A stretch of DNA of 58,978 nucleotides, filler included, from Ferroacidibacillus organovorans (GTDB taxonomy: Bacteria > Bacillota > Bacilli > Alicyclobacillales > SLC66), in NCBI RefSeq assembly GCF_001642725.1. It is 7 parts of 7 records of this genome, joined end to end, with 100 filler letters (N's around TTAATTAATTAA, not from the genome) between each part and the next. Parts side by side here need not be neighbours in the genome. Positions count along the whole stretch, not along the records: positions 8,869 to 17,613 come from NZ_LSUQ01000083.1; 6 more parts are not named here. The stretch is one strand, 5' to 3'. Each line of letters begins with the position of its first letter. Positions within the stretch are counted from its first letter, which is position 1. Made by a program: the position numbers and the translations under genes. The notes under the pieces were generated by a model. It saw only the letters and a program-made list of their open reading frames with translations, was not told the DNA's origin and did not search any database. Positions 1 to 58,978 of this stretch are shown here, piece after piece.

Positions 1-2196
1 TTTGACGCCGAGTGGATTCTGCGGCGCGGGCGTCTCTGTGAACGCCGTCTCCATCTCCGGAAAAAAGCGCGCCTTTGGCATCGCGTAGTCCATAAAGGTA
101 CCGGTGAGTAACTGCCCCTCCTCGTCATAAACCGCACCTTCGTAGAGCGCCTGACCGATCCCTTGAACGATCCCGCCGTGAACCTGCCCTTCTGCGATCA
201 GCGGATTGATCACACGTCCGCAATCGTCAACGGCAATATAGCGCAGGAGGGAAACCTCGCCTGTGTCAGGATCGATCTCAACGACACAGAGGTGTGTGCC
301 AAATGGATATACGAAGTTGACCGGATCGTAAAAGGCATGCCCTTCAAGCCCTGGCTCGACCCCTTTGGGCAGATTCCAGGCGAGATACGCCTGGAGCGTC
401 ACCTCTTGAAAGGTCACGCTGCGCGCGGTACTTCCTTTGATTGAAAACTTCCCGTCTGAGAAGGCCACGTCCTCTTCCGAGGCCTCCAGCATGTGCGCGG
501 CGATCTTACTCGCCTTCTCAATCACGCGATCGGTCGCCACCGCAAGCGCGTTGCCGCCAACCGGCGTTGTGCGCGAACCATACGTACCCCAGCCCATGGC
601 AATCCGCGCGGTGTCTCCGTGGACAATCTCAATGTCTTCGACGGGCACGCCCAGTCGATCCGATACAATTTGCGCAAATGTCGTTTCTTCACCCTGACCG
701 TGCGGGGATGCGCCTGTAAACGCCGTGATCTTTCCGGTCGGGTGCACGCGCACCGTCGAGCTCTCCCAGAGGCCGCCTTGAAACCCTACGGCGCCCGCGA
801 CCTGAGACGGTCCCAATCCGCAAATTTCAACATAGGTGGTGCAACCGATGCCAATGAGTCGCCCTTCTTTTCGCCACTGCTCCTGCTGTTGCCGCAGCTC
901 TTGGTAAGATAGCATCTCTAAGGCGCGCTCGAGCGCCAAATGATACTGGCCACTGTCATACTCAAGACCAAGCGGTGTGGTGTACGGAAACTGATCGGCG
1001 CGAATCAGATTTTGGCGGCGCACTTCCACCGGGTCCTTTCCAAGTTCGTTTGCAAAAAGATCCACCATACGCTCAAGCACATACGTGGCCTCTGGGCGGC
1101 CCGCGCCGCGATACGCGTCCGTCGGCGTCGTGTTGGTAAACACGCCATACACATCCACCTCTGCGTGCGTAAACTGATACGCGCCAGGCACGATCAAACC
1201 AAACAGGATCGTCGGCACGCCAGGCCCTGCTGTCGAGAGGTACGCGCCCATGTTGGCGATGTTTTTCACGCGAATCGCAGTCATCGTGCCATCGCGCTTT
1301 CCTGCGAGCTCCACGTCAAGGATCATGTCGCGCCCATGCGTTGTCGCGAGAAAATGCTCGCGTCGATCTTCCATCCACTTGACGGGGCGGCCAAGCTCCA
1401 TCGCCGCGAATCCAACGAGCGCCTCGTCGGGGTAACAGGCAATTTTGGCGCCAAATCCGCCGCCCACATCGACGGACACGATGCGCAACTTATGTTCAGG
1501 AATGCCGAGAATGAGCGAGAGCAAGAAGCGATGAATGTGCGGATTCTGCGACGTGAGATGGAGCGTCAGCTCTCCAGTACCCGCATTGTACGAGGCAGTC
1601 GTTGCGCGCGTCTCCATCGGGTTTGGAATCAGCCGCTGCTGGCGGAACTCGTGGCGCACAACCACTTCCGCCTCTTCAAACAAAACGTCGGGCGCATCGC
1701 CCGCCTTCCAGTGAAAGGCGATATTGTTCGGCGCATCCTCATGCACAAGCGGAGCGCCTTCCTGCATCGCCGCGCGCTGATCCACGACGACGCCGAGTGG
1801 TTCATACTCCACCTTGATCAAATCAAGCGCGTCACGCGCCGCGTAGCGGCTCTCTGCGACAACGAGCGCGACGCCATCTCCGACATAGCGCACAACGTCG
1901 TGCGCGAGCGCCGGATGAACCGTGGTCTTTATGTCGGAGTTTGGCGGCAGCCACGCCGTTGGTATGGCTCCCACTTTCCCGAGAATATCTTTTCCGGTGT
2001 ACACCGCGACAACGCCTGACGCGTTCCTTGCACGCTCTACGTCAATCGAGCGAATGTTCGCATGCGCGTAGGGACTGCGCAGAATCATTGCGTAGAGCAT
2101 GCCAGGCAGTGCGACATCATCCGAATATGTTCCTTTTCCCGTGATCAGGCGCGGATCTTCCCGCCGTTTGACCTTTGTGCCAAAGACTGTCGCCAT
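1..2196 (-). CDS. coxL: Xanthine dehydrogenase-family molybdopterin-binding large subunit (form II CoxL/CutL-like), 3'-truncated by window edge
   Basis: Missing from the ORF track. Manual translation from the ATG overlapping the coxS stop (TGATG, 2194-2198) gives [28 protein letters not shown]...LRSPYAHA. The active-site loop AYRGAGR is at 1096-1116. Confidence 0.88.
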   Translation of the reverse strand, partial: MATVFGTKVKRREDPRLITGKGTYSDDVALPGMLYAMILRSPYAHANIRSIDVERARNASGVVAVYTGKDILGKVGAIPTAWLPPNSDIKTTVHPALAHDVVRYVGDGVALVVAESRYAARDALDLIKVEYEPLGVVVDQRAAMQEGAPLVHEDAPNNIAFHWKAGDAPDVLFEEAEVVVRHEFRQQRLIPNPMETRATTASYNAGTGELTLHLTSQNPHIHRFLLSLILGIPEHKLRIVSVDVGGGFGAKIACYPDEALVGFAAMELGRPVKWMEDRREHFLATTHGRDMILDVELAGKRDGTMTAIRVKNIANMGAYLSTAGPGVPTILFGLIVPGAYQFTHAEVDVYGVFTNTTPTDAYRGAGRPEATYVLERMVDLFANELGKDPVEVRRQNLIRADQFPYTTPLGLEYDSGQYHLALERALEMLSYQELRQQQEQWRKEGRLIGIGCTTYVEICGLGPSQVAGAVGFQGGLWESSTVRVHPTGKITAFTGASPHGQGEETTFAQIVSDRLGVPVEDIEIVHGDTARIAMGWGTYGSRTTPVGGNALAVATDRVIEKASKIAAHMLEASEEDVAFSDGKFSIKGSTARSVTFQEVTLQAYLAWNLPKGVEPGLEGHAFYDPVNFVYPFGTHLCVVEIDPDTGEVSLLRYIAVDDCGRVINPLIAEGQVHGGIVQGIGQALYEGAVYDEEGQLLTGTFMDYAMPKARFFPEMETAFTETPAPQNPLGVK

Positions 2197-2720
2197 CAGC
2201 CGCGCCCTCCTTCCGCCTCGGCCGCCACTTCTGGCGCGGCAACCTGTTGGTTCATTTGCTGGGCCGCGTATTGCACGGCGCGAACGATGTTTTGGTAGCC
2301 CGTACAGCGACAGAGAACGCCTTCGAGACCGTCGCGAATTTCCTCTTCCGTGGGATTTGGGTTGTGTGCGAGCAGATCGGTCGCCGCCATCATGACGCCT
2401 GGCGTACAAAACCCGCACTGCAGACCGTGTTTCTCCCAAAATCCTTGCTGAATCGGGTGGAGATTCTCGATCGTTCCGAGGCCTTCAACGGTCGTCACCT
2501 GCTCACCGTCTGCCTGAACGGCGAGAACCGTACATGATTTGACAGCGCTTCCATTTAGGAGAACCGTGCATGCGCCGCATTGGCTCGTATCACAGCCAAT
2601 GTGCGTGCCAGTCATTTGCAATGTATCGCGAAGAAGGTGCACCAAGAGTGTGCGCGGTTCAACGTCAACCGTATGCGGTTTTCCGTTGATCGTCAGTGAA
2701 AGAGATATCGTCTCGCTCAT
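2196..2720 (-). CDS. coxS: 2x[2Fe-2S] small subunit of a CoxS/CutS-type molybdenum hydroxylase
   Basis: Motifs [20 protein letters not shown] and LCRCTGY; translationally coupled to the large subunit. Confidence 0.92.
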
Positions 2721-2860
2721 CCTTTCCCTCCCGTGTCGCCCAGTTTAGGCAAGTCTGAATATTTCACCCATATCGTATCATGAACAAACTCTCGCGACAA
2801 CGAGTCTATCGCTTTTTGAATATCAAATTCGAAATACGGGCGTATCACAAAGGTACTGCT

Positions 2861-2893
2861 GAGATCTTCGCTTTAAGAGAATGCGAAGATCTC
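2861..2893. repeat. Perfect 11-bp inverted repeat (terminator or operator) between the esterase gene and coxS
   Basis: GAGATCTTCGC-N11-GCGAAGATCTC; no clear U-tract. Confidence 0.5.
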
Positions 2894-2983
2894 CCATAAA
2901 GGTTCGCAGTAGAACTCCGCGTACCACTGCGTAACAGCTTCGAGTGATCGCGTGTCGCCCTCAGCGAGTCCCCCACTGTAGCG

Positions 2984-3925
2984 TTATTGCGCCGCGTGCA
3001 GTGCCTGGCGCAACGAATCCGCCGCCGCGTGCAGCGCTTCTTCCCGCTCAGGCAGTCCCCAGTCCGTGCTGAAATAGCCGTGAATCAGCCCCGATGCGCA
3101 CTGAAATGAAACTGCGACACCCGCCGCGCGCAGATGTTCTGCGTACGCCTCTCCCTCCGAACGCAACGGATCGCACTCTGCCACGAGTACGAACGCAGGC
3201 GCGAGCCCCTCTGCCGACGCCTCGCGCGGACAAAGGTCGGGCAGCTTTCGCGCTGTGCCTTTTGGCGCGTACTGATCCCAAAACCAGATCAGCGCATCTC
3301 TGGTCAGATTGACATTGTCCGCGTATTCGCAATACGACGGCGAGTCAAATCGCTCCGGCTCAATCATCGGGTAGATCAGCATCTGATATCCAATCGAAAA
3401 CTCCCCGCGATCGCGCGCGCGAATGGCCGTCGCCGCCGCCAGATTGCCACCCGCGCTATCCCCGCCGACCGCGATGCGCGCGGGATCGAATCCGAGCCTA
3501 TGCCCGTTTTGCGCAACCCAGCGGGTCGCGTCGTACGCGTCATCAATCGCCGCCGGATACGGATGCTCCGGCGCAAGCCGATAATCCACTGACACCACTG
3601 CGATCTGCGCGTAATTGGCGAGCGCGCGACACGTGTCATCGACAGTCTCCACGCTGCCCACCACAAACCCGCCTCCGTGAAAATAGACGAGAACCGGAAG
3701 CCGTTCATCACGATTTGGGCGGTACATGCGCAGGGTGAGCGGCCCGCCCTTTCCCGCGATGTAAATCTCGCGCACCTCATAAACCGGGCGAAGATCCTTC
3801 TGCATCTGGCGCGCCACCTCTTCGCGCTGCGCGCGCGCCTCTAAGACATCTTGCTCATAGATCGGTTTTGCGCCGCTCGCCTTCATGGTCTCAAGCAACG
3901 CTTTCACAGCAGGTTTCAACGCCAC
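2984..3925 (-). CDS. Alpha/beta hydrolase, HSL/Aes-type esterase-lipase
   Basis: HGGG oxyanion motif, GDSAG nucleophile elbow, DPL and HG catalytic motifs. Confidence 0.92.
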   Translation of the reverse strand: MALKPAVKALLETMKASGAKPIYEQDVLEARAQREEVARQMQKDLRPVYEVREIYIAGKGGPLTLRMYRPNRDERLPVLVYFHGGGFVVGSVETVDDTCRALANYAQIAVVSVDYRLAPEHPYPAAIDDAYDATRWVAQNGHRLGFDPARIAVGGDSAGGNLAAATAIRARDRGEFSIGYQMLIYPMIEPERFDSPSYCEYADNVNLTRDALIWFWDQYAPKGTARKLPDLCPREASAEGLAPAFVLVAECDPLRSEGEAYAEHLRAAGVAVSFQCASGLIHGYFSTDWGLPEREEALHAAADSLRQALHAAQ

Positions 3926-3940
3926 GTGTCACACAACCCT

Positions 3941-5101
3941 TCACGAATTTAAAAATCGATCCATGCGCTCAAACGCCCGCTCAAGTTGAGCGAGTGACGT
4001 CGCGTAGGAACAGCGGACGAATCCTTCGCCAGACGGCCCAAACACGGCGCCTGGGACGACCGCGACACGCTCCACCTTTAAAAGCTGCTCCGCGAACGCC
4101 TCGGAAGAAAGCCCTGACGCGCGGATGTCGGGAAACGCGTAAAACGCGCCTTGCGGTTCATGGCAAGCGAGCCCGATCTCGCGCAGGCGCTTGACGACAA
4201 AGCGTCGCCGCTGATCGTACTGCTCCACCATCGCTTGCCGCTCGCGCTCGCCGTTTCGCAGTGCCTCAAGCGCCGCCATTTGCCCCATGATCGGCGCGCA
4301 CAGCATCGTGTACTGATGAATCTTGACCATCGCCGCAAGCACGTCGCGCGGCGCCGTCGCGTAGCCGATGCGCCAGCCCGTCATCGCGTACGCCTTTGAC
4401 ATGCCACTGATCACAATCGTGCGCTCTTTCATGCCAGGCAGGCTTGCGATGCTTACGTGGCGCACCCCATAGGTGAGTTCCGCGTAGATCTCATCGCTGA
4501 TGACCAACAGGTCGTGCGCAATCGCGACGCTTGCAATCTGCGCGAGTGCCGCGCGATCAAGAATCGCCCCCGTCGGATTGTTTGGAGCACACAGAATCAG
4601 CACCTTGCTGCGCTTTGTCAGCGCGGCGCGCAGGGCGTCTTCCGTCAAGCGAAACTGATCCATCGCGTGTGTCGCAATCTTTTTCACCGTCGCCCCGGCG
4701 AGAATCGCACAAGGTTCATACGAAACATACGCCGGCTCCGGGATCAAAACCTCATCCCCCGGCTGGATCACGGCGCGCAGCGCGAGATCGATCGCCTCAC
4801 TCCCGCCAACCGTCACCAGCACCTCATCTTTTGGGTCATACGATAAGTCAAACGTTTCAAGGTATTGCGCAATCGCTTCGCGCAGCGCGGGCAATCCCGC
4901 ATTCGCCGTGTAGGTTGTGTACCCGCGCTCGAGCGCGTAAAAGCACGCCTCGCGCACATGCCACGGCGTGACAAAATCAGGCTCGCCGACGCCAAGCGAG
5001 ATGACGTCATCCATTTGGCTTGCCAAATCAAAAAAGCGGCGAATCCCGGATGGCGCAAGTTGTTCGACGAGAGGCGAGAGCTTTCCTTCAAACGCGCTCA
5101 C
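3941..5101 (-). CDS. alaT: PLP-dependent class I/II aminotransferase (YugH/AlaT-like)
   Basis: GEPDF, PNNPTG, DEIY and SKAYAMTGWRIG motifs; overlaps the upstream Lrp gene as in yugG-yugH. Confidence 0.85.
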   Translation of the reverse strand: MSAFEGKLSPLVEQLAPSGIRRFFDLASQMDDVISLGVGEPDFVTPWHVREACFYALERGYTTYTANAGLPALREAIAQYLETFDLSYDPKDEVLVTVGGSEAIDLALRAVIQPGDEVLIPEPAYVSYEPCAILAGATVKKIATHAMDQFRLTEDALRAALTKRSKVLILCAPNNPTGAILDRAALAQIASVAIAHDLLVISDEIYAELTYGVRHVSIASLPGMKERTIVISGMSKAYAMTGWRIGYATAPRDVLAAMVKIHQYTMLCAPIMGQMAALEALRNGERERQAMVEQYDQRRRFVVKRLREIGLACHEPQGAFYAFPDIRASGLSSEAFAEQLLKVERVAVVPGAVFGPSGEGFVRCSYATSLAQLERAFERMDRFLNS

Positions 5102-5592
5102 GGTGCGACAACCAAGCGCTTCTCGTCTTCGCGATCATCAAAGATGACCCCATCCGCTTTATAGGTCTTCAGGAGAAAGTGCGTCGCCGTGCCTGTCACG
5201 TGCTCGATTGTCGCAAGGCGTTCCGAGACAAATGTCGCAACATCGCGCAGATGACTGCCCTCTACGACCACTTGCAGATCGTAGGCGCCCGACATCAGCG
5301 CGACTGACTTTACCTCGCTAAAGCGATAGATGCGGCGCGCAATCGCGTCAAACCCCACCTCGCGCTGCGGGGTCACCCGCACATCGATCACCGCCGTCAC
5401 GCCATTGCCTTCCACCTTGTCCCAATTGACAATCGCCGAGTAGCCAAGGATCACGCGCGACTGCTCCGCTTCCGCAATCGCGGCGCGCACCTCAGCGGGT
5501 TCTTCATCAAGCAGAGTTGCCAACATTTCATCGGTATATTTCGCATTTTCATGAAGCAGGTGCAGCAGTTTTATCCGTTTCTCTGAATCCAT
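5098..5592 (-). CDS. alaR: Lrp/AsnC-family regulator (YugG/AlaR-like)
   Basis: N-terminal HTH plus RAM domain (MSGAYDL, TATHFLLKTYK). Start moved to MDSEK at 5592. Confidence 0.82.
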   Translation of the reverse strand: MDSEKRIKLLHLLHENAKYTDEMLATLLDEEPAEVRAAIAEAEQSRVILGYSAIVNWDKVEGNGVTAVIDVRVTPQREVGFDAIARRIYRFSEVKSVALMSGAYDLQVVVEGSHLRDVATFVSERLATIEHVTGTATHFLLKTYKADGVIFDDREDEKRLVVAP

Positions 5593-5800
5593 CTCCACGC
5601 ATCCATTTCTTTGTAAGATGTGCCACTCCAAACGTACCGAGAAAGCTGCGCTCCCGTCAAGTCAAACGGAGCGAACGACGCAAATCCATGTCGCAAAAGG
5701 GTTTGACCGCTCGTTTTGCAGAGCGGCTCAAGAAATTTTTTGGTGTAACGTTGCGCCATTGTGCAAAAGCTAGGTGCGTTCACAAAAAGGGGGAATGATC

Positions 5801-6091
5801 ATGCCGGATCATCGGAGCAGCCTGCAAGCGCAAAGTCCCTTGGCGGATGCGCAAAACTCGGTCGAAAAGGCGGGGCGCGCCGCCAATCAGGCAAGCGCGA
5901 ATCCGAGTCGCGAAACGTTCATGCAAGCTGAAAACGCGCTGTCTCACGCGACGCGCGCTGTCTCTCAGGCGGATGACGAGCATGGGCAGGCGCTACAGCA
6001 GGTGAATCAACAGCTGGCTGACGTGAATGCGAAACTCGAACACGCGAAACACGAAGACCCGTTTGATGAGCAGAACCATCTGCCTGTCTAA
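5801..6091 (+). CDS. Small Ala/Gln-rich helical hypothetical protein
   Basis: AAGGGGG RBS upstream; ORF fills the intergenic gap. Confidence 0.6.
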   Translation: MPDHRSSLQAQSPLADAQNSVEKAGRAANQASANPSRETFMQAENALSHATRAVSQADDEHGQALQQVNQQLADVNAKLEHAKHEDPFDEQNHLPV

Positions 6092-6133
6092 CGCGCACAA
6101 TACGACGCGCCGTTCGCACGCATCACGCGAGTG

Positions 6134-7555
6134 TCAACGGCGCGTCTCAAACCATGTAAAGACCTCCCGCGCGTGGTCACCGAGGCTTGTAAGCGACGCG
6201 TGAAACAGTTCGTGCAGATCACGCTGCCCGCGATGCTCAACCCGCGCTGTCGCCGGTGTGCCGTAATACGGATGAGGCATCACCCGCGGCGCGTCGGTGC
6301 GCGGTGTGGAGCGCGTGAGCACCTGCGCGAGATCAACCGCTTGCCGGTCGCGCTCTGTGAGGTAGGATAGGCCAAATCGCTCTGTCGCCGTATGCAGAAT
6401 CGCCGTATGGTCGGCGGGCACTTCTTTTCCTGATGCGTCACGCGGTCGAAAGACGGTCCCTTGTTCAATGTAGGGAGAAATCAACACAGTACATACGCGG
6501 ACACCCAAGCGGTCAAAGCGAAAATTGCACTGGCCAAGCGGTTTGTTCAAATCAGGCGGAACAGCGACAGGCGGTGGCACGTGATCATAGCATCCCCCGT
6601 GCTCGTCATACGTTACGATCAGCAGTGTTCGCTCAAAGCACGGACTCACGCGAAGCGCCTCATACACCTGAAACAAAAGCCACTCTCCGGGAAGCATGGA
6701 CGACGGTGGGTGTTGGTCGTTTGCGTCCGGCCCGAGAAACTGCGGCTCAAGATACGCGTAACTCGGAAGTGTGCCACGCGCGCAATCCTCATAGAACTGA
6801 TCGAGCGGTGAAAAATGGGTCCACGCATAAGGGAACAGTGCAGGCAAGTGAATCATAAGCGTCAGTGGAAGGATGTCTTTGACGCTGTAGTAGACGCGCC
6901 ACGAAAGGTCTTCTCGCTTGGCGTCGGAGATTCGGTTAAAGAGCGTGGGTGCCGCGTTTTTCACCCACTCGGTATATGGCTCGTTGTTCACGAGCCCACG
7001 CGATGTCCCAGCGTGAAGAAACGCGCGGTTCGCCCATGTTTGGCTTGGCACGGAGGAAAAATAGCGATCACACACAGCGTAAGAGCGCGCGAGGCTGGAT
7101 AATACGGGAAGCGATTCTGGCGTATAACACTGCATGATCTGCCGCAGTCCTTCTGTTGGAAGAGAACCGCCCGCGAGCGGCTGCCCCACTCCTTCTTGCA
7201 ACACGCGCGCAAAATCCTTGACAAATCCATTCATTTTTATGTCGCGCTGTCCGTGAAACACAGGATACGTTCCATAGATCTGCCGGGCAACGTGCGCGAA
7301 CGTCTCACCTGGATCAACCTGTGGAATGTCGAGCGATGTGGCAGGCCTGACGTATATCGCGTGTGCAGCGCTCGACCCAACCCCTGGAAGCGGATTGCTC
7401 AGCGTCTTGTCAGCCACCCCGTCAAACGGTTGTCCGCGCGCCGGGCGATCACTCTCCTTCGCGGAGTGAGGATCATACAGATACCCCGCCACTTGATCAA
7501 ACGAACGATTTTCGAGCATAAGCACTACGATGTGGTCGAATCGATGCGTTTTCAT
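6134..7555 (-). CDS. Phosphoesterase family protein (phospholipase C / AcpA type)
   Basis: HIVVLMLENRSFD, TWANR, DQHPP and TYDEHGGCYDHVPPP motifs. Confidence 0.9.
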   Translation of the reverse strand: MKTHRFDHIVVLMLENRSFDQVAGYLYDPHSAKESDRPARGQPFDGVADKTLSNPLPGVGSSAAHAIYVRPATSLDIPQVDPGETFAHVARQIYGTYPVFHGQRDIKMNGFVKDFARVLQEGVGQPLAGGSLPTEGLRQIMQCYTPESLPVLSSLARSYAVCDRYFSSVPSQTWANRAFLHAGTSRGLVNNEPYTEWVKNAAPTLFNRISDAKREDLSWRVYYSVKDILPLTLMIHLPALFPYAWTHFSPLDQFYEDCARGTLPSYAYLEPQFLGPDANDQHPPSSMLPGEWLLFQVYEALRVSPCFERTLLIVTYDEHGGCYDHVPPPVAVPPDLNKPLGQCNFRFDRLGVRVCTVLISPYIEQGTVFRPRDASGKEVPADHTAILHTATERFGLSYLTERDRQAVDLAQVLTRSTPRTDAPRVMPHPYYGTPATARVEHRGQRDLHELFHASLTSLGDHAREVFTWFETRR

Positions 7556-7624
7556 GCTGCATCCTATGACGGAGGGACACGATTGGTTTCTGCACGCCGC
7601 GCACTCCCGCGCCGCACAGATCTT

Positions 7625-8768
7625 TTAGCGTTGGCGCAATCGATACTTTTGCAGCTTGCCGGTCGACGTCCGCGGGAGCGCATCGACAAACGCGTACTCT
7701 TTTGGCGTTTTAAAGTGCGCCAACCGTTCGCGACACCACACGTTTAGTTCATCAGACGAAACCGTAACCCCCGACTTCAACACGACAAACGCTTTCGGTA
7801 CTTCTCCCCACTTCTCGTGAGGCACTGCGACGACACCCGCCTCAAGAATTGCCGGATGTTGATAGAGCACACCCTCCACCTCAACGGAAGATACGTTCTC
7901 ACCACCCGAGATGATCACATCCTTTGCCCGATCGACAATTTGAATGTAGCCATTCGGATGCACCACCGCGAGATCACCTGTGTAAAAGTAGCCGCCGCGA
8001 ATCACCTTCGCCGTTTCTTCCGGCTGTTTGTAGTAGCCCTCCATGACGGTGTTTCCGCGCGCGGCAATCTCGCCAATCTCGATGCCATCCCACGCCACAT
8101 CGACGCCGTCACTGCGAAACACGCGCGTCTCACCGCTAAACACCATCTCCACACCCTGGCGCGCCTTGACATTCGCCGTCTCTTCCTCTGAAAGCTTGGC
8201 AAACGCGTCGACCCATTCACAGTACGTGATCAGGGGTGTCGTCTCCGTCAAGCCATACACGTGCGTGATGTCCATTTTCAGCAGCCGCTCTGCCTGCTCG
8301 ATCACTGCAGCGGGTGGAGGCGATCCAGCCGTCGCGAAACGAATTGTCTTTGTCAGCTTGCGCTCTGGCAGTGACGCCGCGTTTAGCAGCATATTGATCA
8401 CCGTTGGCGCGCCAAACGCGACGGTGATTCCCAGGTTTTCAAAAAGTGAGAGGATGACGTCTGGATCGACGCGGCGCAGACAGACGTGCGTTGCCCCTAC
8501 GGCTGTGAACACCCAAACACTGCCCCAGCCATTGACGTGAAACATGGGCAGCGTATGGAGGTACACATCGTCGTGATGGACACGCATGTGAAAAAGCACA
8601 TCCGCCGCGTTGATGTAATTGTTGCGATGTGTAAGCACGACACCTTTCGGGCGCGATGTTGTCCCGCTTGTATAATTGATCGTAAGCGGCAGATCCTCAT
8701 CCAGTTCACACGCAAACGGAGTCGCATCTGCGTTTGCGAGGAGCAACTCATAAGGTACCCATCCCTGG
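7625..8768 (-). CDS. Acyl-CoA synthetase / AMP-binding enzyme, 5'-truncated by contig end
   Basis: YTSGTTSRPKGV, YGLTE, TGDLA, DRAKDVIISGGEN and PRTSTGK motifs. Confidence 0.92.
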
Positions 8769-8868
8769 NNNNNNNNNNNNNNNNNNNNNNNNNNNNNNNN
8801 NNNNNNNNNNNNTTAATTAATTAANNNNNNNNNNNNNNNNNNNNNNNNNNNNNNNNNNNNNNNNNNNN
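8769..8868. other. Artificial contig spacer
   Basis: N-run, TTAATTAATTAA (stops in all six frames), N-run; 100 nt. Confidence 0.99.
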
Positions 8869-8988
8869 AGCGAGGGACTCATGGTTGGATTCCGAGCGGC
8901 TTGGGGTTATGCGGCAGGGACGCTTGGGCTCACACTGCTTTTGTTCGCATGGCTCGCTATAAAAGTCCGTTTGAGACAGAGGGTATGA
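8869..8988 (+). CDS. C-terminal fragment of a membrane protein (possibly MFS), 5'-truncated
   Basis: Manual translation: SEGLMVGFRAAWGYAAGTLGLTLLLFAWLAIKVRLRQRV*. Confidence 0.5.
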   Translation, partial: SEGLMVGFRAAWGYAAGTLGLTLLLFAWLAIKVRLRQRV

Positions 8989-9454
8989 AGACTTAAACAT
9001 CATTTCTTCTCGTACACAGAAAGGAAGTTGTCAGCCCTTTTCCCGCGGACACAGCATGATATTAAGTCAAGAAAGTAGACACGATAAACAGAGACGATTG
9101 ATCATTTTAAATCCTTGGTTAGGTCGATCCACCTTCTGTGGTTTCGACACAGAATTCATTTTCTAAAATATCCTGATCCAGATGTCCAGGACAAGAACAT
9201 CCCTTAACATTCTCACCACATTCTTCGTTAGAAAGTCCGCGCTTCGTACATCCTTTCATCGTGATGCGGTGATACATAGCCAATCGACGAATGGATTTTC
9301 TAACGATTGTAAAAAACTTCGATTGAGTGCCCGGAGTGGACATGGATCCAGAGTTTGGCCCTATCGGAATCTCTCGGACGGTGGTGAGGGAATGTTATTT
9401 GAATGGGTGAGGCAGTCGTGGCTCGGATTATCGATCTATCACGGAACTGCAATT

Positions 9455-9895
9455 ATGAAGCCACTATGGATTGGGATCGCGTTTATCGCATTTGCCCTTG
9501 TGGCGGCGCGGTTTGACATTCGGGAACGGCGAATTCCAAACGTCCTGAACCTGTTTGGACTGGGGCTCTTTTTGGCGTTGCACTTCGGTGTTGGTTCGGG
9601 AGAAGAGGCGTTTTTCGCCTTCGTTTGCACCGGACTGCTGCTTCTCGTTCCGACGCTTCTTGGACTCTGGGGCCAGGGGAACTGGAAGATGGCCATGGTT
9701 TGCGGGCAGCACTCGGTGTGCTGCCCACGCTGTTCATATGGTGACTGGCGTTGCTCTTTGCCAAGGTCTATAGTACGGCGGTCAAAAAATACGTGGTTCG
9801 ATGGCTACCAACCGACACCAAGAAGGGGACTGCCCATAGTGGTTTTTGTCCTCGTGTCGACGATCCTCTTCTGTGCAGTGATGTCTTTATTCTGA
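9455..9895 (+). pseudogene. A24 prepilin peptidase (TadV/CpaA-like) pseudogene
   Basis: DIRERRIPN motif present; the GxGDxK motif reads GQGNWK. Frameshifts near 9705 and 9827, with TGA at 9742-9744 in the hydrophobic frame. Confidence 0.75.
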
Positions 9896-9927
9896 AAGTT
9901 AATAGCGCCCTGAAAGGGGGCCTCTTC

Positions 9928-10763
9928 ATTCGATTGCATGATGCGTCCAACTGATATCTGACCCTCCAGGCGCAGGAGGGGTATTCGCCCTATACAGTAA
10001 AGGCGTACCGGGTGCAGCATCACCAGTTGATAAAAGACATCGGGGACACGATCACGTCGGAACAACTGCGGGAACATCTGCAGCAGCACATGCATTTGAA
10101 AGCGAGCAGTCTCGGGTATAATGTACGGGCCATCATGAGTTTGTTCAATTCAAGTGGTTGGTGGAAGAGGATCTCCTCGTGCGCAATCCGACCATGAAGT
10201 TGAAGGAACCGAAGCTTGGAAAACGTGTGCCAAAGGCACTCACCATCGATGAACTAGAAATGTTGCGGGATTCTTGCACCAGTGTCTTGGAGCATGCGCT
10301 CGTGGAATTTTTCTTCGCCACGGGATGTCGGGTGGGGGATATTCACAAACTCGACCGCAGTGCAATTGATTGGCAGCGTGGCTGTGTGAATGTGATAGGG
10401 AAAGGAAACAAAGAACGAGAGGTGTACTTCGGCTCGAAGGCCCGCATATGGCTTCAACGGTATTTGAATCATCGTGGTGATAAGGATGCGGCGCTGTTTG
10501 TAACCGAGAGGAAACCGCACCGGATATCGATTCATCAGATTGAGTATATTTTCAATCGGATCGCGAATCGATCCGACTTGCAAACCAAGATCAGCCCCCA
10601 CAAGATTCGCCATACCCTCGCAACCGTATTGCTCAATCAGGGCGCACCCCTCGTTGCCGTGCAGTCTATTTTGGGCCATGAGAAACCGGAGACCACGCAG
10701 TTGTACGCATCCCTCAGTGGCACCGTACGCCAACAAGCATATCAGCGATATTTCGTGCAGTGA
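9928..10763 (+). pseudogene. Tyrosine recombinase / integrase (XerD-like fold), disrupted in the N-terminal domain
   Basis: Catalytic residues intact: TGCR, GKGNKER, HKIRH, LGH, TTQLY. The N-terminal part (QEGYSPYTVKAY...) has ATT after the RBS, TGA at 9952-9954 and a TTCAA duplication at 10144-10153. Confidence 0.88.
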
Positions 10764-10770
10764 TGAATGT

Positions 10771-10799
10771 CTGCAAAACCATTCGTCGCCGTGTATACT
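10771..10799 (+). promoter_or_regulatory. Putative sigma-A promoter pointing into the gene array
   Basis: CTGCAA-N17-TATACT directly after the integrase stop. Confidence 0.4.
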
Positions 10800-10831
10800 G
10801 AGGGAAACGATGCTAGGAGAGCGCGGGAAAA

Positions 10832-10935
10832 CTGGCATTGAGCGATCCGCACACGGGGACTTTTATGCAGATATATTGCATGATCATGCGAACCGAGCGA
10901 GTCGGCTTACGCCGATTTCGGGCAGTTTAGTGCAG
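10832..10935. repeat. Array hairpin site 1 (integrase-proximal)
   Basis: GCATTGAGC/GTTTAGTGC outer arms; centred core TGCATGATCATGCG at 10877-10890. Confidence 0.65.
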
Positions 10936-11025
10936 CACGGACAACGAAAATTTGGAGCGCAAACAGGATATATAAATAAAACGACGAATTCAATTAATGG
11001 AATACGCAATGTCAGGAGGGTTTAT

Positions 11026-11136
11026 GTGCAAGTACCTTCGATTTTTGATGCGGTTGTTATCCTAGGGGGAAGTCTGCCCTTATTCGGGTATTCAATTGCA
11101 TACAAAGATCAGGGAATCGTACAGCGTTCTGACTAG
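11026..11136 (+). CDS. 36-aa small ORF (leader peptide or truncated gene)
   Basis: AGGAGG RBS and GTG start; MQVPSIFDAVVILGGSLPLFGYSIAYKDQGIVQRSD. Confidence 0.4.
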   Translation: MQVPSIFDAVVILGGSLPLFGYSIAYKDQGIVQRSD

Positions 11137-11170
11137 CTACGCCAGTTAAGGCGTGTTGAAATCGGAATAC

Positions 11171-11203
11171 AAAGCACCTGATCACGTGGTCAGGTGCTTT
11201 TTT
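11171..11203 (+). terminator. Intrinsic terminator / attenuator 34 nt before the MFS start
   Basis: AAAGCACCTGAT-loop-GTCAGGTGCTTT followed by a T-run. Confidence 0.75.
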
Positions 11204-11236
11204 GCGTTGAAAAATGACCGAAGGGAAGATCATTCA

Positions 11237-12478
11237 ATGAAATTCAATACAACAATCTTGAAAAACAGAAACTTCTTATCTTACTGGAGCGGTGGACTAA
11301 TTTCAGAACTTGGAGATGCCATGTTTTTGCTGGCACTCAATTGGATGGTGGTTGAGAAAACAGGTTCGGGATTAATTTTAGGAACCATCATGGCGTGTAT
11401 TTCACTGCCTCAAATTTTACTCGTCACGATTGGTGGTGTGGTTGCAGATCGCTTGAATCCGAAATGGGTCATGATTGCATCGGATGCTGTACGCGGACTG
11501 ATAATGGCTTTTCTGCTGGTGATGAGCTTTCGCGGTGTGGTGCCGATTTGGACGTTGTTTGTGATGGCAATTGTGTATGGCTGCATGGATGCGGCATTTT
11601 TCCCTGCACAATCGGCATTTCAACAAAGACTTGTTTCTTCAGAGCAATACACGCAGTCCTTCGGACTCTTGATGATTGGTTTTCAGGCGGCAGCGATTGC
11701 AGGACCTGTTATTGGCGGTGCGTTGATTTCCAAATGGAGTTATCGACTTGTCATTGCAGCCAACGGACTTTCATTTATTTGTTCGATTCTGCTTCTGCTC
11801 TTGGTTAAACCGATTCCCATCGATTCCGATGACGAAGAAAAAGACAAATTATCATTTTCATCCGACATCCAAGTCGGAATTCGATATGTACTGAAGAATC
11901 ATCTGATCTTAACGACATCCTTAAGTGCGTTCTTGGTCAATGCGTGCGTGCAAGCCACATTCATTGCAATGCCGTTCTTGGCAAAACAAGCTCACCTGGG
12001 TGCACAAGGATTTGGCTTGATGAATATGGGCATTGGAATCGGTGGTGCTCTCGCAGCTCTCTTTTTTGCTTTCATACGGATTCAAAAGCCAACACCAAAA
12101 ATGACCTTGCTTGCTTGTTTCGTCGAAGGGTTTGCGTTTCTTGGACTCGTCGTTGCAAGGGACCTATGGTTGCTTATTGGTACGATGCTCGTCATTGGCA
12201 TTATGGAAGCTGTCGTGAACACAATTGCTCCAAGTGTAAATCAAAAAATCATTCCGCCACAACTGATTGGGCGAGTCATTAGTTTTATGATTGTTTTAAT
12301 GTCGGGATCGGAACCGCTGGCACGTGCATTTTCAGGATGGATGATTCAATGGTCAGGAGTAACGGTTTTGTTAATTTGTACGGGCATTCTTGAAATTGTC
12401 GTAGCTGTGATCGGCTATTTCATGCCTGTTGTCCGAAATTATGGCTTGGAACAGCCCCCGATCGAATCCTATGATTGA
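11237..12478 (+). CDS. MFS transporter, DHA3 / Mef-like efflux type
   Basis: About 12 TM segments; LKNRNF...SELGD, GGVVADRLNPKWVMIASD and GRV motifs. Start reassigned to MKFNTT. Confidence 0.88.
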   Translation: MKFNTTILKNRNFLSYWSGGLISELGDAMFLLALNWMVVEKTGSGLILGTIMACISLPQILLVTIGGVVADRLNPKWVMIASDAVRGLIMAFLLVMSFRGVVPIWTLFVMAIVYGCMDAAFFPAQSAFQQRLVSSEQYTQSFGLLMIGFQAAAIAGPVIGGALISKWSYRLVIAANGLSFICSILLLLLVKPIPIDSDDEEKDKLSFSSDIQVGIRYVLKNHLILTTSLSAFLVNACVQATFIAMPFLAKQAHLGAQGFGLMNMGIGIGGALAALFFAFIRIQKPTPKMTLLACFVEGFAFLGLVVARDLWLLIGTMLVIGIMEAVVNTIAPSVNQKIIPPQLIGRVISFMIVLMSGSEPLARAFSGWMIQWSGVTVLLICTGILEIVVAVIGYFMPVVRNYGLEQPPIESYD

Positions 12479-12496
12479 TGAAAATCACAGCACAGG

Positions 12497-12522
12497 GGAC
12501 ATCCTTTGGGGTGTCCTGTTTT
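12497..12522 (+). terminator. Intrinsic terminator of the MFS gene
   Basis: GGACATCC-TTTG-GGGTGTCC-TGTTTT. Confidence 0.7.
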
Positions 12523-12562
12523 ACTTTCTATGGTTTATATCCTCAAATGTCGAGTAGCAAAT

Positions 12563-12670
12563 CTATTGCAGTATGGTGCGAAACTGCAGTAGCCGTCTCC
12601 GGTTGACGGGTGTATGATTATACAGGCACGCATGGAGACGCTTACTGCCGTTTCGAGCAATGTTCAATAG
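12563..12670. repeat. Array hairpin site 2
   Basis: CTATTG..CGAAAC.GCAGTA..CGTCTCC / GGAGACG..TACTGC.GTTTCG..CAATAG arms; core TGTATGATTATACA at 12611-12624. Confidence 0.85.
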
Positions 12671-12721
12671 TGATTCACTGAACGTAATCGGTATATTTAG
12701 TTGAATTCGGAGGGGAAATGA

Positions 12722-13468
12722 ATGTCTACAAAGGTAGCTATAATTACAGACATCCATGGCAACAGCCCCGCATTACAGGCTGTGTTGAAGGACATCGACA
12801 GTCAGTCTGACATTGAGCACATCTACTGCTTGGGAGATATGGTGGCAATCGGACCTGACACTGATGAGGTCTTGGTTGCATTGTTCGAGCGAGAAGATGT
12901 ATCCATGATCACCGGAAACCATGAAGATGCGGTGTTGGCAATTTTTCGAGGTCAAGAACCAGCGTCCCGTGACGAGGAGCGAGCACACCACGAGTGGATT
13001 GTCGAGAACACCGATGAAGCCTTACTTCGAAGCCTGTTGGACTTGCCCCGTTCATTAAGAATTGAACACGAAGAGAAGAGCCTGTTATTGGTCCACTACC
13101 ACTTAGATGCCGCTGACAACTTCCTGCCAATTGACCGAGACCCTTCAGCGGATGAGCTGGATACAATCTACAATGGAGACAAGGCTGACATAGTGTGCTT
13201 TGGACATCATCATCCCGTTCACTTCTTCAAGTCTGCCACAAGAACATATCTGAATCCTGGCTCATTAGGGTGTTGTGACCGCCCTGTAGCTCGATACGCC
13301 ATTCTGGACATCGACTCGCAGGATATTGCAGTTGAAATGAAAGAAATCCCATACGATAATCGCCAGTTTCTTTTGTCGTATGAGCAATTAGGGGTACCTG
13401 CAAGGGATTTCCTGCTCATGGCGTTCCACGGCAATCAGCACATGGGTATCCATGAAGAAGAGTCATAA
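12722..13468 (+). CDS. Metallophosphoesterase (calcineurin-like, YfcE family)
   Basis: DIHGN, LGD, GNHE, GHHH and NPGS motifs. Confidence 0.92.
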   Translation: MSTKVAIITDIHGNSPALQAVLKDIDSQSDIEHIYCLGDMVAIGPDTDEVLVALFEREDVSMITGNHEDAVLAIFRGQEPASRDEERAHHEWIVENTDEALLRSLLDLPRSLRIEHEEKSLLLVHYHLDAADNFLPIDRDPSADELDTIYNGDKADIVCFGHHHPVHFFKSATRTYLNPGSLGCCDRPVARYAILDIDSQDIAVEMKEIPYDNRQFLLSYEQLGVPARDFLLMAFHGNQHMGIHEEES

Positions 13469-13551
13469 TGCTTGGGTCGCCTCTTTGTGTATGAACATGC
13501 ATGTGTGTTGAGGAAGTCCTTATGGCGATCTTGGGCAGGAAAGTTGAAGAA
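13435..13551. repeat. Array hairpin site 3 (left arm overlaps the upstream gene end)
   Basis: GTCATAA/TTATGGC and CCTC/GAGG arms; core TGTATGAACATGCA at 13488-13501. Right end CTTATGGCGATCTTGGGCAG resembles site 1. Confidence 0.72.
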
Positions 13552-13578
13552 CGAATCAAATTAAATCGGGTGATGAAA

Positions 13579-14073
13579 ATGGGCATTAGCAGCAAGATAG
13601 AAGTGGCTCCGCCATTGACTCAAGATGATCAGGAATGGCTCAGGACCTTGTGGCTGAGTGAGTGGGGCGGAGAAACAATGGTATCCAAAGGTAAAACCCA
13701 TTACTTTCAGGATTTAGACGCCGTGATTGCTTGGGCTGATGATGTTCGAGTTGGGGCGGCAACCTATAATCTTGAGAATGATGGATGCGAACTGATGAGT
13801 ATAAATGCCATAGTGGAAGGTTTAGGCGCAGGGAGTGCCCTGATTTCGGCAGTCGAACAAGCGGTACATAAGGTTGGAGTAGGTCGCATTTGGCTTATCA
13901 CTTCGAATGATAACTTGGATGCATTGAGATTTTATCAACGACGTGGATACCGAATAACTGCCGTATATCCCGACGCAATTGACGAGGCAAGGAAGCTCAA
14001 ACCGACGATTCCACAAATCGGGTATTACGAAATCCCAATTCACGATGAGGTTGAACTTGAAAAATTTCTTTAA
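13579..14073 (+). CDS. GNAT family N-acetyltransferase
   Basis: GLGAGSALI and NDNLDALRFYQRRGY motifs. Start placed downstream of hairpin site 3. Confidence 0.9.
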   Translation: MGISSKIEVAPPLTQDDQEWLRTLWLSEWGGETMVSKGKTHYFQDLDAVIAWADDVRVGAATYNLENDGCELMSINAIVEGLGAGSALISAVEQAVHKVGVGRIWLITSNDNLDALRFYQRRGYRITAVYPDAIDEARKLKPTIPQIGYYEIPIHDEVELEKFL

Positions 14074-14075
14074 GT

Positions 14076-14189
14076 CTTCTTCAGGTAACGGGTGCACATC
14101 TGCAATAGCGGTGTGTCTCGGCTTGTGTATGAATATACAGAACCTATGCGTGACACCTTGCGGCAGATAAGAGCAGTAAGGATACAGAA
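14076..14189. repeat. Array hairpin site 4
   Basis: TTCT/AGAA, ATCTGC/GCAGAT and GGTGT/ACACC arms; core TGTATGAATATACA at 14126-14139. Confidence 0.8.
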
Positions 14190-14217
14190 TATTACAAACG
14201 AATGGAGAGTGGTTTAA

Positions 14218-14688
14218 ATGCTAGCTACTGAGCTTGCTATAATTAATTTTCGAGAGGTTCGTCGCAGAAGCATAATTGTATGGAGGAGTGTTCCTTCAGA
14301 TTTCCTAAAATGGAAGCCTGACGACTCAGCTCTAACAATTGGTGAAGTCATCCGTCATGCATGGTCTACTCAGAAATATTACTACGAGTCGATTAAACTA
14401 GGACAATCTGCGCCAGTAACACATGACGAGTTCGATGACATTCCAGTAACGAGTATCGAAGAGGAAATTTCACTGTCAGTACCATACTTCGAGGATTTCC
14501 TAAACTACGTCCGGCAATTACCAAATAACGAATTGGAAAGTCGAATGATTGACCGTTCGGACGTTGGATATATACGACCATTAGGAGATTTTCTTTGTCG
14601 AATTGCGTACCACGAGTCCATTCACACTGGTCAGTTACTTCAATACCTTCGGTCTGCTGGTCTAGACCGTCCAGATATTTGGGACTAG
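14218..14688 (+). CDS. DinB/YfiT family protein
   Basis: WKP...TIGEVIRH and YHESIHTGQLLQYLR His motifs. Confidence 0.9.
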   Translation: MLATELAIINFREVRRRSIIVWRSVPSDFLKWKPDDSALTIGEVIRHAWSTQKYYYESIKLGQSAPVTHDEFDDIPVTSIEEEISLSVPYFEDFLNYVRQLPNNELESRMIDRSDVGYIRPLGDFLCRIAYHESIHTGQLLQYLRSAGLDRPDIWD

Positions 14689-14918
14689 ACAGCTTCCCGC
14701 ATTTTATCAGTTTCACTTGTGTCATTACGGTTGCAATAAGGCTGTTCACGTGGCTAGAAAAAAGGGAGGAGTCTATTGGATATCAAAATGTGAATTCTGG
14801 GAATCAAGATTTATCGATGGCTGACGATGTAGTTGACTCTATAGCTGATATCCCCATGGATTTTCTTGATTTACTGTGACCCTTAGCCCGAGTTGTTGTA
14901 TGGAAGGAGGAACGCCTT

Positions 14919-15559
14919 TTGATTGTAGCTTTTTGGGATTTGGATGGAACTATTCAAGACAGCGAGCCATTAGCAAGAGAAGGAACTTGTTACGGATTTC
15001 AACAGATACTTGGTAGAGAACCAACAGAACAAGAATTTGCTCAACTTATCGGGCGTCCTGTACCCATTGTTTACAAAGAATGGTTCGATGATGAGTTAGC
15101 ATTAAAAATTCTTGATACAGGAACACGTTTTTACCAAGAACACTCGATCAAATTCGTTGTTACCCTGGAATTCCAGATTTGCTCACTCTGATGAAACTGA
15201 GAGGTCATAAAATGGGAATTGTTTCGTCAAAGTGGCGATTCCATGTGATTAGTGAGCTGCAATCAAAGAAGCTGGATATGTTCTTTGACGTTGTCGTAGC
15301 CCAAGAGGACACATCACGACACAAGCCATACCCTGATCCACTTCTTCTTGCAGCGCGCAAATTGCAAGGAAATCCAGCAGATTGCGTATACATTGGCGAT
15401 CAACCATCAGACGTTCAGTCAGCAAGAGCAGCAGGTATGATCAACATCGCTGCACTGTGGGGAGACGGGAAGTTTGAACGTATACAAACAGCGTCTCCAA
15501 ATATCATGGTTCAAAATCCAGTGGAGGTTCTCAATTTCGTATCACAACTAAAGAGATAG
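14919..15559 (+). pseudogene. HAD-family phosphatase (PpaX/Gph-like), frameshifted
   Basis: DLDGT in the first ORF; KPYPDP and GDQPSD in the second. A one-base loss near 15143 joins them (..EH|LDQIRCYPGIPDLL..). Confidence 0.82.
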
Positions 15560-15621
15560 ATTTAACTGAGTTGCCATTGAATTAAAGATAAATGTAATAA
15601 ACTTACCATAGGGAGAGCCCG

Positions 15622-16278
15622 ATGATGGCAATTTACTCGACAATTTTATTTGATTTGGATGGAACGCTTACAGATCCTAAGGAGGGAATCACCAAATCAG
15701 CCCAATATGCCTTGTCTAGACTTGGGATCGATGAACCTGACCTCGAAGAGCTTACATCGTTTATCGGACCGCCTTTGCATGTCAGTTTTGAACAGTTCTA
15801 TGGTCTCGGTCCCTCAGAAGTAGAACGAGCCGTGATGTATTATCGACAAAATTATAAGGAAAGCGGGATATATGAGAACGTAATTTATGACGGAATTCCA
15901 GAGTTACTTAAGTTTTTAAAGGATAAATCTAAGCAGTTAGTTATAGCCACTTCAAAGCTTACTGTATTTGCGGAGCAGATACTCGTTCATTTTGAAATTG
16001 ATCAGTACTTCGACCATGTTGTTGGAAGTAATCTTGATGGGTCTCGGTCTAACAAGGCGGAGATAGTTGAGCATGCTATAAGAAAATTCAACGGTTCTCC
16101 GAAGTCTGATTTCATTATGGTCGGAGACCGTAAACATGACATTGTTGGGGCAAATGCGAATGGCATTGATTCAATTGGTGTTAAGTATGGGTATGGTTCA
16201 CAGGAAGAGCTTGTTCAGGCAAACGCAACCCATTTGGTAGATACTGTCGATGAACTATTTAATCTCCTGTCGCCGTGA
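15622..16278 (+). CDS. HAD-family hydrolase (phosphoglycolate phosphatase / 5'-nucleotidase-like)
   Basis: FDLDGTLTD, ATSK and GDRKHD motifs. Confidence 0.92.
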   Translation: MMAIYSTILFDLDGTLTDPKEGITKSAQYALSRLGIDEPDLEELTSFIGPPLHVSFEQFYGLGPSEVERAVMYYRQNYKESGIYENVIYDGIPELLKFLKDKSKQLVIATSKLTVFAEQILVHFEIDQYFDHVVGSNLDGSRSNKAEIVEHAIRKFNGSPKSDFIMVGDRKHDIVGANANGIDSIGVKYGYGSQEELVQANATHLVDTVDELFNLLSP

Positions 16279-16280
16279 GA

Positions 16281-16399
16281 TTCTTATACAGGTAACGGGC
16301 GCGAAAATCTCAGAAGGCCATAGGTTTGCAGTTGCATGAAGATGCGTTGTGGACCTCTTGGTTGAGGAAAAATGAAGGCAAACATTTAGTGTTCAAGAA
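16281..16399. repeat. Array hairpin site 5
   Basis: TTCTTATACA/TGTTCAAGAA and AGGTTTGCAG/TTGTGGACCT arms; core TGCATGAAGATGCG at 16333-16346. CAGGTAACGGG is shared with site 4. Confidence 0.8.
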
Positions 16400-16412
16400 T
16401 GTAAAAAAATAC

Positions 16413-16443
16413 TTGATCCTGACGCAATGTCAGGTTGTAGGAT
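16413..16443 (+). promoter_or_regulatory. MerR-type autoregulated promoter
   Basis: TTGATC-N19-TAGGAT with dyad CCTGAC-GCAAT-GTCAGG in the long spacer. Confidence 0.85.
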
Positions 16444-16481
16444 GAATTTGCCGGCAATATCAATGTGCACGAAATGAGGGG

Positions 16482-17234
16482 ATGATGGCGGAAAAAGAAC
16501 GATGGAAAGTGGGGGAATTGGCGAAGCTGACGGGCATTACGATTCGGGCGCTGCACCATTACGACCAGATCGGGTTGCTTGTTCCTTTTTTGCACTCTGG
16601 CGCTGGTCACAGACTGTATTCGGGAAAGGACATCGCTCGTCTGCAACAAATCATCTCCCTAAAGCAGTTGGGTTTTTCACTGGACGAAATCGGGGCTTTG
16701 CTCGATAACCCCAGTTTTCGTCCGGACAAAGCAATTCGAATGCAGTTGGATCGATTGGTTCAACAAATCCGAATTCAGGAAGACTTGCGGAGCCGACTGG
16801 AGCGTCTATATGAGTTGGTTCAAGCTCAACGAGAACTGACTGGAGAGGAATGGATCAAAATCATCGAGGTGATGAAAATGACGGAGAAGTATTTTACTCC
16901 AGAGCAGATGGAGAAACTCAAGAAACAAGGGGAACTTCTGGGAACCGAGAAAATCAAAGAGGTTGAGAACGAATGGCCAAGCCTGATTGCCAACGTACGC
17001 GTAGAACTGAAAAAGGGGACGCCTCCTGATAGTCCTGAGGTACAACTGTTGGCCAAGCGGTGGAAAGAACTCGTCAACCTCTTTACAGGCGGTGATTCTA
17101 GCATTACGCGATCCGCTGAACAATATTACGCGGAGAACCCGGACCGAGCAGCGGAATTCGGCATGGATAAGGAGTTGTGGCAGTACATCTCGAAGGCCAT
17201 GGCCACCAGTTTAGTGACTGATGACCCCAAGTAA
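16482..17234 (+). CDS. MerR-family regulator with TipAS-like C-terminal domain (Mta/TipA/SkgA type)
   Basis: [43 protein letters not shown] in the C-terminal domain. Confidence 0.9.
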
Positions 17235-17256
17235 GATGTAGGATAATTCTACAACA

Positions 17257-17298
17257 GGCCCTTGGTTCTTCACTTCCCAGAACCAGGGGCTCCTTTTT
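17257..17298 (+). terminator. Intrinsic terminator after the MerR gene
   Basis: GGCCCTTGGTTCT...AGAACCAGGGGCT followed by CCTTTTT. Confidence 0.75.
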
Positions 17299-17380
17299 AT
17301 GCTGTTTCCCACATATCAAATACTTTCCGCCACCTGGGTGTATACTAACGGTAAATCCATCCAGAGAGGATGATTCACCC

Positions 17381-17613
17381 GTGAACTCCAACAACGGCGG
17401 CCATAAATTCACCAACCGCCTCATCCACGAGAAATCCCCATACCTGCTTCAGCACGCCCATAACCCGGTCGACTGGTACCCTTGGTGCGACGAGGCGTTC
17501 CGCATCGCTCGCAGGTTCAATCGTCCCATTCTTTTGTCCATCGGCTACTCGTAGCCCTGCGGGGCTACGAGTGGCAATATACGGTAATGGAGTAATATAT
17601 GGACCTGTCACTG
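17381..17613 (+). CDS. yyaL: YyaL / DUF255 thioredoxin-domain protein, 5' part, interrupted by a 51-nt coding gap (17552-17602) and cut by the contig end
   Basis: Missing from the ORF track. GTG start gives [57 protein letters not shown], then TAG. ACC TGT CAC TG (TCHW) resumes in frame at 17603. Confidence 0.88.
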
Positions 17614-17713
17614 NNNNNNNNNNNNNNNNNNNNNNNNNNNNNNNNNNNNNNNNNNNNTTAATTAATTAANNNNNNNNNNNNNNNNNNNNNNNNNNNNNNN
17701 NNNNNNNNNNNNN
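17614..17713. other. Artificial contig spacer
   Basis: N-TTAATTAATTAA-N. Confidence 0.99.
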
Positions 17714-18506
17714 GGCCGTGCTCTGCCTCAATCAACACATCATGCGCAACCAAGCGCGGGTCGACCGATCCGTCCGTCAGGATGATCGCCTCACTCGGTC
17801 CTGCCGGAACACCCGGATCGATCGCACCCATCACAAGGCGTTTGGCGGCAGTTACGTACGGATTTCCAGGACCTAGAACCTTTGCGCACTTGGGCACCGT
17901 TTCTGTACCATAGGCGACTGCCGCAATCGCTTGGGCGCCGCCCACCTTGTAAATCTCGCGAATACCGAGCAAGTCGGCCGCAAAGAGAATCGCAGGATCC
18001 ACCTTTCCCACCTCATTCGGCGGTGTCAAAACGATGATCCGCGCTACACCTGCGACAACTGCCGGCGTGCCAAGCATCAAGAGAACCGATGGGAAGCTCC
18101 CTTTCCCGCGCGGGACATAGAGCGCCACGTCCGGGATGGCGGTTACCTTTTCACCTGCCATGATCCCCTGATCCACTTCCATCATCCACATTGGTTCGGG
18201 CATTTGCGCCTCGTGAAAGCGCCGTATGTTTCTCGCCGCATAGCGCAGCGTTTCTGCAGTGCGTTCGTCGACCTGCGCAGTGGCCTCCCGAATTTCTTCT
18301 TCCGTAACGCGCATGCTTCCCGGATTTAGTCGCACACCGTCAAATGCCTCCGTGTAGGCATAAAGCGCTGTATCCCCCTCTCGCCTCACGGTGTCACAAA
18401 TCTCGCGCGCCACTTCCATCTGTGCAGAAATGTCGCTTCCAGCGCGGCGCAAGATGCGATCTTGTTCGGATTGCGTCAATTCACTCATGCGGTAGCGTGC
18501 GATCAC
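17714..18506 (-). CDS. hisD: Histidinol dehydrogenase family protein, 3'-truncated
   Basis: YVPRGKGSFPS, GGAQAIAA, GPGNPYV, AGPSE and EAEH motifs; GTG start after the GAAGGAG RBS. Confidence 0.8.
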
Positions 18507-18594
18507 GAAACTCTCTCCTTCAATTCTGTTTGTTTCCACTTCCATATTCACTTTATTACTCTACTATACTAAAGTGAACCGAAAACGCCAACCC

Positions 18595-19539
18595 TTATAC
18601 GCCATCTCTCTCTCTTTCAAACTGTGTCGCTTTGAGATGCTCGATAAAACGAAGTGCAATACCGTCTTGCACCTGTCGTTTTGACGTAACCAAATAGAGC
18701 GTTCGTGGTTCCTTAAACCGATGGTAGATGGCCAGATCCGCGCGCTGTGCCGCGCGCGCTGAGACCACCCCGAATCCGATGCCAGACGCAACCATCGCAA
18801 CAAGCGTGCTCGTATCTTCCACATGAGCAATCACACGTTGGCACGTCGGGTCAATCCCTGCTTTGCGCAGCGTTGTTTCCAGTGACGTCTGCGTCCCCGA
18901 TGTCCGCTCACGGCCAATCATCGGAAGCGCTTGAAGTCTTTGCTGATCAAGCCCATGGGCAAACAACGTTGAGAGATCCTCCCACTGATCGTTATAAAGC
19001 GTCTCTAGATTCAGGTGTGACACATCACGCGGGCTAATGAGGACGAGTTCATCCTTCCCTATCGGCGTCACAGACAGTTCCTCGTGACTCGGCTCCGAGC
19101 CTACGATCGCAAGGTCGACTGCACCTTGCAAAAGGCGCTGTACAATGTTCCCGGAGGAGGCCACCGTCACGTTCAACTCGACGTGTGGGTAGTTCATGCG
19201 AAATTCGCGGAGCGCAAGCGGCAAGAGATACGTTCCGGGAATCGTACTGGCACCTACGCGCAGTCTTCCGCGCACAACCTCTTGCATTCCCCTACAATAA
19301 TCGACAAGTCCCTGGTACTCTTGAAGGAGACGCTTGCCCGTTTGGTACGCTCTGACACCCGCTTCTGTCAATTGAACACTCGCCGCGTCACGCAAAAAAA
19401 ACGTGACACCGAGTTCGTCTTCAAGCGATTTGATCTGTTTGCTAATCGCAGGTTGCGTCAAACCCATCGCGTGTGCCGCGTCCGAAAAACTTCGCCGATC
19501 AGCCACTTCAATGAGTGCGTGAAAGCGCCGCAGGTTCAT
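18595..19539 (-). CDS. LysR-family regulator (CysL-like)
   Basis: SFSDAAHAMGLTQPAISKQIKSLE HTH and GASTIPGTYLLP. The true start is MNLRRF; the ORF-track extension is antisense to the SDR gene. Confidence 0.9.
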   Translation of the reverse strand: MNLRRFHALIEVADRRSFSDAAHAMGLTQPAISKQIKSLEDELGVTFFLRDAASVQLTEAGVRAYQTGKRLLQEYQGLVDYCRGMQEVVRGRLRVGASTIPGTYLLPLALREFRMNYPHVELNVTVASSGNIVQRLLQGAVDLAIVGSEPSHEELSVTPIGKDELVLISPRDVSHLNLETLYNDQWEDLSTLFAHGLDQQRLQALPMIGRERTSGTQTSLETTLRKAGIDPTCQRVIAHVEDTSTLVAMVASGIGFGVVSARAAQRADLAIYHRFKEPRTLYLVTSKRQVQDGIALRFIEHLKATQFERERDGV

Positions 19540-19636
19540 GGCCATCCCATCCATTCTTTTTGTCCCTATGCTATCATGACAAGATAGGAAAGTCAGGAAA
19601 GAACTGACACGTAAACGTGGGAGGAGACCCTGCACC

Positions 19637-20398
19637 ATGAACAAACGCACCGCGCTGATCACTGGCGCAAGCTCAGGAATTGGCGCCGCAACCGCGCGGC
19701 AATTGGCAGAACTTGGATTCGACCTCATGCTTGGCGCACGCCGTGAAGCGCGCTTGGAAGAAATCGCGGCGGATGTGCAGTCGCGCGGCGCGCGCGTTTT
19801 TTCACGCGCGCTTGACGTCACTGTTGGAGCGAGCGTGACGTCATTTGTCAAAGAGGCGCAAAACGCGTTTGGGCGCATCGACGTCTTGGTGAATAACGCG
19901 GGTTTGGCGCGCGGTGTCACACGAATTGCCGATCAGACGAGCGATGATGAGTGGCAAGAGATGCTAGATACAAACGTCTTAGGGCTCCTGCGCGTCACGC
20001 GGCTCGTCGTGCCGATCATGATTGAACAAGGATTTGGCCACGTCGTCAATCTGGGCTCGACCGCAGGACACGACGCGTATGCTGGGGGCTCTGTCTACTG
20101 TGCGACAAAGTTTGGCGTGCGCGCCATCACAAGTGCGCTGCGCCAAGAACTCTTGGGGCATCCCATCCGTGTCACATCGGTCGATCCGGGCATGGTTGAG
20201 ACCGACTTTAGCGTTGTTCGCTACTCTGGGGACAAGGATAAAGCGGATGCGGTGTACTCAGGTGTCACACCACTCACCGCCGAAGATGTGGCAGACGTGA
20301 TCGCGTTTGCCGTCACGCGCAAAGCGCACGTTGACCTTGATACGATTGTCATGCGACCTGTTCAGCAAGGCCCTTATGGGCAACTCGCTCGCGCGTGA
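19637..20398 (+). CDS. NADP-dependent SDR oxidoreductase (YdfG-like)
   Basis: TGASSGIG, NNAG, YCATK and PGMVETDFS motifs. Confidence 0.9.
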   Translation: MNKRTALITGASSGIGAATARQLAELGFDLMLGARREARLEEIAADVQSRGARVFSRALDVTVGASVTSFVKEAQNAFGRIDVLVNNAGLARGVTRIADQTSDDEWQEMLDTNVLGLLRVTRLVVPIMIEQGFGHVVNLGSTAGHDAYAGGSVYCATKFGVRAITSALRQELLGHPIRVTSVDPGMVETDFSVVRYSGDKDKADAVYSGVTPLTAEDVADVIAFAVTRKAHVDLDTIVMRPVQQGPYGQLARA

Positions 20399-20424
20399 GT
20401 CATTAACTCGCGAGCCGGACATAT

Positions 20425-20468
20425 AAAACGCGACGTGTGAAGGTCCCCTTCTCACGTCGCGTTTTTTT
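20425..20468. terminator. Bidirectional intrinsic terminator
   Basis: AAAACGCGACGTG...CACGTCGCGTTTT between convergent genes. Confidence 0.8.
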
Positions 20469-20483
20469 CATCCATACGCTTTT

Positions 20484-20975
20484 CTACGACTGCTGTAGCG
20501 CCATCCCCGCCCCAAACCCTTTTAGAAATTGCAAAAGTGTCCGCAGTCCGCTACTGATTTCAGGATCTTTGAGCGCCTTGAGAAGATCAAAGACACCGAT
20601 TCCGCTCTTTGACTGTTCAGTCGCCTCAGCCGCTGCTTTCACACCGCGCGCAATCCCGCGCAAAAGCGCCGTGAGCGCTTCACTGTCGAATTGACTGAAC
20701 CCTCCCGCGAGGGCAAACACGTTTTTGATGCCGCCCGTGTACTCCGGTTTGGCCACTTGGTTGACGATGACCGTCATCACAGGATCGAGTTGTTCAAAGA
20801 GCGCCGTGATCATCTGCAAAACTTCGCGCTCATTTAAGATTTGCAAAAGCGCGATGCCATGTTTCAAGGCGTCGCGATTGGCGTAAAGCAGTTCCGTCAT
20901 CTCCCGCGTTGTCTGCTCTGTCGCGATTGCACCTGCATCCTGCGCCATGACACGCGTGCGAATGGCTTGTGCCAC
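20484..20975 (-). CDS. DUF1641 protein (YjgD/YrhD-like)
   Basis: MAQAI start and FDLLKALKDPEISSGL C-terminal motif; lies downstream of FDH. Confidence 0.85.
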   Translation of the reverse strand: MAQAIRTRVMAQDAGAIATEQTTREMTELLYANRDALKHGIALLQILNEREVLQMITALFEQLDPVMTVIVNQVAKPEYTGGIKNVFALAGGFSQFDSEALTALLRGIARGVKAAAEATEQSKSGIGVFDLLKALKDPEISSGLRTLLQFLKGFGAGMALQQS

Positions 20976-20988
20976 GTCGATTCCTCCT

Positions 20989-23958
20989 TTAGCGAGTTCT
21001 GAGATCGTCAGCGCGCGGCTCTTGCGCGATTTGTTCATAGTCTGCGCGTTGCCATTTCTCCAAAACCAACACGCCCGGTTGCGGGTTGGGGTGACCGAGC
21101 CGATAATTGCCGCGAACAATTGGCGACTCGCCTTCCTCTTCAAGAATCTCAAGCATCACCGACATCTCTTTGTACGCAGGCGTATGTGTGTACGTGTCGT
21201 GATAACTGCTGGTCAAATAATTGACCGCCTCTTCATCGTTTGGCGTATTCATCGGGAGATAGAGCTCGTTTAACGCCACCCGATCGGTTACGACAGCCTT
21301 TACCTTCACCTTTCCATAGGGCGACGTGAGCCGCACGAGCGAACCCGTTTTGACACCGCGCGCATTCGCCAACTCCGGCGACACCTCCACATACGTGTCA
21401 GGTACCTTCTCTTTTAATCCAGGTACGCGATACGTCATGTTGCCCTCGTGAAAATGTTCAAGCATGCGGCCATTGTTGAGATGCAGATCATACTTTTCAT
21501 CGAGTTCCAGCGGCTTGGTCCATTCCACAGGGTAGAGGTGTGCCTTACCATCCGGTTTTGCAAAGCGTTCAAGATAGAGTACAGGCGTATCCGTTCCATC
21601 CTCTTGCACAGGCCATTGTAAACTTTTAAAGCCCGCTAAACGCTCATACGTCACACCCGCATAGAGTGGCATTAACGCGCTCGCTTCGCGCATGATCTCT
21701 TCCGGGTGACCATACGTCCATCCCGCTCCAAGGCGATTGGCGAGTTGCATCATGATTTTCCAATCAGGCTGTGAATCAGCGAGTGGTGGAAACACCTCAT
21801 ACAATCGCTGAATGCGCCGCTCCGTATTGGTAAACGTCCCTTCTTTTTCAAGGCTCGGCGAGGCCGGAAGAATCACGTCTGCAAACTCTGCTGTTTTCGA
21901 GAAGAACACATCCTGTACCACGAGAAACCGAAGTTTTGAAAATGCCGCTTGCACATGATTGGAATTTGCATCCACAAGCGCCATATCCTCGCCAAAAATG
22001 TACATCGCCTGGAGTTTTCCTTCGTGAATTTTTTCGACCATCTGGTGGTTGTCAAGCCCCGCTGACTGTGGAAGCGGCGTTCCCCACACCTTTTCAAAGC
22101 GCTCGCGAACCTCAGGATCACTCACGGATTGATAGCCTGGAAGAAGACCCGGCGCCGCCCCAAAATCCCCAGCGCCTTGCACATTGTTATGACCGCGCAG
22201 TGGGTATGCACCTGTCCCCGGACGACCGACATTACCGGTCACCGTCAACAGATTGCAAATCGCCGTACTCGTGTCGCTCCCGCCCATATGCTGGGTGACG
22301 CCCATCGCCCACAGGATGCACACGCGTTTAGCCTCGTTTATCATCGTCGCGACGGCAACGAGCGTCTCCCGCGACAAACCTGTTTTTTCAACCGCATCTT
22401 CCAGCGTAAACGCGGCGAGACTCTCGGCATACGCGACGAACCCGCTCGCGCGCGACTGAAGGAATGCATTGTCGTGCCATCCCTGATCAAGGATGTATTT
22501 TGTCACGGCAGACAGCCAGATCAGATCCGTGCCCGGTTGAGGATGAATGAAGAGGTCTGCGCGCGCTGCGAGATCGTGCCTCCGCAAATCGGCGACGAGC
22601 AACTTCAGAGTACCGCGTTTGTGCGCGCGCCGAATGCGCGTTGAAAGCACCGGATGCGATTCCGCCGGGTTGGCTCCGATGACGATGACTAGATCTGCAT
22701 TCGCAATATCTTCCATGCTCCCCGTATCTCCACCGAGTCCAAACGTGCGTTTGAGCCCCTCTGTCGCCGGCGTTTGACAGTAGCGCGAACAGTTGTCGAT
22801 GTTATTTGTCCCCATCACCGCGCGCGCCAGTTTCTGCATGAGATAGTTCTCTTCATTCGTACATTTCGAGGAGGAGATATAGCCGATCGAGTCAGGCCCG
22901 TGTCTCATCTTGATCTCCCGCATGCGCGTCGCGACAAGATCTAAGGCCTCGTCCCACTCCGCTTCATAAAAAGAATCCCCGCGCCGAATCAACGGTTTGC
23001 GCAAGCGTTCACGGTCATTGACAAAATCCCAGCCAAACTTGCCTTTGACACACGTGGAGATGCCATTCGCCGGCGCATCCGTATTCGGTTCAACTTTGAG
23101 AATCTGGCGATCTTTCGTCCAAATTTCAAAACTGCATCCTACACCACAATACGTGCAGACCGTTTTTGTACGCTTAATACGCGATTTGCGCATCGCCGCC
23201 TCTACCTCAGAAACGGCAAAGATAGGTCCGTAACCAGGTTCAGCCACTTTCGTAATCTCGATCATCGTCTCCAACAGCTCTGGGCGAATTCCCGTGAGAA
23301 AACCGGCTTCCCCAAGCATCGATTGCTCCATGAGCGCATTGCATGGACACACGGTGACACAGTGACCGCAAGAGACACACGACGAGTCATTAATCGGGAC
23401 ATCCTGGTCCCAGATGACCCGTGGTCGCTCGCGCGCCCAATCGATGGAGAGGACTTCACTCACTTGGAGATTTTGACATGCTTCGACGCAGCGGCCACAA
23501 AGGATACACTGATCCGGGTCGTAGCGATAAAATGGATTGGAGAAATCTTTCGCGTAGGGTTTTGTCGAGAAGGGGTATTTTTGGTGTTCAATCTGAAGGA
23601 GTTCCGCCGTGTTGTGAACGACACAATTTCCGTTGTTATTGTCGCACACCGTACAGTACAGTTCGTGATTGTGCAGGATGCGATCCATCGCCTCTTTGCG
23701 AGCCGCCTGTACCCGCTCTGAGTCATAGACGACCGCCACCCCTTCGCGAAGAGGCGTCGCGCACGCGCGCACAAGCGCGCCATCCACTTCCACAATGCAC
23801 GTATCACACGTTTCGATCGATCCTAATGTCGGGTGAAAACAGACATGCGGAATTTCCATTCCGCGCAAAAGCGCGTCTGTGAGAATGGTTTTTTGCGTTT
23901 CAACACTTCCATTGGTACCGCGCGGTGCTGTTGAATCCGGCTCTAAAAGGGTCGCCAT
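20989..23958 (-). CDS. fdhF: Formate dehydrogenase alpha subunit (YjgC/YrhE type, Cys ligand)
   Basis: N-terminal Fe-S motifs, CTYCGVGC, NCSRYCQ and LRGHNNVQG. Confidence 0.92.
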   Translation of the reverse strand: MATLLEPDSTAPRGTNGSVETQKTILTDALLRGMEIPHVCFHPTLGSIETCDTCIVEVDGALVRACATPLREGVAVVYDSERVQAARKEAMDRILHNHELYCTVCDNNNGNCVVHNTAELLQIEHQKYPFSTKPYAKDFSNPFYRYDPDQCILCGRCVEACQNLQVSEVLSIDWARERPRVIWDQDVPINDSSCVSCGHCVTVCPCNALMEQSMLGEAGFLTGIRPELLETMIEITKVAEPGYGPIFAVSEVEAAMRKSRIKRTKTVCTYCGVGCSFEIWTKDRQILKVEPNTDAPANGISTCVKGKFGWDFVNDRERLRKPLIRRGDSFYEAEWDEALDLVATRMREIKMRHGPDSIGYISSSKCTNEENYLMQKLARAVMGTNNIDNCSRYCQTPATEGLKRTFGLGGDTGSMEDIANADLVIVIGANPAESHPVLSTRIRRAHKRGTLKLLVADLRRHDLAARADLFIHPQPGTDLIWLSAVTKYILDQGWHDNAFLQSRASGFVAYAESLAAFTLEDAVEKTGLSRETLVAVATMINEAKRVCILWAMGVTQHMGGSDTSTAICNLLTVTGNVGRPGTGAYPLRGHNNVQGAGDFGAAPGLLPGYQSVSDPEVRERFEKVWGTPLPQSAGLDNHQMVEKIHEGKLQAMYIFGEDMALVDANSNHVQAAFSKLRFLVVQDVFFSKTAEFADVILPASPSLEKEGTFTNTERRIQRLYEVFPPLADSQPDWKIMMQLANRLGAGWTYGHPEEIMREASALMPLYAGVTYERLAGFKSLQWPVQEDGTDTPVLYLERFAKPDGKAHLYPVEWTKPLELDEKYDLHLNNGRMLEHFHEGNMTYRVPGLKEKVPDTYVEVSPELANARGVKTGSLVRLTSPYGKVKVKAVVTDRVALNELYLPMNTPNDEEAVNYLTSSYHDTYTHTPAYKEMSVMLEILEEEGESPIVRGNYRLGHPNPQPGVLVLEKWQRADYEQIAQEPRADDLRTR

Positions 23959-24044
23959 TCGTGTTCCTCCCACCGTTTCTACACCTACTCAGCGTAGTGT
24001 TTCAAAGCAGTGGAAGGGTTATCCGCGCGGTGCTATAAATAAGC

Positions 24045-24467
24045 TTACCAGGGAACGGATTGTCCATTAAAGACGAGCGTCCCGACAATCTCTGCGCGCA
24101 GTGAGTGCGCCACAGAACAATACTTATCCTGCGAAAGTTTGACCGCGCGCAACACTTTATTGACGTCTGCGTCCGGTGCGTCCACAACGTAGTTCATGAC
24201 GATTTTTGTAAAGAATTCTGGCGGTTCTGCCGCGCGTTCTCCATCTGCCGTAATCTCAATGCGCAGTGGGGTAATGCGCATGCGTTCGAGAATCAAGCTC
24301 ACGTCGATCCCAGTACACCCGCACAGTCCCATGAGCACAAGTTCCATCGGACGTGGTCCAACATCATCCCCGCCAGCATCTGGTTTCGCATCGATGACAA
24401 CCGTCTGCCCATTGGACGCAACCGCTTCAAAACGGCGCTTTCCGCGCCACGATACGCTCGTTTTCAT
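24045..24467 (-). CDS. OsmC family protein (YhfA-like)
   Basis: GPRPMELVLMGLCGCTGID and KYCSV motifs. Confidence 0.9.
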   Translation of the reverse strand: MKTSVSWRGKRRFEAVASNGQTVVIDAKPDAGGDDVGPRPMELVLMGLCGCTGIDVSLILERMRITPLRIEITADGERAAEPPEFFTKIVMNYVVDAPDADVNKVLRAVKLSQDKYCSVAHSLRAEIVGTLVFNGQSVPW

Positions 24468-24490
24468 CTTTCGCGCCTCCCTGTCCCGTT

Positions 24491-25408
24491 CTAAAAAAGA
24501 TCCATACTCAGATAACGCTCTCCCGTGTCTGGGCATAGCGCTGCGATGCGAGCGCCGGCACCCATTTCCTTTGCCACAAGCGATGCCGCATGCACCACGG
24601 CGCCACAGGAAACACCTAAGAGCAGCGCCTCTTCCCGCGCGAGGCGACGCGTCATCTCGATCGCATCCTCATCTGACGCCTGAAGAATACGATCATAGAT
24701 CGACGTGTTTAAAATCGATGGAATAAATCCAGGACTGGTCCCAACAATTTTGTGCGGCCCCGGTTCACCACCTGAGAGTACAGGCGAGCCCTTTGGCTCA
24801 ACGACGATCACACGGATGTGGGGCAGTGCCGCTTTTAGCGTTTCACCCACGCCTGTCACCGTTCCCCCCGTACCCGCAGAGCAGACAAATGCATCGATCC
24901 GCTGATCCATCTGCTCGAGCAGTTCAGGCGCGGTTGTCAAGCGATGCGCATGTGGGTTTGACGGATTGTCAAACTGTCGCAACACAATCGCGTCCGCACC
25001 GCGCTCCCGGCAGATTTCCTCCGCACGCGCCACGGCCCCGCCCATGCGCAAATGGCCAGGCGTGAGTTCTACCTCTGCGCCATACGCCTTCAAGATGGCG
25101 ATGCGCTCACGTGTCATCGTGTCTGGCATCACAAGAATCGCTCGATACCCGTACGCTGCCGCAACCATCGCGATCCCGATGCCTGTATTGCCACTCGTCG
25201 GCTCAACGATAGTCATCCCCGGTCGCAGGCGCCCCTCGCGCTCTGCCGCGCGAATCATTTCAAGCGCTGGGCGGTCTTTTACGCTGCCGCCTGGGTTGTG
25301 TCGCTCAAGTTTGACAAACACCGTCCCGGAACCCTCGGGAATCACGTGACGAAGACGCACAAGCGGCGTATTTCCAATCAGTTCGGTGATCGAATCGACA
25401 ACCTTCAT
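24491..25408 (-). CDS. cysK: Cysteine synthase A
   Basis: NPGGSVKDR, EPTSGNTG, GTGGT and DTGERYLS motifs. Confidence 0.93.
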   Translation of the reverse strand: MKVVDSITELIGNTPLVRLRHVIPEGSGTVFVKLERHNPGGSVKDRPALEMIRAAEREGRLRPGMTIVEPTSGNTGIGIAMVAAAYGYRAILVMPDTMTRERIAILKAYGAEVELTPGHLRMGGAVARAEEICRERGADAIVLRQFDNPSNPHAHRLTTAPELLEQMDQRIDAFVCSAGTGGTVTGVGETLKAALPHIRVIVVEPKGSPVLSGGEPGPHKIVGTSPGFIPSILNTSIYDRILQASDEDAIEMTRRLAREEALLLGVSCGAVVHAASLVAKEMGAGARIAALCPDTGERYLSMDLF

Positions 25409-25410
25409 GT

Positions 25411-26443
25411 TTATTCCCTCGCATTCCTTGTCTCTTCACGCGCCGATAAAAGCCGCGCGCGCTCCGCTTCAAATCCCGGCTTGCCGAGTAGCGCAAACAT
25501 GTTTTTCTTGTACGCCTCCACCCCCGGCTGGTCAAATGGATTGACGCCAAGAAGGTATCCACTGATTGCACATGAAAGTTCAAAAAAATAAAACAGATAA
25601 CCAAGACTCTGTTCACTCATGTCATCCATTTCAAAAAGCACCTGCGGGACGCGACCATCCTCATGTGCGAGCATCGTCGCGCGCAGCGCCGTGTCATTGA
25701 CATGTTGAACGCTTTGTCCCGCCAGATAGTTCAGCCCGTCCGCGTCACTTGCGAGTTCGGGAATCGTAAGGGCGTGTCGCGGACTCTTGACGCGAACGAC
25801 CGATTCAAAGAGAATGCGCGCACCCTCTTGGACATACTGCCCCATCGAGTGAAGATCTGTCGAAAAGTCAAGAGAAGTTGGAAATAAGCCGCGCCCGTCT
25901 TTTCCCTCACTCTCGCCAAAAAGCTGTTTCCACCACTCTGCGATATAGTGAATCCCTGGTTCATAGGATACGAACGCCTCGATCGCGCAACCTTTGCGCA
26001 AGAGAATGTTGCGAAGCGCCGCGTATGCATACGCGTCATTTTTCGAAACATCTGACTCAGAAAGCTCCTGTTTTGCGCGACGCGCGCCTGCCAGGAGTGC
26101 GTCAATATCAACGCCAGCTACGGCAAGAGGAAACAGCCCAACCGGTGTAAGAACCGAATAGCGCCCGCCAACGTCATCCGGAATGACAAACGTGGCGTAC
26201 GCCGAGGCGCGCGCCATCGCTACGAGCGCGCCGTTTGCGCGATCCGTCGTTGCAACGATCCGCGTCGCGGCGTCCTCTTTGCCGTATCGTTTCTCCATGT
26301 ATGCTTGTAAAAAGCGAAACGCCAGCGCCGGTTCGGTCGTCGTCCCCGATTTTGAGATCACATTGACCGCCACATCATAACGATCGAGATCCGCTAAGAG
26401 TTCCGAGAGATATGTCGCGCTCATGTTGTGGCCAGCATAGACC
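25411..26443 (-). CDS. pgi: Glucose-6-phosphate isomerase, 5'-truncated
   Basis: SKSGTTTE, GGRYSV, QLFGESEGK and PFDQPGVEAYK motifs. Confidence 0.95.
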
Positions 26444-26543
26444 NNNNNNNNNNNNNNNNNNNNNNNNNNNNNNNNNNNNNNNNNNNNTTAATTAATTAAN
26501 NNNNNNNNNNNNNNNNNNNNNNNNNNNNNNNNNNNNNNNNNNN
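26444..26543. other. Artificial contig spacer
   Basis: N-TTAATTAATTAA-N. Confidence 0.99.
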
Positions 26544-26559
26544 TCTTCGTGTCAGCCTC

Positions 26560-26603
26560 GCGGCGACAAGGAGTAATATATCACCCCTCGCGCATCATGT
26601 CAA
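26560..26603 (-). promoter_or_regulatory. Strong sigma-A promoter facing the contig break (rRNA/tRNA-operon-like)
   Basis: Minus strand TTGACA-N17-TATATT with TG extension, followed by GTCGCCGC. Confidence 0.7.
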
Positions 26604-26695
26604 ACCTTTTATCTTCTTGCACGATAGTCTTTTTATTCAGGAATTATCCCGTCAATTCACCCATGTAGATTGACCCGTTTTATTATACAAGATTA

Positions 26696-26749
26696 TGGTA
26701 TAATCAATAAAATTTCATTATTTTTCAATCCGCATTGAAATCGCTTACG
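26696..26749 (+). promoter_or_regulatory. acs promoter (extended -10) and cre site
   Basis: TGGTATAAT at 26696-26704; TGAAATCGCTTACG at 26736-26749 resembles the CcpA cre consensus. Confidence 0.65.
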
Positions 26750-26771
26750 CACTTTTGAGGAGGCGTCACTC

Positions 26772-28727
26772 ATGGGCACACCAGCCGACCATCTTGACAC
26801 TTTATTGAAGGAGACCCGCTCGTTTGCACCCTCCAGCGAGTTTCAGGGGAACGCAAACTTTAACGACCCCAGCATCTATGAACGCGCACTCGAAGATCCG
26901 GAAGGATACTGGAGTGAGCAAGCGAAGCACCTTGACTGGTTTACACCGTATACAAAAATTTGCGAGTGGAACCCGCCTCACGCCGCATGGTTTTCTGACG
27001 GGACACTAAACGCCACATACAACGCGGTCGATCGCCACCGCGCAACCTACCGCAAAAATAAGGCGGCCATTCTGTGGGAGGGTGAACCGGGCGACCGGCG
27101 CGTGCTCACCTACGACATGCTCGGAAGAGAAGTTGATCGCGCAGCTCACATGCTTGCATCGCTTGGCGTCAAAAAGGGGGATCGCGTCGCGATTTACCTG
27201 CCGATGATCCCGGAACTCCCGATCACCATGCTCGCCTGCGCAAAAATTGGCGCGATCCACACGATCGTCTTTGCCGGATTCTCTTCCTCTTCACTGCGTG
27301 ATCGCATCCTCGACGCTGACGCAAACGTACTCGTCACGGCAGACGCAGGCCATCGACGCGGAGGCATCATTCCGCTAAAAGCAAACGCAGACGATGCAGT
27401 CGATGGAACACATGTCAAAACGATGGTCGTGGTCAACCGCGTTGGAGCGCCGTCTGGCGCGACGATGACGGAAGGGCGCGATGTGGCGTGGGAAACGCTC
27501 ATGGCCGAGATGCCGAATACCCCCTACCCGTGCGAACCGATGAACGCAGAAGATATTCTCTACATTCTCTACACCAGCGGCACAACAGGAAAGCCAAAAG
27601 GTATCGTCCACACGACAGGTGGTTACCTGGTTGGAGCAAACACGTCGATGCGCTCCGTGTTTGACTTAAAAGATGACGATGTCTACTTTTGTACCGCGGA
27701 TATCGGATGGGTGACCGGTCACACGTACATTGTCTATGGACCACTAACGGCTGGCGCAACGGTCGTTATGTACGAAGGCGCACCCGATTTTCCAAATCGC
27801 GATCGCTTTTGGCAGATCATTGAGCGGTATGGCGTCACCATCTTCTATACTGCGCCCACCTCAATTCGGACGTTTATGAAATGGGGACAGCAGCACCCCG
27901 CAGCGTATGATTTGAGTAGTTTGCGCCTCATGGGCACCGTCGGCGAACCGATCAACCCGGAAGCGTGGATGTGGTATCACGAACACATCGGACACGGCAA
28001 CTGTCCAATTGTCGACACGTGGTGGCAAACCGAGACGGGGTGCGCAATGATTGCGCCTCTGCCAGGACTCATCAACACGAAACCTGGTTCTGCGACGCGC
28101 CCCGTCCCCGGCATCTCTGTCGCAGTCTTTGACGAACACGGTCAGGCCGTCCAGCCGGGCAGCGGAGGCTATCTCGTGATCACAAAACCTTGGCCCTCCA
28201 TGCTGCGCACCATTTGGCGTGATGACGAACGCTTCGCCAAAACCTACTTCGGACAATTCCAGGGGATCTATCTCCCTGGCGACGGCGCTCACCTCGATGA
28301 GGATCGTTACATCTGGATTCTTGGGCGAATCGATGACGTGATTAACGTTTCTGGGCATCGCATTGGAACGATGGAAGTGGAGAGCGCGCTTGTCGATCAC
28401 AAATCTGTGGCAGAAGCAGCTGTCATCGGACGCGCCCACGAGATCAAAGGTCAAGCGATCACCGCATTTGTTACTTTAAAAGAAGGTGTCGTCGCCAGTC
28501 CTGAGTTGGTTGCAGAACTCAAGCAGCACGTCGTCATTCAGATTGGCGCGATGGCTCGTCCCGAAGAAATTCTGTTCACCGCAGAACTTCCAAAGACACG
28601 AAGTGCCAAGATCATGCGCCGTCTGCTTCGTGATATTGCAGAAGGAAGGGCGCTTGGCGACACGACAACGCTTGCCGATCCGAGTGTGATCGACGCGCTT
28701 AAGAGTCAATATCAAGATAAAGAATAA
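26772..28727 (+). CDS. acs: Acetyl-CoA synthetase
   Basis: [20 protein letters not shown] and [12 protein letters not shown] motifs. Confidence 0.95.
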
Positions 28728-28739
28728 GGAAGAGCGACG

Positions 28740-29561
28740 ATGAGAATTCAAGATCAGGTCATTGCATTAGCCCCGGCTCTTCACAATTTTTTCCCACACG
28801 CGCAGTTTGTCGTCACCGACTGCGCAGGGTACGTGTATTCGATTCCAGGACAGAATTTCTTTCTTGAAGTCTTCGACGCGGGCCATCTCTTTCTCGACGG
28901 AAGTATTGGGAAAGAAACCGTGCAAACCGGTGTTGTGGTCGCCCGCAGCGGAAACAAGGCGCTAACGGGCGGCGTCCCCTACCAAGGGATCGGCGTCCCG
29001 CTCACCGAAGACGGTCGCGTTGTTGGCGCAATGTGCATTTTTGCCGATACGATCACAAAAGAGACGTTGCAGCAAACGGCCAGCCAAATGACCGCAATGA
29101 CAGAAGAACTCTCCGCGATGACGGATACGTTTGCGCAAGGGGCGCACGTGGTCCGCTCGGCGACAGAGGTGCTCGTCAAGCGCGCACAAGCGATCGAGTC
29201 TGAGCGAATGCAAACGATGCAGATGACTGGAGTGATCGGCGACGTTGCCGCACAAACGCATCTGCTCGGTTTAAACGCAGCGATTGAGGCGGCGCGCGCC
29301 GGGGAATCAGGAAAAGGGTTTAGCGTCGTTGCAGAGGAGATTCGTAAACTGTCGGAGCGCGCGCGCACCTCGACGCGCCTGATTGAAACGTCAATGAATC
29401 ATTTGATTGCGGAGATAACCAGCATGAATCGCGAGATTGAGTCAATGCTTGAGCAGGTACAGCGACAGTCTTCTAGCGCCAGCGAACTCGCCGAAGCTGT
29501 TACAGAACTGACAAAAATCAGCGAAGGATTGACAGAACTCTCCATGCATCTGCGCGCGTGA
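28740..29561 (+). CDS. Soluble methyl-accepting chemotaxis protein (YfmS-like)
   Basis: [33 protein letters not shown] signalling motif; no TM helix. Confidence 0.88.
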
Positions 29562-29601
29562 CGTGTGGTTACAAAAAATACACGTGTATTTTGACGACGG
29601 T

Positions 29602-29638
29602 AAGCCCTCGATCCTCTGTGGTCGAGGGCTTTGTTTTT
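29602..29638. terminator. Intrinsic terminator between convergent genes
   Basis: AAGCCCTCGAT...GTCGAGGGCTT followed by TGTTTTT. Confidence 0.7.
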
Positions 29639-29648
29639 CAAAATCACG

Positions 29649-30710
29649 CTACACTTCACCGCGCCGCGAAAGCTGCGCAAGATCTATCCCGCGATCGATG
29701 CACCACGCGCGCGCCTCTCCCCGAACAAGGAGTGGCACGCGCTGCATGTCGCGCAGGTGACGGGCTCCAAACAAGGTCATGAGCACGCGCAACTCATCGA
29801 GTTCGCCGTAGATCATTTCGATCAATCGCGCTGCCCCTCCCTCCTGCACCGCACGCAGCGCCTTGCCAGAGATCCCAACAACCGCCGCGCCGAGCGCATG
29901 CGCTTTGACTATGTCAAGCGCATGGCGAATTCCTCCCGAGGCCACACACACAAGGGACGCTTGCGCCGCCTGCCATTCCAGTAGCGATACGAGCGTACTC
30001 TGACCGTGATCACTCAGATACGCGTATCTTCCGTCGCCGCGCCGCTCCCGCTCGATCCACGCAAAATTGGTGCCACCGCGCCCGCCAACGTCGACGATGC
30101 GCACACCTGCGTCAACCAGTTGACGATACGTCTCACGCGCCATGCCAAAGCCCACTTCTTTTACGATGACCGGAACGGACAAGCGGGTCACCGCCTGCTC
30201 GATCGTTCGCAAATACCCGGAAAAGGAGCGATCCCCTTCTGGCATGATAAGTTCTTGCGGCACGTTCAGATGAATCTGGAGCGCATTCGCTTCAATCATC
30301 TCGACGGCGCGCGCCATATCATCCAGCGACACGTCAGCACCTACGTTTGCAAAAATCACACCGCGCGGATTCATCTCCCGCACAATGCGAAACGACGATT
30401 GCAGGCGTCCGTCCACAAGCGCCGCACGCTGTGATCCGACGGCCATCGCCGTTCCCGTTTCTGCAGCCGCTTGGGCCAGTTCGCGATTAATTTCACCCGT
30501 CTGCGCGGAGCCGCCTGTCATCGCGTTAATCAAAAGCGGATGGGAGAGCATAAGATCGCCAAGCGCTGTATCAAGCTTCACATCTTTTACCGCCGTCTCG
30601 GGCAGTGATCGATGAACAAGCCTCACTTCGTCAAAATCGGAAGTTTCCGGGCGCGCGTCTGCGCGGAGCGCCAATTCTACATGCTGCCATTTACGTTGTT
30701 CTCGCGTCAT
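29649..30710 (-). CDS. fni: Type 2 isopentenyl-diphosphate delta-isomerase
   Basis: RKWQH, NAMTGG, GSQR, HLNVPQE, KEVGFG and GGTNF motifs. Confidence 0.95.
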   Translation of the reverse strand: MTREQRKWQHVELALRADARPETSDFDEVRLVHRSLPETAVKDVKLDTALGDLMLSHPLLINAMTGGSAQTGEINRELAQAAAETGTAMAVGSQRAALVDGRLQSSFRIVREMNPRGVIFANVGADVSLDDMARAVEMIEANALQIHLNVPQELIMPEGDRSFSGYLRTIEQAVTRLSVPVIVKEVGFGMARETYRQLVDAGVRIVDVGGRGGTNFAWIERERRGDGRYAYLSDHGQSTLVSLLEWQAAQASLVCVASGGIRHALDIVKAHALGAAVVGISGKALRAVQEGGAARLIEMIYGELDELRVLMTLFGARHLRDMQRVPLLVRGEARAWCIDRGIDLAQLSRRGEV

Positions 30711-30840
30711 TTCACACTCCGCCTTTACCACGCCGATTGCCACTATCGACTCATTCTACCAATTCTCAAAGAGCAAGCGCTATTGCACAGCGCATATTTC
30801 CAGCCATTCTCACCGTTTTTCCTTTATCGATCCGCCAATA

Positions 30841-30902
30841 CGAACATACGTTTGCTTTTTAGGCGTTCTCCGCTTATAATCAACTTATCGAACACACGTT
30901 CC
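30841..30902 (+). promoter_or_regulatory. SOS promoter with two LexA (Cheo) boxes
   Basis: CGAACATACGTTTG (30841-30854) and CGAACACACGTTCC (30889-30902) flank TTGCTT-N17-TATAAT. Confidence 0.9.
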
Positions 30903-30918
30903 CTTCGGAGGCGTCGAG

Positions 30919-31155
30919 ATGGCAAAACCTACAGCTGCCGTACGCGAATACTTGCTCTGCCAAAAGCGCTCACCCAGCGAGGCGCGGCGCTTGCTCCATC
31001 TTCTTGAGATGCACAATCTGCGCATTCTCTCCACAGAAGAAGACGCGTGGAGCGTCACCGTCTGTTTTTCATACGCCAATCGGCAGACGCGGGCGATTTA
31101 CATGAAAGCAATGCTCGACGCAGACCCCTGGATGGATACGCCTTCTTCTCTATGA
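30919..31155 (+). CDS. Small hypothetical protein, first gene of the SOS operon
   Basis: GGAGG RBS; its stop overlaps the polymerase start (ATGA). Confidence 0.7.
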   Translation: MAKPTAAVREYLLCQKRSPSEARRLLHLLEMHNLRILSTEEDAWSVTVCFSYANRQTRAIYMKAMLDADPWMDTPSSL

Positions 31156-32411
31156 CGTTGATCTACGGGTTGGTGGATATGCAGAGTTTTTATGCTTCGT
31201 GTGAGGTTGCATCGCGCCGCGAGTTCACCGTCACCCGACGAATGGATCGAGATGACAGCGACCCAGCGCTTGTCGTAGCCGGAGACCCGGCGCGGCGCAG
31301 TGGGATTATTCTTGCCGCGACACCACCCGCCAAAGCGCGCGGGATCACCACCGCCATGCGTCTCGGCGAGGCGCTGCGTCTCGCGCCCGAACTCGTCGTC
31401 GTTGCGCCGCGCATGCGTCTCTACATCGAAACGAGCGCGCGTATCCAGCAGACGATCCGGGAGCATTTCCCACTTCAAGAACAGTTCAGCGTTGACGAGA
31501 GTTTTTTCGCCTTCCCCCACCCCTCCACGCTATTTTGCGATCCTGTCGCGGCGGCGCGCGGGCTACAACAAGCGATCTGGGATCAGTTTCGTATCCGCTG
31601 TCGGATCGGGCTCGCGCCAAACAAATGGATGGCTAAAGTGGCAAACAACGTCGCCAAAACGGTTGCTGGAGGCATCGTATGGTGGCCAGACGGAGATCTG
31701 CTCCCCCTGCACGAACTACACGTCTCAAAAATGTGGGGATTGCGCAAGCGGGCACACGTTCTTGAACTCGAATTTGGCGCAAAGACGATTGGCGATGTGT
31801 CACGCATCTCGCGCGGGGCGCTTCGGGATCGTTTCGGCACTTGGGGCGATGTGATTCACCGCTGGAGTCACGGCGAAGACCCTTCCCCCATCCACCCGGA
31901 CGCGTATGACGCACCGCACAAAAGCTATTCACATCGCGTCACTCTACCGCGTGATTTTTACGCGCGCGACGAGGTGGCAACAGTGATTCTGGAATTGCTT
32001 GATGAGGTTTGCCGCCGACTGCGCCATGCGGGGCAGCGCGGAAAGCGCGTGGGACTCGGCGTTACCTACGCACGCTTTGAGGGTGGATTTTATCGGGCGC
32101 GCGCACTGACGTCAGCGCATGACGATGCGCGCGCCATCTACCCCACATTGCTTGCGCTACTCGACCAGCACTGGTCGGGCGATGGAATTCGCGCAGTCGG
32201 CGTCAGTGTCGATGATCTGAAGACGGCCGCTGATGACCAGTTATCCTTATTCGAAGACATTCCTAAGCGGGTTCAACTGAACCGCACCATCGATTTGATT
32301 CATGAACGCTATGGAAAAACGAGTCTCTATCGCGCTGCGAGCCTGACGGCGGCAGGACAGCTTCTTTCGCGCAGCAAAAAGATTGGCGGACACTGGAGTG
32401 GGACACCTTGA
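31152..32411 (+). CDS. Y-family DNA polymerase (PolY2/YqjW/UvrX type)
   Basis: VDMQSFYAS, SVDE and QLSLF clamp motifs. Confidence 0.92.
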   Translation: MTLIYGLVDMQSFYASCEVASRREFTVTRRMDRDDSDPALVVAGDPARRSGIILAATPPAKARGITTAMRLGEALRLAPELVVVAPRMRLYIETSARIQQTIREHFPLQEQFSVDESFFAFPHPSTLFCDPVAAARGLQQAIWDQFRIRCRIGLAPNKWMAKVANNVAKTVAGGIVWWPDGDLLPLHELHVSKMWGLRKRAHVLELEFGAKTIGDVSRISRGALRDRFGTWGDVIHRWSHGEDPSPIHPDAYDAPHKSYSHRVTLPRDFYARDEVATVILELLDEVCRRLRHAGQRGKRVGLGVTYARFEGGFYRARALTSAHDDARAIYPTLLALLDQHWSGDGIRAVGVSVDDLKTAADDQLSLFEDIPKRVQLNRTIDLIHERYGKTSLYRAASLTAAGQLLSRSKKIGGHWSGTP

Positions 32412-32728
32412 ACATCACGAGTGGGAACATTTTTGCAGCGATGCGCCTCGTTTTGCCTGAGCATCGCAGTGCCATGGACACCATGGAGCGTTCACAGCGA
32501 CGCACTCCTCTTCCACAATGGTCAGAAGATCGACTCGAAGAATTGCAGATCGAGATTTCTGAAGCAATCGCCAATGACGCGGTCGTTCGCATCACCTACT
32601 GGCGCGATCACGCCGTGTACGAAGCAACCGGGCGATGCAAGATCAGCTACGGTCGGTTGCTCCTTCTGGAGGCGCACCAAACGATTGAGCTTTTACCCCA
32701 GCACATTCTGCGCATTGACACACCGTGA
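32408..32728 (+). CDS. YolD-like protein (YqjX-like)
   Basis: MRLVLPEHR motif; coupled to the PolY gene. Confidence 0.82.
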   Translation: MNITSGNIFAAMRLVLPEHRSAMDTMERSQRRTPLPQWSEDRLEELQIEISEAIANDAVVRITYWRDHAVYEATGRCKISYGRLLLLEAHQTIELLPQHILRIDTP

Positions 32729-32864
32729 TAGCGAGTCGTTGCGATCCCATCAAGCGACGACGCTGTCACGTTGGCGATGGCTACGGTGTAGCCAATGAAT
32801 GGATCGTGTATTGAACACGTCGACAAAACTATGGTATACTCACAAAGTTACGCCACACGGACAT

Positions 32865-32955
32865 GGAGAGATGGCCGAGCGGTTGAAGGCACTCGTCTTG
32901 AAAACGAGCAACGGTGATGAGCCGTTCGTGGGTTCGAATCCCACTCTCTCCGCCA
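32865..32955 (+). tRNA. tRNA-Ser(TGA)
   Basis: GGAGAGA/TCTCTCC acceptor stem, CTTGAAA anticodon loop, long variable arm, GTTCGAATC and encoded CCA. Promoter TTGAAC..TGGTATACT lies upstream. Confidence 0.97.
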
Positions 32956-32978
32956 ACGCATTCTCTGTTAGAAAACAC

Positions 32979-33012
32979 CAAAATGACCTGTGTAAAAACA
33001 GGTCATTTTGTT
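32979..33012 (+). terminator. Hairpin/terminator after the tRNA
   Basis: CAAAATGACCTGT...ACAGGTCATTTTG. Confidence 0.7.
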
Positions 33013-33163
33013 CTATCTGCGTGAGTTATCATGAGTTATCAAAAAAAGAGAACCCTTCTATAGAAAACGCGAGAAAACGCGGAGAACGAGCGTACTAAAA
33101 CCGTCATCACACAGCGCGGGCGAAACGAAATTCGTTGCTCCCGTGAGCGTCAGGAGGATCCGA

Positions 33164-34405
33164 ATGACAATCATACTTGCGCTGCTCGGATTCCTTGTGA
33201 TCGCATGCCTTGGTTTTATCACAAATCTGCTTACGCGAAAACCTGTGTACCGCGGCGTCCATTTACCAGAGGTCGCCTTGCTCATCGGCGCTGCTCAACT
33301 GCTTCTTCACACACCACTGCCCTACGCAGGCGTGCTTCTGAGTTCACTCAAACTGTGGCAGGATCCAACCATTCTGACGCTCGCTGCCAGTCTGATCATC
33401 TTTCACGGCGGGACGGAGATTCGCCCCTCCACCTTTCTCAAACTGAAAAAGGTTATCCTGAACCTCGCCACGCTTGGCGTACTTGTATCCGCCGCTTCTT
33501 TCACGCTGATCTTTTTACTCGTCACGCACGTTTCCTTTGAGACCGCTTGGCTCATCGGCGCCCTTTTTTGCGCCACAGATCCAGCCGTGCTCATCACGAT
33601 CCTCGATCGCTTTCCGATTCGCGATGAGATGCAAGAAACACTCATCGCAGAGTCTGCACTAAACGACCCGATGAGCGCGATACTCGTATCCATCTCCATC
33701 GCGTTCGCAGCGCTGCAGACAGGGGCGCGACATACGGCCATCACCGCTTCAGCCATCATGCACCCGCTTCTCATAACGCTCTACTCAGAAATGCTCTCAA
33801 TCCTCATCGGCGTTACTGTGGGGCTTCTCTCACGCAGGATACGGCAAAGAGCCTTTCACTCGTCAACCACAAAGCTTCTCGTCACATTCTTTCTGACATG
33901 GGGACTCTGTGAACTGACAGGCGCTTCCCCTTTCCTCGCCGCCTTTCTCGCAGGCGTCCTTCAACATCGCGAAGGCGAAGAAGAGACACCCGATCACGTT
34001 TCACGCGGAATGAACATTACCCTCACCCTTACGCGAAGCGTCGTCTTTGTCGGGCTCGGACTGGCGCTCGTCTTTCCTCACCAAACCGTTCTCTATATTG
34101 AAGGCGTCAGCGCAGCGTTCATCCTGGTGGCTTTCGCACGCCCGCTCTCCGTTCTCAGCGTCTATCTGTTGACAAAAAAACACGCCCCCCTAAGCGGGCG
34201 CGATTATGCCTTCCTTGCCGTCAACCGTCAGACCGGCGTCGTGCCGGCGCTGCTCGTGCTTCTCCTAAAGCCCCTGCACCTTGCCAGCATCTCGCTGATC
34301 GAGTTTAGCATCGTGTCGGCCATTCTCGTCACATCCGCATTGGCGACGCCTTTTTTTCCAGTCTTGGCGCGACGGTTTGGCGTCGCCATCCGCGATGCAC
34401 ACTGA
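33164..34405 (+). CDS. Cation:proton antiporter, CPA1 (NhaP/CvrA-like)
   Basis: ATDPA and ESALND motifs; many TM helices. Confidence 0.9.
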   Translation: MTIILALLGFLVIACLGFITNLLTRKPVYRGVHLPEVALLIGAAQLLLHTPLPYAGVLLSSLKLWQDPTILTLAASLIIFHGGTEIRPSTFLKLKKVILNLATLGVLVSAASFTLIFLLVTHVSFETAWLIGALFCATDPAVLITILDRFPIRDEMQETLIAESALNDPMSAILVSISIAFAALQTGARHTAITASAIMHPLLITLYSEMLSILIGVTVGLLSRRIRQRAFHSSTTKLLVTFFLTWGLCELTGASPFLAAFLAGVLQHREGEEETPDHVSRGMNITLTLTRSVVFVGLGLALVFPHQTVLYIEGVSAAFILVAFARPLSVLSVYLLTKKHAPLSGRDYAFLAVNRQTGVVPALLVLLLKPLHLASISLIEFSIVSAILVTSALATPFFPVLARRFGVAIRDAH

Positions 34406-34419
34406 GCGATGTCGGCGAT

Positions 34420-35136
34420 TCAGGGTAACAAAAATATCGGAACGAGTGCGCCATCTGTCACATCCGCATCCGCATCAACGCGGGCGAGCGCGGTCACTGA
34501 CGCGAACCCGGAAAAGGAGCCACTCGATTGCTCTGTGCCAAGATCAATCCACCACTCCGCGTCACGCTGCGTCAGCTGTCCACGAAAAAATCGAGAATGT
34601 TTGACACGCCGACGCAGCGTTGCGCCTGTGACCCGCGCAAAGAGCGCTGGAGCAGGATCCTTTTGTCCCGCCAACCGCCGCAAGACTGGAAGGCCGAGCA
34701 CCACGGCGTTGACCAGCGCGGCAGAGGGACTACCCGAAAACGCGAGAATCACTTGCTTACCACGCATCCCCGCATAGACTGGTGTTCCCGGACGCATAAA
34801 CACACCCCAAAACAGCCGCTCTACACCAATCGCTTCGAGCGCAGACGGCGTCAAATCAAAATCGCCGACCGACACGCCGCCTGTCGTCACGAGGACATCT
34901 ACATCTTTAAGCGCATCTGAAAACACACGCTGCTGCAAGGAGAGATCATCTCCCACCGCAGGAATCACCTGGGCAATCCCGCCGACACGACGAATGAGTG
35001 CGCAAAGCATTGGACCATTGCTGTTATAAAGAGCGTGGGGGTGTGGGGCTTCGCCCGCTTCAAGCAATTCGCTCCCAGTGGCGACGACCGCGACACGCGG
35101 AGGTCGCACGACCGCAATCGAGCGATACCCGTGGGA
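34420..35136 (-). CDS. moeA: Molybdopterin molybdotransferase, 5'-truncated
   Basis: ATGSEL, NSNGPML, TTGGVSVGDFD and MRPG motifs. Confidence 0.88.
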   Translation of the reverse strand, partial: SHGYRSIAVVRPPRVAVVATGSELLEAGEAPHPHALYNSNGPMLCALIRRVGGIAQVIPAVGDDLSLQQRVFSDALKDVDVLVTTGGVSVGDFDLTPSALEAIGVERLFWGVFMRPGTPVYAGMRGKQVILAFSGSPSAALVNAVVLGLPVLRRLAGQKDPAPALFARVTGATLRRRVKHSRFFRGQLTQRDAEWWIDLGTEQSSGSFSGFASVTALARVDADADVTDGALVPIFLLP

Positions 35137-35236
35137 NNNNNNNNNNNNNNNNNNNNNNNNNNNNNNNNNNNNNNNNNNNNTTAATTAATTAANNNNNNNN
35201 NNNNNNNNNNNNNNNNNNNNNNNNNNNNNNNNNNNN
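35137..35236. other. Artificial contig spacer
   Basis: N-TTAATTAATTAA-N. Confidence 0.99.
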
Positions 35237-35812
35237 CGCAAGGGATGTGCCGGAGACCGGCGATGCACCGGTTGTCCCAGAGAGAGGGAATGATGATGCG
35301 CCCATGGATGGGAGTGTGGCGTTGGATTGTGCAACACCACTAGAGAATCCGGATACACCCTCTATGGCGGCTGCCAGGCTTGAGAGATTGGCGGTCGAGC
35401 CGGATTTTGCAGCGCTTGTTAGCAGGAGGCTGAGCAGTTGGCTTGACGACCCACCGAGCAGACTTCCGCTGAACGTGCCACTCACACCGCCGAGCAGGGA
35501 GGTAAGGGACGATGTGCCACTCACACCGCCGAGCAGGGAGGTAAGGGACGATGTGCCACTCACACCGCCGAGCAGAGATGAAAGCGACGAGCCGCTTGTC
35601 ACGCTGGTTCCTGACAAACTGCCAGATTGAGAGAGCGCGGTCAAGCCGGAGAGTTCCGTATTTGCAATCGTCTGCAAAAGCGCAGATTGAAACGGTGTCA
35701 ATCCGCTTGTCGGAAGTGTTTGGCGAGCGGTGTTGCCGCGTGTTTTTGTGCTCACTTCGCTTGGCGTAGCTGCGTTTGCCACGGAAGACGGGCGCATTGG
35801 ATCAAGGTTCAT
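35237..35812 (-). CDS. Ser/Gly/Leu-rich low-complexity protein, 3'-truncated
   Basis: Open frame overlapping the TetR stop; contains a 13-aa tandem repeat. Confidence 0.65.
35475..35575. repeat. 39-bp coding tandem repeat, about 2.6 copies
   Basis: Unit GTGCCACTCACACCGCCGAGCAGGGAGGTAAGGGACGAT (minus-strand SSLTSLLGGVSGT). Confidence 0.95.
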
Positions 35813-36482
35813 CAGAAAAATCATACCTTTCTTTAGGCGCGGAGATTGACGTTGGTTGCAATGATTTTACCAAAAGATCGCAGAGCGGGTCTACGAGATC
35901 AGAGAGTGGACGGTCTTCATTTTCGAGCAATCTCATCAAAAGGACTTCGTGGATCGCTCCGAGCCAAGCATATGCCGTCAACGTACAGTCGATCGGTTCA
36001 ATCGATCCGTCTTCCACTGCATGGGTTAGGTGCAAAGCAATAAATCGCGCGATCGCGCGATGTGCCGCGTAGACTTGTCGATCAAATGTTTTCCCGAGTC
36101 CGGATGCTTCTACAAACAATAGACGGGTCGCTTTTTCGTGGCGAGTCAGTGTAGACAGAACGACCGTAAGCGCCGCGCGAATTTTTTCCACTGCGCCGTG
36201 TCGAGTGTCAATGGCCTGGTTTGCGCCAGCGAGAAGGCGATCGATCAACGTGTCAAGCAGCACTTCGAAAATGGCCTTCTTGGATGGAAAATGAAAATAA
36301 AATGCGCCTTTTGACGTGGATGATTCACGCGTGATATCGTCCACGAGCGTGTCGTTATATCCTTTTTCAGAAAAGACATCCATGGCGGCTTGAAGAATTT
36401 TATTCCTCGTCTCTTGGCGGCCGCGCTCTTTTTTTTCGCTACCTTCCGTTTTCCCATTCGTCGCTGGTTCATCTAATTCCAC
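35802..36482 (-). CDS. TetR/AcrR regulator
   Basis: ILQAAMDVFSEKGY...SKGAFYFHFPSK HTH. Confidence 0.92.
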   Translation of the reverse strand: MELDEPATNGKTEGSEKKERGRQETRNKILQAAMDVFSEKGYNDTLVDDITRESSTSKGAFYFHFPSKKAIFEVLLDTLIDRLLAGANQAIDTRHGAVEKIRAALTVVLSTLTRHEKATRLLFVEASGLGKTFDRQVYAAHRAIARFIALHLTHAVEDGSIEPIDCTLTAYAWLGAIHEVLLMRLLENEDRPLSDLVDPLCDLLVKSLQPTSISAPKERYDFSDEP

Positions 36483-38614
36483 GGAATGTAGTACACCTCC
36501 ACCTCATCGCCCTGCGCAATCGGAGAAGTGAACTCGGCTTCTTCTCCGTTAATTTTCATGATCAGCCGTTCACGGCCGTGCACGCCTGCCCGAAGCGTTT
36601 CGGATAGGAGGAGTACCATTGTGCTCATCGTGGGCCCTGTTTCGAGACGGCCTTCCGTAGTGATGACGTCGCCTTGTTCAAGCGTGTCCTTCAGCTCACA
36701 CGGTGCGCCGTTTCTTAGGATTCGCTCGATCATCGGAATTTCTCGCTTTATCCCGTTTACAAGCACTGTCATGCATTCCCCCGCGCGATATAAAGCGGCT
36801 TTTAGCGCGTCAATGACGGTAGGTGGTGCGGTTGCGGCGCCTTTTAGCGAGAAGGAGAGTCCCTCCACAATCGGCTCATCCCAGGAAAAAAAAGGTTCAA
36901 TGAGCATGGTTTGCCACTGTAATTCAAGGGGTTTTTCATCGACGACAACAGCGATTCGCTCGACGACGTTGCGACCGATAATCGACTCGATCCACTCGCC
37001 AATCGTTGGCCATTGGGTCACGATGACGTCGCGGTCGCTGAGTTTACTGTGTAGTGTGGCAACACGATCATTCTTTAAGATTCGCGGCGACACGCGTTGG
37101 ACGGTTCCATTCACCGTTATCGAGAGTGGTTTTACTGTCAACACGGACGCAATCGTTCCGATTGCGTCCTTTCCGTCTTCGCCGACGGCGACGCTAATCG
37201 TGTCACCTGCGTCAAGTGTGTCATCAAGCAGACACGGGAGTCCATTTTTTTGCACGACACCCTGCGTTCCAGTCGTCCCAGGAATGGAGCGAATCTCTTG
37301 ATTCACTTCAACGACAAGCGCATTCCCTGTGCGCGCCCGCAAGCGTCGCAGATCGAGACCACACTCGGAAAGTGCGTCACCTACGGTCATGAGCCGCATG
37401 GCAAAGAGGCGGTGGCTGCGGCCGTCAAAGCGCACGGTGACGGGTGTAATCTCCGAGTTTTCAGCGGTGAGCGCGATACCGATGGGCGTGACGGATTCCG
37501 GCCCAAATAACGTTTCCACACAGCCTTTGGCCTGATGAATTGAGACGCGGTCGCGCACGCGGATGCGATCGAGTGGAAGTCCGAGTTTGTCGGATAGCTC
37601 TTTTTCGAGAAAAGGTGTTTTTGCGCCGCCGCCGATCAACATGAGTGCGTCAGGCGCTTTCTCGTTGAGGCGAACGATTTCATCGGCGATTTTTTGCGCA
37701 AGATCAGATACGGCAGGGCGCAGCGTCGCCAACAACTTTTTACAGGAGAGGTGACGCACTTGACCAAGGACGTCCTCCACGTCGATGGAATCCATATCGA
37801 GGGAGCGCTTGACGCGCTCTGCGACAGGAAAATCGAGCAAATACGCTTGTTCGAGTGCTTCGGTAATCTCGTCGCCGGCGACGGGGACCATTCCGAAAGA
37901 GCGCACAGAGCCGTCGCCTGTCAGCGCGATGTCGGACGTTCCAGCGCCGATGTCAATCAAAGCGATGTTCAAGTTTCTCATGCTTGAAGGCACCAGCGCG
38001 TAGAGCGCCGCGATCGGTTCTAACGTAAGGCCGCGCATCATGAGCCCGGCATGCGTCAACGCCGCATCGAGGGATTCAATAACGGCGCGCGGCAAAAACG
38101 TCGCAATGAGAGAGACATTCGCCTCGTGTCCGCTTTGTCCAACGAGGCTTGCCATCCGTTCGCCATCAAGCGTGTAATCGCGAACACTGTATCCTACACA
38201 GTGAAGGAGTCCAGACGGTTTGCGATTGGCGCGCGCCTCAAACCCCCATTTCGATTTGGCCGATTCGATGGCGACCATGTGGAGCTGGTGGATATCTTCT
38301 TCTGTACACGGCACAAGCAGCGGAATCGTCGCGTTGGCGGTCACCGTTTGCAGTGAGCGCCCCGCGGCCGCAACGGAGACTGCTTTGAGTGACACGCCAG
38401 AGGCATTTTCGAGCGCGCGCGTAACCTCTTGAATCACCGCAGAAACGGAGCGAACATCGTGAATCTGTCCGTCGCGCATCGCGCGGTCACGATGTTCCTG
38501 TGTCTCTACCGCGTGGATCTCAATCCCTTGCGCGGATTTAGAATACAGAAGCCCGGTCACGCCACGCGTCCCAATATCGAGCGCGTACGCCCACTCGCTC
38601 ATCTTGTTCACCAC
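36473..38614 (-). CDS. FtsA/PilM-like actin-fold ATPase with long C-terminal extension
   Basis: ALDIGTR, LEPIAA, DIGAGTSD, AERVKR and IGGG motifs; about 330 extra residues. Confidence 0.85.
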   Translation of the reverse strand: MVNKMSEWAYALDIGTRGVTGLLYSKSAQGIEIHAVETQEHRDRAMRDGQIHDVRSVSAVIQEVTRALENASGVSLKAVSVAAAGRSLQTVTANATIPLLVPCTEEDIHQLHMVAIESAKSKWGFEARANRKPSGLLHCVGYSVRDYTLDGERMASLVGQSGHEANVSLIATFLPRAVIESLDAALTHAGLMMRGLTLEPIAALYALVPSSMRNLNIALIDIGAGTSDIALTGDGSVRSFGMVPVAGDEITEALEQAYLLDFPVAERVKRSLDMDSIDVEDVLGQVRHLSCKKLLATLRPAVSDLAQKIADEIVRLNEKAPDALMLIGGGAKTPFLEKELSDKLGLPLDRIRVRDRVSIHQAKGCVETLFGPESVTPIGIALTAENSEITPVTVRFDGRSHRLFAMRLMTVGDALSECGLDLRRLRARTGNALVVEVNQEIRSIPGTTGTQGVVQKNGLPCLLDDTLDAGDTISVAVGEDGKDAIGTIASVLTVKPLSITVNGTVQRVSPRILKNDRVATLHSKLSDRDVIVTQWPTIGEWIESIIGRNVVERIAVVVDEKPLELQWQTMLIEPFFSWDEPIVEGLSFSLKGAATAPPTVIDALKAALYRAGECMTVLVNGIKREIPMIERILRNGAPCELKDTLEQGDVITTEGRLETGPTMSTMVLLLSETLRAGVHGRERLIMKINGEEAEFTSPIAQGDEVEVYYIPWN

Positions 38615-38663
38615 CTTCCGTCATCTGACGTCACGTCGCGATTGAAATTTATTGGGTTTCATT

Positions 38664-39890
38664 TTATGAGATTGTAAAATGATAGCCGAGTCTACTCAAT
38701 CGGTCGGACAGATCTTTGATTTGCGATAAATCCCGCGTTTCTACAGAGAGTTGCACTTCAACGTGTCCCAGTGTCATGGCGGATCCGAGCCGATGATGCT
38801 CAATCGAAACGATGTTGACACCCGTTTCGGCCACTGCGCGCAACAGCACCATGAGCGAGCCGGGGCGATCGGAAATCGTGGTGATATACCGCGCAAAGCG
38901 TCCCGCGGCACTCAAACCGTGTTCAATAATGCGTGATAAAAAACTGACGTCCACATTGCCGCCAGAGAGAATGACCGCGGTTTTGTCGGTGGTTTTTGGA
39001 AGTTTGTCTGTGATGACAGCCGCGACGGCAGCCGCGCTGGCACCTTCGCTAACCACTTTGCAACGTTCCAATAAGACGACCATGGCGCGCGCAATCTCCT
39101 CATCATCGACACAGACAACATCATCCACGTAGTTCCTGATCACTTCATAGGTGCGCACGCCTGGTCGCTTGACGGCGATGCCATCGGCGATCGTTGATAC
39201 GCGATCAAGGGTTGTGACGCATCCGGCTGCGAGCGAAGCGGTGACACAGGCAGCTCCGCTTGCCTCGACGCCGTAAATTTTGATCGAAGGTTTCAATGCT
39301 TTCAGCGCAATCGCGATTCCGGAGATTAGCCCGCCACCGCCGATCGCTGCGACGACGGATTCCAAATCCGGTTGTTGCTCAAGAATTTCGAGTGCAACGG
39401 TGCCCTGTCCCGCGATGATATCGTCATCGTCAAACGCCGGAATGAACGTCATTCCCGTTTTTTTCTGCAGTGCGCAGGCGTGATCGAGCGCTGTGTCAAA
39501 ATCTGCGCCATGCAGGGTGACGGTTGCGCCATAGCTGCGCGTCGCCTCTACTTTTGAAAGGGGGGCCCCGCTTGGCATGACGATGTGGCAGGGAATGTTC
39601 AGCGCGTTCGCCGCAAACGCGACGCCTTGCGCGTGATTTCCAGCAGACGCGGCGATCACGCCGACTTCTTGGGCTTCTTTTGATAAACGTTGAATCTTGT
39701 TATAGGCTCCACGAATTTTAAATGATCCCGTACGCTGTAAGTTTTCAAGTTTGAGATAAACCGGTCGATGAGCGAGTTCGCTGAGGCGATGTGAGAAGTC
39801 GAGCGGTGTCCGTTCACAGATTCCCGTGAGAAGTTTTTGCGCCTGTTTTATGTCTTCAATCGTGATGGCCAAATCAATCACCCCGCCCAA
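38664..39890 (-). CDS. ilvA: Threonine ammonia-lyase with C-terminal ACT domain
   Basis: ENLQRTGSFKIRGA, SAGNHAQG, GGGGL, SGGN and DRPG motifs; exact start uncertain. Confidence 0.9.
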   Translation of the reverse strand: MGGVIDLAITIEDIKQAQKLLTGICERTPLDFSHRLSELAHRPVYLKLENLQRTGSFKIRGAYNKIQRLSKEAQEVGVIAASAGNHAQGVAFAANALNIPCHIVMPSGAPLSKVEATRSYGATVTLHGADFDTALDHACALQKKTGMTFIPAFDDDDIIAGQGTVALEILEQQPDLESVVAAIGGGGLISGIAIALKALKPSIKIYGVEASGAACVTASLAAGCVTTLDRVSTIADGIAVKRPGVRTYEVIRNYVDDVVCVDDEEIARAMVVLLERCKVVSEGASAAAVAAVITDKLPKTTDKTAVILSGGNVDVSFLSRIIEHGLSAAGRFARYITTISDRPGSLMVLLRAVAETGVNIVSIEHHRLGSAMTLGHVEVQLSVETRDLSQIKDLSDRLSRLGYHFTIS

Positions 39891-39979
39891 ATCCTGAAAA
39901 AAACAGTATTTTTTCTTTTCGATCCTGTGAGTCTATGGTACATTGTATCAAAAACATGAGCCGGAAGGGAGGTTTTGCG

Positions 39980-41095
39980 ATGCACACGGAGAAGGATCGG
40001 GTCGTAGATCGACTCTATCCGCGCGTTCGCGAGACGCTTCATCAAATACGTCCCTATGTTCCGGGGAGACCGGCTGCCGATGTGATGAGGGAGTTTGGCC
40101 TCGCAGACGTGGTTAAGCTTGCCTCAAACGAAAATCCATTTGGTACGTCGCCGCGGGCGAGAGAAGCCGTTTTTGAAGCGGCGCGAGAGATGCATCGTTA
40201 CCCGGATGGCGCAACAACATCACTGCGCAAAGCGATTGCGGCGCACCTCGCTCTGAATTCAGATCAGGTGCTCGTCAGCAATGGCTCAGACGAGATGATC
40301 AAAATGGTTTCAGAGACGTTTTTACAACCTGGTGACGAGGTGGTGGCGCCTTTTCCTTCGTTTGCACAGTATGGGTTTGGCGCAAACGTGATGGGCGCAA
40401 AAATGGTGCACGCTCCTTTGACTCCTACCTTTTTTTACGACGTGGATGCGCTGCTTGCGTGCATCACGGAGCGAACTAAGATTGTGTATCTATGTTCGCC
40501 AAACAATCCGACGGGCACGTGGCTTACGCACGCGCAGGCGGAATCCTACATGGCGCGCGTTCCTGATCATGTGCTGACTGTCTTTGACGAGGCGTACGTC
40601 GAGTATGTCGACGCAATAGATCCGCTCGATACACTGAGGTGGGTTCGCGAAGGGCGGGCGGTGCTCTCGTTTCGCACCTTTTCAAAAATGTATGGCCTTG
40701 CAGGGCTGCGTCTCGGTTATGCGCTGGGGAATCCGGGCATCCTCTCTTTTATTGAAAAGGTGCGTGAGCCGTTCAATGCGAATGCGCTGGCACAGTGCGC
40801 GGCAGAGGCTGCACTTTTGGATACGGCGTTTGTGGAGATGGTGCGTCGTAAAACGAAGGAAGGCAGACGTCAACTCGAAGCGGGTGTGCAAGCATTGGGC
40901 TATCATACCGTGCCATCCCAAGGAAATTTTTCATTAGTGTATACAGGTAACGGGCGTGAGACATTTGAACGGTTGCAGCGTTTAGGGGTCATTGTGCGGG
41001 CTGGGTTCCCCGGTCTCGACGCGTATATTCGGGTATCGATTGGCACATTTGAAGAAAACGAGCGTTTTCTTCAAGCGCTGGCAACGCTGTCTTAA
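39980..41095 (+). CDS. hisC: Histidinol-phosphate aminotransferase
   Basis: KLASNENP, NNPTG, DEAY and RTFSKMYGLAGLRLGY motifs. Confidence 0.93.
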   Translation: MHTEKDRVVDRLYPRVRETLHQIRPYVPGRPAADVMREFGLADVVKLASNENPFGTSPRAREAVFEAAREMHRYPDGATTSLRKAIAAHLALNSDQVLVSNGSDEMIKMVSETFLQPGDEVVAPFPSFAQYGFGANVMGAKMVHAPLTPTFFYDVDALLACITERTKIVYLCSPNNPTGTWLTHAQAESYMARVPDHVLTVFDEAYVEYVDAIDPLDTLRWVREGRAVLSFRTFSKMYGLAGLRLGYALGNPGILSFIEKVREPFNANALAQCAAEAALLDTAFVEMVRRKTKEGRRQLEAGVQALGYHTVPSQGNFSLVYTGNGRETFERLQRLGVIVRAGFPGLDAYIRVSIGTFEENERFLQALATLS

Positions 41096-41125
41096 GTAAA
41101 GAGAAATGTGGAGCTAAGGGAGAAG

Positions 41126-42220
41126 ATGGAGATGGCAGAAGACCGATTGAAAGATTTGCGTTCAGAATTGGACGTCATCAACCTTGAATTGTTGCAACTC
41201 TTGAGCAAGCGCGCAGATGTCGTACAGCGCATTGGTCACTTGAAACAGACGCGCGGTGTAGCGATTTTTGACCCGGAGCGCGAAAAACAGCAGTTGGATC
41301 GACTGGTTGAGGAAAATCCAGGTCCGTTCCCAGACAGCACGATTCGTCACTTGTTTAAGCAAATTTTTCAGGCTTCGCAAGGTCTTCAGGAAGAACAGCG
41401 CAAATTGCTCGTCAGTCGTCAACGCAATCACGAGGATACGGTGGTCACCGTCAGAGGGATCAAGATCGGCGGCGGCGTACCGATCGTCGTTGGCGGTCCG
41501 TGCTCTGTTGAAACGGATGACCAAATGGAGAAGATTGGTCAGGAGATGCAGGTTCAGGGTATTCAACTCGTGCGCGGAGGCGCCTTTAAACCGCGCACAT
41601 CTCCGTATGATTTTCAAGGATTGGGCGAAAAAGGACTTCGCATGTTGCGCGACACGGCGCGGAAGTACGGATTTGCCACCGTATCTGAGATTGTCAACCC
41701 GGCCGATGTGGAAATGGCCATCCAGTATGTGGACATGATTCAGGTGGGCGCTCGAAACATGCAAAATTTTGAGCTTCTTAAAGCGGTCGGGAATACGCGG
41801 GTGCCTGTGCTCCTAAAACGTGGATTATCAGCGACCATTGAAGAGCTCATCTATGCGGCCGAATACATCGCTGCCCGCGGCAACGAGCAAATCGTTCTTT
41901 GTGAGCGCGGAATTCGCACCTATGAGAAAGCGACCCGCAATACGCTTGACATCTCTGCCGTTCCAATTTTGAAACAGGAGACGCACCTTCCTGTGCTGGT
42001 GGACGTCACCCATTCCACAGGTCGAAAAGATATCATGCTTCCTGTCGCAAAAGCGGCGCTTGCCGTTGGAGCGGATGGCATCATGGTTGAAGTTCACCCA
42101 GAACCGCAAGTTGCATTGTCTGACGCCAAACAGCAATTGAACTTCGCGGAGTTTGATCATTTTATGGAATCGCTTCGCAGCTCTGGCATGATTCCGGCAC
42201 TCGTTACCACGCACGGCTAA
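41126..42220 (+). CDS. aroA: Bifunctional chorismate mutase / DAHP synthase
   Basis: N-terminal chorismate mutase domain; GPCSVE, KPRTSPY and GARNMQN motifs. Confidence 0.93.
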   Translation: MEMAEDRLKDLRSELDVINLELLQLLSKRADVVQRIGHLKQTRGVAIFDPEREKQQLDRLVEENPGPFPDSTIRHLFKQIFQASQGLQEEQRKLLVSRQRNHEDTVVTVRGIKIGGGVPIVVGGPCSVETDDQMEKIGQEMQVQGIQLVRGGAFKPRTSPYDFQGLGEKGLRMLRDTARKYGFATVSEIVNPADVEMAIQYVDMIQVGARNMQNFELLKAVGNTRVPVLLKRGLSATIEELIYAAEYIAARGNEQIVLCERGIRTYEKATRNTLDISAVPILKQETHLPVLVDVTHSTGRKDIMLPVAKAALAVGADGIMVEVHPEPQVALSDAKQQLNFAEFDHFMESLRSSGMIPALVTTHG

Positions 42221-42294
42221 TGAAGCGCTTTAGTCGCGCCTGTGAATTTTAAGACATAGATCCATGCTGATCTGACGTTAAGATGCGATAAGGA

Positions 42295-42323
42295 AAGACG
42301 TCTCCTACGGAGGCGTTTTTTTC
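42295..42323 (+). terminator. Intrinsic terminator after aroA
   Basis: AGACGTCTCC-TAC-GGAGGCGTTT followed by a T-run. Confidence 0.75.
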
Positions 42324-42377
42324 TTTACATTTTCTTTACGTTATAGCGATGTTTGCTTTACATAGGCTTGCTAGAAT
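42324..42377 (+). promoter_or_regulatory. PhoP (Pho) boxes and extended -10 of pstS
   Basis: TTTACA/TTTACG/TTTACA at 42324, 42335 and 42357 (11-bp phase); TGCTAGAAT at 42369-42377. Confidence 0.8.
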
Positions 42378-42418
42378 CATCCTATAGGCAACGGAAAGAA
42401 CCATCAGGAGGGTTTCCA

Positions 42419-43462
42419 GTGAAAAAGAGTGTGATTACTTCTGCCGTTGCTGTCTGCGCGATCTTGATCGCCGGCATTAGTTTACAGTCTTTTGCGGCAT
42501 CCGCGTCTGGTGTCTCGAGTTTGACGGGCGCTGGTTCAACCTTCGACTATCCCTTCTTTAATCGCGCCTTCTATCTCTATGCTGCACAAAACCATGTGAA
42601 TGTAAACTATAGTGCAATTGGAAGTGGCGGCGGAATTCAGCAGTTCTCGGCGGGTACGGTAAACTTTGGCGCGTCGGATGTTCCAATGAATGCGGGAGAA
42701 TTAAACGCCGCGCAAAAAAATGGCGGATCGGTCATCCAAATTCCCATCGCGCTCGGCGGAGAGGCGATTTCATACAATTTACCGAGCGTTCACGCAAAGC
42801 TCAAGTTCACACCACAGGTTATCGCACAAATCTATCTCGGACAACTCAAGACGTGGAACGATCCGCGCATCAAGGCGATCAACCCAGGCGTTAAACTCCC
42901 GAATCTTCCAATCATCGTGGTTCATCGCTCGGATGGGTCTGGCTCAACGTATATCTTTACCGATTTTCTGAGCACGATCAGTCCGCAGTGGGCGCGCATC
43001 GTCGGTCGAGGCAAAGCGGTCAACTGGCCTGTCGGCATCGGCGGTAAAGGCAATGAAGCAGTTGCACAAAGCGTGAAAAACACAGTCGGAGCCATTGGCT
43101 ACGTGGAACTCGCGTATGTTCTGCAGTCCAAAATGCAATATGGTTATGTTAAAAATCGTGAAGGACAGTACGTGCTCCCAACGCCTTTAACCGTTTTGAA
43201 AGAGGCGGCGCAAAAACCGAGTGTCACGTCGAAAAACTTCTCTATCGTTTGGCTTTTGGGAAAAGACGCGTATCCAATCTCTGGCTATTCGTGGGCACTT
43301 CTTGATCGAAACCAGAAGAGTAGCGCGGTGAAAAACACGCTTGTCAGCCTGTTCACGTGGATGGAAGGACCCGGCCAAGCGCAGGCGGCCGCCGTCGACT
43401 ATGTCCCACTGCCACAAAATATCCGCCAGCAAGCACTGCACCTGCTTGACACTGTGAAGTAA
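42419..43462 (+). CDS. pstS: Phosphate ABC transporter substrate-binding protein
   Basis: GAGSTF, GSGGG, FGASD and RSDGSGST motifs; GTG start after AGGAGG. Confidence 0.94.
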   Translation: MKKSVITSAVAVCAILIAGISLQSFAASASGVSSLTGAGSTFDYPFFNRAFYLYAAQNHVNVNYSAIGSGGGIQQFSAGTVNFGASDVPMNAGELNAAQKNGGSVIQIPIALGGEAISYNLPSVHAKLKFTPQVIAQIYLGQLKTWNDPRIKAINPGVKLPNLPIIVVHRSDGSGSTYIFTDFLSTISPQWARIVGRGKAVNWPVGIGGKGNEAVAQSVKNTVGAIGYVELAYVLQSKMQYGYVKNREGQYVLPTPLTVLKEAAQKPSVTSKNFSIVWLLGKDAYPISGYSWALLDRNQKSSAVKNTLVSLFTWMEGPGQAQAAAVDYVPLPQNIRQQALHLLDTVK

Positions 43463-43479
43463 ATCAGGCAGTATCTGCT

Positions 43480-43579
43480 NNNNNNNNNNNNNNNNNNNNN
43501 NNNNNNNNNNNNNNNNNNNNNNNTTAATTAATTAANNNNNNNNNNNNNNNNNNNNNNNNNNNNNNNNNNNNNNNNNNNN
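43480..43579. other. Artificial contig spacer
   Basis: N-TTAATTAATTAA-N. Confidence 0.99.
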
Positions 43580-43645
43580 GGTAGGTCTGTCGCCAACCCC
43601 CGTTCGGGACTTGCACCCTATAGATTCCGCCCATGCCGGGCGTAC
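43580..43645 (-). mobile_element. 5' end of a class IIC group II intron
   Basis: Minus strand GTACGCCCGGCATGGGCGGAATCTATAGGGTGCAAGTCCCGAAC, starting just after a terminator U-tract; the contig breaks inside it. Confidence 0.85.
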
Positions 43646-43676
43646 ATAAAAAAGACTCCTGCCTTTCGGCGGAGTC
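43646..43676 (-). terminator. Terminator of the P-type ATPase gene (intron target)
   Basis: Minus strand GACTCCGCC-GAAA-GGCAGGAGTC-TTTTTTAT. Confidence 0.85.
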
Positions 43677-43690
43677 CGCAAAGCAATGAG

Positions 43691-46381
43691 CTATGCCGCT
43701 TTGCGCAGCGTGCCTTCGCGCGCCGAGTGCCGTCTGCGCGCTCGTCTCGCCCCTACAGAAAGCGTCGGAAGTACAGCCGCAAAGAGAACAGCCCCCCACT
43801 GAGACAACGAAAGCGGCACCGTTTTAAAAATAGGTTGCAGCGCAGGAAGGTACATCACGATCCACAACATCATAAAGGAGATCGCCACCGCCGCGACGAG
43901 GTAGGGATTTCCAAAAATCCCGCGTTCGCGAATGCCGTGCGATACCGAGCGACAATCAAAGACGAGGATTAATTGGGCCATCACAAGCGTTGCAAACGCC
44001 ATCGTCTGCGCCGTCTTTAGCGCGACGCTTAGATGCAGAGCGATGGCGAAGATGGAAAGCGTGACCACCCCGATGGCGATGCCGCGCGTGATGATCTGGC
44101 GACCCAGCCCTCGCGCAAAAATCCCTTCACGCATCGTTCGCGGCGGCCGCATCATCGTGCCCGGTTCTGGTGAATCGACGCCGAGGGCGATCGCGGGAAG
44201 TCCATCCGTGACAAGATTGACCCAGAGAATTTGAATCGGTAAAAGCGGCAGCGGCAATCCCATCATCATCGCGAAAAACATGGTCAGGATTTCCCCGACA
44301 TTCGAGGTTAGCAAGTAGCGAATAAACTTGCGAATATTGTCGTAGATGTTTCTTCCTTCTTCAATCGCCGCGACGATCGTCGCAAAATTGTCATCGGCGA
44401 GCACCAGCGACGACGCGTCTTTCGCCACATCGGTTCCACTTTTTCCCATTGCGATGCCGATGTCTGCGCTCTTTATGGCCGGCGCGTCATTCACGCCATC
44501 TCCCGTCATCGCAACGACGTGTCCGCGGTTTTGCAGCGCCTTTACGATGCGTAGCTTATGCTGAGGTGTCACGCGCGCATACACATAGACTTGATCGACC
44601 ACATCCTCAAGGGCGCGCTCCGACAACGGATCGAGTTCCGCGCCCGTCATCACGCGTCCGTTTTGCGGTAAGATTCCAAGGCGTAGTGCGACTGCCTCTG
44701 CAGTCAGGCGATGATCCCCTGTAATCATGACCGTCTTGATCCCTGCGCGCTTGCACTCAATGATCGCAGAGGCGACTTCTTCGCGCGGCGGATCCATCAT
44801 CCCAACGAGTCCCACAAACGTGAGGTCCCGCTCCACCCGCTCCTGCGCGACCGAGTCATTCGGAGCATCGCGCGTGGCAAGCCCAATGGTTCTGAGCGCA
44901 TCGCGCGCCATCTCTGCAAGCGCACTGTTGATCTTCTCGCGCAGCGCGGGCGTGAGCGGGCGTCGCTCACCGTTCACGAAGAGGTGTGTGCAAAGCGACA
45001 ACAGCACATCCGGCGCGCCTTTGACATACGCGGTGACGCGCGCACCGTCTTTTGCGATGACACTCATCCGTTTGCGATCCGAGTCAAAAGGATACTCATT
45101 GACGCGTTGCGCACTCGATGTTCCGCCAATTTTTTCAGCGAGGACAAGCAGCGCCACTTCGGTAGGATCGCCTACCGTATGCACCTGCCCCTGCTCTTGC
45201 CGCCACGTCGCATTGTTACAGACACGTGCGACATCAGCGAGGCGCAGGAGTGCGTCTTGATCAACGCGCAAGCCGTCTGCGCGCAGAATCTGACCGCTTG
45301 GCTGATAGCCTTCACCCTCCACGTGATACGCGATCCCCTCAAGCCAAACGCGCTTTACGGTCATCTGATTCTGGGTGAGGGTGCCTGTCTTATCCGAACA
45401 GATCACCGTGGCGCACCCGAGTGTCTCAACGGATGGCAGCCTGCGCACAATCGCATTGCGGGCGATCATCCGCGACACGCCGAGCGCGAGCGCGATCGTA
45501 ACAATCGCCGGAAGCCCCTCGGGAATCGCCGCAACCGCCAAGCTCACCCCTGCGAGAAACATCTCATAGAGCGCATGCCCGTGGAGAACACCCGCGATGA
45601 CGACGATGATCGTGATCGCCAGACTCAGCCAAACCAAAATTCGACCGAGTTGGTTCAAGCGATGCTCAAGCGGAGTAAGCGTTGATTCACTCGTCTGAAT
45701 CAGTTCAGCGATACGCCCCATCTCGGTTCCCATTCCAGTCTCGACAACCACCGCGCTCGCCTTGCCGCGCGTAACCATCGTGCCCATAAACACCATGCCA
45801 GCGCGATCTCCGAGCGGCGCTTGACTCGCCGAAATGGATCGCTCATCTTTTTGCACAGGCACGGACTCACCCGTCAGCGATGACTCTTCTGTCGCGAGTT
45901 CACGCACCGTAAGCAATCGACAATCTGCGGGAACGCGATCCCCTGCCTCAAGCAAAACGATATCCCCTGGAACAAGCGCAGTGGCAAGTACGTGCGATAC
46001 GGCATGGTTGCGCATGACCCGCGCTTCCGGCGCAGTCAATTGCTTGAGTGATGCGAGCGATTTTTCTGCGCGCACCTGCTGAAAAAAACCGAGAATACCG
46101 TTTGCCAGAACGATGGCCATGATTGTAAGCGCGTCGGTGTATTCACCAAGCAGACCTGAGATGAGCGTTGCAATCAAAAGAACGATGACCATAAAATTGC
46201 GGAACTGATCAAAAAAGACACTGAGCAAAGAGACGCGACGACGCTCGAGCAACGCGTTCTCTCCAAAGATGGATCGCCTTTTTTCAATCTCTTGCTCGTC
46301 GAGCCCGTTCTGTGTTGCCTCGAGTGCGACGAGAACCTGATCACCGGTCAAGGTGTGCCACGCTGTACGTTCTTCTGTCAA
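43691..46381 (-). CDS. yloB: P-type Ca2+-transporting ATPase (SERCA-like)
   Basis: TGES, PEGL, DKTGT, KGAPD and GDGVND motifs. Confidence 0.92.
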
Positions 46382-46580
46382 GAGATACTCACCCTTTCAC
46401 ACACGCCCCCGCGAGCGCAAACCCCTGTTCACTTTCACAGCACCCTCTCACCGTACAAGCTATGCGCCACAAAGAAGGATCATGCAGGTGTCGCGCGCAA
46501 AAGCCACCCGGATGTGGGATAGTCTGGTATACTTGGATAAGCATCGCGCGCGAGTTCGCGTACGCGAAAGGAGCATTTCG

Positions 46581-47528
46581 TTGCAGAGATATGCCCTGAT
46601 CACAGGGAGTGCCAAAGGCTTGGCCGTCGTGTTTGCGCACCACCTCGCAAAGCAACACTATGACCTGATCTTGAACTATCGTCAGTCGCGCGCAGCATGC
46701 GAAACGCTTGCAGAGACGCTTAGAAAGGCGTACGGCATCCACGTTTCCGTCATTCAGGCGGATATGACGCAACCGGCGGATATTGAAGGCATGCTCGATC
46801 ACGTCTTGCGCGACACGCCGCGTCTCGACGCTGTCATTCACAGTGCGGGACCCTTTATTTTTTCACGAAAACGATTGACCGATTATGATCCGAGTGAGTG
46901 GCGGCAGATGATCGATGGAAACCTCACATCTGCCTTTCATGTGTTTCGCCGCGTGCTACCCCTCATGCGCAGGCAAGGCTATGGTCGCATCGTGACTGTA
47001 GGTTTTGACCGCGTCGAAGAGGCGCCAGGTTGGCCTTATCGGGCAGCGTACGCAGCCGCAAAAGTCGGTCTCGCCTCGCTTACACGCAGCATTGCGATGG
47101 AAGAGCGCGAGTGCGGAATCACCGCGAACATGATCTGCCCCGGTGACATTCGCGGGGCCGCCAAAGAGCAAGATGTCGACCTTGACGCGCTTGACGCGCC
47201 GGCAAACGCCCCGATTGCAGGTGATTTGGCTCAGATCATCGATCTGTTGCTCGATCCGCGCGCAAAGCTACTTACGGGAAACGTGGTCTCTCTCACGGGT
47301 GGCATCGATGTGATATCCAAGTTTGACAGCGGAAAAATCGATGTGAGGGACGCGATCGTCTACGAACCGGGAGGTGTGGTCTACGTCATTCCTTGGCAGC
47401 GCAACGCCACGATTCTAAGGCGCGACGATCACCCGAATCGGCGCAGCATCTACACCGTGCAGAGTGGAAATGAGCGCGGGGCATTCACGTACGAACAATT
47501 TCAAGGAGCGATTTCCGATGGCGTTTGA
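46581..47528 (+). CDS. SDR oxidoreductase (FabG/YtkK-like) with extra C-terminal domain
   Basis: TGSAKGLA, YAAAK and CPG motifs; TTG start after AAGGAG. Confidence 0.85.
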   Translation: MQRYALITGSAKGLAVVFAHHLAKQHYDLILNYRQSRAACETLAETLRKAYGIHVSVIQADMTQPADIEGMLDHVLRDTPRLDAVIHSAGPFIFSRKRLTDYDPSEWRQMIDGNLTSAFHVFRRVLPLMRRQGYGRIVTVGFDRVEEAPGWPYRAAYAAAKVGLASLTRSIAMEERECGITANMICPGDIRGAAKEQDVDLDALDAPANAPIAGDLAQIIDLLLDPRAKLLTGNVVSLTGGIDVISKFDSGKIDVRDAIVYEPGGVVYVIPWQRNATILRRDDHPNRRSIYTVQSGNERGAFTYEQFQGAISDGV

Positions 47529-49299
47529 CGGACTGGTGCTAGACGCCGTAATGAACGAACTGAAGCAAACCCTGATCGGCGGTCGCATTGATCGCGTCAC
47601 GCAGCCATCTCCGCACGACATCGTTTTGCAGATTCGCGTGGAGCGCACCAATCACCGTCTCTTGCTCTCCGCCAATCGCTCCTATCCGCGGATGCACATG
47701 ACGACGCGCTTTCAAGTCCCGAGTCCGGCGCTTCCGCCACTCTTTTGCACGATGATGCGAAAGCATTTGGAGGGTGGAAAAATCATCGCGTTCTCACAGG
47801 TGGGGCGCGAACGCATCGCGCACATCGATGTGGAGATTCGCGATGAATTGGGCAAAAAGGTCACGCGGCGGGTGGTCCTTGAGATCATGGGCAAGCACAG
47901 CAACCTGATTCTTCTTGAGCAACCGGACGGAGCAATTCTTGATGCGATCTCTCACCTTTCACACGCAGTCAACCGCTATCGCGAGGTATTGCCGGGACGT
48001 CCCTACGTTTCACCACCCGCACAAAACAAGGTCGATCCGCTGAAAGAGACGCGCAAAGGGTATCTCGCGCGACGTGAGCACACGATCGAGACATTCCCAA
48101 AACACCTTGTCGCAACGTATGAGGGAATCAGTCCGTTCTTTGCAAAAGAGGCGGCCTTCACCCCTGCGGTCGACGAAAAGTCGCCGACGATCGACGAAGA
48201 ATGGCTGCGCTTTGCCGATACGCTGCAAAAAACCGTGGATCCGGTGCCAACCATTGTGCGCGGCGGCCGGGACCGTGCTGACTCGTTTTATCTCTTCCCG
48301 ATTCAGCACCTCGAAGGAGAGCGAGTAAGTTACTCGTCTGTCAATGACTGCCTTGACGCCTATTACGCTGAGCGCTCCATGAGCGACATCGCCCGGAGCA
48401 AAGCAACTCATCTGCTGCGCCTAGCAAAGCAAGAGCGCACACGCGCTGTAGCGCGCATTGCGACGTTTGAAGATGTCTTGTCGCGCAGTCACGAGGCAGA
48501 CTTCTGGCGAATCGCCGGAGAACTTTTGACCGCATATCCGCACGCGGTCAAAAAAGGTGTGCAGGAAGTAACCCTGCCAAATTTTTATCAAGATGAAGAG
48601 CCGACAACGATCACACTCGATCCGGCGCGCTCGTCCCTCGACAATGCGAACGCATATTTTAAACGCTATCAGCGCTATAAAAAGGGCATCGATATCACGC
48701 GTGAGCAACTCGCACAAGCACGCGATGAGGTCATCTATCTCGATTCTGTGCTGCACGAGCTTGCGGTGTGCACTGTACAGGAGATCCCATCCATTGAAAT
48801 GGAACTGCGAGAAGCCGGCTATCTTCGAATGCCTACCTCTAACAAACCGCAAAAGATGAAACCGCAAAAAGGGAAAACGAACAAGAAACAAGAGAAGCCG
48901 CAACTGGTGCCCGCCGTCTATCTCGCGTCAGATGGGACACCGATTTGGGTAGGGCGAAATAATCGTGAAAACGACATGATGACACATCGCCTCGCGCGCA
49001 AAACGGACATCTGGCTTCATGTGAAAAATGCGCCAGGGTCGCACGTCATCCTGCACGATGCGGAGCCGTCTGAACAGGCGTTGTTTGAGGCGGCGGTCCT
49101 CGCCGCGCATTTTAGCAGCCTACGAAGCGCACTGCGCGCCGACGTCGACTGGCTGCAAGTAAAGCACTTGCGCAAACCAAATAAATCAAGACCTGGATTT
49201 GTCGTCTTTGAAGGCCAAACGACACTCGCTATACGCTATACGCAGGAGCAAGTGGAGGAAGTGCTAAAGCGCGCGACCACCTTTCCCGGATCACCTTAG
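47518..49299 (+). CDS. rqcH: Ribosome quality control factor RqcH (NFACT/FbpA/YloA)
   Basis: MAFDGL, EIMGKHSN, GRNNREND and PGSHV motifs. Confidence 0.93.
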   Translation: MAFDGLVLDAVMNELKQTLIGGRIDRVTQPSPHDIVLQIRVERTNHRLLLSANRSYPRMHMTTRFQVPSPALPPLFCTMMRKHLEGGKIIAFSQVGRERIAHIDVEIRDELGKKVTRRVVLEIMGKHSNLILLEQPDGAILDAISHLSHAVNRYREVLPGRPYVSPPAQNKVDPLKETRKGYLARREHTIETFPKHLVATYEGISPFFAKEAAFTPAVDEKSPTIDEEWLRFADTLQKTVDPVPTIVRGGRDRADSFYLFPIQHLEGERVSYSSVNDCLDAYYAERSMSDIARSKATHLLRLAKQERTRAVARIATFEDVLSRSHEADFWRIAGELLTAYPHAVKKGVQEVTLPNFYQDEEPTTITLDPARSSLDNANAYFKRYQRYKKGIDITREQLAQARDEVIYLDSVLHELAVCTVQEIPSIEMELREAGYLRMPTSNKPQKMKPQKGKTNKKQEKPQLVPAVYLASDGTPIWVGRNNRENDMMTHRLARKTDIWLHVKNAPGSHVILHDAEPSEQALFEAAVLAAHFSSLRSALRADVDWLQVKHLRKPNKSRPGFVVFEGQTTLAIRYTQEQVEEVLKRATTFPGSP

Positions 49300-50741
49300 T
49301 GCGGAGCCGAGACCGTGAGTGGTGAACAGGGGTGTATCGATTTGCAGACGCTCTCGATGAAGAAAAAGGGATCCTCAAAATCAAACAACCGGGAAAGCGC
49401 TACGCGCTCGGCACCTGTCCAATCACTCTCACGCACATTGCACGCCGGCAATCGCGACAGGCACAATTTCACCACATCTTCGCGCTTCATGTAGCGCGCG
49501 AGCGCGGCGCAAAACAAGATCAGTTCGCTGCGCTCTGTGATGTCGCGCGCAGCTTCGACATCACAGAGCGCACAAAGCAGCGCCGTAAACGCGCTGCGCG
49601 GGGCGTCGAGGAGCGCCACGTTCACCATAGCCAACTGCGCCAGTAACGCGTTTCTCCTCACACGTTCGGCATACACAAAAAGGCCGGCCGAAACGCTGAG
49701 CGTGCGTAACTGAAAGAGTTTTACTGGTATCAAATCCTCCATCACATAAGAAAGACCTGCGCGATCGCGCGCGAGCACGTCAAGCCCGATTGCCTTCATG
49801 GCTGTGACGACCTCGCTGAGAAGATCCGCGCACGCCTCCCCTTTTTCGCAAGCGTTCGTCAAAGCGGTTGTCGAAATGCGAAATAGATTCTCTACAACTT
49901 CCTCCACATACGGGAGTTGATCCTGTCCGATCAAGCTTGAACGCGTCAATTGCCGCAGCGCCTCCACCACGCGCGGCGCATCCTCAAACCATCCCTCATC
50001 CTGGTGTCTCGTACCCATCTCTTGCAAAGCGTGAAGAACGGAGATGAGCATGCCACTCTCCCGCTCTTTTGCAGCGATCGAACCGATCTCGACAAATTGA
50101 CGCGCGACGCTTTGGCGCATTTGGGGGTCTCCCATGCTCGCCATCAGCATCAACGTGCGCACCGTGGCCGTCCCGGTTGTCGAATCCATCTCCACCGCGG
50201 CTCGCTTCGCGATATCGCACACTTGTTCAACACGAATCAACGCCTCAGCCGTCTTTCTTTTATGCACCGCAGCACGAAACTCCAATTGGATATTGTCGAT
50301 GATCTGTTCTGGTTTAAGCAATTTCATCACGGCATACATGTAGACGATCAGAATGACAAAACAAAACACGACCAAAATCATATCCGCGTTCATCTGTGGT
50401 TGCAGCATGGACGGCAGTGTCATATGAATCGGTTCGGTGATACGCGAGAGTAAAAACAGACTCTGAATGATCGTCACAAAATAGAAGAGAATCAGCGATG
50501 CATTAAACGGCATTTTTAAAAACATGTCGAGCACTCTGTGTGTATAGCGACTCGCAGTCAATTGAATCGCCACGAGTGCAATGGAGATACAGAGCGCAAA
50601 AATGGTCGAGAGACAGGATACAATCGTGCTCAGATAGTTGCGCGCCGTATCTGTATCCCCGACAAACGCTTTGGGCGAGAAAAAAAAGACGAGGCTGATG
50701 ATCAAGAGCGATCCTAGTATATGAATGACAAGTTTTCGCAA
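49296..50741 (-). CDS. DUF2254-like membrane protein
   Basis: Four N-terminal TM helices, LVAIQLTASRYTHR motif, helical C-terminus. Confidence 0.7.
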   Translation of the reverse strand: MRKLVIHILGSLLIISLVFFFSPKAFVGDTDTARNYLSTIVSCLSTIFALCISIALVAIQLTASRYTHRVLDMFLKMPFNASLILFYFVTIIQSLFLLSRITEPIHMTLPSMLQPQMNADMILVVFCFVILIVYMYAVMKLLKPEQIIDNIQLEFRAAVHKRKTAEALIRVEQVCDIAKRAAVEMDSTTGTATVRTLMLMASMGDPQMRQSVARQFVEIGSIAAKERESGMLISVLHALQEMGTRHQDEGWFEDAPRVVEALRQLTRSSLIGQDQLPYVEEVVENLFRISTTALTNACEKGEACADLLSEVVTAMKAIGLDVLARDRAGLSYVMEDLIPVKLFQLRTLSVSAGLFVYAERVRRNALLAQLAMVNVALLDAPRSAFTALLCALCDVEAARDITERSELILFCAALARYMKREDVVKLCLSRLPACNVRESDWTGAERVALSRLFDFEDPFFFIESVCKSIHPCSPLTVSAPH

Positions 50742-50804
50742 CGAAACAACACACCCTCAGATGGATCGATCCTTCCTCCCTAGGATTTCCAAGTCGTTCC
50801 ATCC

Positions 50805-51483
50805 TTAGACACGATCATCAGTAACGCCCGGCGTTTCGCGAATACGGGAGCGAATCAAGTAAAAGAAGATAAGCGTTCCCGCGAGTCGCAAAACCGTCGA
50901 TACCCACATCGCTGGATCCATGTGGATCTTGCCGAGCAGAAAAACACCGATCTGTGGCGCAACGATGCCCATGACCCCGATGACTACATTAAAATGTGCG
51001 ATGAGTGCGGTGCGATCCTGTTTAGGAACCACTTCTAGCAAGTGATTAAACTGGAGCAGATTGATCCCTGAGACAAACAGGCCTGTGATTAAGTTAAGGC
51101 CTGTCAAATAAAACAGATTTCGTGAAACGACCGTCATGACGGGCGTCGCCGCCATGCCAAGACAGGCAAAAGCGAGCGCTAGCGTGTTTCCATACTTCTC
51201 AGAAATGCGCCCCCACAGCGTAAAGGTGAGAATTTGCGTGATTTGACTGGCGACATTAAACGCGCTGATCCAGATCGCCGTCGCGTGCGCGTACTGGATT
51301 TGATAAATGCTAAAAAGTGGCCACGCTAACTGCCACCCAAAGTTAAAAACCATAGAAGCGATCAGAAAGCGGCGATAAGGAGCGTGGTGAAACGGCTTCA
51401 ACATCTCGCGCACGTGAAAATCGATACGCACGACATCAGGGCGGCGTTCCGTGTTCTCGCGGTGAAGGACCAGATAGTATACC
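50805..51483 (-). CDS. MFS transporter, 5'-truncated
   Basis: Six TM helices; WGRISEKYG loop motif. Confidence 0.85.
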
Positions 51484-51583
51484 NNNNNNNNNNNNNNNNN
51501 NNNNNNNNNNNNNNNNNNNNNNNNNNNTTAATTAATTAANNNNNNNNNNNNNNNNNNNNNNNNNNNNNNNNNNNNNNNNNNNN
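51484..51583. other. Artificial contig spacer
   Basis: N-TTAATTAATTAA-N. Confidence 0.99.
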
Positions 51584-51653
51584 CACCAAGATAAGTTGAC
51601 ATAACTCAATCTCTACCGAGGGGCGAATTTACACCACATCTCGGACTTGATCT
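51584..51653 (+). mobile_element. Right end of an IS element (IS256-like), copy A
   Basis: 70 bp, exact reverse complement of 58909-58978; ends TTTACACCACATCTCGGACTTGATC(T). Confidence 0.75.
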
Positions 51654-52173
51654 CATTTTGCCGATGGAGTGGCAAGATGACCTTGGACTTCATATCGTAG
51701 CTTTTATGATTTCTGAAAGCGGAGAGATACTGGGTTATCAAACGAAAAACCAATATGACCCAGATGAAGACAAATTCGGGTATGTGCCTGGAACTCATCG
51801 TAGGGTGTTTGAGATAAAGGGAGTAACACTCGGAATTGTCATCTGTCATGAGGGATGGCGGTATCCTGAGACGGTACGATGGGCAGCTCGTCAAGGAGCG
51901 CGTATCGTGTTCCACCCTCAATTTACTAACGAAGTAACGAACCCGGAATTTTATCAAAATGCCATGATTTGTAGAAGCGGAGAAAATAACATTTTTTTCG
52001 CAAGCGTCAACTACGCTCTTGAATCCCAAAATGTCACGACAACCATAATTTCTCCATTCGGAGAACGACTGACGGTCGCTGCTCCAAGGCAGGAGCAATT
52101 ATTGGTTTGGGATATCGATCCCAATCAAGCGAGCAGACGACTGGCTGACCGGTATAACCCTGGGCTGTTTTAA
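51654..52173 (+). pseudogene. Carbon-nitrogen hydrolase (nitrilase family), N-terminus removed at the IS junction
   Basis: QTK and ICHEGWRYPE motifs present; the catalytic Glu region is absent. Confidence 0.8.
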
Positions 52174-52437
52174 AGAAACACAGTGAAGCGTTTGGGAATC
52201 GGGCATCTATGCACCAAGAAGAATAGCCACTATTCCTCATTGGGCCATCATCGTAGACGAAAATGGCGTTAGATCGTCGGAAGAAATAGAAATCGCGTGT
52301 TCTCGAATGGCTAACACGGTTTACACAACGGTCAGGCTGTGCTTCCAATGTACTGGCGCTATCTTGATGATCGACATCAGACGAGTGATAGGGGCGGAAA
52401 ATTACGACCTCAACGGGGGGCGAAAAAAGTGACAACT

Positions 52438-53181
52438 ATGGGGTATAGCGGTCCAGACTTTTACGATCAATCTTCCGTTTATGATACCTACATGCAACGC
52501 AGAAGTAGGTCGCAAAACCCGAATGACACAATTGAAAAACCAATTTTTATGGAACTTGTCGGTGGTGTAAAAAATCAGGCAATACTCGATCTTGGCAGTG
52601 GAAACGCTGACTTCGGTCTTGAATCGATAAACAACGGCTGCCGTCGCTATGTTGGGGTGGAAGGTTCCAAAAACATGGTGAATGCAGGACGCAACACGCT
52701 ACAGGGCACACAGGGGGAAATCATTTTCTCTTCGATTGAGGATTGGGATTATCCAGAAGAAACATTTGATCTCGTTGTCTCTCGATTGGCACTCCATTAC
52801 ATCAAGGATGTTGAGGCATGTTTTCAAAACGTATATAAAACACTCGTTCCCGGCGGACAATTCGTTTTTTCCGTTGAACATCCCGTGTTGACCTCTTGCG
52901 CGCGAAGTGCAGAAATCTCAACACGAAGAGCAGACTGGATCGTTGATCATTATTTTGAGACGGGTGAGCGCATTTCCCCTTGGTTGGGTAGTACCGTACT
53001 TAAATACCATCGTACCATTGATGATTATTTTTCTGCGGTTCAAAAAGCGGGATTGTCCATCACATCCCTTCGGGAGTCTCGACCATCACCGTCCAATCTG
53101 GATCAAGATGAATACATTCGCCGATTGAGAATCCCACTCTTTTTGTTCATTTCGTCTCATAAGGCGCAAGATCGCCTATGA
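52438..53181 (+). CDS. Class I SAM-dependent methyltransferase
   Basis: ILDLGSG, FDLVVSRLALHY and LVPGG motifs. Confidence 0.92.
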   Translation: MGYSGPDFYDQSSVYDTYMQRRSRSQNPNDTIEKPIFMELVGGVKNQAILDLGSGNADFGLESINNGCRRYVGVEGSKNMVNAGRNTLQGTQGEIIFSSIEDWDYPEETFDLVVSRLALHYIKDVEACFQNVYKTLVPGGQFVFSVEHPVLTSCARSAEISTRRADWIVDHYFETGERISPWLGSTVLKYHRTIDDYFSAVQKAGLSITSLRESRPSPSNLDQDEYIRRLRIPLFLFISSHKAQDRL

Positions 53182-53286
53182 TTAAGCGTGATATTTGCCG
53201 AAGTCGATCCTAAAAAACTGTTTGCAACGATTTCTGTCTATAAGCGGAGCGTGAACGCCAGAAGATAAGAAGAGGGAGTGATTCGT

Positions 53287-53676
53287 ATGACAGAGAGAAT
53301 CAAGGTGTCGTCAGGTTCTGCATGGGAACCTGTTGTGGGATACAGTCGAGCGATTCGCGTTGGAGACCGTGTTGAAGTGGCAGGCACCACCGCTGTAAGA
53401 GATGGCAAAATCGTCGGTGTGGGTGACGCTTATGCACAAACGGTATGCGCCTTAGAAATCATAAAAGAATCCCTCGAAAAGGTTGGAGCAACACTGGATG
53501 ATATTGTTCGGACAAGGATGTTCGTAACCGATATCTCAAAATGGGAGGAAATAGGAAAGGCACACGGAACGTTTTTTAGGGATATCCGTCCTGCCGCTAC
53601 AATGGTTGAAGTGAAAGCGCTCATCGAGCCTGAGCTCATGGTCGAGATTGAAGCCATCGCAATCGTAAATGAGTAG
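53287..53676 (+). CDS. RidA/YjgF family protein
   Basis: WEPVVGYSRA, RPAATMVEV and VEIEA motifs. Confidence 0.92.
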   Translation: MTERIKVSSGSAWEPVVGYSRAIRVGDRVEVAGTTAVRDGKIVGVGDAYAQTVCALEIIKESLEKVGATLDDIVRTRMFVTDISKWEEIGKAHGTFFRDIRPAATMVEVKALIEPELMVEIEAIAIVNE

Positions 53677-53717
53677 TCGTGGTCCTTTCCTCATGTAAAA
53701 GAGCAATTTGGGTACGA

Positions 53718-54470
53718 TCAAAGGATCGATTTTGCGAACAACACCACCCCAAGCGCCATGACAAGAAAAAAGATGTAGCGTTGAAATTTGTCTGTAGGGA
53801 TTTTTCGATGAAGTAGAGTGCCTAACAGGATGGCTGCAGCCATGGATGGCAGAGAAAACAAATACAGAGTAAACACGTCGAAATTCCACATCTGGCTTAT
53901 TCCCTGTCCGATAACGATGAGTGTACCCGAAATGAGAAAATAAGCTTGCATGGTACTTCGAAAAATTCTCGGCTGCCATCCTCGTATTGAACCGTAAACC
54001 GCAACCGGAACGCCGTTAAAATTATACGCACTGCCAAAGACACCTGAGGCAAAACCAAATAATACGCCCCATAACGGATGCTGCAATCGATCCTGCACGT
54101 CTGTGATAAGATAAATAGGTCGGGTTAATGAGTAAATCGCATAAGCAAAAAGTGCGACACCGAGTGATCCTGTCATGACATTTGTCGGAACATAAGTCAC
54201 CATGATCAGCCCGATGGGGATTCCTGCGAGAGCGGAAAAAACCAATGGAACCAACGCTTTGCGATGGATATGCCGCCAACCCGTCGTTACAGCAACTATG
54301 GCTACCGTAAGTCCGACAAACCCCATTAAAGAAATAGAAGTATGCAAATTGAGTGGAAGCAGTGTCAATAGCGGCATACTCACTACGGCTTCTCCAAAGC
54401 CAAACGTAGTGCGCGTCAAAGCTCCCAAAAAAATCACCAAAACGACTCCAAGAATCAGCAGTATCGACAT
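53718..54470 (-). CDS. Sulfite exporter TauE/SafE family membrane protein
   Basis: GFGEAVVSMP and GVPV repeats; about 8 TM helices. Confidence 0.85.
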   Translation of the reverse strand: MSILLILGVVLVIFLGALTRTTFGFGEAVVSMPLLTLLPLNLHTSISLMGFVGLTVAIVAVTTGWRHIHRKALVPLVFSALAGIPIGLIMVTYVPTNVMTGSLGVALFAYAIYSLTRPIYLITDVQDRLQHPLWGVLFGFASGVFGSAYNFNGVPVAVYGSIRGWQPRIFRSTMQAYFLISGTLIVIGQGISQMWNFDVFTLYLFSLPSMAAAILLGTLLHRKIPTDKFQRYIFFLVMALGVVLFAKSIL

Positions 54471-54696
54471 ATTTGCTCCCGTATGAATGATCATTGCCTC
54501 TATTTTATTTGAAGATCACCGTGTTGGAAACGATGGATCGAGATGATGCCTACAAACCACTCGCTAGAACTTCTTCCCTTAAACATTGCAGGGCATGATA
54601 AAATCCAGCCTTCGCATGAAAAGGTCAGTCCGTGTAACCTCCCCACTTCATCTCTCGTCTTAACTGTAACCATTGACTTGAGAGGGTGGAGAACAC

Positions 54697-55521
54697 ATGG
54701 TATTCCCCTCATTCACCGCACGCGTGGCTCTCGTCGCGCTCTCTGCAGTCTCTCTTCTCTCCATTTTGTCACCCGCATCCATGGCTCCATCGTTTGCTCA
54801 TTACACCGAAGCAACCCCACAGTTTCCGATAATTTCAAAAATGGATTCAGCGAGTGATAAAGAAATGCCCTATTCCGCATTAGGCGTTGTTGCTCAAATC
54901 GCGATGTTTCACTCTGGTTATGGATGGGCTGCATCAAGTCTAGGCGTGTTTCAAACAAGTGACAGCGGAACCCATTGGGTTAGAACGCTTCGCGGCGACG
55001 CCGCGATCAAATCAAACGGCCAGACTGACTTTTTAAACAAGAATACCGCTTACGCCATTTTACCGGCTAATAACACGCAAAGTTACCTCTATGTGACACA
55101 TGACGGCGGTAGAAAATGGAATCGAAATTTGGTACCGATCGAAGCACAATCCGTCATACAGATCAGCTTTGCCAATTCGCGGGTGGGTTTAATGATGACT
55201 GCACCGCATGGAGCTGCCGGCCCACTTGAGCCGATTGCACTGTACAAAACTAAAGACGGAGGCGTAAAGTGGAACCCAACAAAGCCGCTTTTAACTAAAT
55301 CTAGCGTTATCTACGATATACTTAACGCCACTCACATCTTTGCAAAAGTCGGTCAAACGCTTTATGAGAGCAAAAAAGTAGGCCAAAGTTGGTATGTTGC
55401 AGGAAATCATGCCCCGAGCGGCACCACCCTCATCTTTGTGAGTCCTTCAGATGGATACGCTGTAGGAACCACTCTATGGAAAACGGTAACGGGCGGAAAA
55501 ACGTGGTCTAAAATTCGCTAG
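54697..55521 (+). CDS. Secreted BNR/Asp-box beta-propeller protein (YCF48-like)
   Basis: Signal peptide; repeats TSDSGTHW, THDGGRKW, TKDGGVKW and TVTGGKTW. Confidence 0.8.
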   Translation: MVFPSFTARVALVALSAVSLLSILSPASMAPSFAHYTEATPQFPIISKMDSASDKEMPYSALGVVAQIAMFHSGYGWAASSLGVFQTSDSGTHWVRTLRGDAAIKSNGQTDFLNKNTAYAILPANNTQSYLYVTHDGGRKWNRNLVPIEAQSVIQISFANSRVGLMMTAPHGAAGPLEPIALYKTKDGGVKWNPTKPLLTKSSVIYDILNATHIFAKVGQTLYESKKVGQSWYVAGNHAPSGTTLIFVSPSDGYAVGTTLWKTVTGGKTWSKIR

Positions 55522-55550
55522 TTCTACGAACTTTTCAGGAGGTTACGTAC

Positions 55551-55754
55551 GTGAAAAAACAATCCGCTGAACGCTATACGATCAAGGATCATGAATTGCA
55601 CTGCCCAATCTGTTCTCATGATCATTTCTACACACGCCACACATTGATGGGCACTGCCGGAAAATCACTTTTTGATGTCAATTGGATGAATCCAGAAGCT
55701 GATAATTACATCTGTGAACAATGTGGGTATGTTCTGTGGTTTTTAGAACCATAA
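55551..55754 (+). CDS. Small zinc-ribbon protein
   Basis: CPIC and CEQCGY motifs; AGGAGG RBS. Confidence 0.8.
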   Translation: MKKQSAERYTIKDHELHCPICSHDHFYTRHTLMGTAGKSLFDVNWMNPEADNYICEQCGYVLWFLEP

Positions 55755-56043
55755 ATCAATTGATCATGCCCAAACCGTTTCACTCGCCGAATCCTGATGG
55801 TGGTAATGATACTTCAAGAAACTATAATCAGAATGCTCTATTTAGAATCCTCTCCGCAGATGGGACTCCCCTTCCTATAAAAAATTCCCCCTACCCTCGC
55901 GAACCTACACTCATTCCCTGGACAGCGGGGCGTACTTTGCGCCCTGCTTTCATCTGGGGATTTTAGAAAACCCAATCGTTTGTGAAAAAAATCCTCACAG
56001 GGGTTTACTTGCGAGCAGATTCAACATATCGTTTAAGCGACAG

Positions 56044-56102
56044 AAAAGTTTCCCTAAGCTAATTTTATTTCCCTACAGAAAATATATTTCCATCAGGAAA
56101 AA
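56044..56102 (+). promoter_or_regulatory. Tandem MntR-like operator boxes
   Basis: AAAGTTTCCCTAAGCTAATTT, ATTTCCCTACAGAAAAT and ATTTCCATCAGGAAAA upstream of mntH. Confidence 0.65.
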
Positions 56103-56128
56103 CACAACTCACCTGGGCACGAGGAGGC

Positions 56129-57436
56129 TTGTTGATCATGGGACTATCGTCTGTCTCGGTACCAATGAAAGAAGATCGCGCCACACAGGCATGCAGAAGT
56201 TCACTTTCCGGAAAACGCAAAGGCATTCGCGCACTACTGCCATTTATCGGCCCTGCCTTTATCGCATCTATTGCATACATGGACCCTGGAAATTTTGCAA
56301 CCAATATCCAGGGCGGGGCGGAATTCGGATACAAACTCCTTTGGGTTGTGGTCATGGCAAGTGCCATGGCGACCCTCATTCAGTACATGTCCGCAAAACT
56401 GGGTATTGCTACGGGTCGAAATTTGCCTGAGCTTTGCCGACAACACTTTCCCAAATGGTTGTCGATCAGCCTCTGGATCATCTCGGAGTTCACCGCAATG
56501 GCGACAGACTTGGCTGAGTTTCTAGGGGCGACCCTTGGCTTGTACCTGCTGTTTCACATCCCGCTCATCATCGGCACCCTTTTGACGGGCATCACCACCT
56601 ACTTGATTCTGATGCTTGAACGGTTCGGATTCAGGCCACTCGAACGATTTATTACAGCCCTAGTGTTGGTGATCGGTGCAGCGTACCTTGTTGAAACGGT
56701 TCTCTCACGACCATCCGCCAGTCAAATTCTATATCACAGCATCGTGCCATGGATGGGCAACAGCAACGCGCTGCTACTAGCCGTTGGTGTGGTCGGGGCG
56801 ACAGTCATGCCGCATGTGGTGTATCTCCATTCAGGACTTACGCAAAATCGTGTGACTCCAAATGATGAACAGGAAAAACATCTCATAAATCGATTCAGCC
56901 GCATAGAGGTGCTGATTGCCCTGTCTCTGGCCGGAATCATCAACATGGCCATGATGTACATGGCAGCCTCTGTATTTTTTAATACGGGACATACAAACAT
57001 TGCAAGTATTCCAACAGCGTATGAGACACTGAGACCCCTTCTGGGTTCAGCGGCTGCCGGCGTTTTCCTGGTTTCTCTTTTGGCTTCTGGCTTTTCGAGT
57101 TCGGCCGTCGGCACCATGGCGGGGCAGGTCATCATGCAAGGATTTGTAGGATTTAAGATCCCACTTTGGGTGCGCCGCGTCGTAACGATGTTGCCTACAT
57201 TCATCATTGTATTACTCGGCGTAAACCCCACCGAGACACTGGTGATCAGTCAAGTTTTGCTCAGCATTGCCCTGCCCGCCCCGATTCTGACACTGATCTA
57301 CTTTACACGCAGAAAAGACATCATGGGCAGCCTTGTGAACAAATCCGCAACGACCATCTTTTCAAGTGCGATTGCACTTACGATTCTCTTTTTAAACGTC
57401 GCCCTGATCTACTCCTCATTGGGCGGTTCAATCTAA
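56129..57436 (+). CDS. mntH: NRAMP Mn2+/Fe2+ transporter
   Basis: AYMDPGN, GATVMPH and GQVIMQGF motifs; start is 56129 or 56138. Confidence 0.94.
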   Translation: MLIMGLSSVSVPMKEDRATQACRSSLSGKRKGIRALLPFIGPAFIASIAYMDPGNFATNIQGGAEFGYKLLWVVVMASAMATLIQYMSAKLGIATGRNLPELCRQHFPKWLSISLWIISEFTAMATDLAEFLGATLGLYLLFHIPLIIGTLLTGITTYLILMLERFGFRPLERFITALVLVIGAAYLVETVLSRPSASQILYHSIVPWMGNSNALLLAVGVVGATVMPHVVYLHSGLTQNRVTPNDEQEKHLINRFSRIEVLIALSLAGIINMAMMYMAASVFFNTGHTNIASIPTAYETLRPLLGSAAAGVFLVSLLASGFSSSAVGTMAGQVIMQGFVGFKIPLWVRRVVTMLPTFIIVLLGVNPTETLVISQVLLSIALPAPILTLIYFTRRKDIMGSLVNKSATTIFSSAIALTILFLNVALIYSSLGGSI

Positions 57437-57447
57437 AAAATCGCCAA

Positions 57448-57473
57448 GGGCAGGAAGTCAGCGCTTCCTGCCC
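57448..57473. terminator. Hairpin between convergent mntH and nitroreductase genes
   Basis: GGGCAGGAAG...CTTCCTGCCC. Confidence 0.7.
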
Positions 57474-57512
57474 GAAGATTTGAAATGCATTTCCTATCGT
57501 TTTTCCCGCGCT

Positions 57513-57998
57513 CTACGGCAGGTGCCGCGTCTTTTCAGATATTGGCGTGCGCATTTTGGGTGCGGGAATCTCGCTCGGATAACCGATGCCAAAAACACCC
57601 ACCACGTCATACTTCTCCGCTGCACCAAGGATTTCCCTGTTTTTTGGCAAAGACCCAAGAGATGCCCAACGCGTGCCAACCCCCTCCGCATGCAAGAGAA
57701 GAAGAAAATTCTGCACAAAACACGCTGTCGCAACTAAATTCTCCTCGCGCTCTAGCTCGTTTTGTCCACGATTCGACAGTACAGCGAGAACGATTGGTGC
57801 TCCACCAAAATCTGCACCGTGGTTTAGCGCTGCGCGCGCTTTTGGACCTACGAAAACGACCTCCCAAGGTTCGGTCAGACGATGATTAGGCGCCATGGTT
57901 GCGGTTTGTAGTACAGCATTGACCATGGTCTCATCGACAGGATCCTGCCGGAACGTTTTGATATTTCGGCGTGTAGCGATTCGTTCTGCAAGTTTCAT
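57513..57998 (-). CDS. Nitroreductase (YfhC/YdjA-like)
   Basis: RRNIKTF, APNHRLTEPW and IGYP motifs. Confidence 0.9.
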   Translation of the reverse strand: MKLAERIATRRNIKTFRQDPVDETMVNAVLQTATMAPNHRLTEPWEVVFVGPKARAALNHGADFGGAPIVLAVLSNRGQNELEREENLVATACFVQNFLLLLHAEGVGTRWASLGSLPKNREILGAAEKYDVVGVFGIGYPSEIPAPKMRTPISEKTRHLP

Positions 57999-58203
57999 AA
58001 TCGGTGTATCCTCTCTCCATGGCTTAGGTACATCCTTTACTCGCTTTCGCAACGAATCTTATCATACAAAACGCGATTTCAGATCACGTTCCAATAAACA
58101 ACACCTATCTTACATTCGATTGCATAAAACGATTACCTTAGACAGAAATTAACAGATGATCTAATACGTCCGTGCTAAAACCATTTTGGAGGAGGTATCG
58201 TGA

Positions 58204-58842
58204 ATGAACCGCCGTATGGATAGGATGACCATTGCCGCCACAGTCATCGCGATGACTGTCTTTGTATCAGGATGCGGTACTACAAATCAAGGGTCCGCGC
58301 CATCACAGACACAAAGCACAACCCATCCACCCCAAACTACGAATCATACGACGACACCCGGCAACCCATCCTCATTTCCTGCGAGCGTCGCAATGGTTCA
58401 CTTCACCATTACGGGCAGTCAATTGAAGAGTATCCAATCTGCTGTAAAAATGATTCACGGAAATCCTCGCACACTGGGTTTTGGTAGCGGTCAAAAAATA
58501 TATGTACCCGCAGCGTTGCCCAAAGGCCAAAAGTTTCTTAGTGCTTATTCCGGAATAAACTCGATATTTGGTACCAACGTAAATCTGGGCTTTAGTGGAT
58601 TCAATTTGGATCTAAGCAATAAAACTCCAGATATTATTAAAAAAGTAAAAACCGTAACGCTCTCTCAGGGCCATACAGGAACGTGGTACATAAACAAACC
58701 AGGAACGGGTGGTACAACCTACTTTCTAATCTACACGATCGGTAAGACCAACCTCATTTATTACTCCAACCTTAAAACGCTATCCTTTTCTCAGATCGAG
58801 AAAACCGCGAGTCAGTGGATCGATTTAGGTAGTATGCATTGA
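58204..58842 (+). CDS. Hypothetical lipoprotein
   Basis: VSGC lipobox followed by a Thr/Pro/Gln-rich linker; GGAGG RBS. Confidence 0.8.
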   Translation: MNRRMDRMTIAATVIAMTVFVSGCGTTNQGSAPSQTQSTTHPPQTTNHTTTPGNPSSFPASVAMVHFTITGSQLKSIQSAVKMIHGNPRTLGFGSGQKIYVPAALPKGQKFLSAYSGINSIFGTNVNLGFSGFNLDLSNKTPDIIKKVKTVTLSQGHTGTWYINKPGTGGTTYFLIYTIGKTNLIYYSNLKTLSFSQIEKTASQWIDLGSMH

Positions 58843-58908
58843 CGGAACAAATCAGTGCATCGACGCTTGTATGAATCTCATGTTAATCAACGTTTGATTC
58901 GTAGTTGT

Positions 58909-58978
58909 AGATCAAGTCCGAGATGTGGTGTAAATTCGCCCCTCGGTAGAGATTGAGTTATGTCAACTTATCTTGGTG
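58909..58978 (-). mobile_element. Right end of an IS element (IS256-like), copy B, inverted
   Basis: Exact reverse complement of 51584-51653. Confidence 0.75.

Follow-up and report, generated by a model that had tools for sequence, protein, structure and literature searches.

We propose that the locus on contig C83 is probably an array belonging to a system of integron-like gene cassettes in Alicyclobacillaceae-type Bacillota, with a putatively dedicated Xer-like recombinase. Such a locus suggests that gene capture by integron-like cassettes, under a different, Xer-like recombinase, exists in a bacterial group (the acid-loving, Gram-positive relatives of Alicyclobacillus) thought to be almost wholly without it. 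The analysed window (58,978 nt, filler included) consists of several contigs concatenated, of which C83 occupies positions 8869-17613. A tyrosine recombinase gene is followed there, on the same strand, by genes for an MFS transporter, a metallophosphoesterase, a GNAT acetyltransferase, DinB, two HAD proteins (the first frameshifted) and a MerR/TipAS regulator, and Pfam matches to the recombinase and to each downstream gene confirmed the order given in the first-pass annotation. The accessory genes are also AT-richer, as had been noticed: the G+C content over 11-17 kb of the window is 41-47%, most other 1-kb windows having about 55%. The features, in window coordinates, are as follows.

9182..9895, + strand: type IV leader peptidase family ORF, 237 aa, upstream of the recombinase (PF01478, 35 bits)
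9929..10763, + strand: Xer-like tyrosine recombinase, pseudogene (PF00589, 126 bits)
10769..10797, + strand: promoter-like element CTGCAA, 17 nt, TATACT, read from the sequence between the recombinase stop and site 1, directed into the array
10867..10939, + strand: site 1, putative platform (attI-like) half-site (profile positions 50-126 only, E 5e-8)
10926..12660, + strand: cassette 1, MFS transporter (ORF ~11238-12478; PF07690, 133 bits)
12552-12660, right arm to 12674, + strand: site 2, closing cassette 1 (E 5e-15; spacer variant GAGCAA)
12661..13538, + strand: cassette 2, metallophosphoesterase (gene 12722-13468; PF12850, 78 bits)
13422-13538, + strand: site 3, closing cassette 2 and overlapping the stop codon (GGGCAG 13533-13538; E 8e-11)
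13539..14176, + strand: cassette 3, GNAT acetyltransferase (gene end 14073; PF00583, 42 bits)
14068-14176, + strand: site 4, closing cassette 3 (spacer GAGCAG 14171-14176; E 2e-18)
14177..16381, + strand: cassette 4 or fused cassettes (Pfam matches; inner boundaries without a profile match)
14218-14688, + strand: DinB gene in cassette 4 (Pfam)
14919-15559, + strand: HAD gene in cassette 4, broken by a frameshift (Pfam)
15622-16278, + strand: second HAD gene in cassette 4 (Pfam)
16275 to ~16381, + strand: site 5, closing cassette 4 (E 2e-8, profile positions 7-88)
16482..17296, + strand: last gene, MerR/TipAS regulator (gene 16482-17234; PF13411, 67 bits; PF07739, 53 bits), with no site after it
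17381..17613, + strand: right flank, truncated 5' copy of yyaL, a DUF255 thioredoxin-domain protein (PF03190 on the C86 copy)

Judged by its profile scores, the recombinase is Xer-like, 280 aa in its intact form, and not an IntI. The intact homologue reaches 90 bits on TIGR02249 (IntI), whose cut-off is 265, and 194 bits on XerC; the C83 copy reaches only 42 + 27 bits on TIGR02249, with model positions 180-232 unmatched and about 40 IntI positions missing, in agreement with the earlier remark that the IntI-specific insertion seems to be lacking. The copy had also been called broken, and in its alignment with the intact 280-aa homologue (L011:3221-4063) the ATG start is missing, a TGA interrupts the frame at 9952-9954, 12 nt are lost at 10044/10045 and the frame is shifted by 5 extra nt near 10138-10148, the catalytic half remaining as an open frame of 201 aa (10158-10763). 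It looks like a fossil. The leader peptidase ORF and the recombinase both lie within a 1.5-kb segment duplicated on contig C61 (C83:557-2059 versus C61:15527-14025, 96.8% identity), and because the recombinase and its C61 copy each carry several inactivating lesions, the array at C83 would be at present a static relic. Intact 280-aa homologues are common, and the dN/dS of 0.08-0.12 in the catalytic half indicates that the clade is under purifying selection.

All five sites at the C83 boundaries fall into one profile family, none of them more than about 15 nt away from the coordinates first reported. Sites 4 and 5 start 2-3 nt past the upstream stop, and the boundaries 14689-14918 and 15560-15621 have no profile match, as had been flagged. 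The central 14-nt motif TGYATGAnnATRCR occurs in all five and 10 times in the genome (0.7 expected). At least 28 copies of the site at E<1e-3, clustered and co-oriented, were found on 11 contigs of the draft genome, and three complete Alicyclobacillus genomes gave 68 to 131 profile matches each. The copies stand mostly in same-strand runs, each 3' of a single co-oriented gene: a co-oriented ORF ends upstream of 22/24 sites with a 5' part (median gap 39.5 nt) and another starts downstream of 23/25 sites with a 3' core (median 77 nt). Each cassette has a short leader, in most cases one gene, and at its end a site of about 125 bp.

The consensus describes the site as a composite, in which two core-like elements surround a small conserved palindrome (TGTATGAwTATRCA). 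The 5' core reads about cTTgTTGaaCtAAC-GGGtGC-gaAAtcTGCAAtAG and the 3' core cTTaTTGCGCttTC-GGGCAG-gAaAGytCAATAAg; both (about 14-6-14) show dyad symmetry in the consensus. Two cores are likewise the layout of the 59-base element, with its LH and RH simple sites, and the arm-spacer-arm layout, as in the 3' core, is that of Xer-type sites. In a junction logo of 58 sites the central G, C and A of GGGCAG are invariant and the conserved left-arm positions (TTnTKGCGCwwTC) are mirrored by the right arm (nAnAGnnCAATAA), while in single sites the symmetry is weak (5.5/14 positions versus 3.3-4.2 in slid controls and 5.8 after random re-pairing). The RYYYAAC/GTTRRRY consensus, already reported missing, is not present in this logo; TAAC is a frequent end of the 5' core, and GTTA opens some cassettes. 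Site 1 has the palindrome (10877-10890) and the 3' core spacer GGGCAG (10920-10925) and no 5' core, and the 3' core of site 5 is degenerate (AGGCAA at 16376-16381).

Evidence of exchange came from comparing loci. Homology ends at profile position ~106-110, which is GGGCAG, in the platform pairs C83/C61, C83/L011, L012/L026 and L014/L017, the end point on C83 being the GGGCAG of site 1. Two duplicated cassettes of L014 change neighbours exactly after GGGCAG, and the first cassette of L011 is found again within the C72 array (89.6% over 479 nt) with the same start point. Breakpoints fell on this 6-nt core in at least seven independent comparisons, DNA to its left going with the upstream gene and DNA to its right with the next cassette. 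Since homology between loci, including duplicated and shared cassettes, breaks exactly at GGGCAG, the units are recombination-bounded cassettes, and these alignments show that strands were exchanged at or within the 3' core's invariant GGGCAG.

Three loci (C83, L011 and L027) have the recombinase on the left and yyaL on the right in common, and their cassette DNA is not in common. A yyaL flank likewise closes arrays on further contigs and in further genomes; the copy at C83 has a 51-nt insert with a stop (17552-17602), the contig ending in ...ACCTGTCACTG. The cassettes carry typical accessory cargo, namely genes for GNATs, MFS transporters, DinB, NUDIX, glyoxalase, APH and isochorismatase, and a 116-nt segment of cassette 4 (14770-14884) is common to the C61 array (C83:5902-6016 versus C61:12267-12152, 94% identity). 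The order of the C83 array is unchanged in the sister species G004, with equal site spacing, and in an independent metagenome (run X5), and among contigs from four runs no supported joint skipping a cassette was found. The fixed gene order named beforehand as an argument against cassettes holds for this array. Conserved platforms carry different cassettes.

In the system that we propose, the recombinase, encoded upstream of the array and co-oriented with it, would use the half-site with a GGGCAG-type core, ~60-160 nt after its gene, to insert cassettes at the platform. A cassette would leave as a circle when two direct 3' cores recombine; the enzyme may re-insert this circle at the platform or at another cassette site, and could also serve, in trans, the many arrays with no adjacent recombinase. 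Duplex DNA is somewhat more likely as the substrate than folded single strands. The version with folded sites like attC we hold to be unlikely; in it the cores would pair together, 5' left arm with 3' right arm and so on, leaving the two spacers as an unpaired bubble and the palindrome as the tip. The attC layout is R''-spacer-L'' ... L'-spacer-R', and that of our sites is parallel to it. Because the two cores are direct repeats, each dyad-symmetric, a site as a whole forms an imperfect inverted repeat of 120 nt. Site 2 gives a better fold than its shuffles (z -4.7) and the mean z of 34 family sites is -0.66 (P = 0.002), but z is below -2 in only 3/34 and site 2 stands alone among the five, the others ranging from -1.2 to +0.7 (+ strand). 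Similarly, 60% (60.2%) of cells are paired in the proposed helices versus 32-42% when slid, but column shuffles give 57.6%, and there is only weak covariation. No consensus structure came out of RNAalifold, and complementarity of the 5' outer arm was no greater to the start of its own cassette than to those of other cassettes (n = 23, P = 0.66). The recombinase also lacks the IntI insertion, which is tied to the single-strand pathway in the parts of the literature available to us (PMC4792948; PMC8138268). As a hairpin the site folds poorly. The imperfect inverted repeat first described holds as a fold for site 2 and not for the other four, site 1 being a half-site, and the picture of structure-conserved, sequence-variable hairpins was not borne out, with sequence motifs conserved and folds barely better than shuffles.

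It is quite improbable that the sites are true recombination sites of host XerC/XerD, as in the pdif modules of Acinetobacter, or of another recombinase, with the adjacent gene a mere passenger or cassette. Two ordinary Xer genes are present in the genome (C80 and C10), the 3' core has the Xer-type arrangement, and in L014 and L017 the recombinase lies within an array, with co-oriented sites on either side. Many arrays have no recombinase of the clade, none was found in the whole genomes G159 (21 sites) and G019 (45 sites), and in the family of the host genome sites occur in 18/19 genomes and an intact recombinase in 2/19. Profile searches beside 53-70% identical recombinase homologues (Sulfobacillus-type and Trueperaceae loci) found no arrays. 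In A. fastidiosus, with four recombinase copies, one of them intact, 6/28 site clusters have a copy no more than 30 kb away, among the 82 matches listed. Sites scattered independently of the integrase, which had been set down as evidence against the system, are thus partly what is seen, most arrays in complete genomes being remote from any copy; yet 8/11 recombinase-clade matches in the family of the host genome have a site within 5 kb. Furthermore, 8/32 related loci have a profile match within 600 nt downstream of the recombinase, and in 23 loci inspected by eye GGGCAG follows the recombinase stop by 70-160 nt in 5, as does a one-to-two-base variant in at least 7 more, so that a half-site at a short, similar distance recurs in many species. 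Variation between arrays begins exactly at its GGGCAG, and the purifying selection on the clade also argues against a passenger.

That the repeats are self-spreading intergenic elements of REP, MITE or regulatory type, with a coincidental cassette look and no site-specific exchange, was already disfavoured and is very unlikely: copies stand at many chromosomal places (28 in A. fastidiosus among the 82 matches listed), the majority remote from the recombinase, and the central palindrome could be a protein-binding operator, but same-strand runs co-oriented with genes, the breakpoints on one exact core, unrelated cargo between conserved flanks and the linkage to the recombinase gene speak against it. 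A divergent classical integron (IntI plus attC) is hardly credible, as the general architecture, the TAAC and GTTA ends and PF13495 in some clade members are outweighed by the model scores, the missing IntI positions and RYYYAAC/GTTRRRY consensus, the co-oriented recombinase, and a large A. mengziensis array beside which no IntI was found.

The proposed cassette system resembles sedentary chromosomal integrons and CALINs (IntI, attI, attC; e.g., the VCR arrays of Vibrio cholerae) in the recombinase gene adjoining a platform site, in rows of co-oriented, compositionally deviant, mostly single-gene cassettes each ending in a species-typical site of ~120 bp, in sites made of two simple sites and a central part, whose short invariant core at the 3' end takes the crossover, in many arrays with no recombinase and a recombinase gene often decayed, and in cargo (GNAT, glyoxalase, DinB, NUDIX). 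It differs in its Xer-like recombinase, below the IntI cut-off and co-oriented with the array, as had been observed, in the GGGCAG core between ~14-nt arms, in a central palindrome conserved in sequence with weak folding, and in its Bacillota host. The observations behind the first reading were confirmed and the reading itself is partly supported: its core, a gene-capture platform analogous to but distinct from integrons, is supported by the cassette switch at GGGCAG, the shared cassettes, the linkage and the non-IntI recombinase.

A pdif site measures 28 bp (11-6-11), and such sites usually alternate in orientation. As far as the accessible text of the reports goes (PMC6449649, PMC13141974), pdif (dif) modules of Acinetobacter plasmids are also small accessory modules between Xer-type arm-spacer-arm sites, shuffled between replicons, but use host XerC/XerD, with no dedicated recombinase or platform; C83-type sites are directly oriented composites of ~125 bp, and their arrays are chromosomal and have a dedicated paralogue. 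In Bacillota, a single complete integron was reported by IntegronFinder 2.0, in the part of that paper available (PMC9024848). The only published precedent for such arrays in the sources at hand, themselves partial, is rAID-1 of Bacteroidales (Ross et al., bioRxiv 10.1101/471110), with lower-GC co-directional genes downstream, large variable arrays and repetitive intergenic sequences called reminiscent of integrons. The phylum differs, and the cargo is interbacterial-toxin immunity genes in rAID-1, versus general accessory enzymes and transporters here.

Cassette 1 contains terminator-like hairpins at 11171-11200 and 12496-12517 (terminator scan), and a G+C-rich hairpin with a T run was read at ~17257-17296, 3' of the MerR/TipAS gene. 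The element at 10769..10797, absent from the output of the tool scan, may be promoter-like; at the equivalent position eight related loci (L012-L018, L026) have TGG(T/C)AAAAT.

The source genome is a draft of 98 contigs and 3.03 Mb, and because the window joins seven contig pieces by N linkers (a linker at 17614-17713 made of N runs around TTAATTAATTAA, and five further 100-base gaps of the same kind, among them 8769-8868), genes on either side of a linker are not genomic neighbours. Within the piece from contig C83 (window 8869-17613), ORF and Pfam analysis returned the gene row that the first-pass annotation had read as an integron-like cassette system: a tyrosine recombinase, an MFS transporter, a metallophosphoesterase, a GNAT, a DinB, a frameshifted HAD, a second HAD and a MerR/TipAS gene, all on the + strand. 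The accessory genes had been called AT-richer, and GC content over 11-17 kb is indeed 41-47%, compared with some 55% in most 1-kb windows elsewhere. The five proposed inverted-repeat sites are mutually alignable, share the central motif TGYATGAnnATRCR and are all included in the 28 copies detected at E<1e-3 in the source genome by an iterated nhmmer profile of the site family. The window feature is real, and the locus itself is a decayed example of it. A frameshift divides the first HAD hydrolase gene (14919-15559) into two ORFs, of which 14919-15191 falls short of Pfam HAD_2 and 15179-15559 reaches it. In the DinB-HAD interval (14770-14884), a 116-nt non-genic segment is 94% identical to C61:12152-12267, in an otherwise unrelated array, and may be the remnant of a shared cassette end or of a small gene.

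The genome contains ten occurrences of the central motif where 0.7 would be expected; the window sites account for five of them, and members of the site family on C2 and C72 for at least two others. Inside the motif, TGTAT/ATACA alternates with TGCAT/ATGCR in the alignment of the five sites. Same-strand groups of sites alternate with co-oriented ORFs on contigs C2, C3, C8, C21, C25, C41, C59, C61, C72, C83 and C86: a co-oriented ORF ends 5' of 22 of the 24 sites having a 5' part (median gap 39.5 nt) and another starts 3' of 23 of the 25 sites having a 3' core (median 77 nt). Over ten arrays the cargo comprises at least eight GNATs and two MFS transporters, together with NUDIX, glyoxalase, APH, isochorismatase, RidA, methyltransferase, epimerase, DUF2785 and caspase-like proteins, among others; immunity families were absent from the 44 ORFs scanned. 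An Rfam scan of the region gave only chance-level sRNA matches. The promoter scan returned 8 matches against 13.2 expected, none of them within sites, so that the rebuilding of a promoter at each junction is unsupported.

The ends of the units were located by comparing related loci. The segment C83:557-2059, which contains an upstream ORF, the recombinase gene and site 1, is 96.8% identical to the end of C61; the identity ends inside site 1, past which the two arrays are unrelated. The same break is found between C83 and L011, a metagenome-assembled locus with an intact, 96% identical recombinase, and the pairs L012/L026 and L014/L017 show it too. In all four platform comparisons the break falls at profile position 106-110, and side-by-side alignment places the onset of divergence directly past ...TTTCGGGCAG. 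The platform homology thus terminates each time at a GGGCAG half-site following the recombinase gene, 157-162 nt past its stop in the window and 70-160 nt past it in related loci. In A. ferrooxydans (L014) two cassettes are duplicated, and the neighbour changes in each copy exactly after GGGCAG, one switch point being a degenerate site missed by the profile. The first cassette of L011 was found again inside the C72 array (89.6% identity over 479 nt) with the same starting point, and C83, L011 and L027 have the recombinase on the left and yyaL on the right in common but not the cassette DNA. In a logo of 58 junctions the central G, C and A of GGGCAG are invariant, while the bases 3' of it vary (first position G 24, T 21, A 7, C 6). 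At the level of sequence comparison, these junctions show modular units bounded at GGGCAG, with a putative platform half-site after the recombinase gene.

The full site, of about 125 bp, has a 3' core whose arms are mirror images at conserved positions (left TTnTKGCGCwwTC, right nAnAGnnCAATAA), a second core in direct repeat at its 5' end (consensus about gTTcTTgaactAAC-GGGgGC-aaATcTgcAAgAAg) and a conserved palindrome midway between the two. Each core is a dyad and repeats the other directly, which gives the whole site the look of a long imperfect hairpin, the appearance that the first reading described. Evidence for actual folding was slight. In the window array, site 2 alone folds beyond shuffles (z -4.7) and the other four sites do not. 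Over 34 sites the mean folding z-score, computed with RNA energy parameters, was -0.66, with three sites below -2. Paired cells amounted to 60.2% in the proposed helices versus 57.6% in column shuffles and 32-42% in slid controls, and RNAalifold run on the 34 sites did not find a consensus structure. Single-site dyad symmetry was weak, at 5.5 of 14 positions versus 3.3-4.2 in slid controls and 5.8 upon random re-pairing; the symmetry therefore belongs to the consensus and not to each site. Under a circular-cassette model, pairing of the 5' outer arm was the same with its own, the next and other cassette starts (n=23). The 59-base element of integrons was originally described as a pair of simple sites, the right-hand one containing the crossover, and the present site resembles it in layout.

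The intact 280-aa homologue P0001 scored 194, 178 and 176 bits against the XerC, XerD and XerA models, each time under the model's own cut-off. Against the IntI model TIGR02249 (cut-off 265) it reached 90 bits and the window copy 42, and since the curated score is not attained the recombinase does not belong to the IntI family. The IntI4 structure could be aligned over residues 197-264 only, and XerD is the nearest solved relative by sequence. Positions 180-232 of TIGR02249, which we take to be the IntI-specific insertion in the catalytic domain, stand opposite only about 13 residues, in agreement with the apparent absence of this insertion noted at first. Beside a large array of A. mengziensis, where an IntI was considered, both tyrosine recombinase genes are Xer-like and under the IntI cut-off. 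Relatives occur in Alicyclobacillus species, Sulfobacillus and uncultured Bacillota, forming a large family whose full-length members are mostly 278-283 aa among the matches listed.

The window gene (9929-10763, + strand) had been reported as broken, and relative to L011 it has lost its start, is interrupted by a TGA (9952-9954), lacks 12 nt and has 5 extra nt; the C61 copy has the same TGA and frameshift. Differences among the catalytic halves of C83, C61 and L011 are mostly synonymous (dN/dS 0.08-0.12), and the decay is accordingly recent. In metagenome run X5, a near-identical contig has the four letters GTGT inserted at 10224 within the recombinase gene and a more divergent one retains the 12 nt absent from the window at 10044, so that the lesions differ between populations. 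The array behind this dead gene appears static: in sister species G004, three of its sites recur with their spacing unchanged (874 and 634 nt) and the recombinase preceding them contains four stops, and the independent run X5 keeps the window order over 10172-16390. Cassette order, which the first-pass annotation proposed to check for variation between strains, is unchanged in these comparisons; with the dead recombinase, this makes the window array a static relic. No supported cassette-skipping joint was seen in the contigs of four metagenome runs; a single depth-4 contig of run X10, apparent only among the inserted letters, joins back from 12631 to 10903, too weak for a circle or tandem copy, and in X9, X10 and X13 the contigs are too short for their partial cover to indicate cassette loss.

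Outside the window, a profile match lies within 600 nt 3' of the recombinase gene in 8 of 32 related loci. Inspection by eye of 23 loci found GGGCAG 70-160 nt past the stop in five, and variants differing by one or two bases (GGGCGC, GGACAG, GGTCAG, GGGGGC, GGGCCG) at that place in at least seven more, the Sulfobacillus-type loci L023 and L024 being among the loci with variants; TGG(T/C)AAAAT stands 5' of this GGGCAG-type core in eight loci. Throughout the window's GTDB family, sites were detected in 18 of 19 genomes (up to 45 per genome) and the recombinase clade in 8 of 19, intact in two only. The linkage between sites and recombinase that the first-pass annotation proposed to check held within this family, where 8 of 11 clade matches have a site within 5 kb. 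In A. fastidiosus, of the 28 site places among the matches listed, only 6 lie within 30 kb of one of four recombinase copies, and only one of the four is intact. In that genome, 18 same-strand clusters hold 72 of the 82 matches listed. Three complete Alicyclobacillus genomes have 131, 74 and 68 model matches. A class-wide sample gave sites in 4 and the clade in 6 of 141 genomes, one genome having 21 sites and no clade recombinase. Many arrays without a recombinase and its frequent loss recall integrons with many CALINs.

Platform architecture is variable. In A. fastidiosus, half-sites on the minus strand upstream of the recombinase (L012:9494-9562, L026:9476-9546) leave the gene between two inverted half-sites, with arrays in opposite orientations on either side, whereas in L014 and L017 it lies within a single co-oriented array. 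Next to the Trueperaceae homologues (53-60% identical) and at the metagenome-assembled locus L024, where arrays were looked for, no family of repeats was seen. One Trueperaceae homologue, L036 (about 59% identical), is flanked by a 34-nt direct repeat (88% identical, 9648-9681 and 11792-11825, 2.1 kb apart), which might thus delimit a small integrated element instead of an array.

It is from their position that the enzyme and the site would be linked. In the mechanism we propose, an enzyme of this clade would excise and insert cassettes at the 3' core, with the 5' core and the palindrome as accessory elements. Weak folding and the absence of the IntI insertion somewhat favour recombination of the duplex, the insertion having been tied to the single-strand pathway (PMC4792948; PMC8138268). 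An intact enzyme is retained in cultivable strains, e.g., A. ferrooxydans TC-34 and A. fastidiosus DSM 17978; intact genes lie at L014:9764-10606 in A. ferrooxydans and at G001:1168427-1169266 in A. fastidiosus. A double-strand-acting ancestor has been postulated for integrons. Tentatively, and with chances that we put slightly short of even, Alicyclobacillaceae and relatives may possess a native IntI-independent cassette system, in which an Xer-derived recombinase without the single-strand insertion shuffles dozens or more cassettes per genome at duplex dyad-symmetric cores in an attC-like two-simple-site layout, as either a living representative of such an ancestor or an independent reinvention.

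Among known systems, the nearest published one, by its description, is rAID-1 of Bacteroidales, in which co-directional genes of low GC accompany an XerD-like recombinase and the intergenic repeats are integron-like (10.1101/471110). An rAID-1 is recognised by at least two co-directional downstream genes, lower GC, intergenic repeats, immunity-gene cargo and, at the 5' end, an XerD-like recombinase with 44% or more identity to the B. fragilis reference (10.1101/471110). The window system shares the layout (5' recombinase, at least two co-directional genes, lower GC, intergenic repeats), and it differs by a cargo devoid of immunity families among the 44 ORFs scanned. With integrons it has in common a platform site adjoining the integrase gene and array variation starting there, but by the defining tests (IntI score, IntI insertion, attC ends) the system is not an integron; RYYYAAC...GTTRRRY ends with a G|TT crossover are lacking, as was originally observed, the 58-junction logo giving GGGCAG instead, and the crossover here would lie at or in GGGCAG. 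The pdif modules are bounded by 28-bp XerC/XerD sites recombined by the host Xer proteins. The sites found here differ in being composites of about 125 bp, all directly oriented, whose cores follow a pattern of roughly 14-6-14, and in lying next to a dedicated paralogue. A dispersed repeat of REP or MITE type, for which we would expect singly dispersed copies in either orientation relative to genes and without recombination-type junctions, is ruled against by the same-strand clusters, the co-orientation with flanking ORFs and the junctions exactly at GGGCAG.

Integrons are the textbook gene-capture machine. They are reported to be nearly absent from Gram-positive bacteria, IntegronFinder 2.0 having listed one complete integron in Firmicutes (PMC9024848). 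Here, a whole Bacillota family carries integron-style cassette sites, up to 45 per genome, with 68-131 in three complete Alicyclobacillus genomes, and standard integron searches are not expected to see these arrays, as recombinase and site are both outside their models. Our literature search found no description of the system in Alicyclobacillus or other Bacillota, and papers naming both Alicyclobacillus and integrons, judged by titles and abstracts, contained incidental mentions only. If the Xer-like enzyme is the catalyst, cassette capture would be possible without the IntI-specific domain, with a bearing on the evolution of integrons from Xer-type recombinases, and a class of platform would escape surveys of mobile accessory genes, among them those for transporters, acetyltransferases and phosphotransferases. 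Since the hosts can be cultivated and are non-pathogenic, bench work can address whether the mechanism uses duplex DNA or a folded strand and what the second core and the palindrome contribute.

The right flank of the locus is formed by yyaL, encoding a DUF255 thioredoxin-domain protein, and every copy carries a stop-containing insert (TAG and TGA or TAA) between ...SIGYS and the TCHWCHVM active site. The source genome has one full-length yyaL and five truncated 5' copies, 75-92% alike.

Copies of yyaL with the insert
Window 17381-17613: truncated copy, insert at 17552-17602
C54:12869: full-length copy
C8:13518: truncated copy
C59:10551: truncated copy
C72:11072: truncated copy
C86:65: truncated copy
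L011:9460: copy in the related locus with intact recombinase
L065-L076: copies at loci elsewhere

In six genomes from five genera, the full-length yyaL genes contain the insert in frame and at a length of exactly 54 nt; it is found in 10 of 19 genomes of the window's family. A 14-bp hairpin with a compensatory change between copies spans the last sense codon TCG and the TAG, and a TCG or CCG codon directly precedes the resumption point, a layout that recalls, by analogy, the translational bypass of T4 gene 60. This element could matter in its own right. Four of the five truncated copies close cassette-array contigs (C83, C86, C72, C59) and the fifth is on C8; all end at ...CTGTCACTG, and where the contig continues, the final ~19 nt of the insert come next as an inverted copy.

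Places linked to yyaL in the source genome
C83, contig end
C86, contig start
C72, contig end
C59:10380-10680
C8:13457-13690
C68:2071
C69:1-80

The surroundings include serine recombinase genes, namely a large one at C69:5875-7581 and, at C59:12375-12980, a 202-aa resolvase-domain ORF, and DISARM-like, KAP NTPase, type I R-M and STAND defence genes lie beside these places. The yyaL gene looks like a hot spot for tandem island integration.

Follow-up and report, generated by a model that had tools for sequence, protein, structure and literature searches.

A recombinase gene and five sites in one array

The whole 58,978-nt stretch of Ferroacidibacillus organovorans DNA that was analysed (the window) carries on its plus strand, at 9928-10763, a decayed tyrosine recombinase gene of the Xer family, which was recognised by PF00589 and three-frame translation and which is located at the head of a gene-cassette array. 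The C-terminal ORF of this gene (10158-10763) matches the Pfam model PF00589 at 1.2e-36, and according to the three-frame translation the start codon is gone, an in-frame TGA is present near 9952 and a frameshift lies near 10140-10160. An intact relative of 280 aa (L030:3221-4060) shares 96% identity across 201 C-terminal residues, and a second recombinase copy with the same defects was found at G000:C61. The recombinase gene is a pseudogene in this genome, and therefore the array is probably frozen.

In the NCBIfam comparison the recombinase was assigned to the Xer family, with 208 bits for XerC, 185 for XerD and 186 for XerA, all of them under the equivalog cut-offs. The closest solved structure was XerD (1A0P, 4e-31), and the match to IntI4 (2A3V) was limited to 65 C-terminal residues (E 1e-10). 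The model TIGR02249 reached 84 bits against a cut-off of 265, in two stretches between which model positions of about 180-232 were skipped. The recombinase does not have the IntI-specific insertion in the catalytic domain; such an insertion is characteristic of integron integrases according to PMC8138268.

The head site, site 1 (10827-10950; 49.5 bits and E 5e-7 with the site model R1), contains an apex at 10877-10890, a left arm at 10906-10919, the hexamer GGGCAG at 10920-10925 and a right arm at 10926-10939, and its left core is absent. The range given in the preliminary description starts at 12563 and thus omits site 1, although the core of this site was listed there. Cassette 1 (10926-12660) is composed of a 245-nt leader, a gene for an MFS transporter (ORF 11153-12478; Pfam MFS_1, 1.4e-38) and site 2; the terminator scan detected a terminator-like hairpin in the leader (11171-11200) and another one belonging to the MFS gene itself at 12496-12517, 5′ of site 2. 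Site 2 (12561-12682; R1 match of 64 bits), the only strongly palindromic site of the window, has its left core hexamer GGTGCG at 12575-12580, its apex at 12611-12624 and its right core hexamer GAGCAA at 12655-12660. Cassette 2 (12661-13538) consists of a calcineurin-like metallophosphoesterase gene (12722-13468; Pfam Metallophos_2, 1.2e-21) and site 3 (13438-13563; 67 bits). The sequence of site 3 was read directly: its apex is located at 13488-13501 and its right core hexamer GGGCAG at 13533-13538, the left core is missing at the usual distance, and GGGTCG is found 8 nt before the apex.

Cassette 3 (13539-14176) carries a GNAT acetyltransferase gene (within 13501-14073; Pfam Acetyltransf_1, 1.4e-10) and site 4, and an 81% identical copy of it is held by G004:C12, where the homology begins at the hexamer. 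Site 4 (14077-14201; 71.9 bits) has the left core hexamer GGGTGC at 14090-14095, the apex at 14126-14139 and the right core hexamer GAGCAG at 14171-14176. The following cassette block 4 (14177-16382) comprises site 5 and three genes annotated with Pfam, namely a DinB-family gene (14218-14688), a frameshifted HAD hydrolase gene (14919-15559) and an intact one (15622-16278); no R1 match separates these genes, i.e. none occurs between 14201 and 16284. The last site, site 5 (16284-16384; 35.3 bits, E 4e-4), was likewise read directly and has the left core hexamer GGGCGC at 16297-16302, the apex at 16333-16346 and a degenerate right core at about 16377-16382. All of these cassettes and sites are located on the plus strand.

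The five apex sequences reported in the preliminary description are present as written on the plus strand, starting at 10877, 12611, 13488, 14126 and 16333. The pattern TGYATGANNATRCR has six matches in the window compared to 0.06 expected, a number reached in 0 of 100 shuffles; the sixth match, at 1732 on the minus strand, lies inside a coding sequence on another contig.

Anatomy and distribution of the sites in related genomes

The search with the site model yielded 111 copies, 109 of them distinct, in loci from 17 related genomes; a second class of sites with a different interior also exists. A full site of about 114 bp is built of a left core-like element, a central palindrome and a right core. 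On the left, the hexamer GGGnGC lies between two 14-nt arms, and this element is followed after about 15 nt by the 14-nt apex palindrome TGYAT-N4-ATRCR. About 17 nt past the apex the right core begins, with the left arm sTTmTKGCRCWWTC, the hexamer GGGCMG and a right arm that forms an inverted repeat, so that the central palindrome is situated about 40 bp from each hexamer. In the head sites adjoining the recombinase gene, only the apex and the right core are present. Conservation is highest in the apex, with 1.5-2.0 bits per column versus 0.03-0.3 bits in the presumed hairpin arms; the apex ends 36 or 37 nt before the end of the right hexamer in 97 of the 109 sites and starts 30 or 31 nt after the end of the left hexamer in 78 of them, conservation and spacing being in part a matter of ascertainment since the model includes the apex and both boxes.

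When the 14 nt left of the right core's hexamer were compared with the reverse complement of the 14 nt to its right, both followed one common consensus, position by position, over the 109 sites. The identity between the arms was 0.434 when they were aligned in register; a shift by 1 or 2 positions lowered it to 0.27-0.28, and shuffling of the right arm to 0.277. In the best single site the arms agree at 11 of 14 positions. The outer-arm consensus recurs in the left box, with an identity of 0.321 versus 0.23-0.28 at other offsets. That both arms share one consensus suggests that a single recombinase would recognise them. The symmetry of the right core arms exists at the level of the consensus only (0.434 for cognate and 0.417 for non-cognate arms) and therefore is not sufficient to tell whether the arms are bound as double-stranded DNA or form a small conserved hairpin.

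Of the motifs described previously, CAGGTAACGGGYGC at the left of sites 4 and 5 was recovered as a member of the family-wide box GGGnGC, and the G(G/A)GCA-like motif at the right ends as a member of the box GGGCMG. These boxes are direct repeats in the same orientation and not inverted ones, the left core being the weaker. What had been overlooked is that each conserved end is a copy of one dif-like inverted-repeat core, both copies being in direct orientation, with the crossover in the right one. The apex is indeed centred, as had been described, but the spacing in the 109 sites places it between two conserved core-like boxes and not within a hairpin.

Neighbouring sites are on the same strand in 54 of 54 pairs, with a median spacing of 961 nt, and the longest ORF is co-oriented with the sites in 42 of these pairs. 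The cargo resembles that of integrons and includes GNAT, DinB, NUDIX, PIN and APH proteins, methyltransferases and DUFs. Head sites behind the recombinase were found in G000 (twice), G001, G002 and G004, more weakly in G011 (E 0.094), and also in named Alicyclobacillus records. Behind the recombinase orthologues of named Alicyclobacillus and Sulfobacillus records, a stretch ending in AACGGGCAG and then a cassette-type start follow within about 50-170 nt; in five of them an apex-like palindrome was recognised by eye 36-37 nt before the end of the hexamer. In a Trueperaceae record (L091), a locus beside a 56% identical recombinase orthologue contains six spaced 13-6-13 inverted-repeat sites, whose outer arm, TTnTGCG, is similar.

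Folding and covariation of the site arms

The preliminary description had proposed selection on single-strand folding of the sites. In an attC-like site, one strand would fold into an imperfect hairpin, and the recombinase would read this fold and exchange a single strand, as is the case for integron integrases. The complementary strings quoted in the preliminary description were all found in the sequence; complementarity beyond chance was not, since four of the five sites in the window fold no better than shuffled sequences and no covariation between the arms was detected across the 109 related sites in the pairing, swap and shuffle tests. Compared with 200 dinucleotide shuffles, the top strands of sites 1 to 5 had, in this order, DNA-fold z values of -1.44, -4.50, +0.65, -0.09 and 0.00, and z values of -1.52, -3.91, -0.86, -0.02 and -1.04 with RNA parameters. 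Site 2 also scored -3.81 in the DNA fold of its bottom strand and -3.8 in the cognate-versus-swapped duplex comparison, and it belongs to the roughly 6-7% of sites that are strong palindromes and speak for a folded site. In unconstrained folds the hairpin is capped by the apex at sites 2, 4 and 5 and not at sites 1 and 3.

Over all 109 sites the mean fold z was -0.34 for the top and -0.29 for the bottom strand. In 83% of the sites the fold of the top strand is better than that of the bottom strand, which could be taken in favour of an attC-like site; as the z values of the two strands are equal, this bias was read as base composition. Swapping the arms between sites left the energy practically unchanged (-13.22 versus -13.05 kcal/mol, p 0.82; inner arms -4.61 versus -4.43, p 0.76), and the cognate partner ranked among the top 5% of partners at only 8-12% of sites. 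The consensus is weakly palindromic, with 49.7% of the cells paired in register versus 36.5-39.2% when slid by 1-3 columns, and the apex pair columns 67/102 hold T-A 39, C-G 23, T-G 16 and non-pairs 29 (of 107), both of which agree with a hairpin. However, the paired cells of the mirrored hairpin amount to 49.8 +/- 0.6% in shuffles, and 306 of 500 shuffles reach the observed value.

The preliminary description had itself made selection on single-strand folding dependent on significant covariation, and this claim consequently fails. A structured RNA, which had been named as the alternative, receives no better support: the RNA-fold z values are unremarkable, the only match in the window at the Rfam gathering threshold is a tRNA (32865-32952), and none of the six matches obtained at E up to 5 in the region 10700-16500 falls on a site. 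Chance alone is expected to produce short complementary strings on either side of a conserved palindrome; those of the present sites failed the shuffling and swapping controls, which calls for caution with such patterns.

Crossover position and mobility of the cassettes

Twenty homology pairs between different arrays were hand-picked from 93 listed rows of at least 200 bp, and in 14 of these 20 displayed pairs the homology boundary, read by eye from the printed flanks, lies at most 5 nt from the hexamer of the right core. A 1.08-kb cassette common to G000:C61 and G027:C50 has a boundary of this kind on either side. The copies of the recombinase with its head site at G000:C83, G000:C61 and G004:C27 are homologous through GGGCAG and diverge immediately after it, and a metagenome contig (run X3) matches L030 at 4052-4224 and then differs exactly past the hexamer. 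These boundaries show that the crossover falls at the hexamer of the right core; a cassette therefore comprises its own right arm, the gene and that part of the site which extends to the next hexamer, and the right arm moves with the downstream gene.

The negative folding tests, the symmetric arms and the boundaries at the hexamer were counted in favour of a double-stranded site. Two further observations count against it and would suit an attC-like site. Firstly, cassettes differ in the sequence to the right of the hexamer, a variation that integrons tolerate because just one strand is exchanged. Secondly, group II introns have inserted in the sites, with Rfam matches in L030 (RF00029, RF02012) and related copies in three G012 loci; they lie on the cassette strand, and both junctions that were read fall in the hexamer of the left core. 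Group IIC-attC introns in integrons target folded attC strands and enter the bottom strand of attC, as described in PMC3001079. Given also the direct orientation of the end boxes and a recombinase that does not have the insertion of integron integrases, an attC-like site appears unlikely.

Less probable still is a MITE- or REP-like repeat, i.e. an element of about 114 bp with inverted termini that spreads alone into intergenic DNA with the recombinase as a bystander. The outermost 14-nt arms are in fact inverted repeats of each other, copies are numerous (18 in G000 and 28 in G012), and several site-bearing genomes do not have a close recombinase orthologue, as in the site-rich G012, G027, G032 and G035 with best matches of 28-36% identity, which also counts against the double-stranded site with a dedicated recombinase. 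However, the recurring unit is a gene plus a site, the homology breaks inside the element at the hexamer and not at its ends, the right arm accompanies the downstream gene, all 54 neighbouring pairs are co-oriented, and head sites are located directly behind recombinase orthologues in several species. A regulatory element, in which the apex serves as operator or RNA hairpin for read-through or expression of the next cassette and recombination is confined to the end boxes, is marginally less credible again: the conserved palindrome of the apex has the size of an operator, and an apex-like motif in the head sites of other species comes just after a TGGTAAAAT-like stretch, which we take to resemble an extended -10, but the promoter and terminator scan gave no promoter-like or terminator-like match on the sites, no Rfam family matches, the MFS cassette has its own terminator-like hairpin before site 2, and the constant distance of 36-37 nt to the crossover suggests a role in a recombination complex.

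Comparison with known recombination systems

The array works like an integron, although no molecular definition of an integron applies to it. As in integrons, a recombinase gene heads an array of short, co-oriented and mostly single-gene cassettes, each with a 3′ site; the crossover lies at the 3′ edge of the site, so that its last part is counted with the following cassette; the head site is built more simply than those of the cassettes; arrays without a nearby recombinase occur; and the cargo and the group II introns lodged in the sites are similar. In contrast to integrons, the recombinase is Xer-like, the sites do not form hairpins, the consensus has no GTTRRRY-type box, recombinase and cassettes share one strand in this window, and the hosts are Bacillota, among them named Alicyclobacillus and Sulfobacillus. 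The centre of the site is its most conserved part and the tip of attC is variable, a difference that had been noted correctly before. Like the group IIC-attC introns, one group II intron lineage has repeatedly inserted in cassette-array sites, here with the copies on the cassette strand.

With Xer/dif and pdif the array has in common an Xer-family recombinase and a core of two inverted arms around a 6-nt centre (14-6-14), and core-bounded genes appear in different contexts as they do for pdif modules, which are described in PMC12907356 and PMC7399989. It differs from both in the dedicated recombinase gene at the array head in place of the housekeeping XerC/XerD pair, and in the second core and the central palindrome of each site. 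Sites of the dif type serve the resolution of chromosome or plasmid dimers and depend on FtsK or accessory proteins; the many arrayed copies per genome would argue against a dif role. The sites of pdif modules alternate in orientation and are served by the host XerC/XerD, whereas all sites here have one orientation (54/54). In the plasmid resolution sites cer and psi, an Xer core is joined by accessory sequences bound by ArgR/PepA or ArcA. The sites described here likewise combine a short Xer core with one-sided accessory DNA containing a palindromic box at a set distance, and the apex, with its 5-4-5 palindrome TGnAT-N4-ATnCA, may resemble an ARG box in outline, although the third base of each half-site differs from the ARG-box consensus. 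Unlike in cer and psi, the accessory region (about 80 bp) ends in a second core, and the proposed function is cassette exchange and not multimer resolution.

A proposed composite double-stranded site

We lean, by a modest degree, towards a composite double-stranded site in which dif-like crossover cores are combined with a central accessory palindrome in an integron-like cassette array. These sites, as double-stranded DNA, are probably the substrate of a dedicated Xer-family tyrosine recombinase; dimers of it would bind the two cores, and the central palindrome would bind the recombinase or a host factor, which may shape the synapse or set directionality in the manner of the accessory sequences of cer and psi. 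The preliminary description had paired a protein-bound apex with selection for folding. The latter part fails; the former is compatible with the apex being the best conserved part of the site, and this conservation and the fixed distance to the crossover fit a putative protein-bound element. No published description of such composite cassette sites was found in the literature search.

More tentatively, at slightly less than even confidence, these arrays may represent a second, independently built kind of integron, in which a dedicated Xer-type recombinase works on double-stranded dif-like cores in Bacillota (Alicyclobacillus, Sulfobacillus) and simpler Trueperaceae relatives, the site of the Alicyclobacillus lineage having been elaborated into two cores and an accessory palindrome that would control synapsis or direction. 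Integrons are the textbook system for capture and shuffling of gene cassettes and are defined by IntI and folded attC sites; tools that seek IntI and attC folds would presumably miss such arrays. The layout of two cores and a palindrome offers a compact, testable case of accessory DNA possibly steering a simple tyrosine recombinase. If this interpretation is true, the cassette strategy evolved more than once, with an Xer-type enzyme and ordinary double-stranded cores achieving the same genetics, and it would extend to Gram-positive acidophiles.

Genomic organization of the cassette array

The array of interest is located on contig C83 of the F. organovorans genome (window 8869-17613). At the left of this contig lies a tyrosine recombinase gene (PF00589, 1.2e-36) whose start codon is lost and whose coding sequence is interrupted by a frameshift and an in-frame stop. 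On the same strand and 3′ of it follow an MFS transporter gene, a metallophosphoesterase gene, a GNAT acetyltransferase gene, a DinB-family gene and two HAD hydrolase genes, one broken and one intact, and the five repeats of the preliminary description stand between the genes of this array. Together with its head site and an upstream prepilin-peptidase remnant, the decayed recombinase gene is present in the genome in two copies of 96-97% identity (window 9425-10927 and contig C61, L052:14027-15527, minus strand), to which the stop and the frameshift are common and after which the first cassette differs. The broken HAD-family gene is split over two overlapping frames (90 and 126 aa; window 14919-15559), lies directly upstream of the intact paralogue (15622-16278) and is probably a frameshifted pseudogene. 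No convincing ORF was found in the leader of cassette 1 (window 10926-11236). At its end, just 5′ of where the MFS gene probably starts, stands a strong terminator-like hairpin (11171-11200, 13 pairs), and comparison with Rfam yielded only weak, sub-threshold sRNA matches in the leader. Since the window consists of draft contigs joined by N linkers and is not continuous, features are not to be read across the joins at 8769-8868, 17614-17713 and five further places, where runs of N flank the linker TTAATTAATTAA.

Site layout

The five central cores (apexes starting at 10877, 12611, 13488, 14126 and 16333, plus strand) were recovered exactly as listed in the preliminary description, and their pattern occurs six times in the window compared to 0.06 expected; the complementary strings and shared end motifs quoted there are likewise present in the window sites. 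For the analysis of a wider sample, a covariance model was built from 20 aligned sites of five genomes. With E values up to 0.01, matches were obtained in 20 of 41 related genomes, with 18 in the genome of the window, 28 in G012 and 13 in G027, and the fetched loci contained 111 matches, of which 109 were distinct. One match, G000:C86:1613-1725 (window 36849-36961, minus strand), was rejected as a false positive, as it lies inside a coding frame, does not contain the motif and was absent from the results of the local search.

Three peaks of information content were seen: at the apex, a 14-nt palindrome with 1.5-2.0 bits per column, at a right box with GGGCMG as its end, and at a weaker left box around GGGnGC; as the apex and both end boxes are part of the model, their conservation in the 109-site set is partly built in. 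In the right box, the 14 nt 5′ of the hexamer follow the same consensus, position by position, as the 14 nt 3′ of it when these are reverse-complemented. Arm identity is 0.434 in register, compared to 0.27-0.28 out of register and 0.277 with the right arm shuffled. The right box is thus a core with the classical tyrosine recombinase layout, its two arms inverted about a centre of 6 nt. A weaker copy in direct orientation forms the left box, whose hexamer is flanked on either side by the outer half of the right-box consensus (identity 0.321 vs. 0.23-0.28), and since both boxes point the same way, the ends of the site are direct copies and not inverted ones. Of the 109 sites, 97 have 36 or 37 nt between the apex end and the end of the right hexamer, and 78 have 30 or 31 nt between the end of the left hexamer and the apex start; this tight spacing places the apex in the centre, about 40 bp from each hexamer. 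Within the window the full layout is found in sites 2, 4 and 5, the last with a degenerate right core, while site 1, the head site, comprises only apex and right core, and in site 3 the left core is missing from its usual position.

Two variants were identified in related genomes. A short site without apex and inner arms (L056:15460-15540, G012) has the right arm of its left core running almost directly into the left arm of its right core, which results in a small perfect palindrome. The second class of cassette sites (L067, L061, L057, L030:6430-6560, L042) is distinguished by its interior, where an A+T-rich motif resembling TGCATAAATAT and the stretch GGGTTAT...TCGCTATC are found; its terminal CGGGCAG crossover is the same, and homologous cassettes may carry either class. 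No site matched a promoter or terminator consensus.

Crossover position and cassette unit

The recombinase gene and head site are homologous up to GGGCAG in the two pseudogene copies and the intact copy of the related genome G004, and they differ from the next base onwards; a metagenome contig of run X3, one of four sequencing runs compared (all consisting of contigs), follows the head of G004 up to the hexamer and is then unlike it. When the fetched arrays were compared all against all, 93 of the matches listed were at least 200 bp long, of which 20 pairs linking different arrays were displayed and their boundaries read by eye from the flanks. The homology boundary lies at most 5 nt from the right hexamer in 14 of these 20 pairs, and at both ends of one complete 1.08-kb cassette it is hexamer-proximal. 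A break at the left hexamer was seen in 4 of the 20, in two of them caused by an inserted intron. As homology breaks at the right hexamer, a cassette comprises its own right arm, its gene and the site as far as the following hexamer.

All 54 pairs of neighbouring sites are co-oriented, with a median spacing of 961 nt. The longest ORF between them has the same direction in 42 of 54, which is an undercount, since the match edges of the model clip some genes. The cargo is the usual mix of small enzymes, toxin-antitoxin and defence-type genes.

Tests for folding and covariation

According to an alternative model, one strand of the site folds and the fold is recognised. In its favour, the cassette starts vary, strong palindromes occur among a few sites and group II introns are lodged in sites. 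An ORF-less intron on the same strand as the cassettes lies inside a cassette site of G004 (L030:4700-5470; Rfam RF00029, 50.9 bits, and RF02012, 50.8 bits), with related copies in G012 (L062:2593-3229, L061:2643-2925 and L059:5018-5268), and both of the two junctions that were read come after the GGG of the left core's hexamer. A near-perfect long palindrome spanning the whole site is found in about 6% of sites, e.g. in site 2 (window 12561-12682) and at L059:2237-2360, and the rest are unlike these.

The preliminary description had proposed that the arms covary as folded hairpins around a conserved, protein-bound apex; of this, the folding and covariation of the arms did not hold. Top-strand fold z-scores of sites 1-5 were -1.44, -4.50, +0.65, -0.09 and 0.00 with DNA parameters (200 dinucleotide shuffles) and -1.52, -3.91, -0.86, -0.02 and -1.04 with RNA parameters, so that folding is mostly no better than chance and only site 2 stands out. 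For the 109 sites the mean z was -0.34 on the top and -0.29 on the bottom strand, with 6-7% below -2; the top strand folds better in 83% of sites, a difference attributed to base composition because the z-scores are equal on both strands.

In the 109-site alignment, neither column-wise mutual information nor an antidiagonal scan for pairing gave a Watson-Crick signal beyond the apex, whose stem provided the sole pair with real exchange (T-A 39, C-G 23, T-G 16, non-pairs 29 of 107). Swapping the right half (-13.22 vs. -13.05 kcal/mol, p 0.82) or the inner arms (-4.61 vs. -4.43 kcal/mol, p 0.76) between sites was without effect. Duplex energies, read by ranks and per-row z only because placeholder values for a few duplexes made the means unusable, placed the cognate partner within the best 5% of partners in 8-12% of sites. 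In a mirrored hairpin 49.7% of cells were paired compared to 49.8 ± 0.6% in shuffles, 306 of 500 of which reached the observed value, and sliding by 1-3 columns lowered pairing to 36.5-39.2%; the consensus is therefore weakly palindromic and the copies do not co-vary. No covariation was detected for a stem of the right core's left arm with the next cassette's right arm, where observed pairing equalled expectation in all registers. No selection for folding was seen in these sites, and the folded-site model is weakened to a less likely alternative.

The recombinase and its relatives

The recombinase is a member of the Xer family and does not contain the integron-integrase insertion, which is named as characteristic of integron integrases in PMC8138268. 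Homologues are recorded under the names Alicyclobacillus, Sulfobacillus and Bacilli MAGs. Within about 50-170 nt after the gene, the named Alicyclobacillus and Sulfobacillus records show ...AACGGGCAG and a cassette-type start, and in five of them an apex-like palindrome was seen by eye 36-37 nt before the hexamer end. At L082, L086 and L103, model matches lie upstream of the recombinase gene on the opposite strand. No accessory gene beside the recombinase is common to the 10 named loci; UPF0158 is located upstream in 3 of them. Downstream of the recombinase gene, 10 of the 20 Bacillota loci displayed contain a conserved stretch GGTAAAAT or GGCAAAAT, in many cases with a T in front of it, ahead of the first crossover site. 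It is located 40-110 nt after the stop codon in the named loci (L081-L089, L101, L103) and could be the promoter of the array.

Proposed mechanism and comparison with known systems

The best-supported reading is a composite double-stranded site in which dif-like cores for the recombinase are combined with a central palindrome at a fixed distance. The recombinase would act on the dif-like cores, and the central palindrome would bind the recombinase or a host factor. The make-up of the cores, the crossover in the right core and the absence of selection on folding are shown by the present comparisons; binding, the choice of strand and the roles of the apex and the left core are what we infer here.

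The system behaves like an integron, but of the two molecular definitions of integrons that were tested, the IntI insertion and a folded attC, neither was found. Group IIC-attC introns of integrons parallel the group II introns described here, and attC clusters without an integron are likewise known, comparable to site-rich genomes here, which may be without a close recombinase orthologue. With Xer/dif and pdif modules the sites share the core type, but unlike those modules the system has a dedicated recombinase, uniform orientation and a site of two cores plus palindrome. A literature search, with most subscription journals outside its range, found no description of cassette arrays with an Xer-type recombinase in Alicyclobacillus or other Bacillota.

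Recombinase orthologues 53-57% identical were also found in Trueperaceae records. Of four Trueperaceae loci scanned for repeats, a 13-6-13 site family was clear only in L091, where six inverted-repeat sites, which have the centre GCGCGC and an outer arm similar to that described above, lie 0.7-3.6 kb apart around a 56% identical orthologue (L091:309-9480); a strict search of the Trueperaceae loci for CGCGCG-centred palindromes, a wrongly assumed centre, had found none. On direct reading no apex was evident at the L091 sites, which may represent the same system, in simpler form, in a different phylum.

Follow-up and report, generated by a model that had tools for sequence, protein, structure and literature searches.

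A candidate gene 60-like translational bypass in the yyaL gene of the Alicyclobacillus-containing order, at a gap that may conceal a recombinase half-site

How is a gene expressed when its coding sequence ends at a UAG and resumes 51 nt later at the next residue of a conserved motif? This question is raised by a 5' end of yyaL in Ferroacidibacillus organovorans; the gene encodes a thioredoxin-domain protein (DUF255) about 690 residues long. A first-pass annotation of the window (the whole stretch of DNA analysed, 58,978 nt, made up of seven separate contigs linked by N44-TTAATTAATTAA-N44) described a reading frame ending in SIGYS, a 51-nt gap with in-frame stops, a stem, a GGAG and the resumed codons ACC TGT CAC TG, and proposed a ribosomal hop such as that of T4 gene 60. 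Every statement of this description was confirmed, and its comparison with phage T4 agrees with the T4 record, which reads GGA-UAG-CC-UUCG-GG-CUA with GAG 6 nt ahead of the landing GGA. The features of the locus are as follows.

16482 to 17234, plus strand: MerR/TipAS-type regulator gene (Pfam MerR_1, TipAS), which travels with this cassette type
17381 to 17551, plus strand: yyaL 5' cassette, an ORF matching Pfam PF03190 positions 1-47 (E 4.8e-20); orphan, unjoined to the gene body
17544 to 17575, plus strand: take-off hairpin, 14-bp stem and UGCG loop (predicted fold; 17544-17557 pairs with 17562-17575)
17549 to 17551, plus strand: proposed take-off codon UCG (Ser), the last codon ahead of UAG
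17552 to 17554, plus strand: UAG stop, directly 3' of the take-off codon and within the 5' arm of the hairpin
17552 to 17602, plus strand: non-coding gap, 51 nt, with in-frame stops TAG (17552) and TAA (17585)
17586 to 17611, plus strand: left (P) arm of a palindromic attachment-type site, 22 of 26 positions mirrored across TG (C83/C69); the partner arm is the start of C69
17589 to 17592, plus strand: GGAG, Shine-Dalgarno-like, 7 nt ahead of the last gap codon; also within the recombinase arm
17600 to 17602, plus strand: UGG, last gap codon and proposed landing codon; non-cognate, matching UCG at positions 1 and 3 only
17603 to 17613, plus strand: coding resumes, ACC TGT CAC TG (T-C-H), to the contig end; the final TG is the proposed crossover dinucleotide
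17614 to 17713, no strand: artificial, non-genomic linker between C83 and C84 (N44-TTAATTAATTAA-N44), as at the contig joints of the window

The displaced copy and the working gene

The GTG-started ORF (17381-17551) encodes 57 residues that end in SIGYS and scores 72.6 bits against PF03190 (cut-off 27), covering profile positions 1-47 only. The final coding bases and UAG-CCC form the 5' arm of the hairpin, whose predicted fold reaches -33.1 kcal/mol (z = -4.68), with 0 of 200 shuffled sequences equally stable. Directly 3' of the gap, ACCTGTCACTG occupies 17603-17613. Just 11 nt are visible past the gap because contig C83 ends at base 17613. Its last 38 nt are also the first 38 nt of contig C69, and its terminal 30-mer has no other occurrence in the genome; C69 reads on as ACC TGT CAC TGA... 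and contains no yyaL sequence. C83 leads into C69 and not into yyaL, and the copy in the window is therefore an orphan 5' fragment, a displaced cassette and not the functional gene.

Seven yyaL 5' cassettes of this kind occur in the genome, and only that on contig C54, with a 54-nt gap, is joined to the body of yyaL. Positions 48-162 of PF03190 (166.9 bits) were found on C54 only, where TCHWCHVM follows directly past the gap. The proposed gene 60-like hop is strongly supported by comparison (gap, hairpin and selection, see below), but the copy for which it was proposed is not the working gene. The 51-nt gap type of the window is also present in intact genes of other genomes (L019, L021, L087), and the 1.2-kb MerR/TipAS module beside it is 88% identical to one within a cassette array of genome G033. 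Different cassettes are attached to the gene body in genomes G000 and G001, and every copy, orphan or intact, diverges immediately after the TG of ACC TGT CAC TG. A tRNA-Ser with anticodon CGA is encoded in the F. organovorans genome.

Conservation of the gap and its signals

A gap at the same codon was found in dozens of genomes. In an order-level sample, yyaL is interrupted in 29 of the 35 related genomes with a match, uninterrupted in one and ambiguous at contig ends in five; junction sequences were read for all 29 interrupted genomes. In a class-wide sample of 121 genomes, the gene is interrupted in seven genomes of six other Bacilli families and uninterrupted in 36. The position of the gap is constant, between the Ser codon of SIGYS and the Thr codon of TCHWC. 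Genomes with a single yyaL match, the one-contig genomes G022 and G026 among them, have the gapped gene only, and in G141 and G151 orphans cut at the same CAY-TG adjoin uninterrupted, gap-free genes. By these counts, yyaL is a discontinuous gene in the Alicyclobacillus-containing order and, patchily, in other Bacilli. An assembly artefact or contig-end fold-back was rejected, the same structure being internal to long contigs and present in one-contig genomes. A scan of the collection returned 97 stretches, part of which lie in yyaL, the rest being chance matches in GC-rich genomes with no SIGYS upstream.

The median dN/dS is 0.062 over the 45 codons ahead of the gap (251 pairs) and 0.147 over 120 codons past it (168 pairs), with dS saturated, and in all 29 interrupted genomes the frame past the gap runs on without a stop for 640-870 codons. 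Judged by these ratios, both halves of yyaL are under purifying selection, as would be expected from the first-pass proposal.

The 41 distinct intact junctions, 40 collected by script and one (G056) read separately, have gaps between 18 and 61 nt long. Sixteen of the 41 gaps are not multiples of 3, and 12 further gaps contain at least two in-frame stops: 11 of the scripted set and that of G056, which is 21 nt long with two stops and follows a UCC take-off codon. UAG, UGA or UAA stands directly 3' of the Ser codon in all 41, although the 40 scripted junctions were picked by a pattern that requires a stop at this place. In a Pfam search, which does not select for stops, the N-terminal match of almost every interrupted gene contained a stop or ended at one, and alignment A1 (43 sequences) shows no variation at T13, A14 and G15. 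Thirteen of the 40 scripted gaps are in frame with a single UAG as their sole stop, the 33-nt type among them. An in-frame ATG or GTG able to start the downstream part independently is held by six of the 40; in the other 34, the stretch from the last in-frame stop to ACN lacks any ATG, GTG or TTG in frame, and these 34 include the commonest types (54, 51 and 33 nt).

The stop-hairpin proved to be conserved and covarying among relatives. In the 14-bp stem, 95.6% of alignment cells are paired over 29 distinct sequences, compared with 31-50% when the partner strand is slid. One stem pair covaries (U-A in 19 sequences, C-G in 10, unpaired in none), a count that overstates independent events since the sequences are related by descent. 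The stem alignment has 26 G·U cells; because G·U is tolerated, which corresponds to C·A on the opposite strand, the hairpin is constrained as sense-strand RNA. In genome G137 the stop is UGA, within a compensated stem (UGACC/GGUCA) and a UUCG loop, and the stem of the 33-nt gap type is shorter, a 5-bp GC helix capped by UUCG or CUCG. No comparable take-off hairpin was evident in the 18-, 20- and 21-nt gaps. Stem mismatches did not differ between intact and orphan copies, in a comparison that included short-stem types misfitting the 14-bp model. A transcription terminator was rejected, as there is no U tract 3' of the stem.

The take-off codon is UCG in 34 of the 40 scripted intact junctions and UCC in six. 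In 25 of 41 junctions the last gap codon shares its tRNA with the take-off codon (UCG/UCG in 21, UCC/UCC in 2, UCC/UCU in 2), and in 16 it is non-cognate (CCG 7, UGG 5, GCG 1, UUU 2, GCU 1). The first-pass annotation had pointed to a mismatched landing codon; UGG is indeed that of the window's cassette type, a UCG/UGG pair seen in 5 of 40 unique intact junctions, but most types have a cognate one. The third base is compatible in all 41 cases (G in 34/34 with UCG, C or U in 7/7 with UCC), and an orphan copy in genome G149 combines an AGC take-off codon with AGU at the end of its gap. At the non-cognate junctions, re-pairing would depend on two of the three positions and on the Shine-Dalgarno (SD)-like motif. 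Of 55 unique junctions, 43 carry an SD core of at least 4 nt at a distance of 5-9 nt (most often 7 nt) ahead of the last gap codon, compared with 27% of shuffled gaps. The conservation of GGAG has two possible causes, because this motif is also part of the recombinase arm, and it is no better kept in intact (21/25) than in orphan copies (14/20; p = 0.30). Within the gap, cognate triplets show only a mild deficit (13 observed, 22.7 expected).

The best reading of these comparisons is a translational bypass of the yyaL gap resembling that of gene 60, with a probability of about 0.7. A ribosome would arrive at the Ser codon (UCG or UCC) with peptidyl-tRNA-Ser, where termination would be poor, the next codon being a stop buried within a tetraloop hairpin. 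It would then leave the take-off codon and slide across the gap until captured by the SD-like motif 5-9 nt before the gap end; the retained tRNA would re-pair with the last gap codon, and decoding would restart at ACN, giving SIGYS-TCHWC with no residue lost. Among the sequencing runs listed as containing the stretch, none is recorded as RNA. RNA contigs from four runs, compared at 80% likeness, matched only a conserved motif (L001 1332-1381), in other organisms; they stopped short of the gap and are uninformative on expression.

The attachment-type site and the defence islands

The 3' end of the gap together with ACCTGTCAC makes up one arm of a palindromic site of the serine-recombinase type, an imperfect palindrome of about 50 bp with a central dinucleotide. 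At cognate orphan junctions (C8, C83/C69, L052 and L060), 20-22 of 26 positions are mirrored across TG, and mixed arms occur at other junctions; at intact junctions the median is 10 of 26, only the inner roughly 10 positions being mirrored. The hairpin sits outside the roughly 26-bp arm. Full-length large serine recombinases, with Resolvase, Recombinase and Zn-ribbon domains, adjoin the junctions: one (L142:925-2418, on C72) lies 0.7 kb from a cassette and is directed away from it, and a second (L143:5872-7581) is found on C69. There are 18 PF07508 matches in the genome, of which those on C59, C68, C69, C56 and C72 are near junctions; the match on C59 is a pseudogene with two stops. Tandem cassette arrays occur on a single contig in genome G033, and in the one-contig genome G038 an orphan is located 58 kb upstream of the intact gene. 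The cargo of the islands consists of defence-type genes. Arrays of spare 5' cassettes break assemblies precisely at the site. An insertion of the IS200/IS605 type or a MITE was considered and dropped, given that the site is palindromic and is accompanied by recombinase genes and replacement 5' ends.

The site probably serves as a docking site for mobile islands that carry a replacement yyaL 5' end. Islands moved by large serine recombinases would insert among the CxxC codons, at the TG of CAY-TG-G, and would supply a promoter together with the new 5' end of the gene. As the outer left half-site could not encode SIGYS, it would be placed in the gap and skipped by the ribosome. Repeated integrations would leave displaced 5' cassettes behind, the copy in the window being one such. 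Tandem integration into a hybrid P/B' site is non-standard for serine recombinases, which counts against this integration model. It is somewhat more likely than not that defence islands have recruited bypassing in order to be harmless, with the half-site hidden in an 18-61-nt gap, in what would be the first programmed long-range bypass of a bacterial chromosomal gene, conserved order-wide and spread to at least six other Bacilli families.

Large-serine-recombinase elements inside coding genes of Bacillota include SPbeta in spsM and skin in sigK. These elements and the yyaL islands have in common a three-domain recombinase beside a roughly 50-bp palindromic site within coding sequence. SPbeta and skin split their host gene and restore it by excision, whereas the yyaL island brings a replacement 5' end and the gene probably stays expressed. 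The yyaL islands further differ in that the half-site appears to be hidden in a translational gap and that serial integration builds arrays of spare cassettes.

Bypass, its alternatives and the known systems

Instead of being bypassed, the gap might be cut from the mRNA before translation, as an unconventional small intron or by cleavage and ligation. Exact removal would equally restore SIGYS-TCHWC in register, the conserved hairpin could act as a processing signal, and the gaps that are not multiples of 3 (16/40) fit excision as well as they fit bypass. However, excision predicts neither a stop after the last codon nor an SD-like motif 5-9 nt before the gap end, nor a last gap codon that tracks the take-off tRNA across UCG, UCC and AGC. 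A search for Rfam families at three junction loci gave 0 matches at E up to 1, and bacteria are not known to excise 18-61 nt from an mRNA. Excision from the mRNA is considered improbable.

A truly split gene, giving an N-terminal peptide of 57 residues and a C-terminal protein with a start of its own, reassembling or not, would find its best examples in the 38-, 46- and 56-nt types, where GGAG or a similar motif precedes an in-frame ATG placed two codons ahead of ACN. Most gaps have an SD-like motif, but an in-frame start accompanies it in just 6/40 junctions; in the remaining 34 the next ATG lies past the CxxC motif. The cut would fall between the beta strand and the CxxC of the thioredoxin fold, a dN/dS as low as that of the 45 upstream codons is hard to reconcile with a free 57-residue peptide, and the matched take-off and landing codons would be left unexplained. 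A split gene is thus quite unlikely.

Equally unlikely is that yyaL has been inactivated by insertion, so that the selection reflects a remnant or another purpose and the hairpin and arm are DNA-level recombination signals. It would agree with the hairpin and SD-like motif being kept equally in orphan and intact copies. It is opposed by the open downstream frames in 29/29 interrupted genomes, by the dN/dS values on both sides of the gap at saturated dS, by the sense-strand RNA constraint indicated by the 26 G·U cells, and by the position of the hairpin outside the arm.

The first-pass annotation also allowed for removal of the gap from the DNA, and a recombinase excising the intervening DNA might leave some cells with a continuous yyaL. 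The site is repeated in tandem and large serine recombinases are present, the breaking of contigs exactly at the site may reflect population heterogeneity, and the sporulation-specific gene rearrangements of Bacillus are a precedent for rebuilding a gene at the DNA level. This proposal is not supported: every 5' copy found in the order-level sample has a gap, and the genomes with a single match, including the one-contig genomes G022 and G026, have the gapped gene only. Since the gap lies upstream of the TG crossover, recombination swaps cassettes and cannot delete the gap, and excision by a recombinase needs a segment longer than 18-61 bp. Removal from the DNA is therefore highly improbable.

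Read-through of the UAG, with the gap translated as added residues, deserves hardly any credence: 13 of 40 unique intact junctions would allow it, being in frame with UAG as sole stop (e.g. the 33-nt type), but it is impossible for the 16 frame-shifting gaps, on which pyrrolysine insertion was likewise rejected, and implausible for the 11 with at least two stops, and 6-19 residues added between the beta strand and CxxC would disrupt an otherwise invariant motif.

For bypassing, the closest known parallel is T4 gene 60, whose bypass features are listed in the available portions of PMC7026636 and of preprint 10.1101/2022.08.31.505936. Gene 60 and yyaL are alike in having a stop directly after the take-off codon, both lying in the 5' arm of a hairpin with a UNCG-type tetraloop; the gap begins with the 3' arm of this hairpin. 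In both, the gap is about 50 nt long, is linked to a mobile element and interrupts a host-protein motif that does not vary, and an SD-like motif lies 6-7 nt before the landing codon, which matches the take-off codon in gene 60 and in 25 of 41 yyaL junctions. The two differ in the host, a phage gene in one case and a cellular chromosomal gene in the other; in the tRNA, which is tRNA-Gly or tRNA-Asp in the gene 60 type and tRNA-Ser (UCG, UCC or AGC) in yyaL; and in gap length, which ranges over 18-61 nt in yyaL, unlike T4 gene 60. The mobile partner of the T4 insert is the homing endonuclease MobA, whose cleavage is inhibited by the insert, and that of yyaL is a large-serine-recombinase island with a half-site in the gap; yyaL (PF03190) and its serine recombinase are unrelated to the phage topoisomerase and the HNH endonuclease MobA cassette. 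The hairpin core resembles that of gene 60 but is too short to show descent. Gene 60 bypass also uses a nascent-peptide signal and a 3' stem-loop; the likeness of yyaL to it is one of RNA and codon layout, and the peptide upstream of the yyaL gap is ordinary conserved YyaL sequence. In the available text of the preprint, homologues of gene 60 are reported only in topoisomerase genes of Myoviridae (10.1101/2022.08.31.505936).

The byps of Magnusiomyces capitatus mitochondria resemble the yyaL gaps in their many natural variants and in being mobile inserts (PMC7026636, in its available portions). According to the accessible parts of both sources, they also have a take-off stem-loop and matched take-off and landing codons, with deviations tolerated (PMC7026636; 10.1101/2022.08.31.505936). 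As far as these texts describe them, byps are scattered over many mitochondrial genes, whereas the yyaL gap occupies a single site in one bacterial gene and, unlike byps, has an SD-like motif, as fits bacterial ribosomes, and a recombinase attachment function. In the available portions of a 2019 review, two systems are the basis for long-range bypassing, a single phage gene and the mitochondrion of one yeast (PMC7026636), to which the 2022 preprint, in its accessible text, adds homologous phage cases only (10.1101/2022.08.31.505936). In the openly searchable literature, neither a yyaL bypass nor a yyaL attachment site was found. Automatic annotation would probably label gapped yyaL genes as split genes or pseudogenes.

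If the bypass reading is true, ordinary bacterial ribosomes use bypassing on a cellular gene, in dozens of variants whose landing codon changes together with the take-off codon among three tRNA-Ser species. These would provide, in culturable non-pathogenic bacteria, a natural mutational series for what take-off, sliding and landing need: gap length runs from 18 to 61 nt, three stop codons and three classes of serine codon are represented, landing matches may be strong or weak, and the hairpin may be long, short or absent. A new way for integrative elements to occupy an invariant protein motif while leaving the gene intact would also come to light.

Position of the yyaL piece in the assembly

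The window is composed of seven contigs (C82-C85 and C87-C89) of a 98-contig, 3.03-Mb assembly, separated by N44-TTAATTAATTAA-N44 linkers at 8769-8868, 17614-17713, 26444-26543, 35137-35236, 43480-43579, and 51484-51583. It is not continuous DNA, and any feature touching a linker is therefore located at a contig end. The first 200 nt of C87 (window 35237-43479) recur within C51 at position 15607, which points to a repeat or to partial duplication of a contig. An ORF at 17714-18551 on the - strand, cut off by the start of C84, presumably encodes a histidinol dehydrogenase. The end of C83 contains the following features:

17381-17551, + strand: yyaL 5' ORF with a GTG start, 57 residues ending in SIGYS; matches positions 1-47 of PF03190 (Pfam DUF255, the YyaL family), E 4.8e-20
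17544-17557 pairing with 17562-17575, + strand: hairpin stem with a UGCG loop, -33.1 kcal/mol, z = -4.68
17552 (TAG) and 17585 (TAA), + strand: in-frame stops of the gap
17589-17592, + strand: GGAG, 7 nt 5' of the last gap codon
17603-17613, + strand: ACC TGT CAC TG, after the 51-nt gap

The first-pass annotation had described the yyaL piece, its stops, the 51-nt gap, the stem, and the GGAG accurately, and none of 200 shuffled sequences was as stable as the hairpin. It had, however, taken this copy for the yyaL gene itself, a view that had to be abandoned. Position 17613 is the final base of C83; the last 38 nt of this contig are the first 38 nt of C69, and its terminal 30-mer is absent elsewhere in the genome, thus the copy continues as ACC TGT CAC TGA. 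Judged by sequence, it is a displaced 5' cassette.

A profile search of the whole genome yielded eight PF03190 matches, seven of which are N-terminal pieces that span profile positions 1-48 and include a TAG. The only match covering the remainder of the domain (positions 48-162) is on C54, directly 3' of one of these pieces. The order SIGYS, hairpin with TAG, gap, and ACCTGTCACTG is common to all seven copies, but their sequences differ. The C54 gap has 54 nt, as compared to 51 nt at the end of C83, and is followed by GTG TCA CGT CAT GG..., from which TCHWCHVM and a long open frame result. Unrelated sequence takes over after ACCTGTCACTG within C8, C59, and C68 as well as where C69 and C56 begin. 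Junctions joined to the yyaL body are called here intact, and cassettes lacking it orphans.

Conservation of the gap and selection on yyaL

It had been proposed to look for a gap at the same codon in other genomes, and it was found there. In an order-level sample of 41 related genomes (two families, one order), 35 had a PF03190 match; the N and C parts were separated at about profile position 48 in 29 of these, with all 29 junctions read, the gene was uninterrupted in one (G018), and five were ambiguous at contig ends or had N-terminal pieces only. In a class-level sample of 121 genomes, 53 of them with a match, yyaL was uninterrupted in 36 and interrupted at the same codon in seven genomes of six further families, these junctions also being read; the other ten comprised the window's genome, six already counted genomes of the same order, and three ambiguous ones. 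The gap is, from these comparisons, a conserved property of yyaL. A hairpin-motif scan of a species-level genome collection gave 97 stretches; those inside yyaL belonged to Alicyclobacillus, Sulfoacidibacillus, and Bacillota MAGs, and the remainder, with no SIGYS upstream, were rejected as chance matches in GC-rich genomes.

Decay of yyaL is argued against by the median dN/dS values, 0.062 across 45 codons 5' of the gap (251 pairs) and 0.147 across 120 codons 3' of it (168 pairs), calculated from pairs whose dS could be computed and exceeded 0.1, with dS near saturation. Both halves are thus under the purifying selection that had been looked for. The protein text SIGYS-TCHWCHVM is, moreover, always restored exactly across the gap, as in the uninterrupted G018 gene, where the serine codon is AGC; this argues against both decay and read-through.

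A script found 40 unique intact junctions, and the one of genome G056 was read additionally (41 in total). Gap lengths among the 40 were 18, 20, 30, 33, 36, 38, 40, 43, 46, 47, 49, 51, 52, 54, 55, 56, 57, 59, and 61 nt, and six of the 40 gaps contain an in-frame start codon. Read-through of the UAG would suit 13 of the 40 gaps, in which the frame is kept and one UAG is the only stop, but the length of 16 gaps is not divisible by three, a further 11 in-frame gaps contain two or more stops, and the 21-nt G056 gap has two. Excision of the gap from the RNA or from the DNA, a gene that is truly split, and inactivation that is tolerated, like read-through, each fail on at least one comparative fact and are considered improbable.

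Signals for a putative ribosomal bypass

The reading preferred here, with a probability of about 0.7, is a gene 60-like ribosomal bypass of the gap. Peptidyl-tRNA-Ser would take off at the hairpin-masked stop, and the ribosome would slide over the gap and be captured by a Shine-Dalgarno (SD)-like motif; after re-pairing at the last gap codon, decoding would resume at ACN. T4 gene 60 is laid out in the same way, with GGA-UAG-CC-UUCG-GG-CUA and a GAG 6 nt 5' of the GGA landing codon. In a review, the key bypass signals are a take-off stem-loop and matched codons, and the cases listed are only T4 and Magnusiomyces mitochondria (PMC7026636). The Manning and Atkins preprint reports additional homologues only in Myoviridae topoisomerase genes, latitude in P-site re-pairing, and a larger role of the mini-SD where pairing is weak (10.1101/2022.08.31.505936). 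A literature search, with subscription-only journals and preprint supplements outside its reach, found nothing on bypass in yyaL or on use of this gene for attachment.

A stop codon directly follows the serine codon in every junction, and the stop-hairpin was likewise found to be conserved. Among 43 long-gap junctions (29 distinct rows), 95.6% of the cells of the 14-bp stem are paired, against 31-50% with the partner columns slid. The Tyr-codon wobble base covaries with its gap partner (U-A 19, C-G 10, unpaired 0), counts that are inflated by the relatedness of the sequences, and 26 cells are G·U, a pair formed only in the sense-strand RNA. Genome G137 has a UGA stop in a UGACC/GGUCA stem with a UUCG loop, and the 33-nt gap type has GCCCC-UUCG-GGGGC; no such hairpin was found in the 18-, 20-, and 21-nt gaps of the junctions read. 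No Rfam family matches at E up to 1 in the three junction loci searched.

Take-off codon/last gap codon in 41 intact junctions
UCG/UCG: 21
UCC/UCC: 2
UCC/UCU: 2
UCG/CCG: 7
UCG/UGG: 5
UCG/GCG: 1
UCC/UUU: 2
UCC/GCU: 1

In 25 of the 41 junctions the two codons are cognate to a single tRNA, in the other 16 they are non-cognate, and the third base is always wobble-compatible (G in 34/34 UCG cases, C or U in 7/7 UCC cases). The earlier caveat that UGG does not match UCG in the flagged copy holds, since this cassette type matches at positions 1 and 3 only. The genome encodes tRNA-Ser anticodons CGA, UGA, GGA, and GCU. An orphan in genome G149 (L149, near base 395) has an AGC take-off codon, a UAG within a hairpin whose loop has six bases, and the last gap codon AGU. 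Matched pairs thus occur in a third class of serine codons.

Of 55 unique junctions, 43 have an SD-like core of at least 4 nt located 5-9 nt (mostly 7) 5' of the last gap codon, as compared to 27% of shuffled gaps; GGAG doubles as part of the recombinase arm. Hairpin and SD-like signals are kept equally well in orphan and intact copies, and the depletion of premature landing triplets within gaps is mild.

The putative recombinase site and its cargo

In orphans with cognate arms (C8, C83/C69, L052, and L060), the 26-nt stretches flanking the final TG are mirrored at 20-22 of 26 positions, the left one consisting of the last 17 gap nucleotides followed by ACCTGTCAC and the right one lying 3' of TG. 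Other orphans have mixed arms, and in intact genes only the inner ~10 positions are mirrored (median 10/26 vs 15.5 in orphans). In form, this palindrome corresponds to an attachment site of large serine recombinases, with its central dinucleotide.

The genome contains 18 Recombinase-domain matches, including four on C22 and three on C41. The majority lie away from yyaL junctions, which makes the existence of further docking sites probable. One full-length Resolvase + Recombinase + Zn-ribbon enzyme lies 0.7 kb upstream of the C72 cassette, oriented away from it, and a second is present on C69; degraded or contig-truncated recombinases lie just 3' of the C59 and C68 junctions.

Genome G033 carries three orphans and the intact gene on one strand within ~28 kb (spacings about 19, 4.9, and 3.4 kb), and in G038, a genome in a single contig, the distance from an orphan to the intact gene downstream is 58 kb. 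On the complete Alicyclobacillus chromosome NZ_CP066784.1 (L065, L090, L056), two orphans precede the intact gapped gene on the same strand, by 387 kb and 165 kb. Such distances, far above those of other arrays, suggest either very large islands or rearrangement between sites.

The carried genes are of defence type. Directly 3' of the C8 orphan junction (L144, about 7000-13467), one operon encodes a KAP-family NTPase, an unassigned protein, a QueC-like protein, and a TatD-type DNase, a combination which we take to resemble the Qat anti-phage system. C54 carries a STAND NTPase, C69 carries Mrr, and G033 an SNF2 helicase, a methylase, a UvrD-type helicase, and a kinase. The cassettes are modular. 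The last 210 nt of C83 share 95% identity with the cassette to which the yyaL body is attached in the sister genome G001, where the upstream DNA differs; the MerR/TipAS gene of the window and its cassette recur within the G033 array (88% identity, 1.2 kb). Genomes G141 (L155) and G151 (L153), from two other Bacilli families, have gap-free orphans that break off at the same CAY-TG, with an uninterrupted yyaL gene 1 kb and 6 kb further downstream, respectively. There are thus also elements at this site that supply a 5' replacement without a seam.

Crossover by the recombinase would take place at the TG, and the gap would exist because the outer part of the recombinase half-site cannot encode SIGYS. 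What is new here is a probable gene 60-like bypass in a cellular gene, which would be coupled to a serine-recombinase site.
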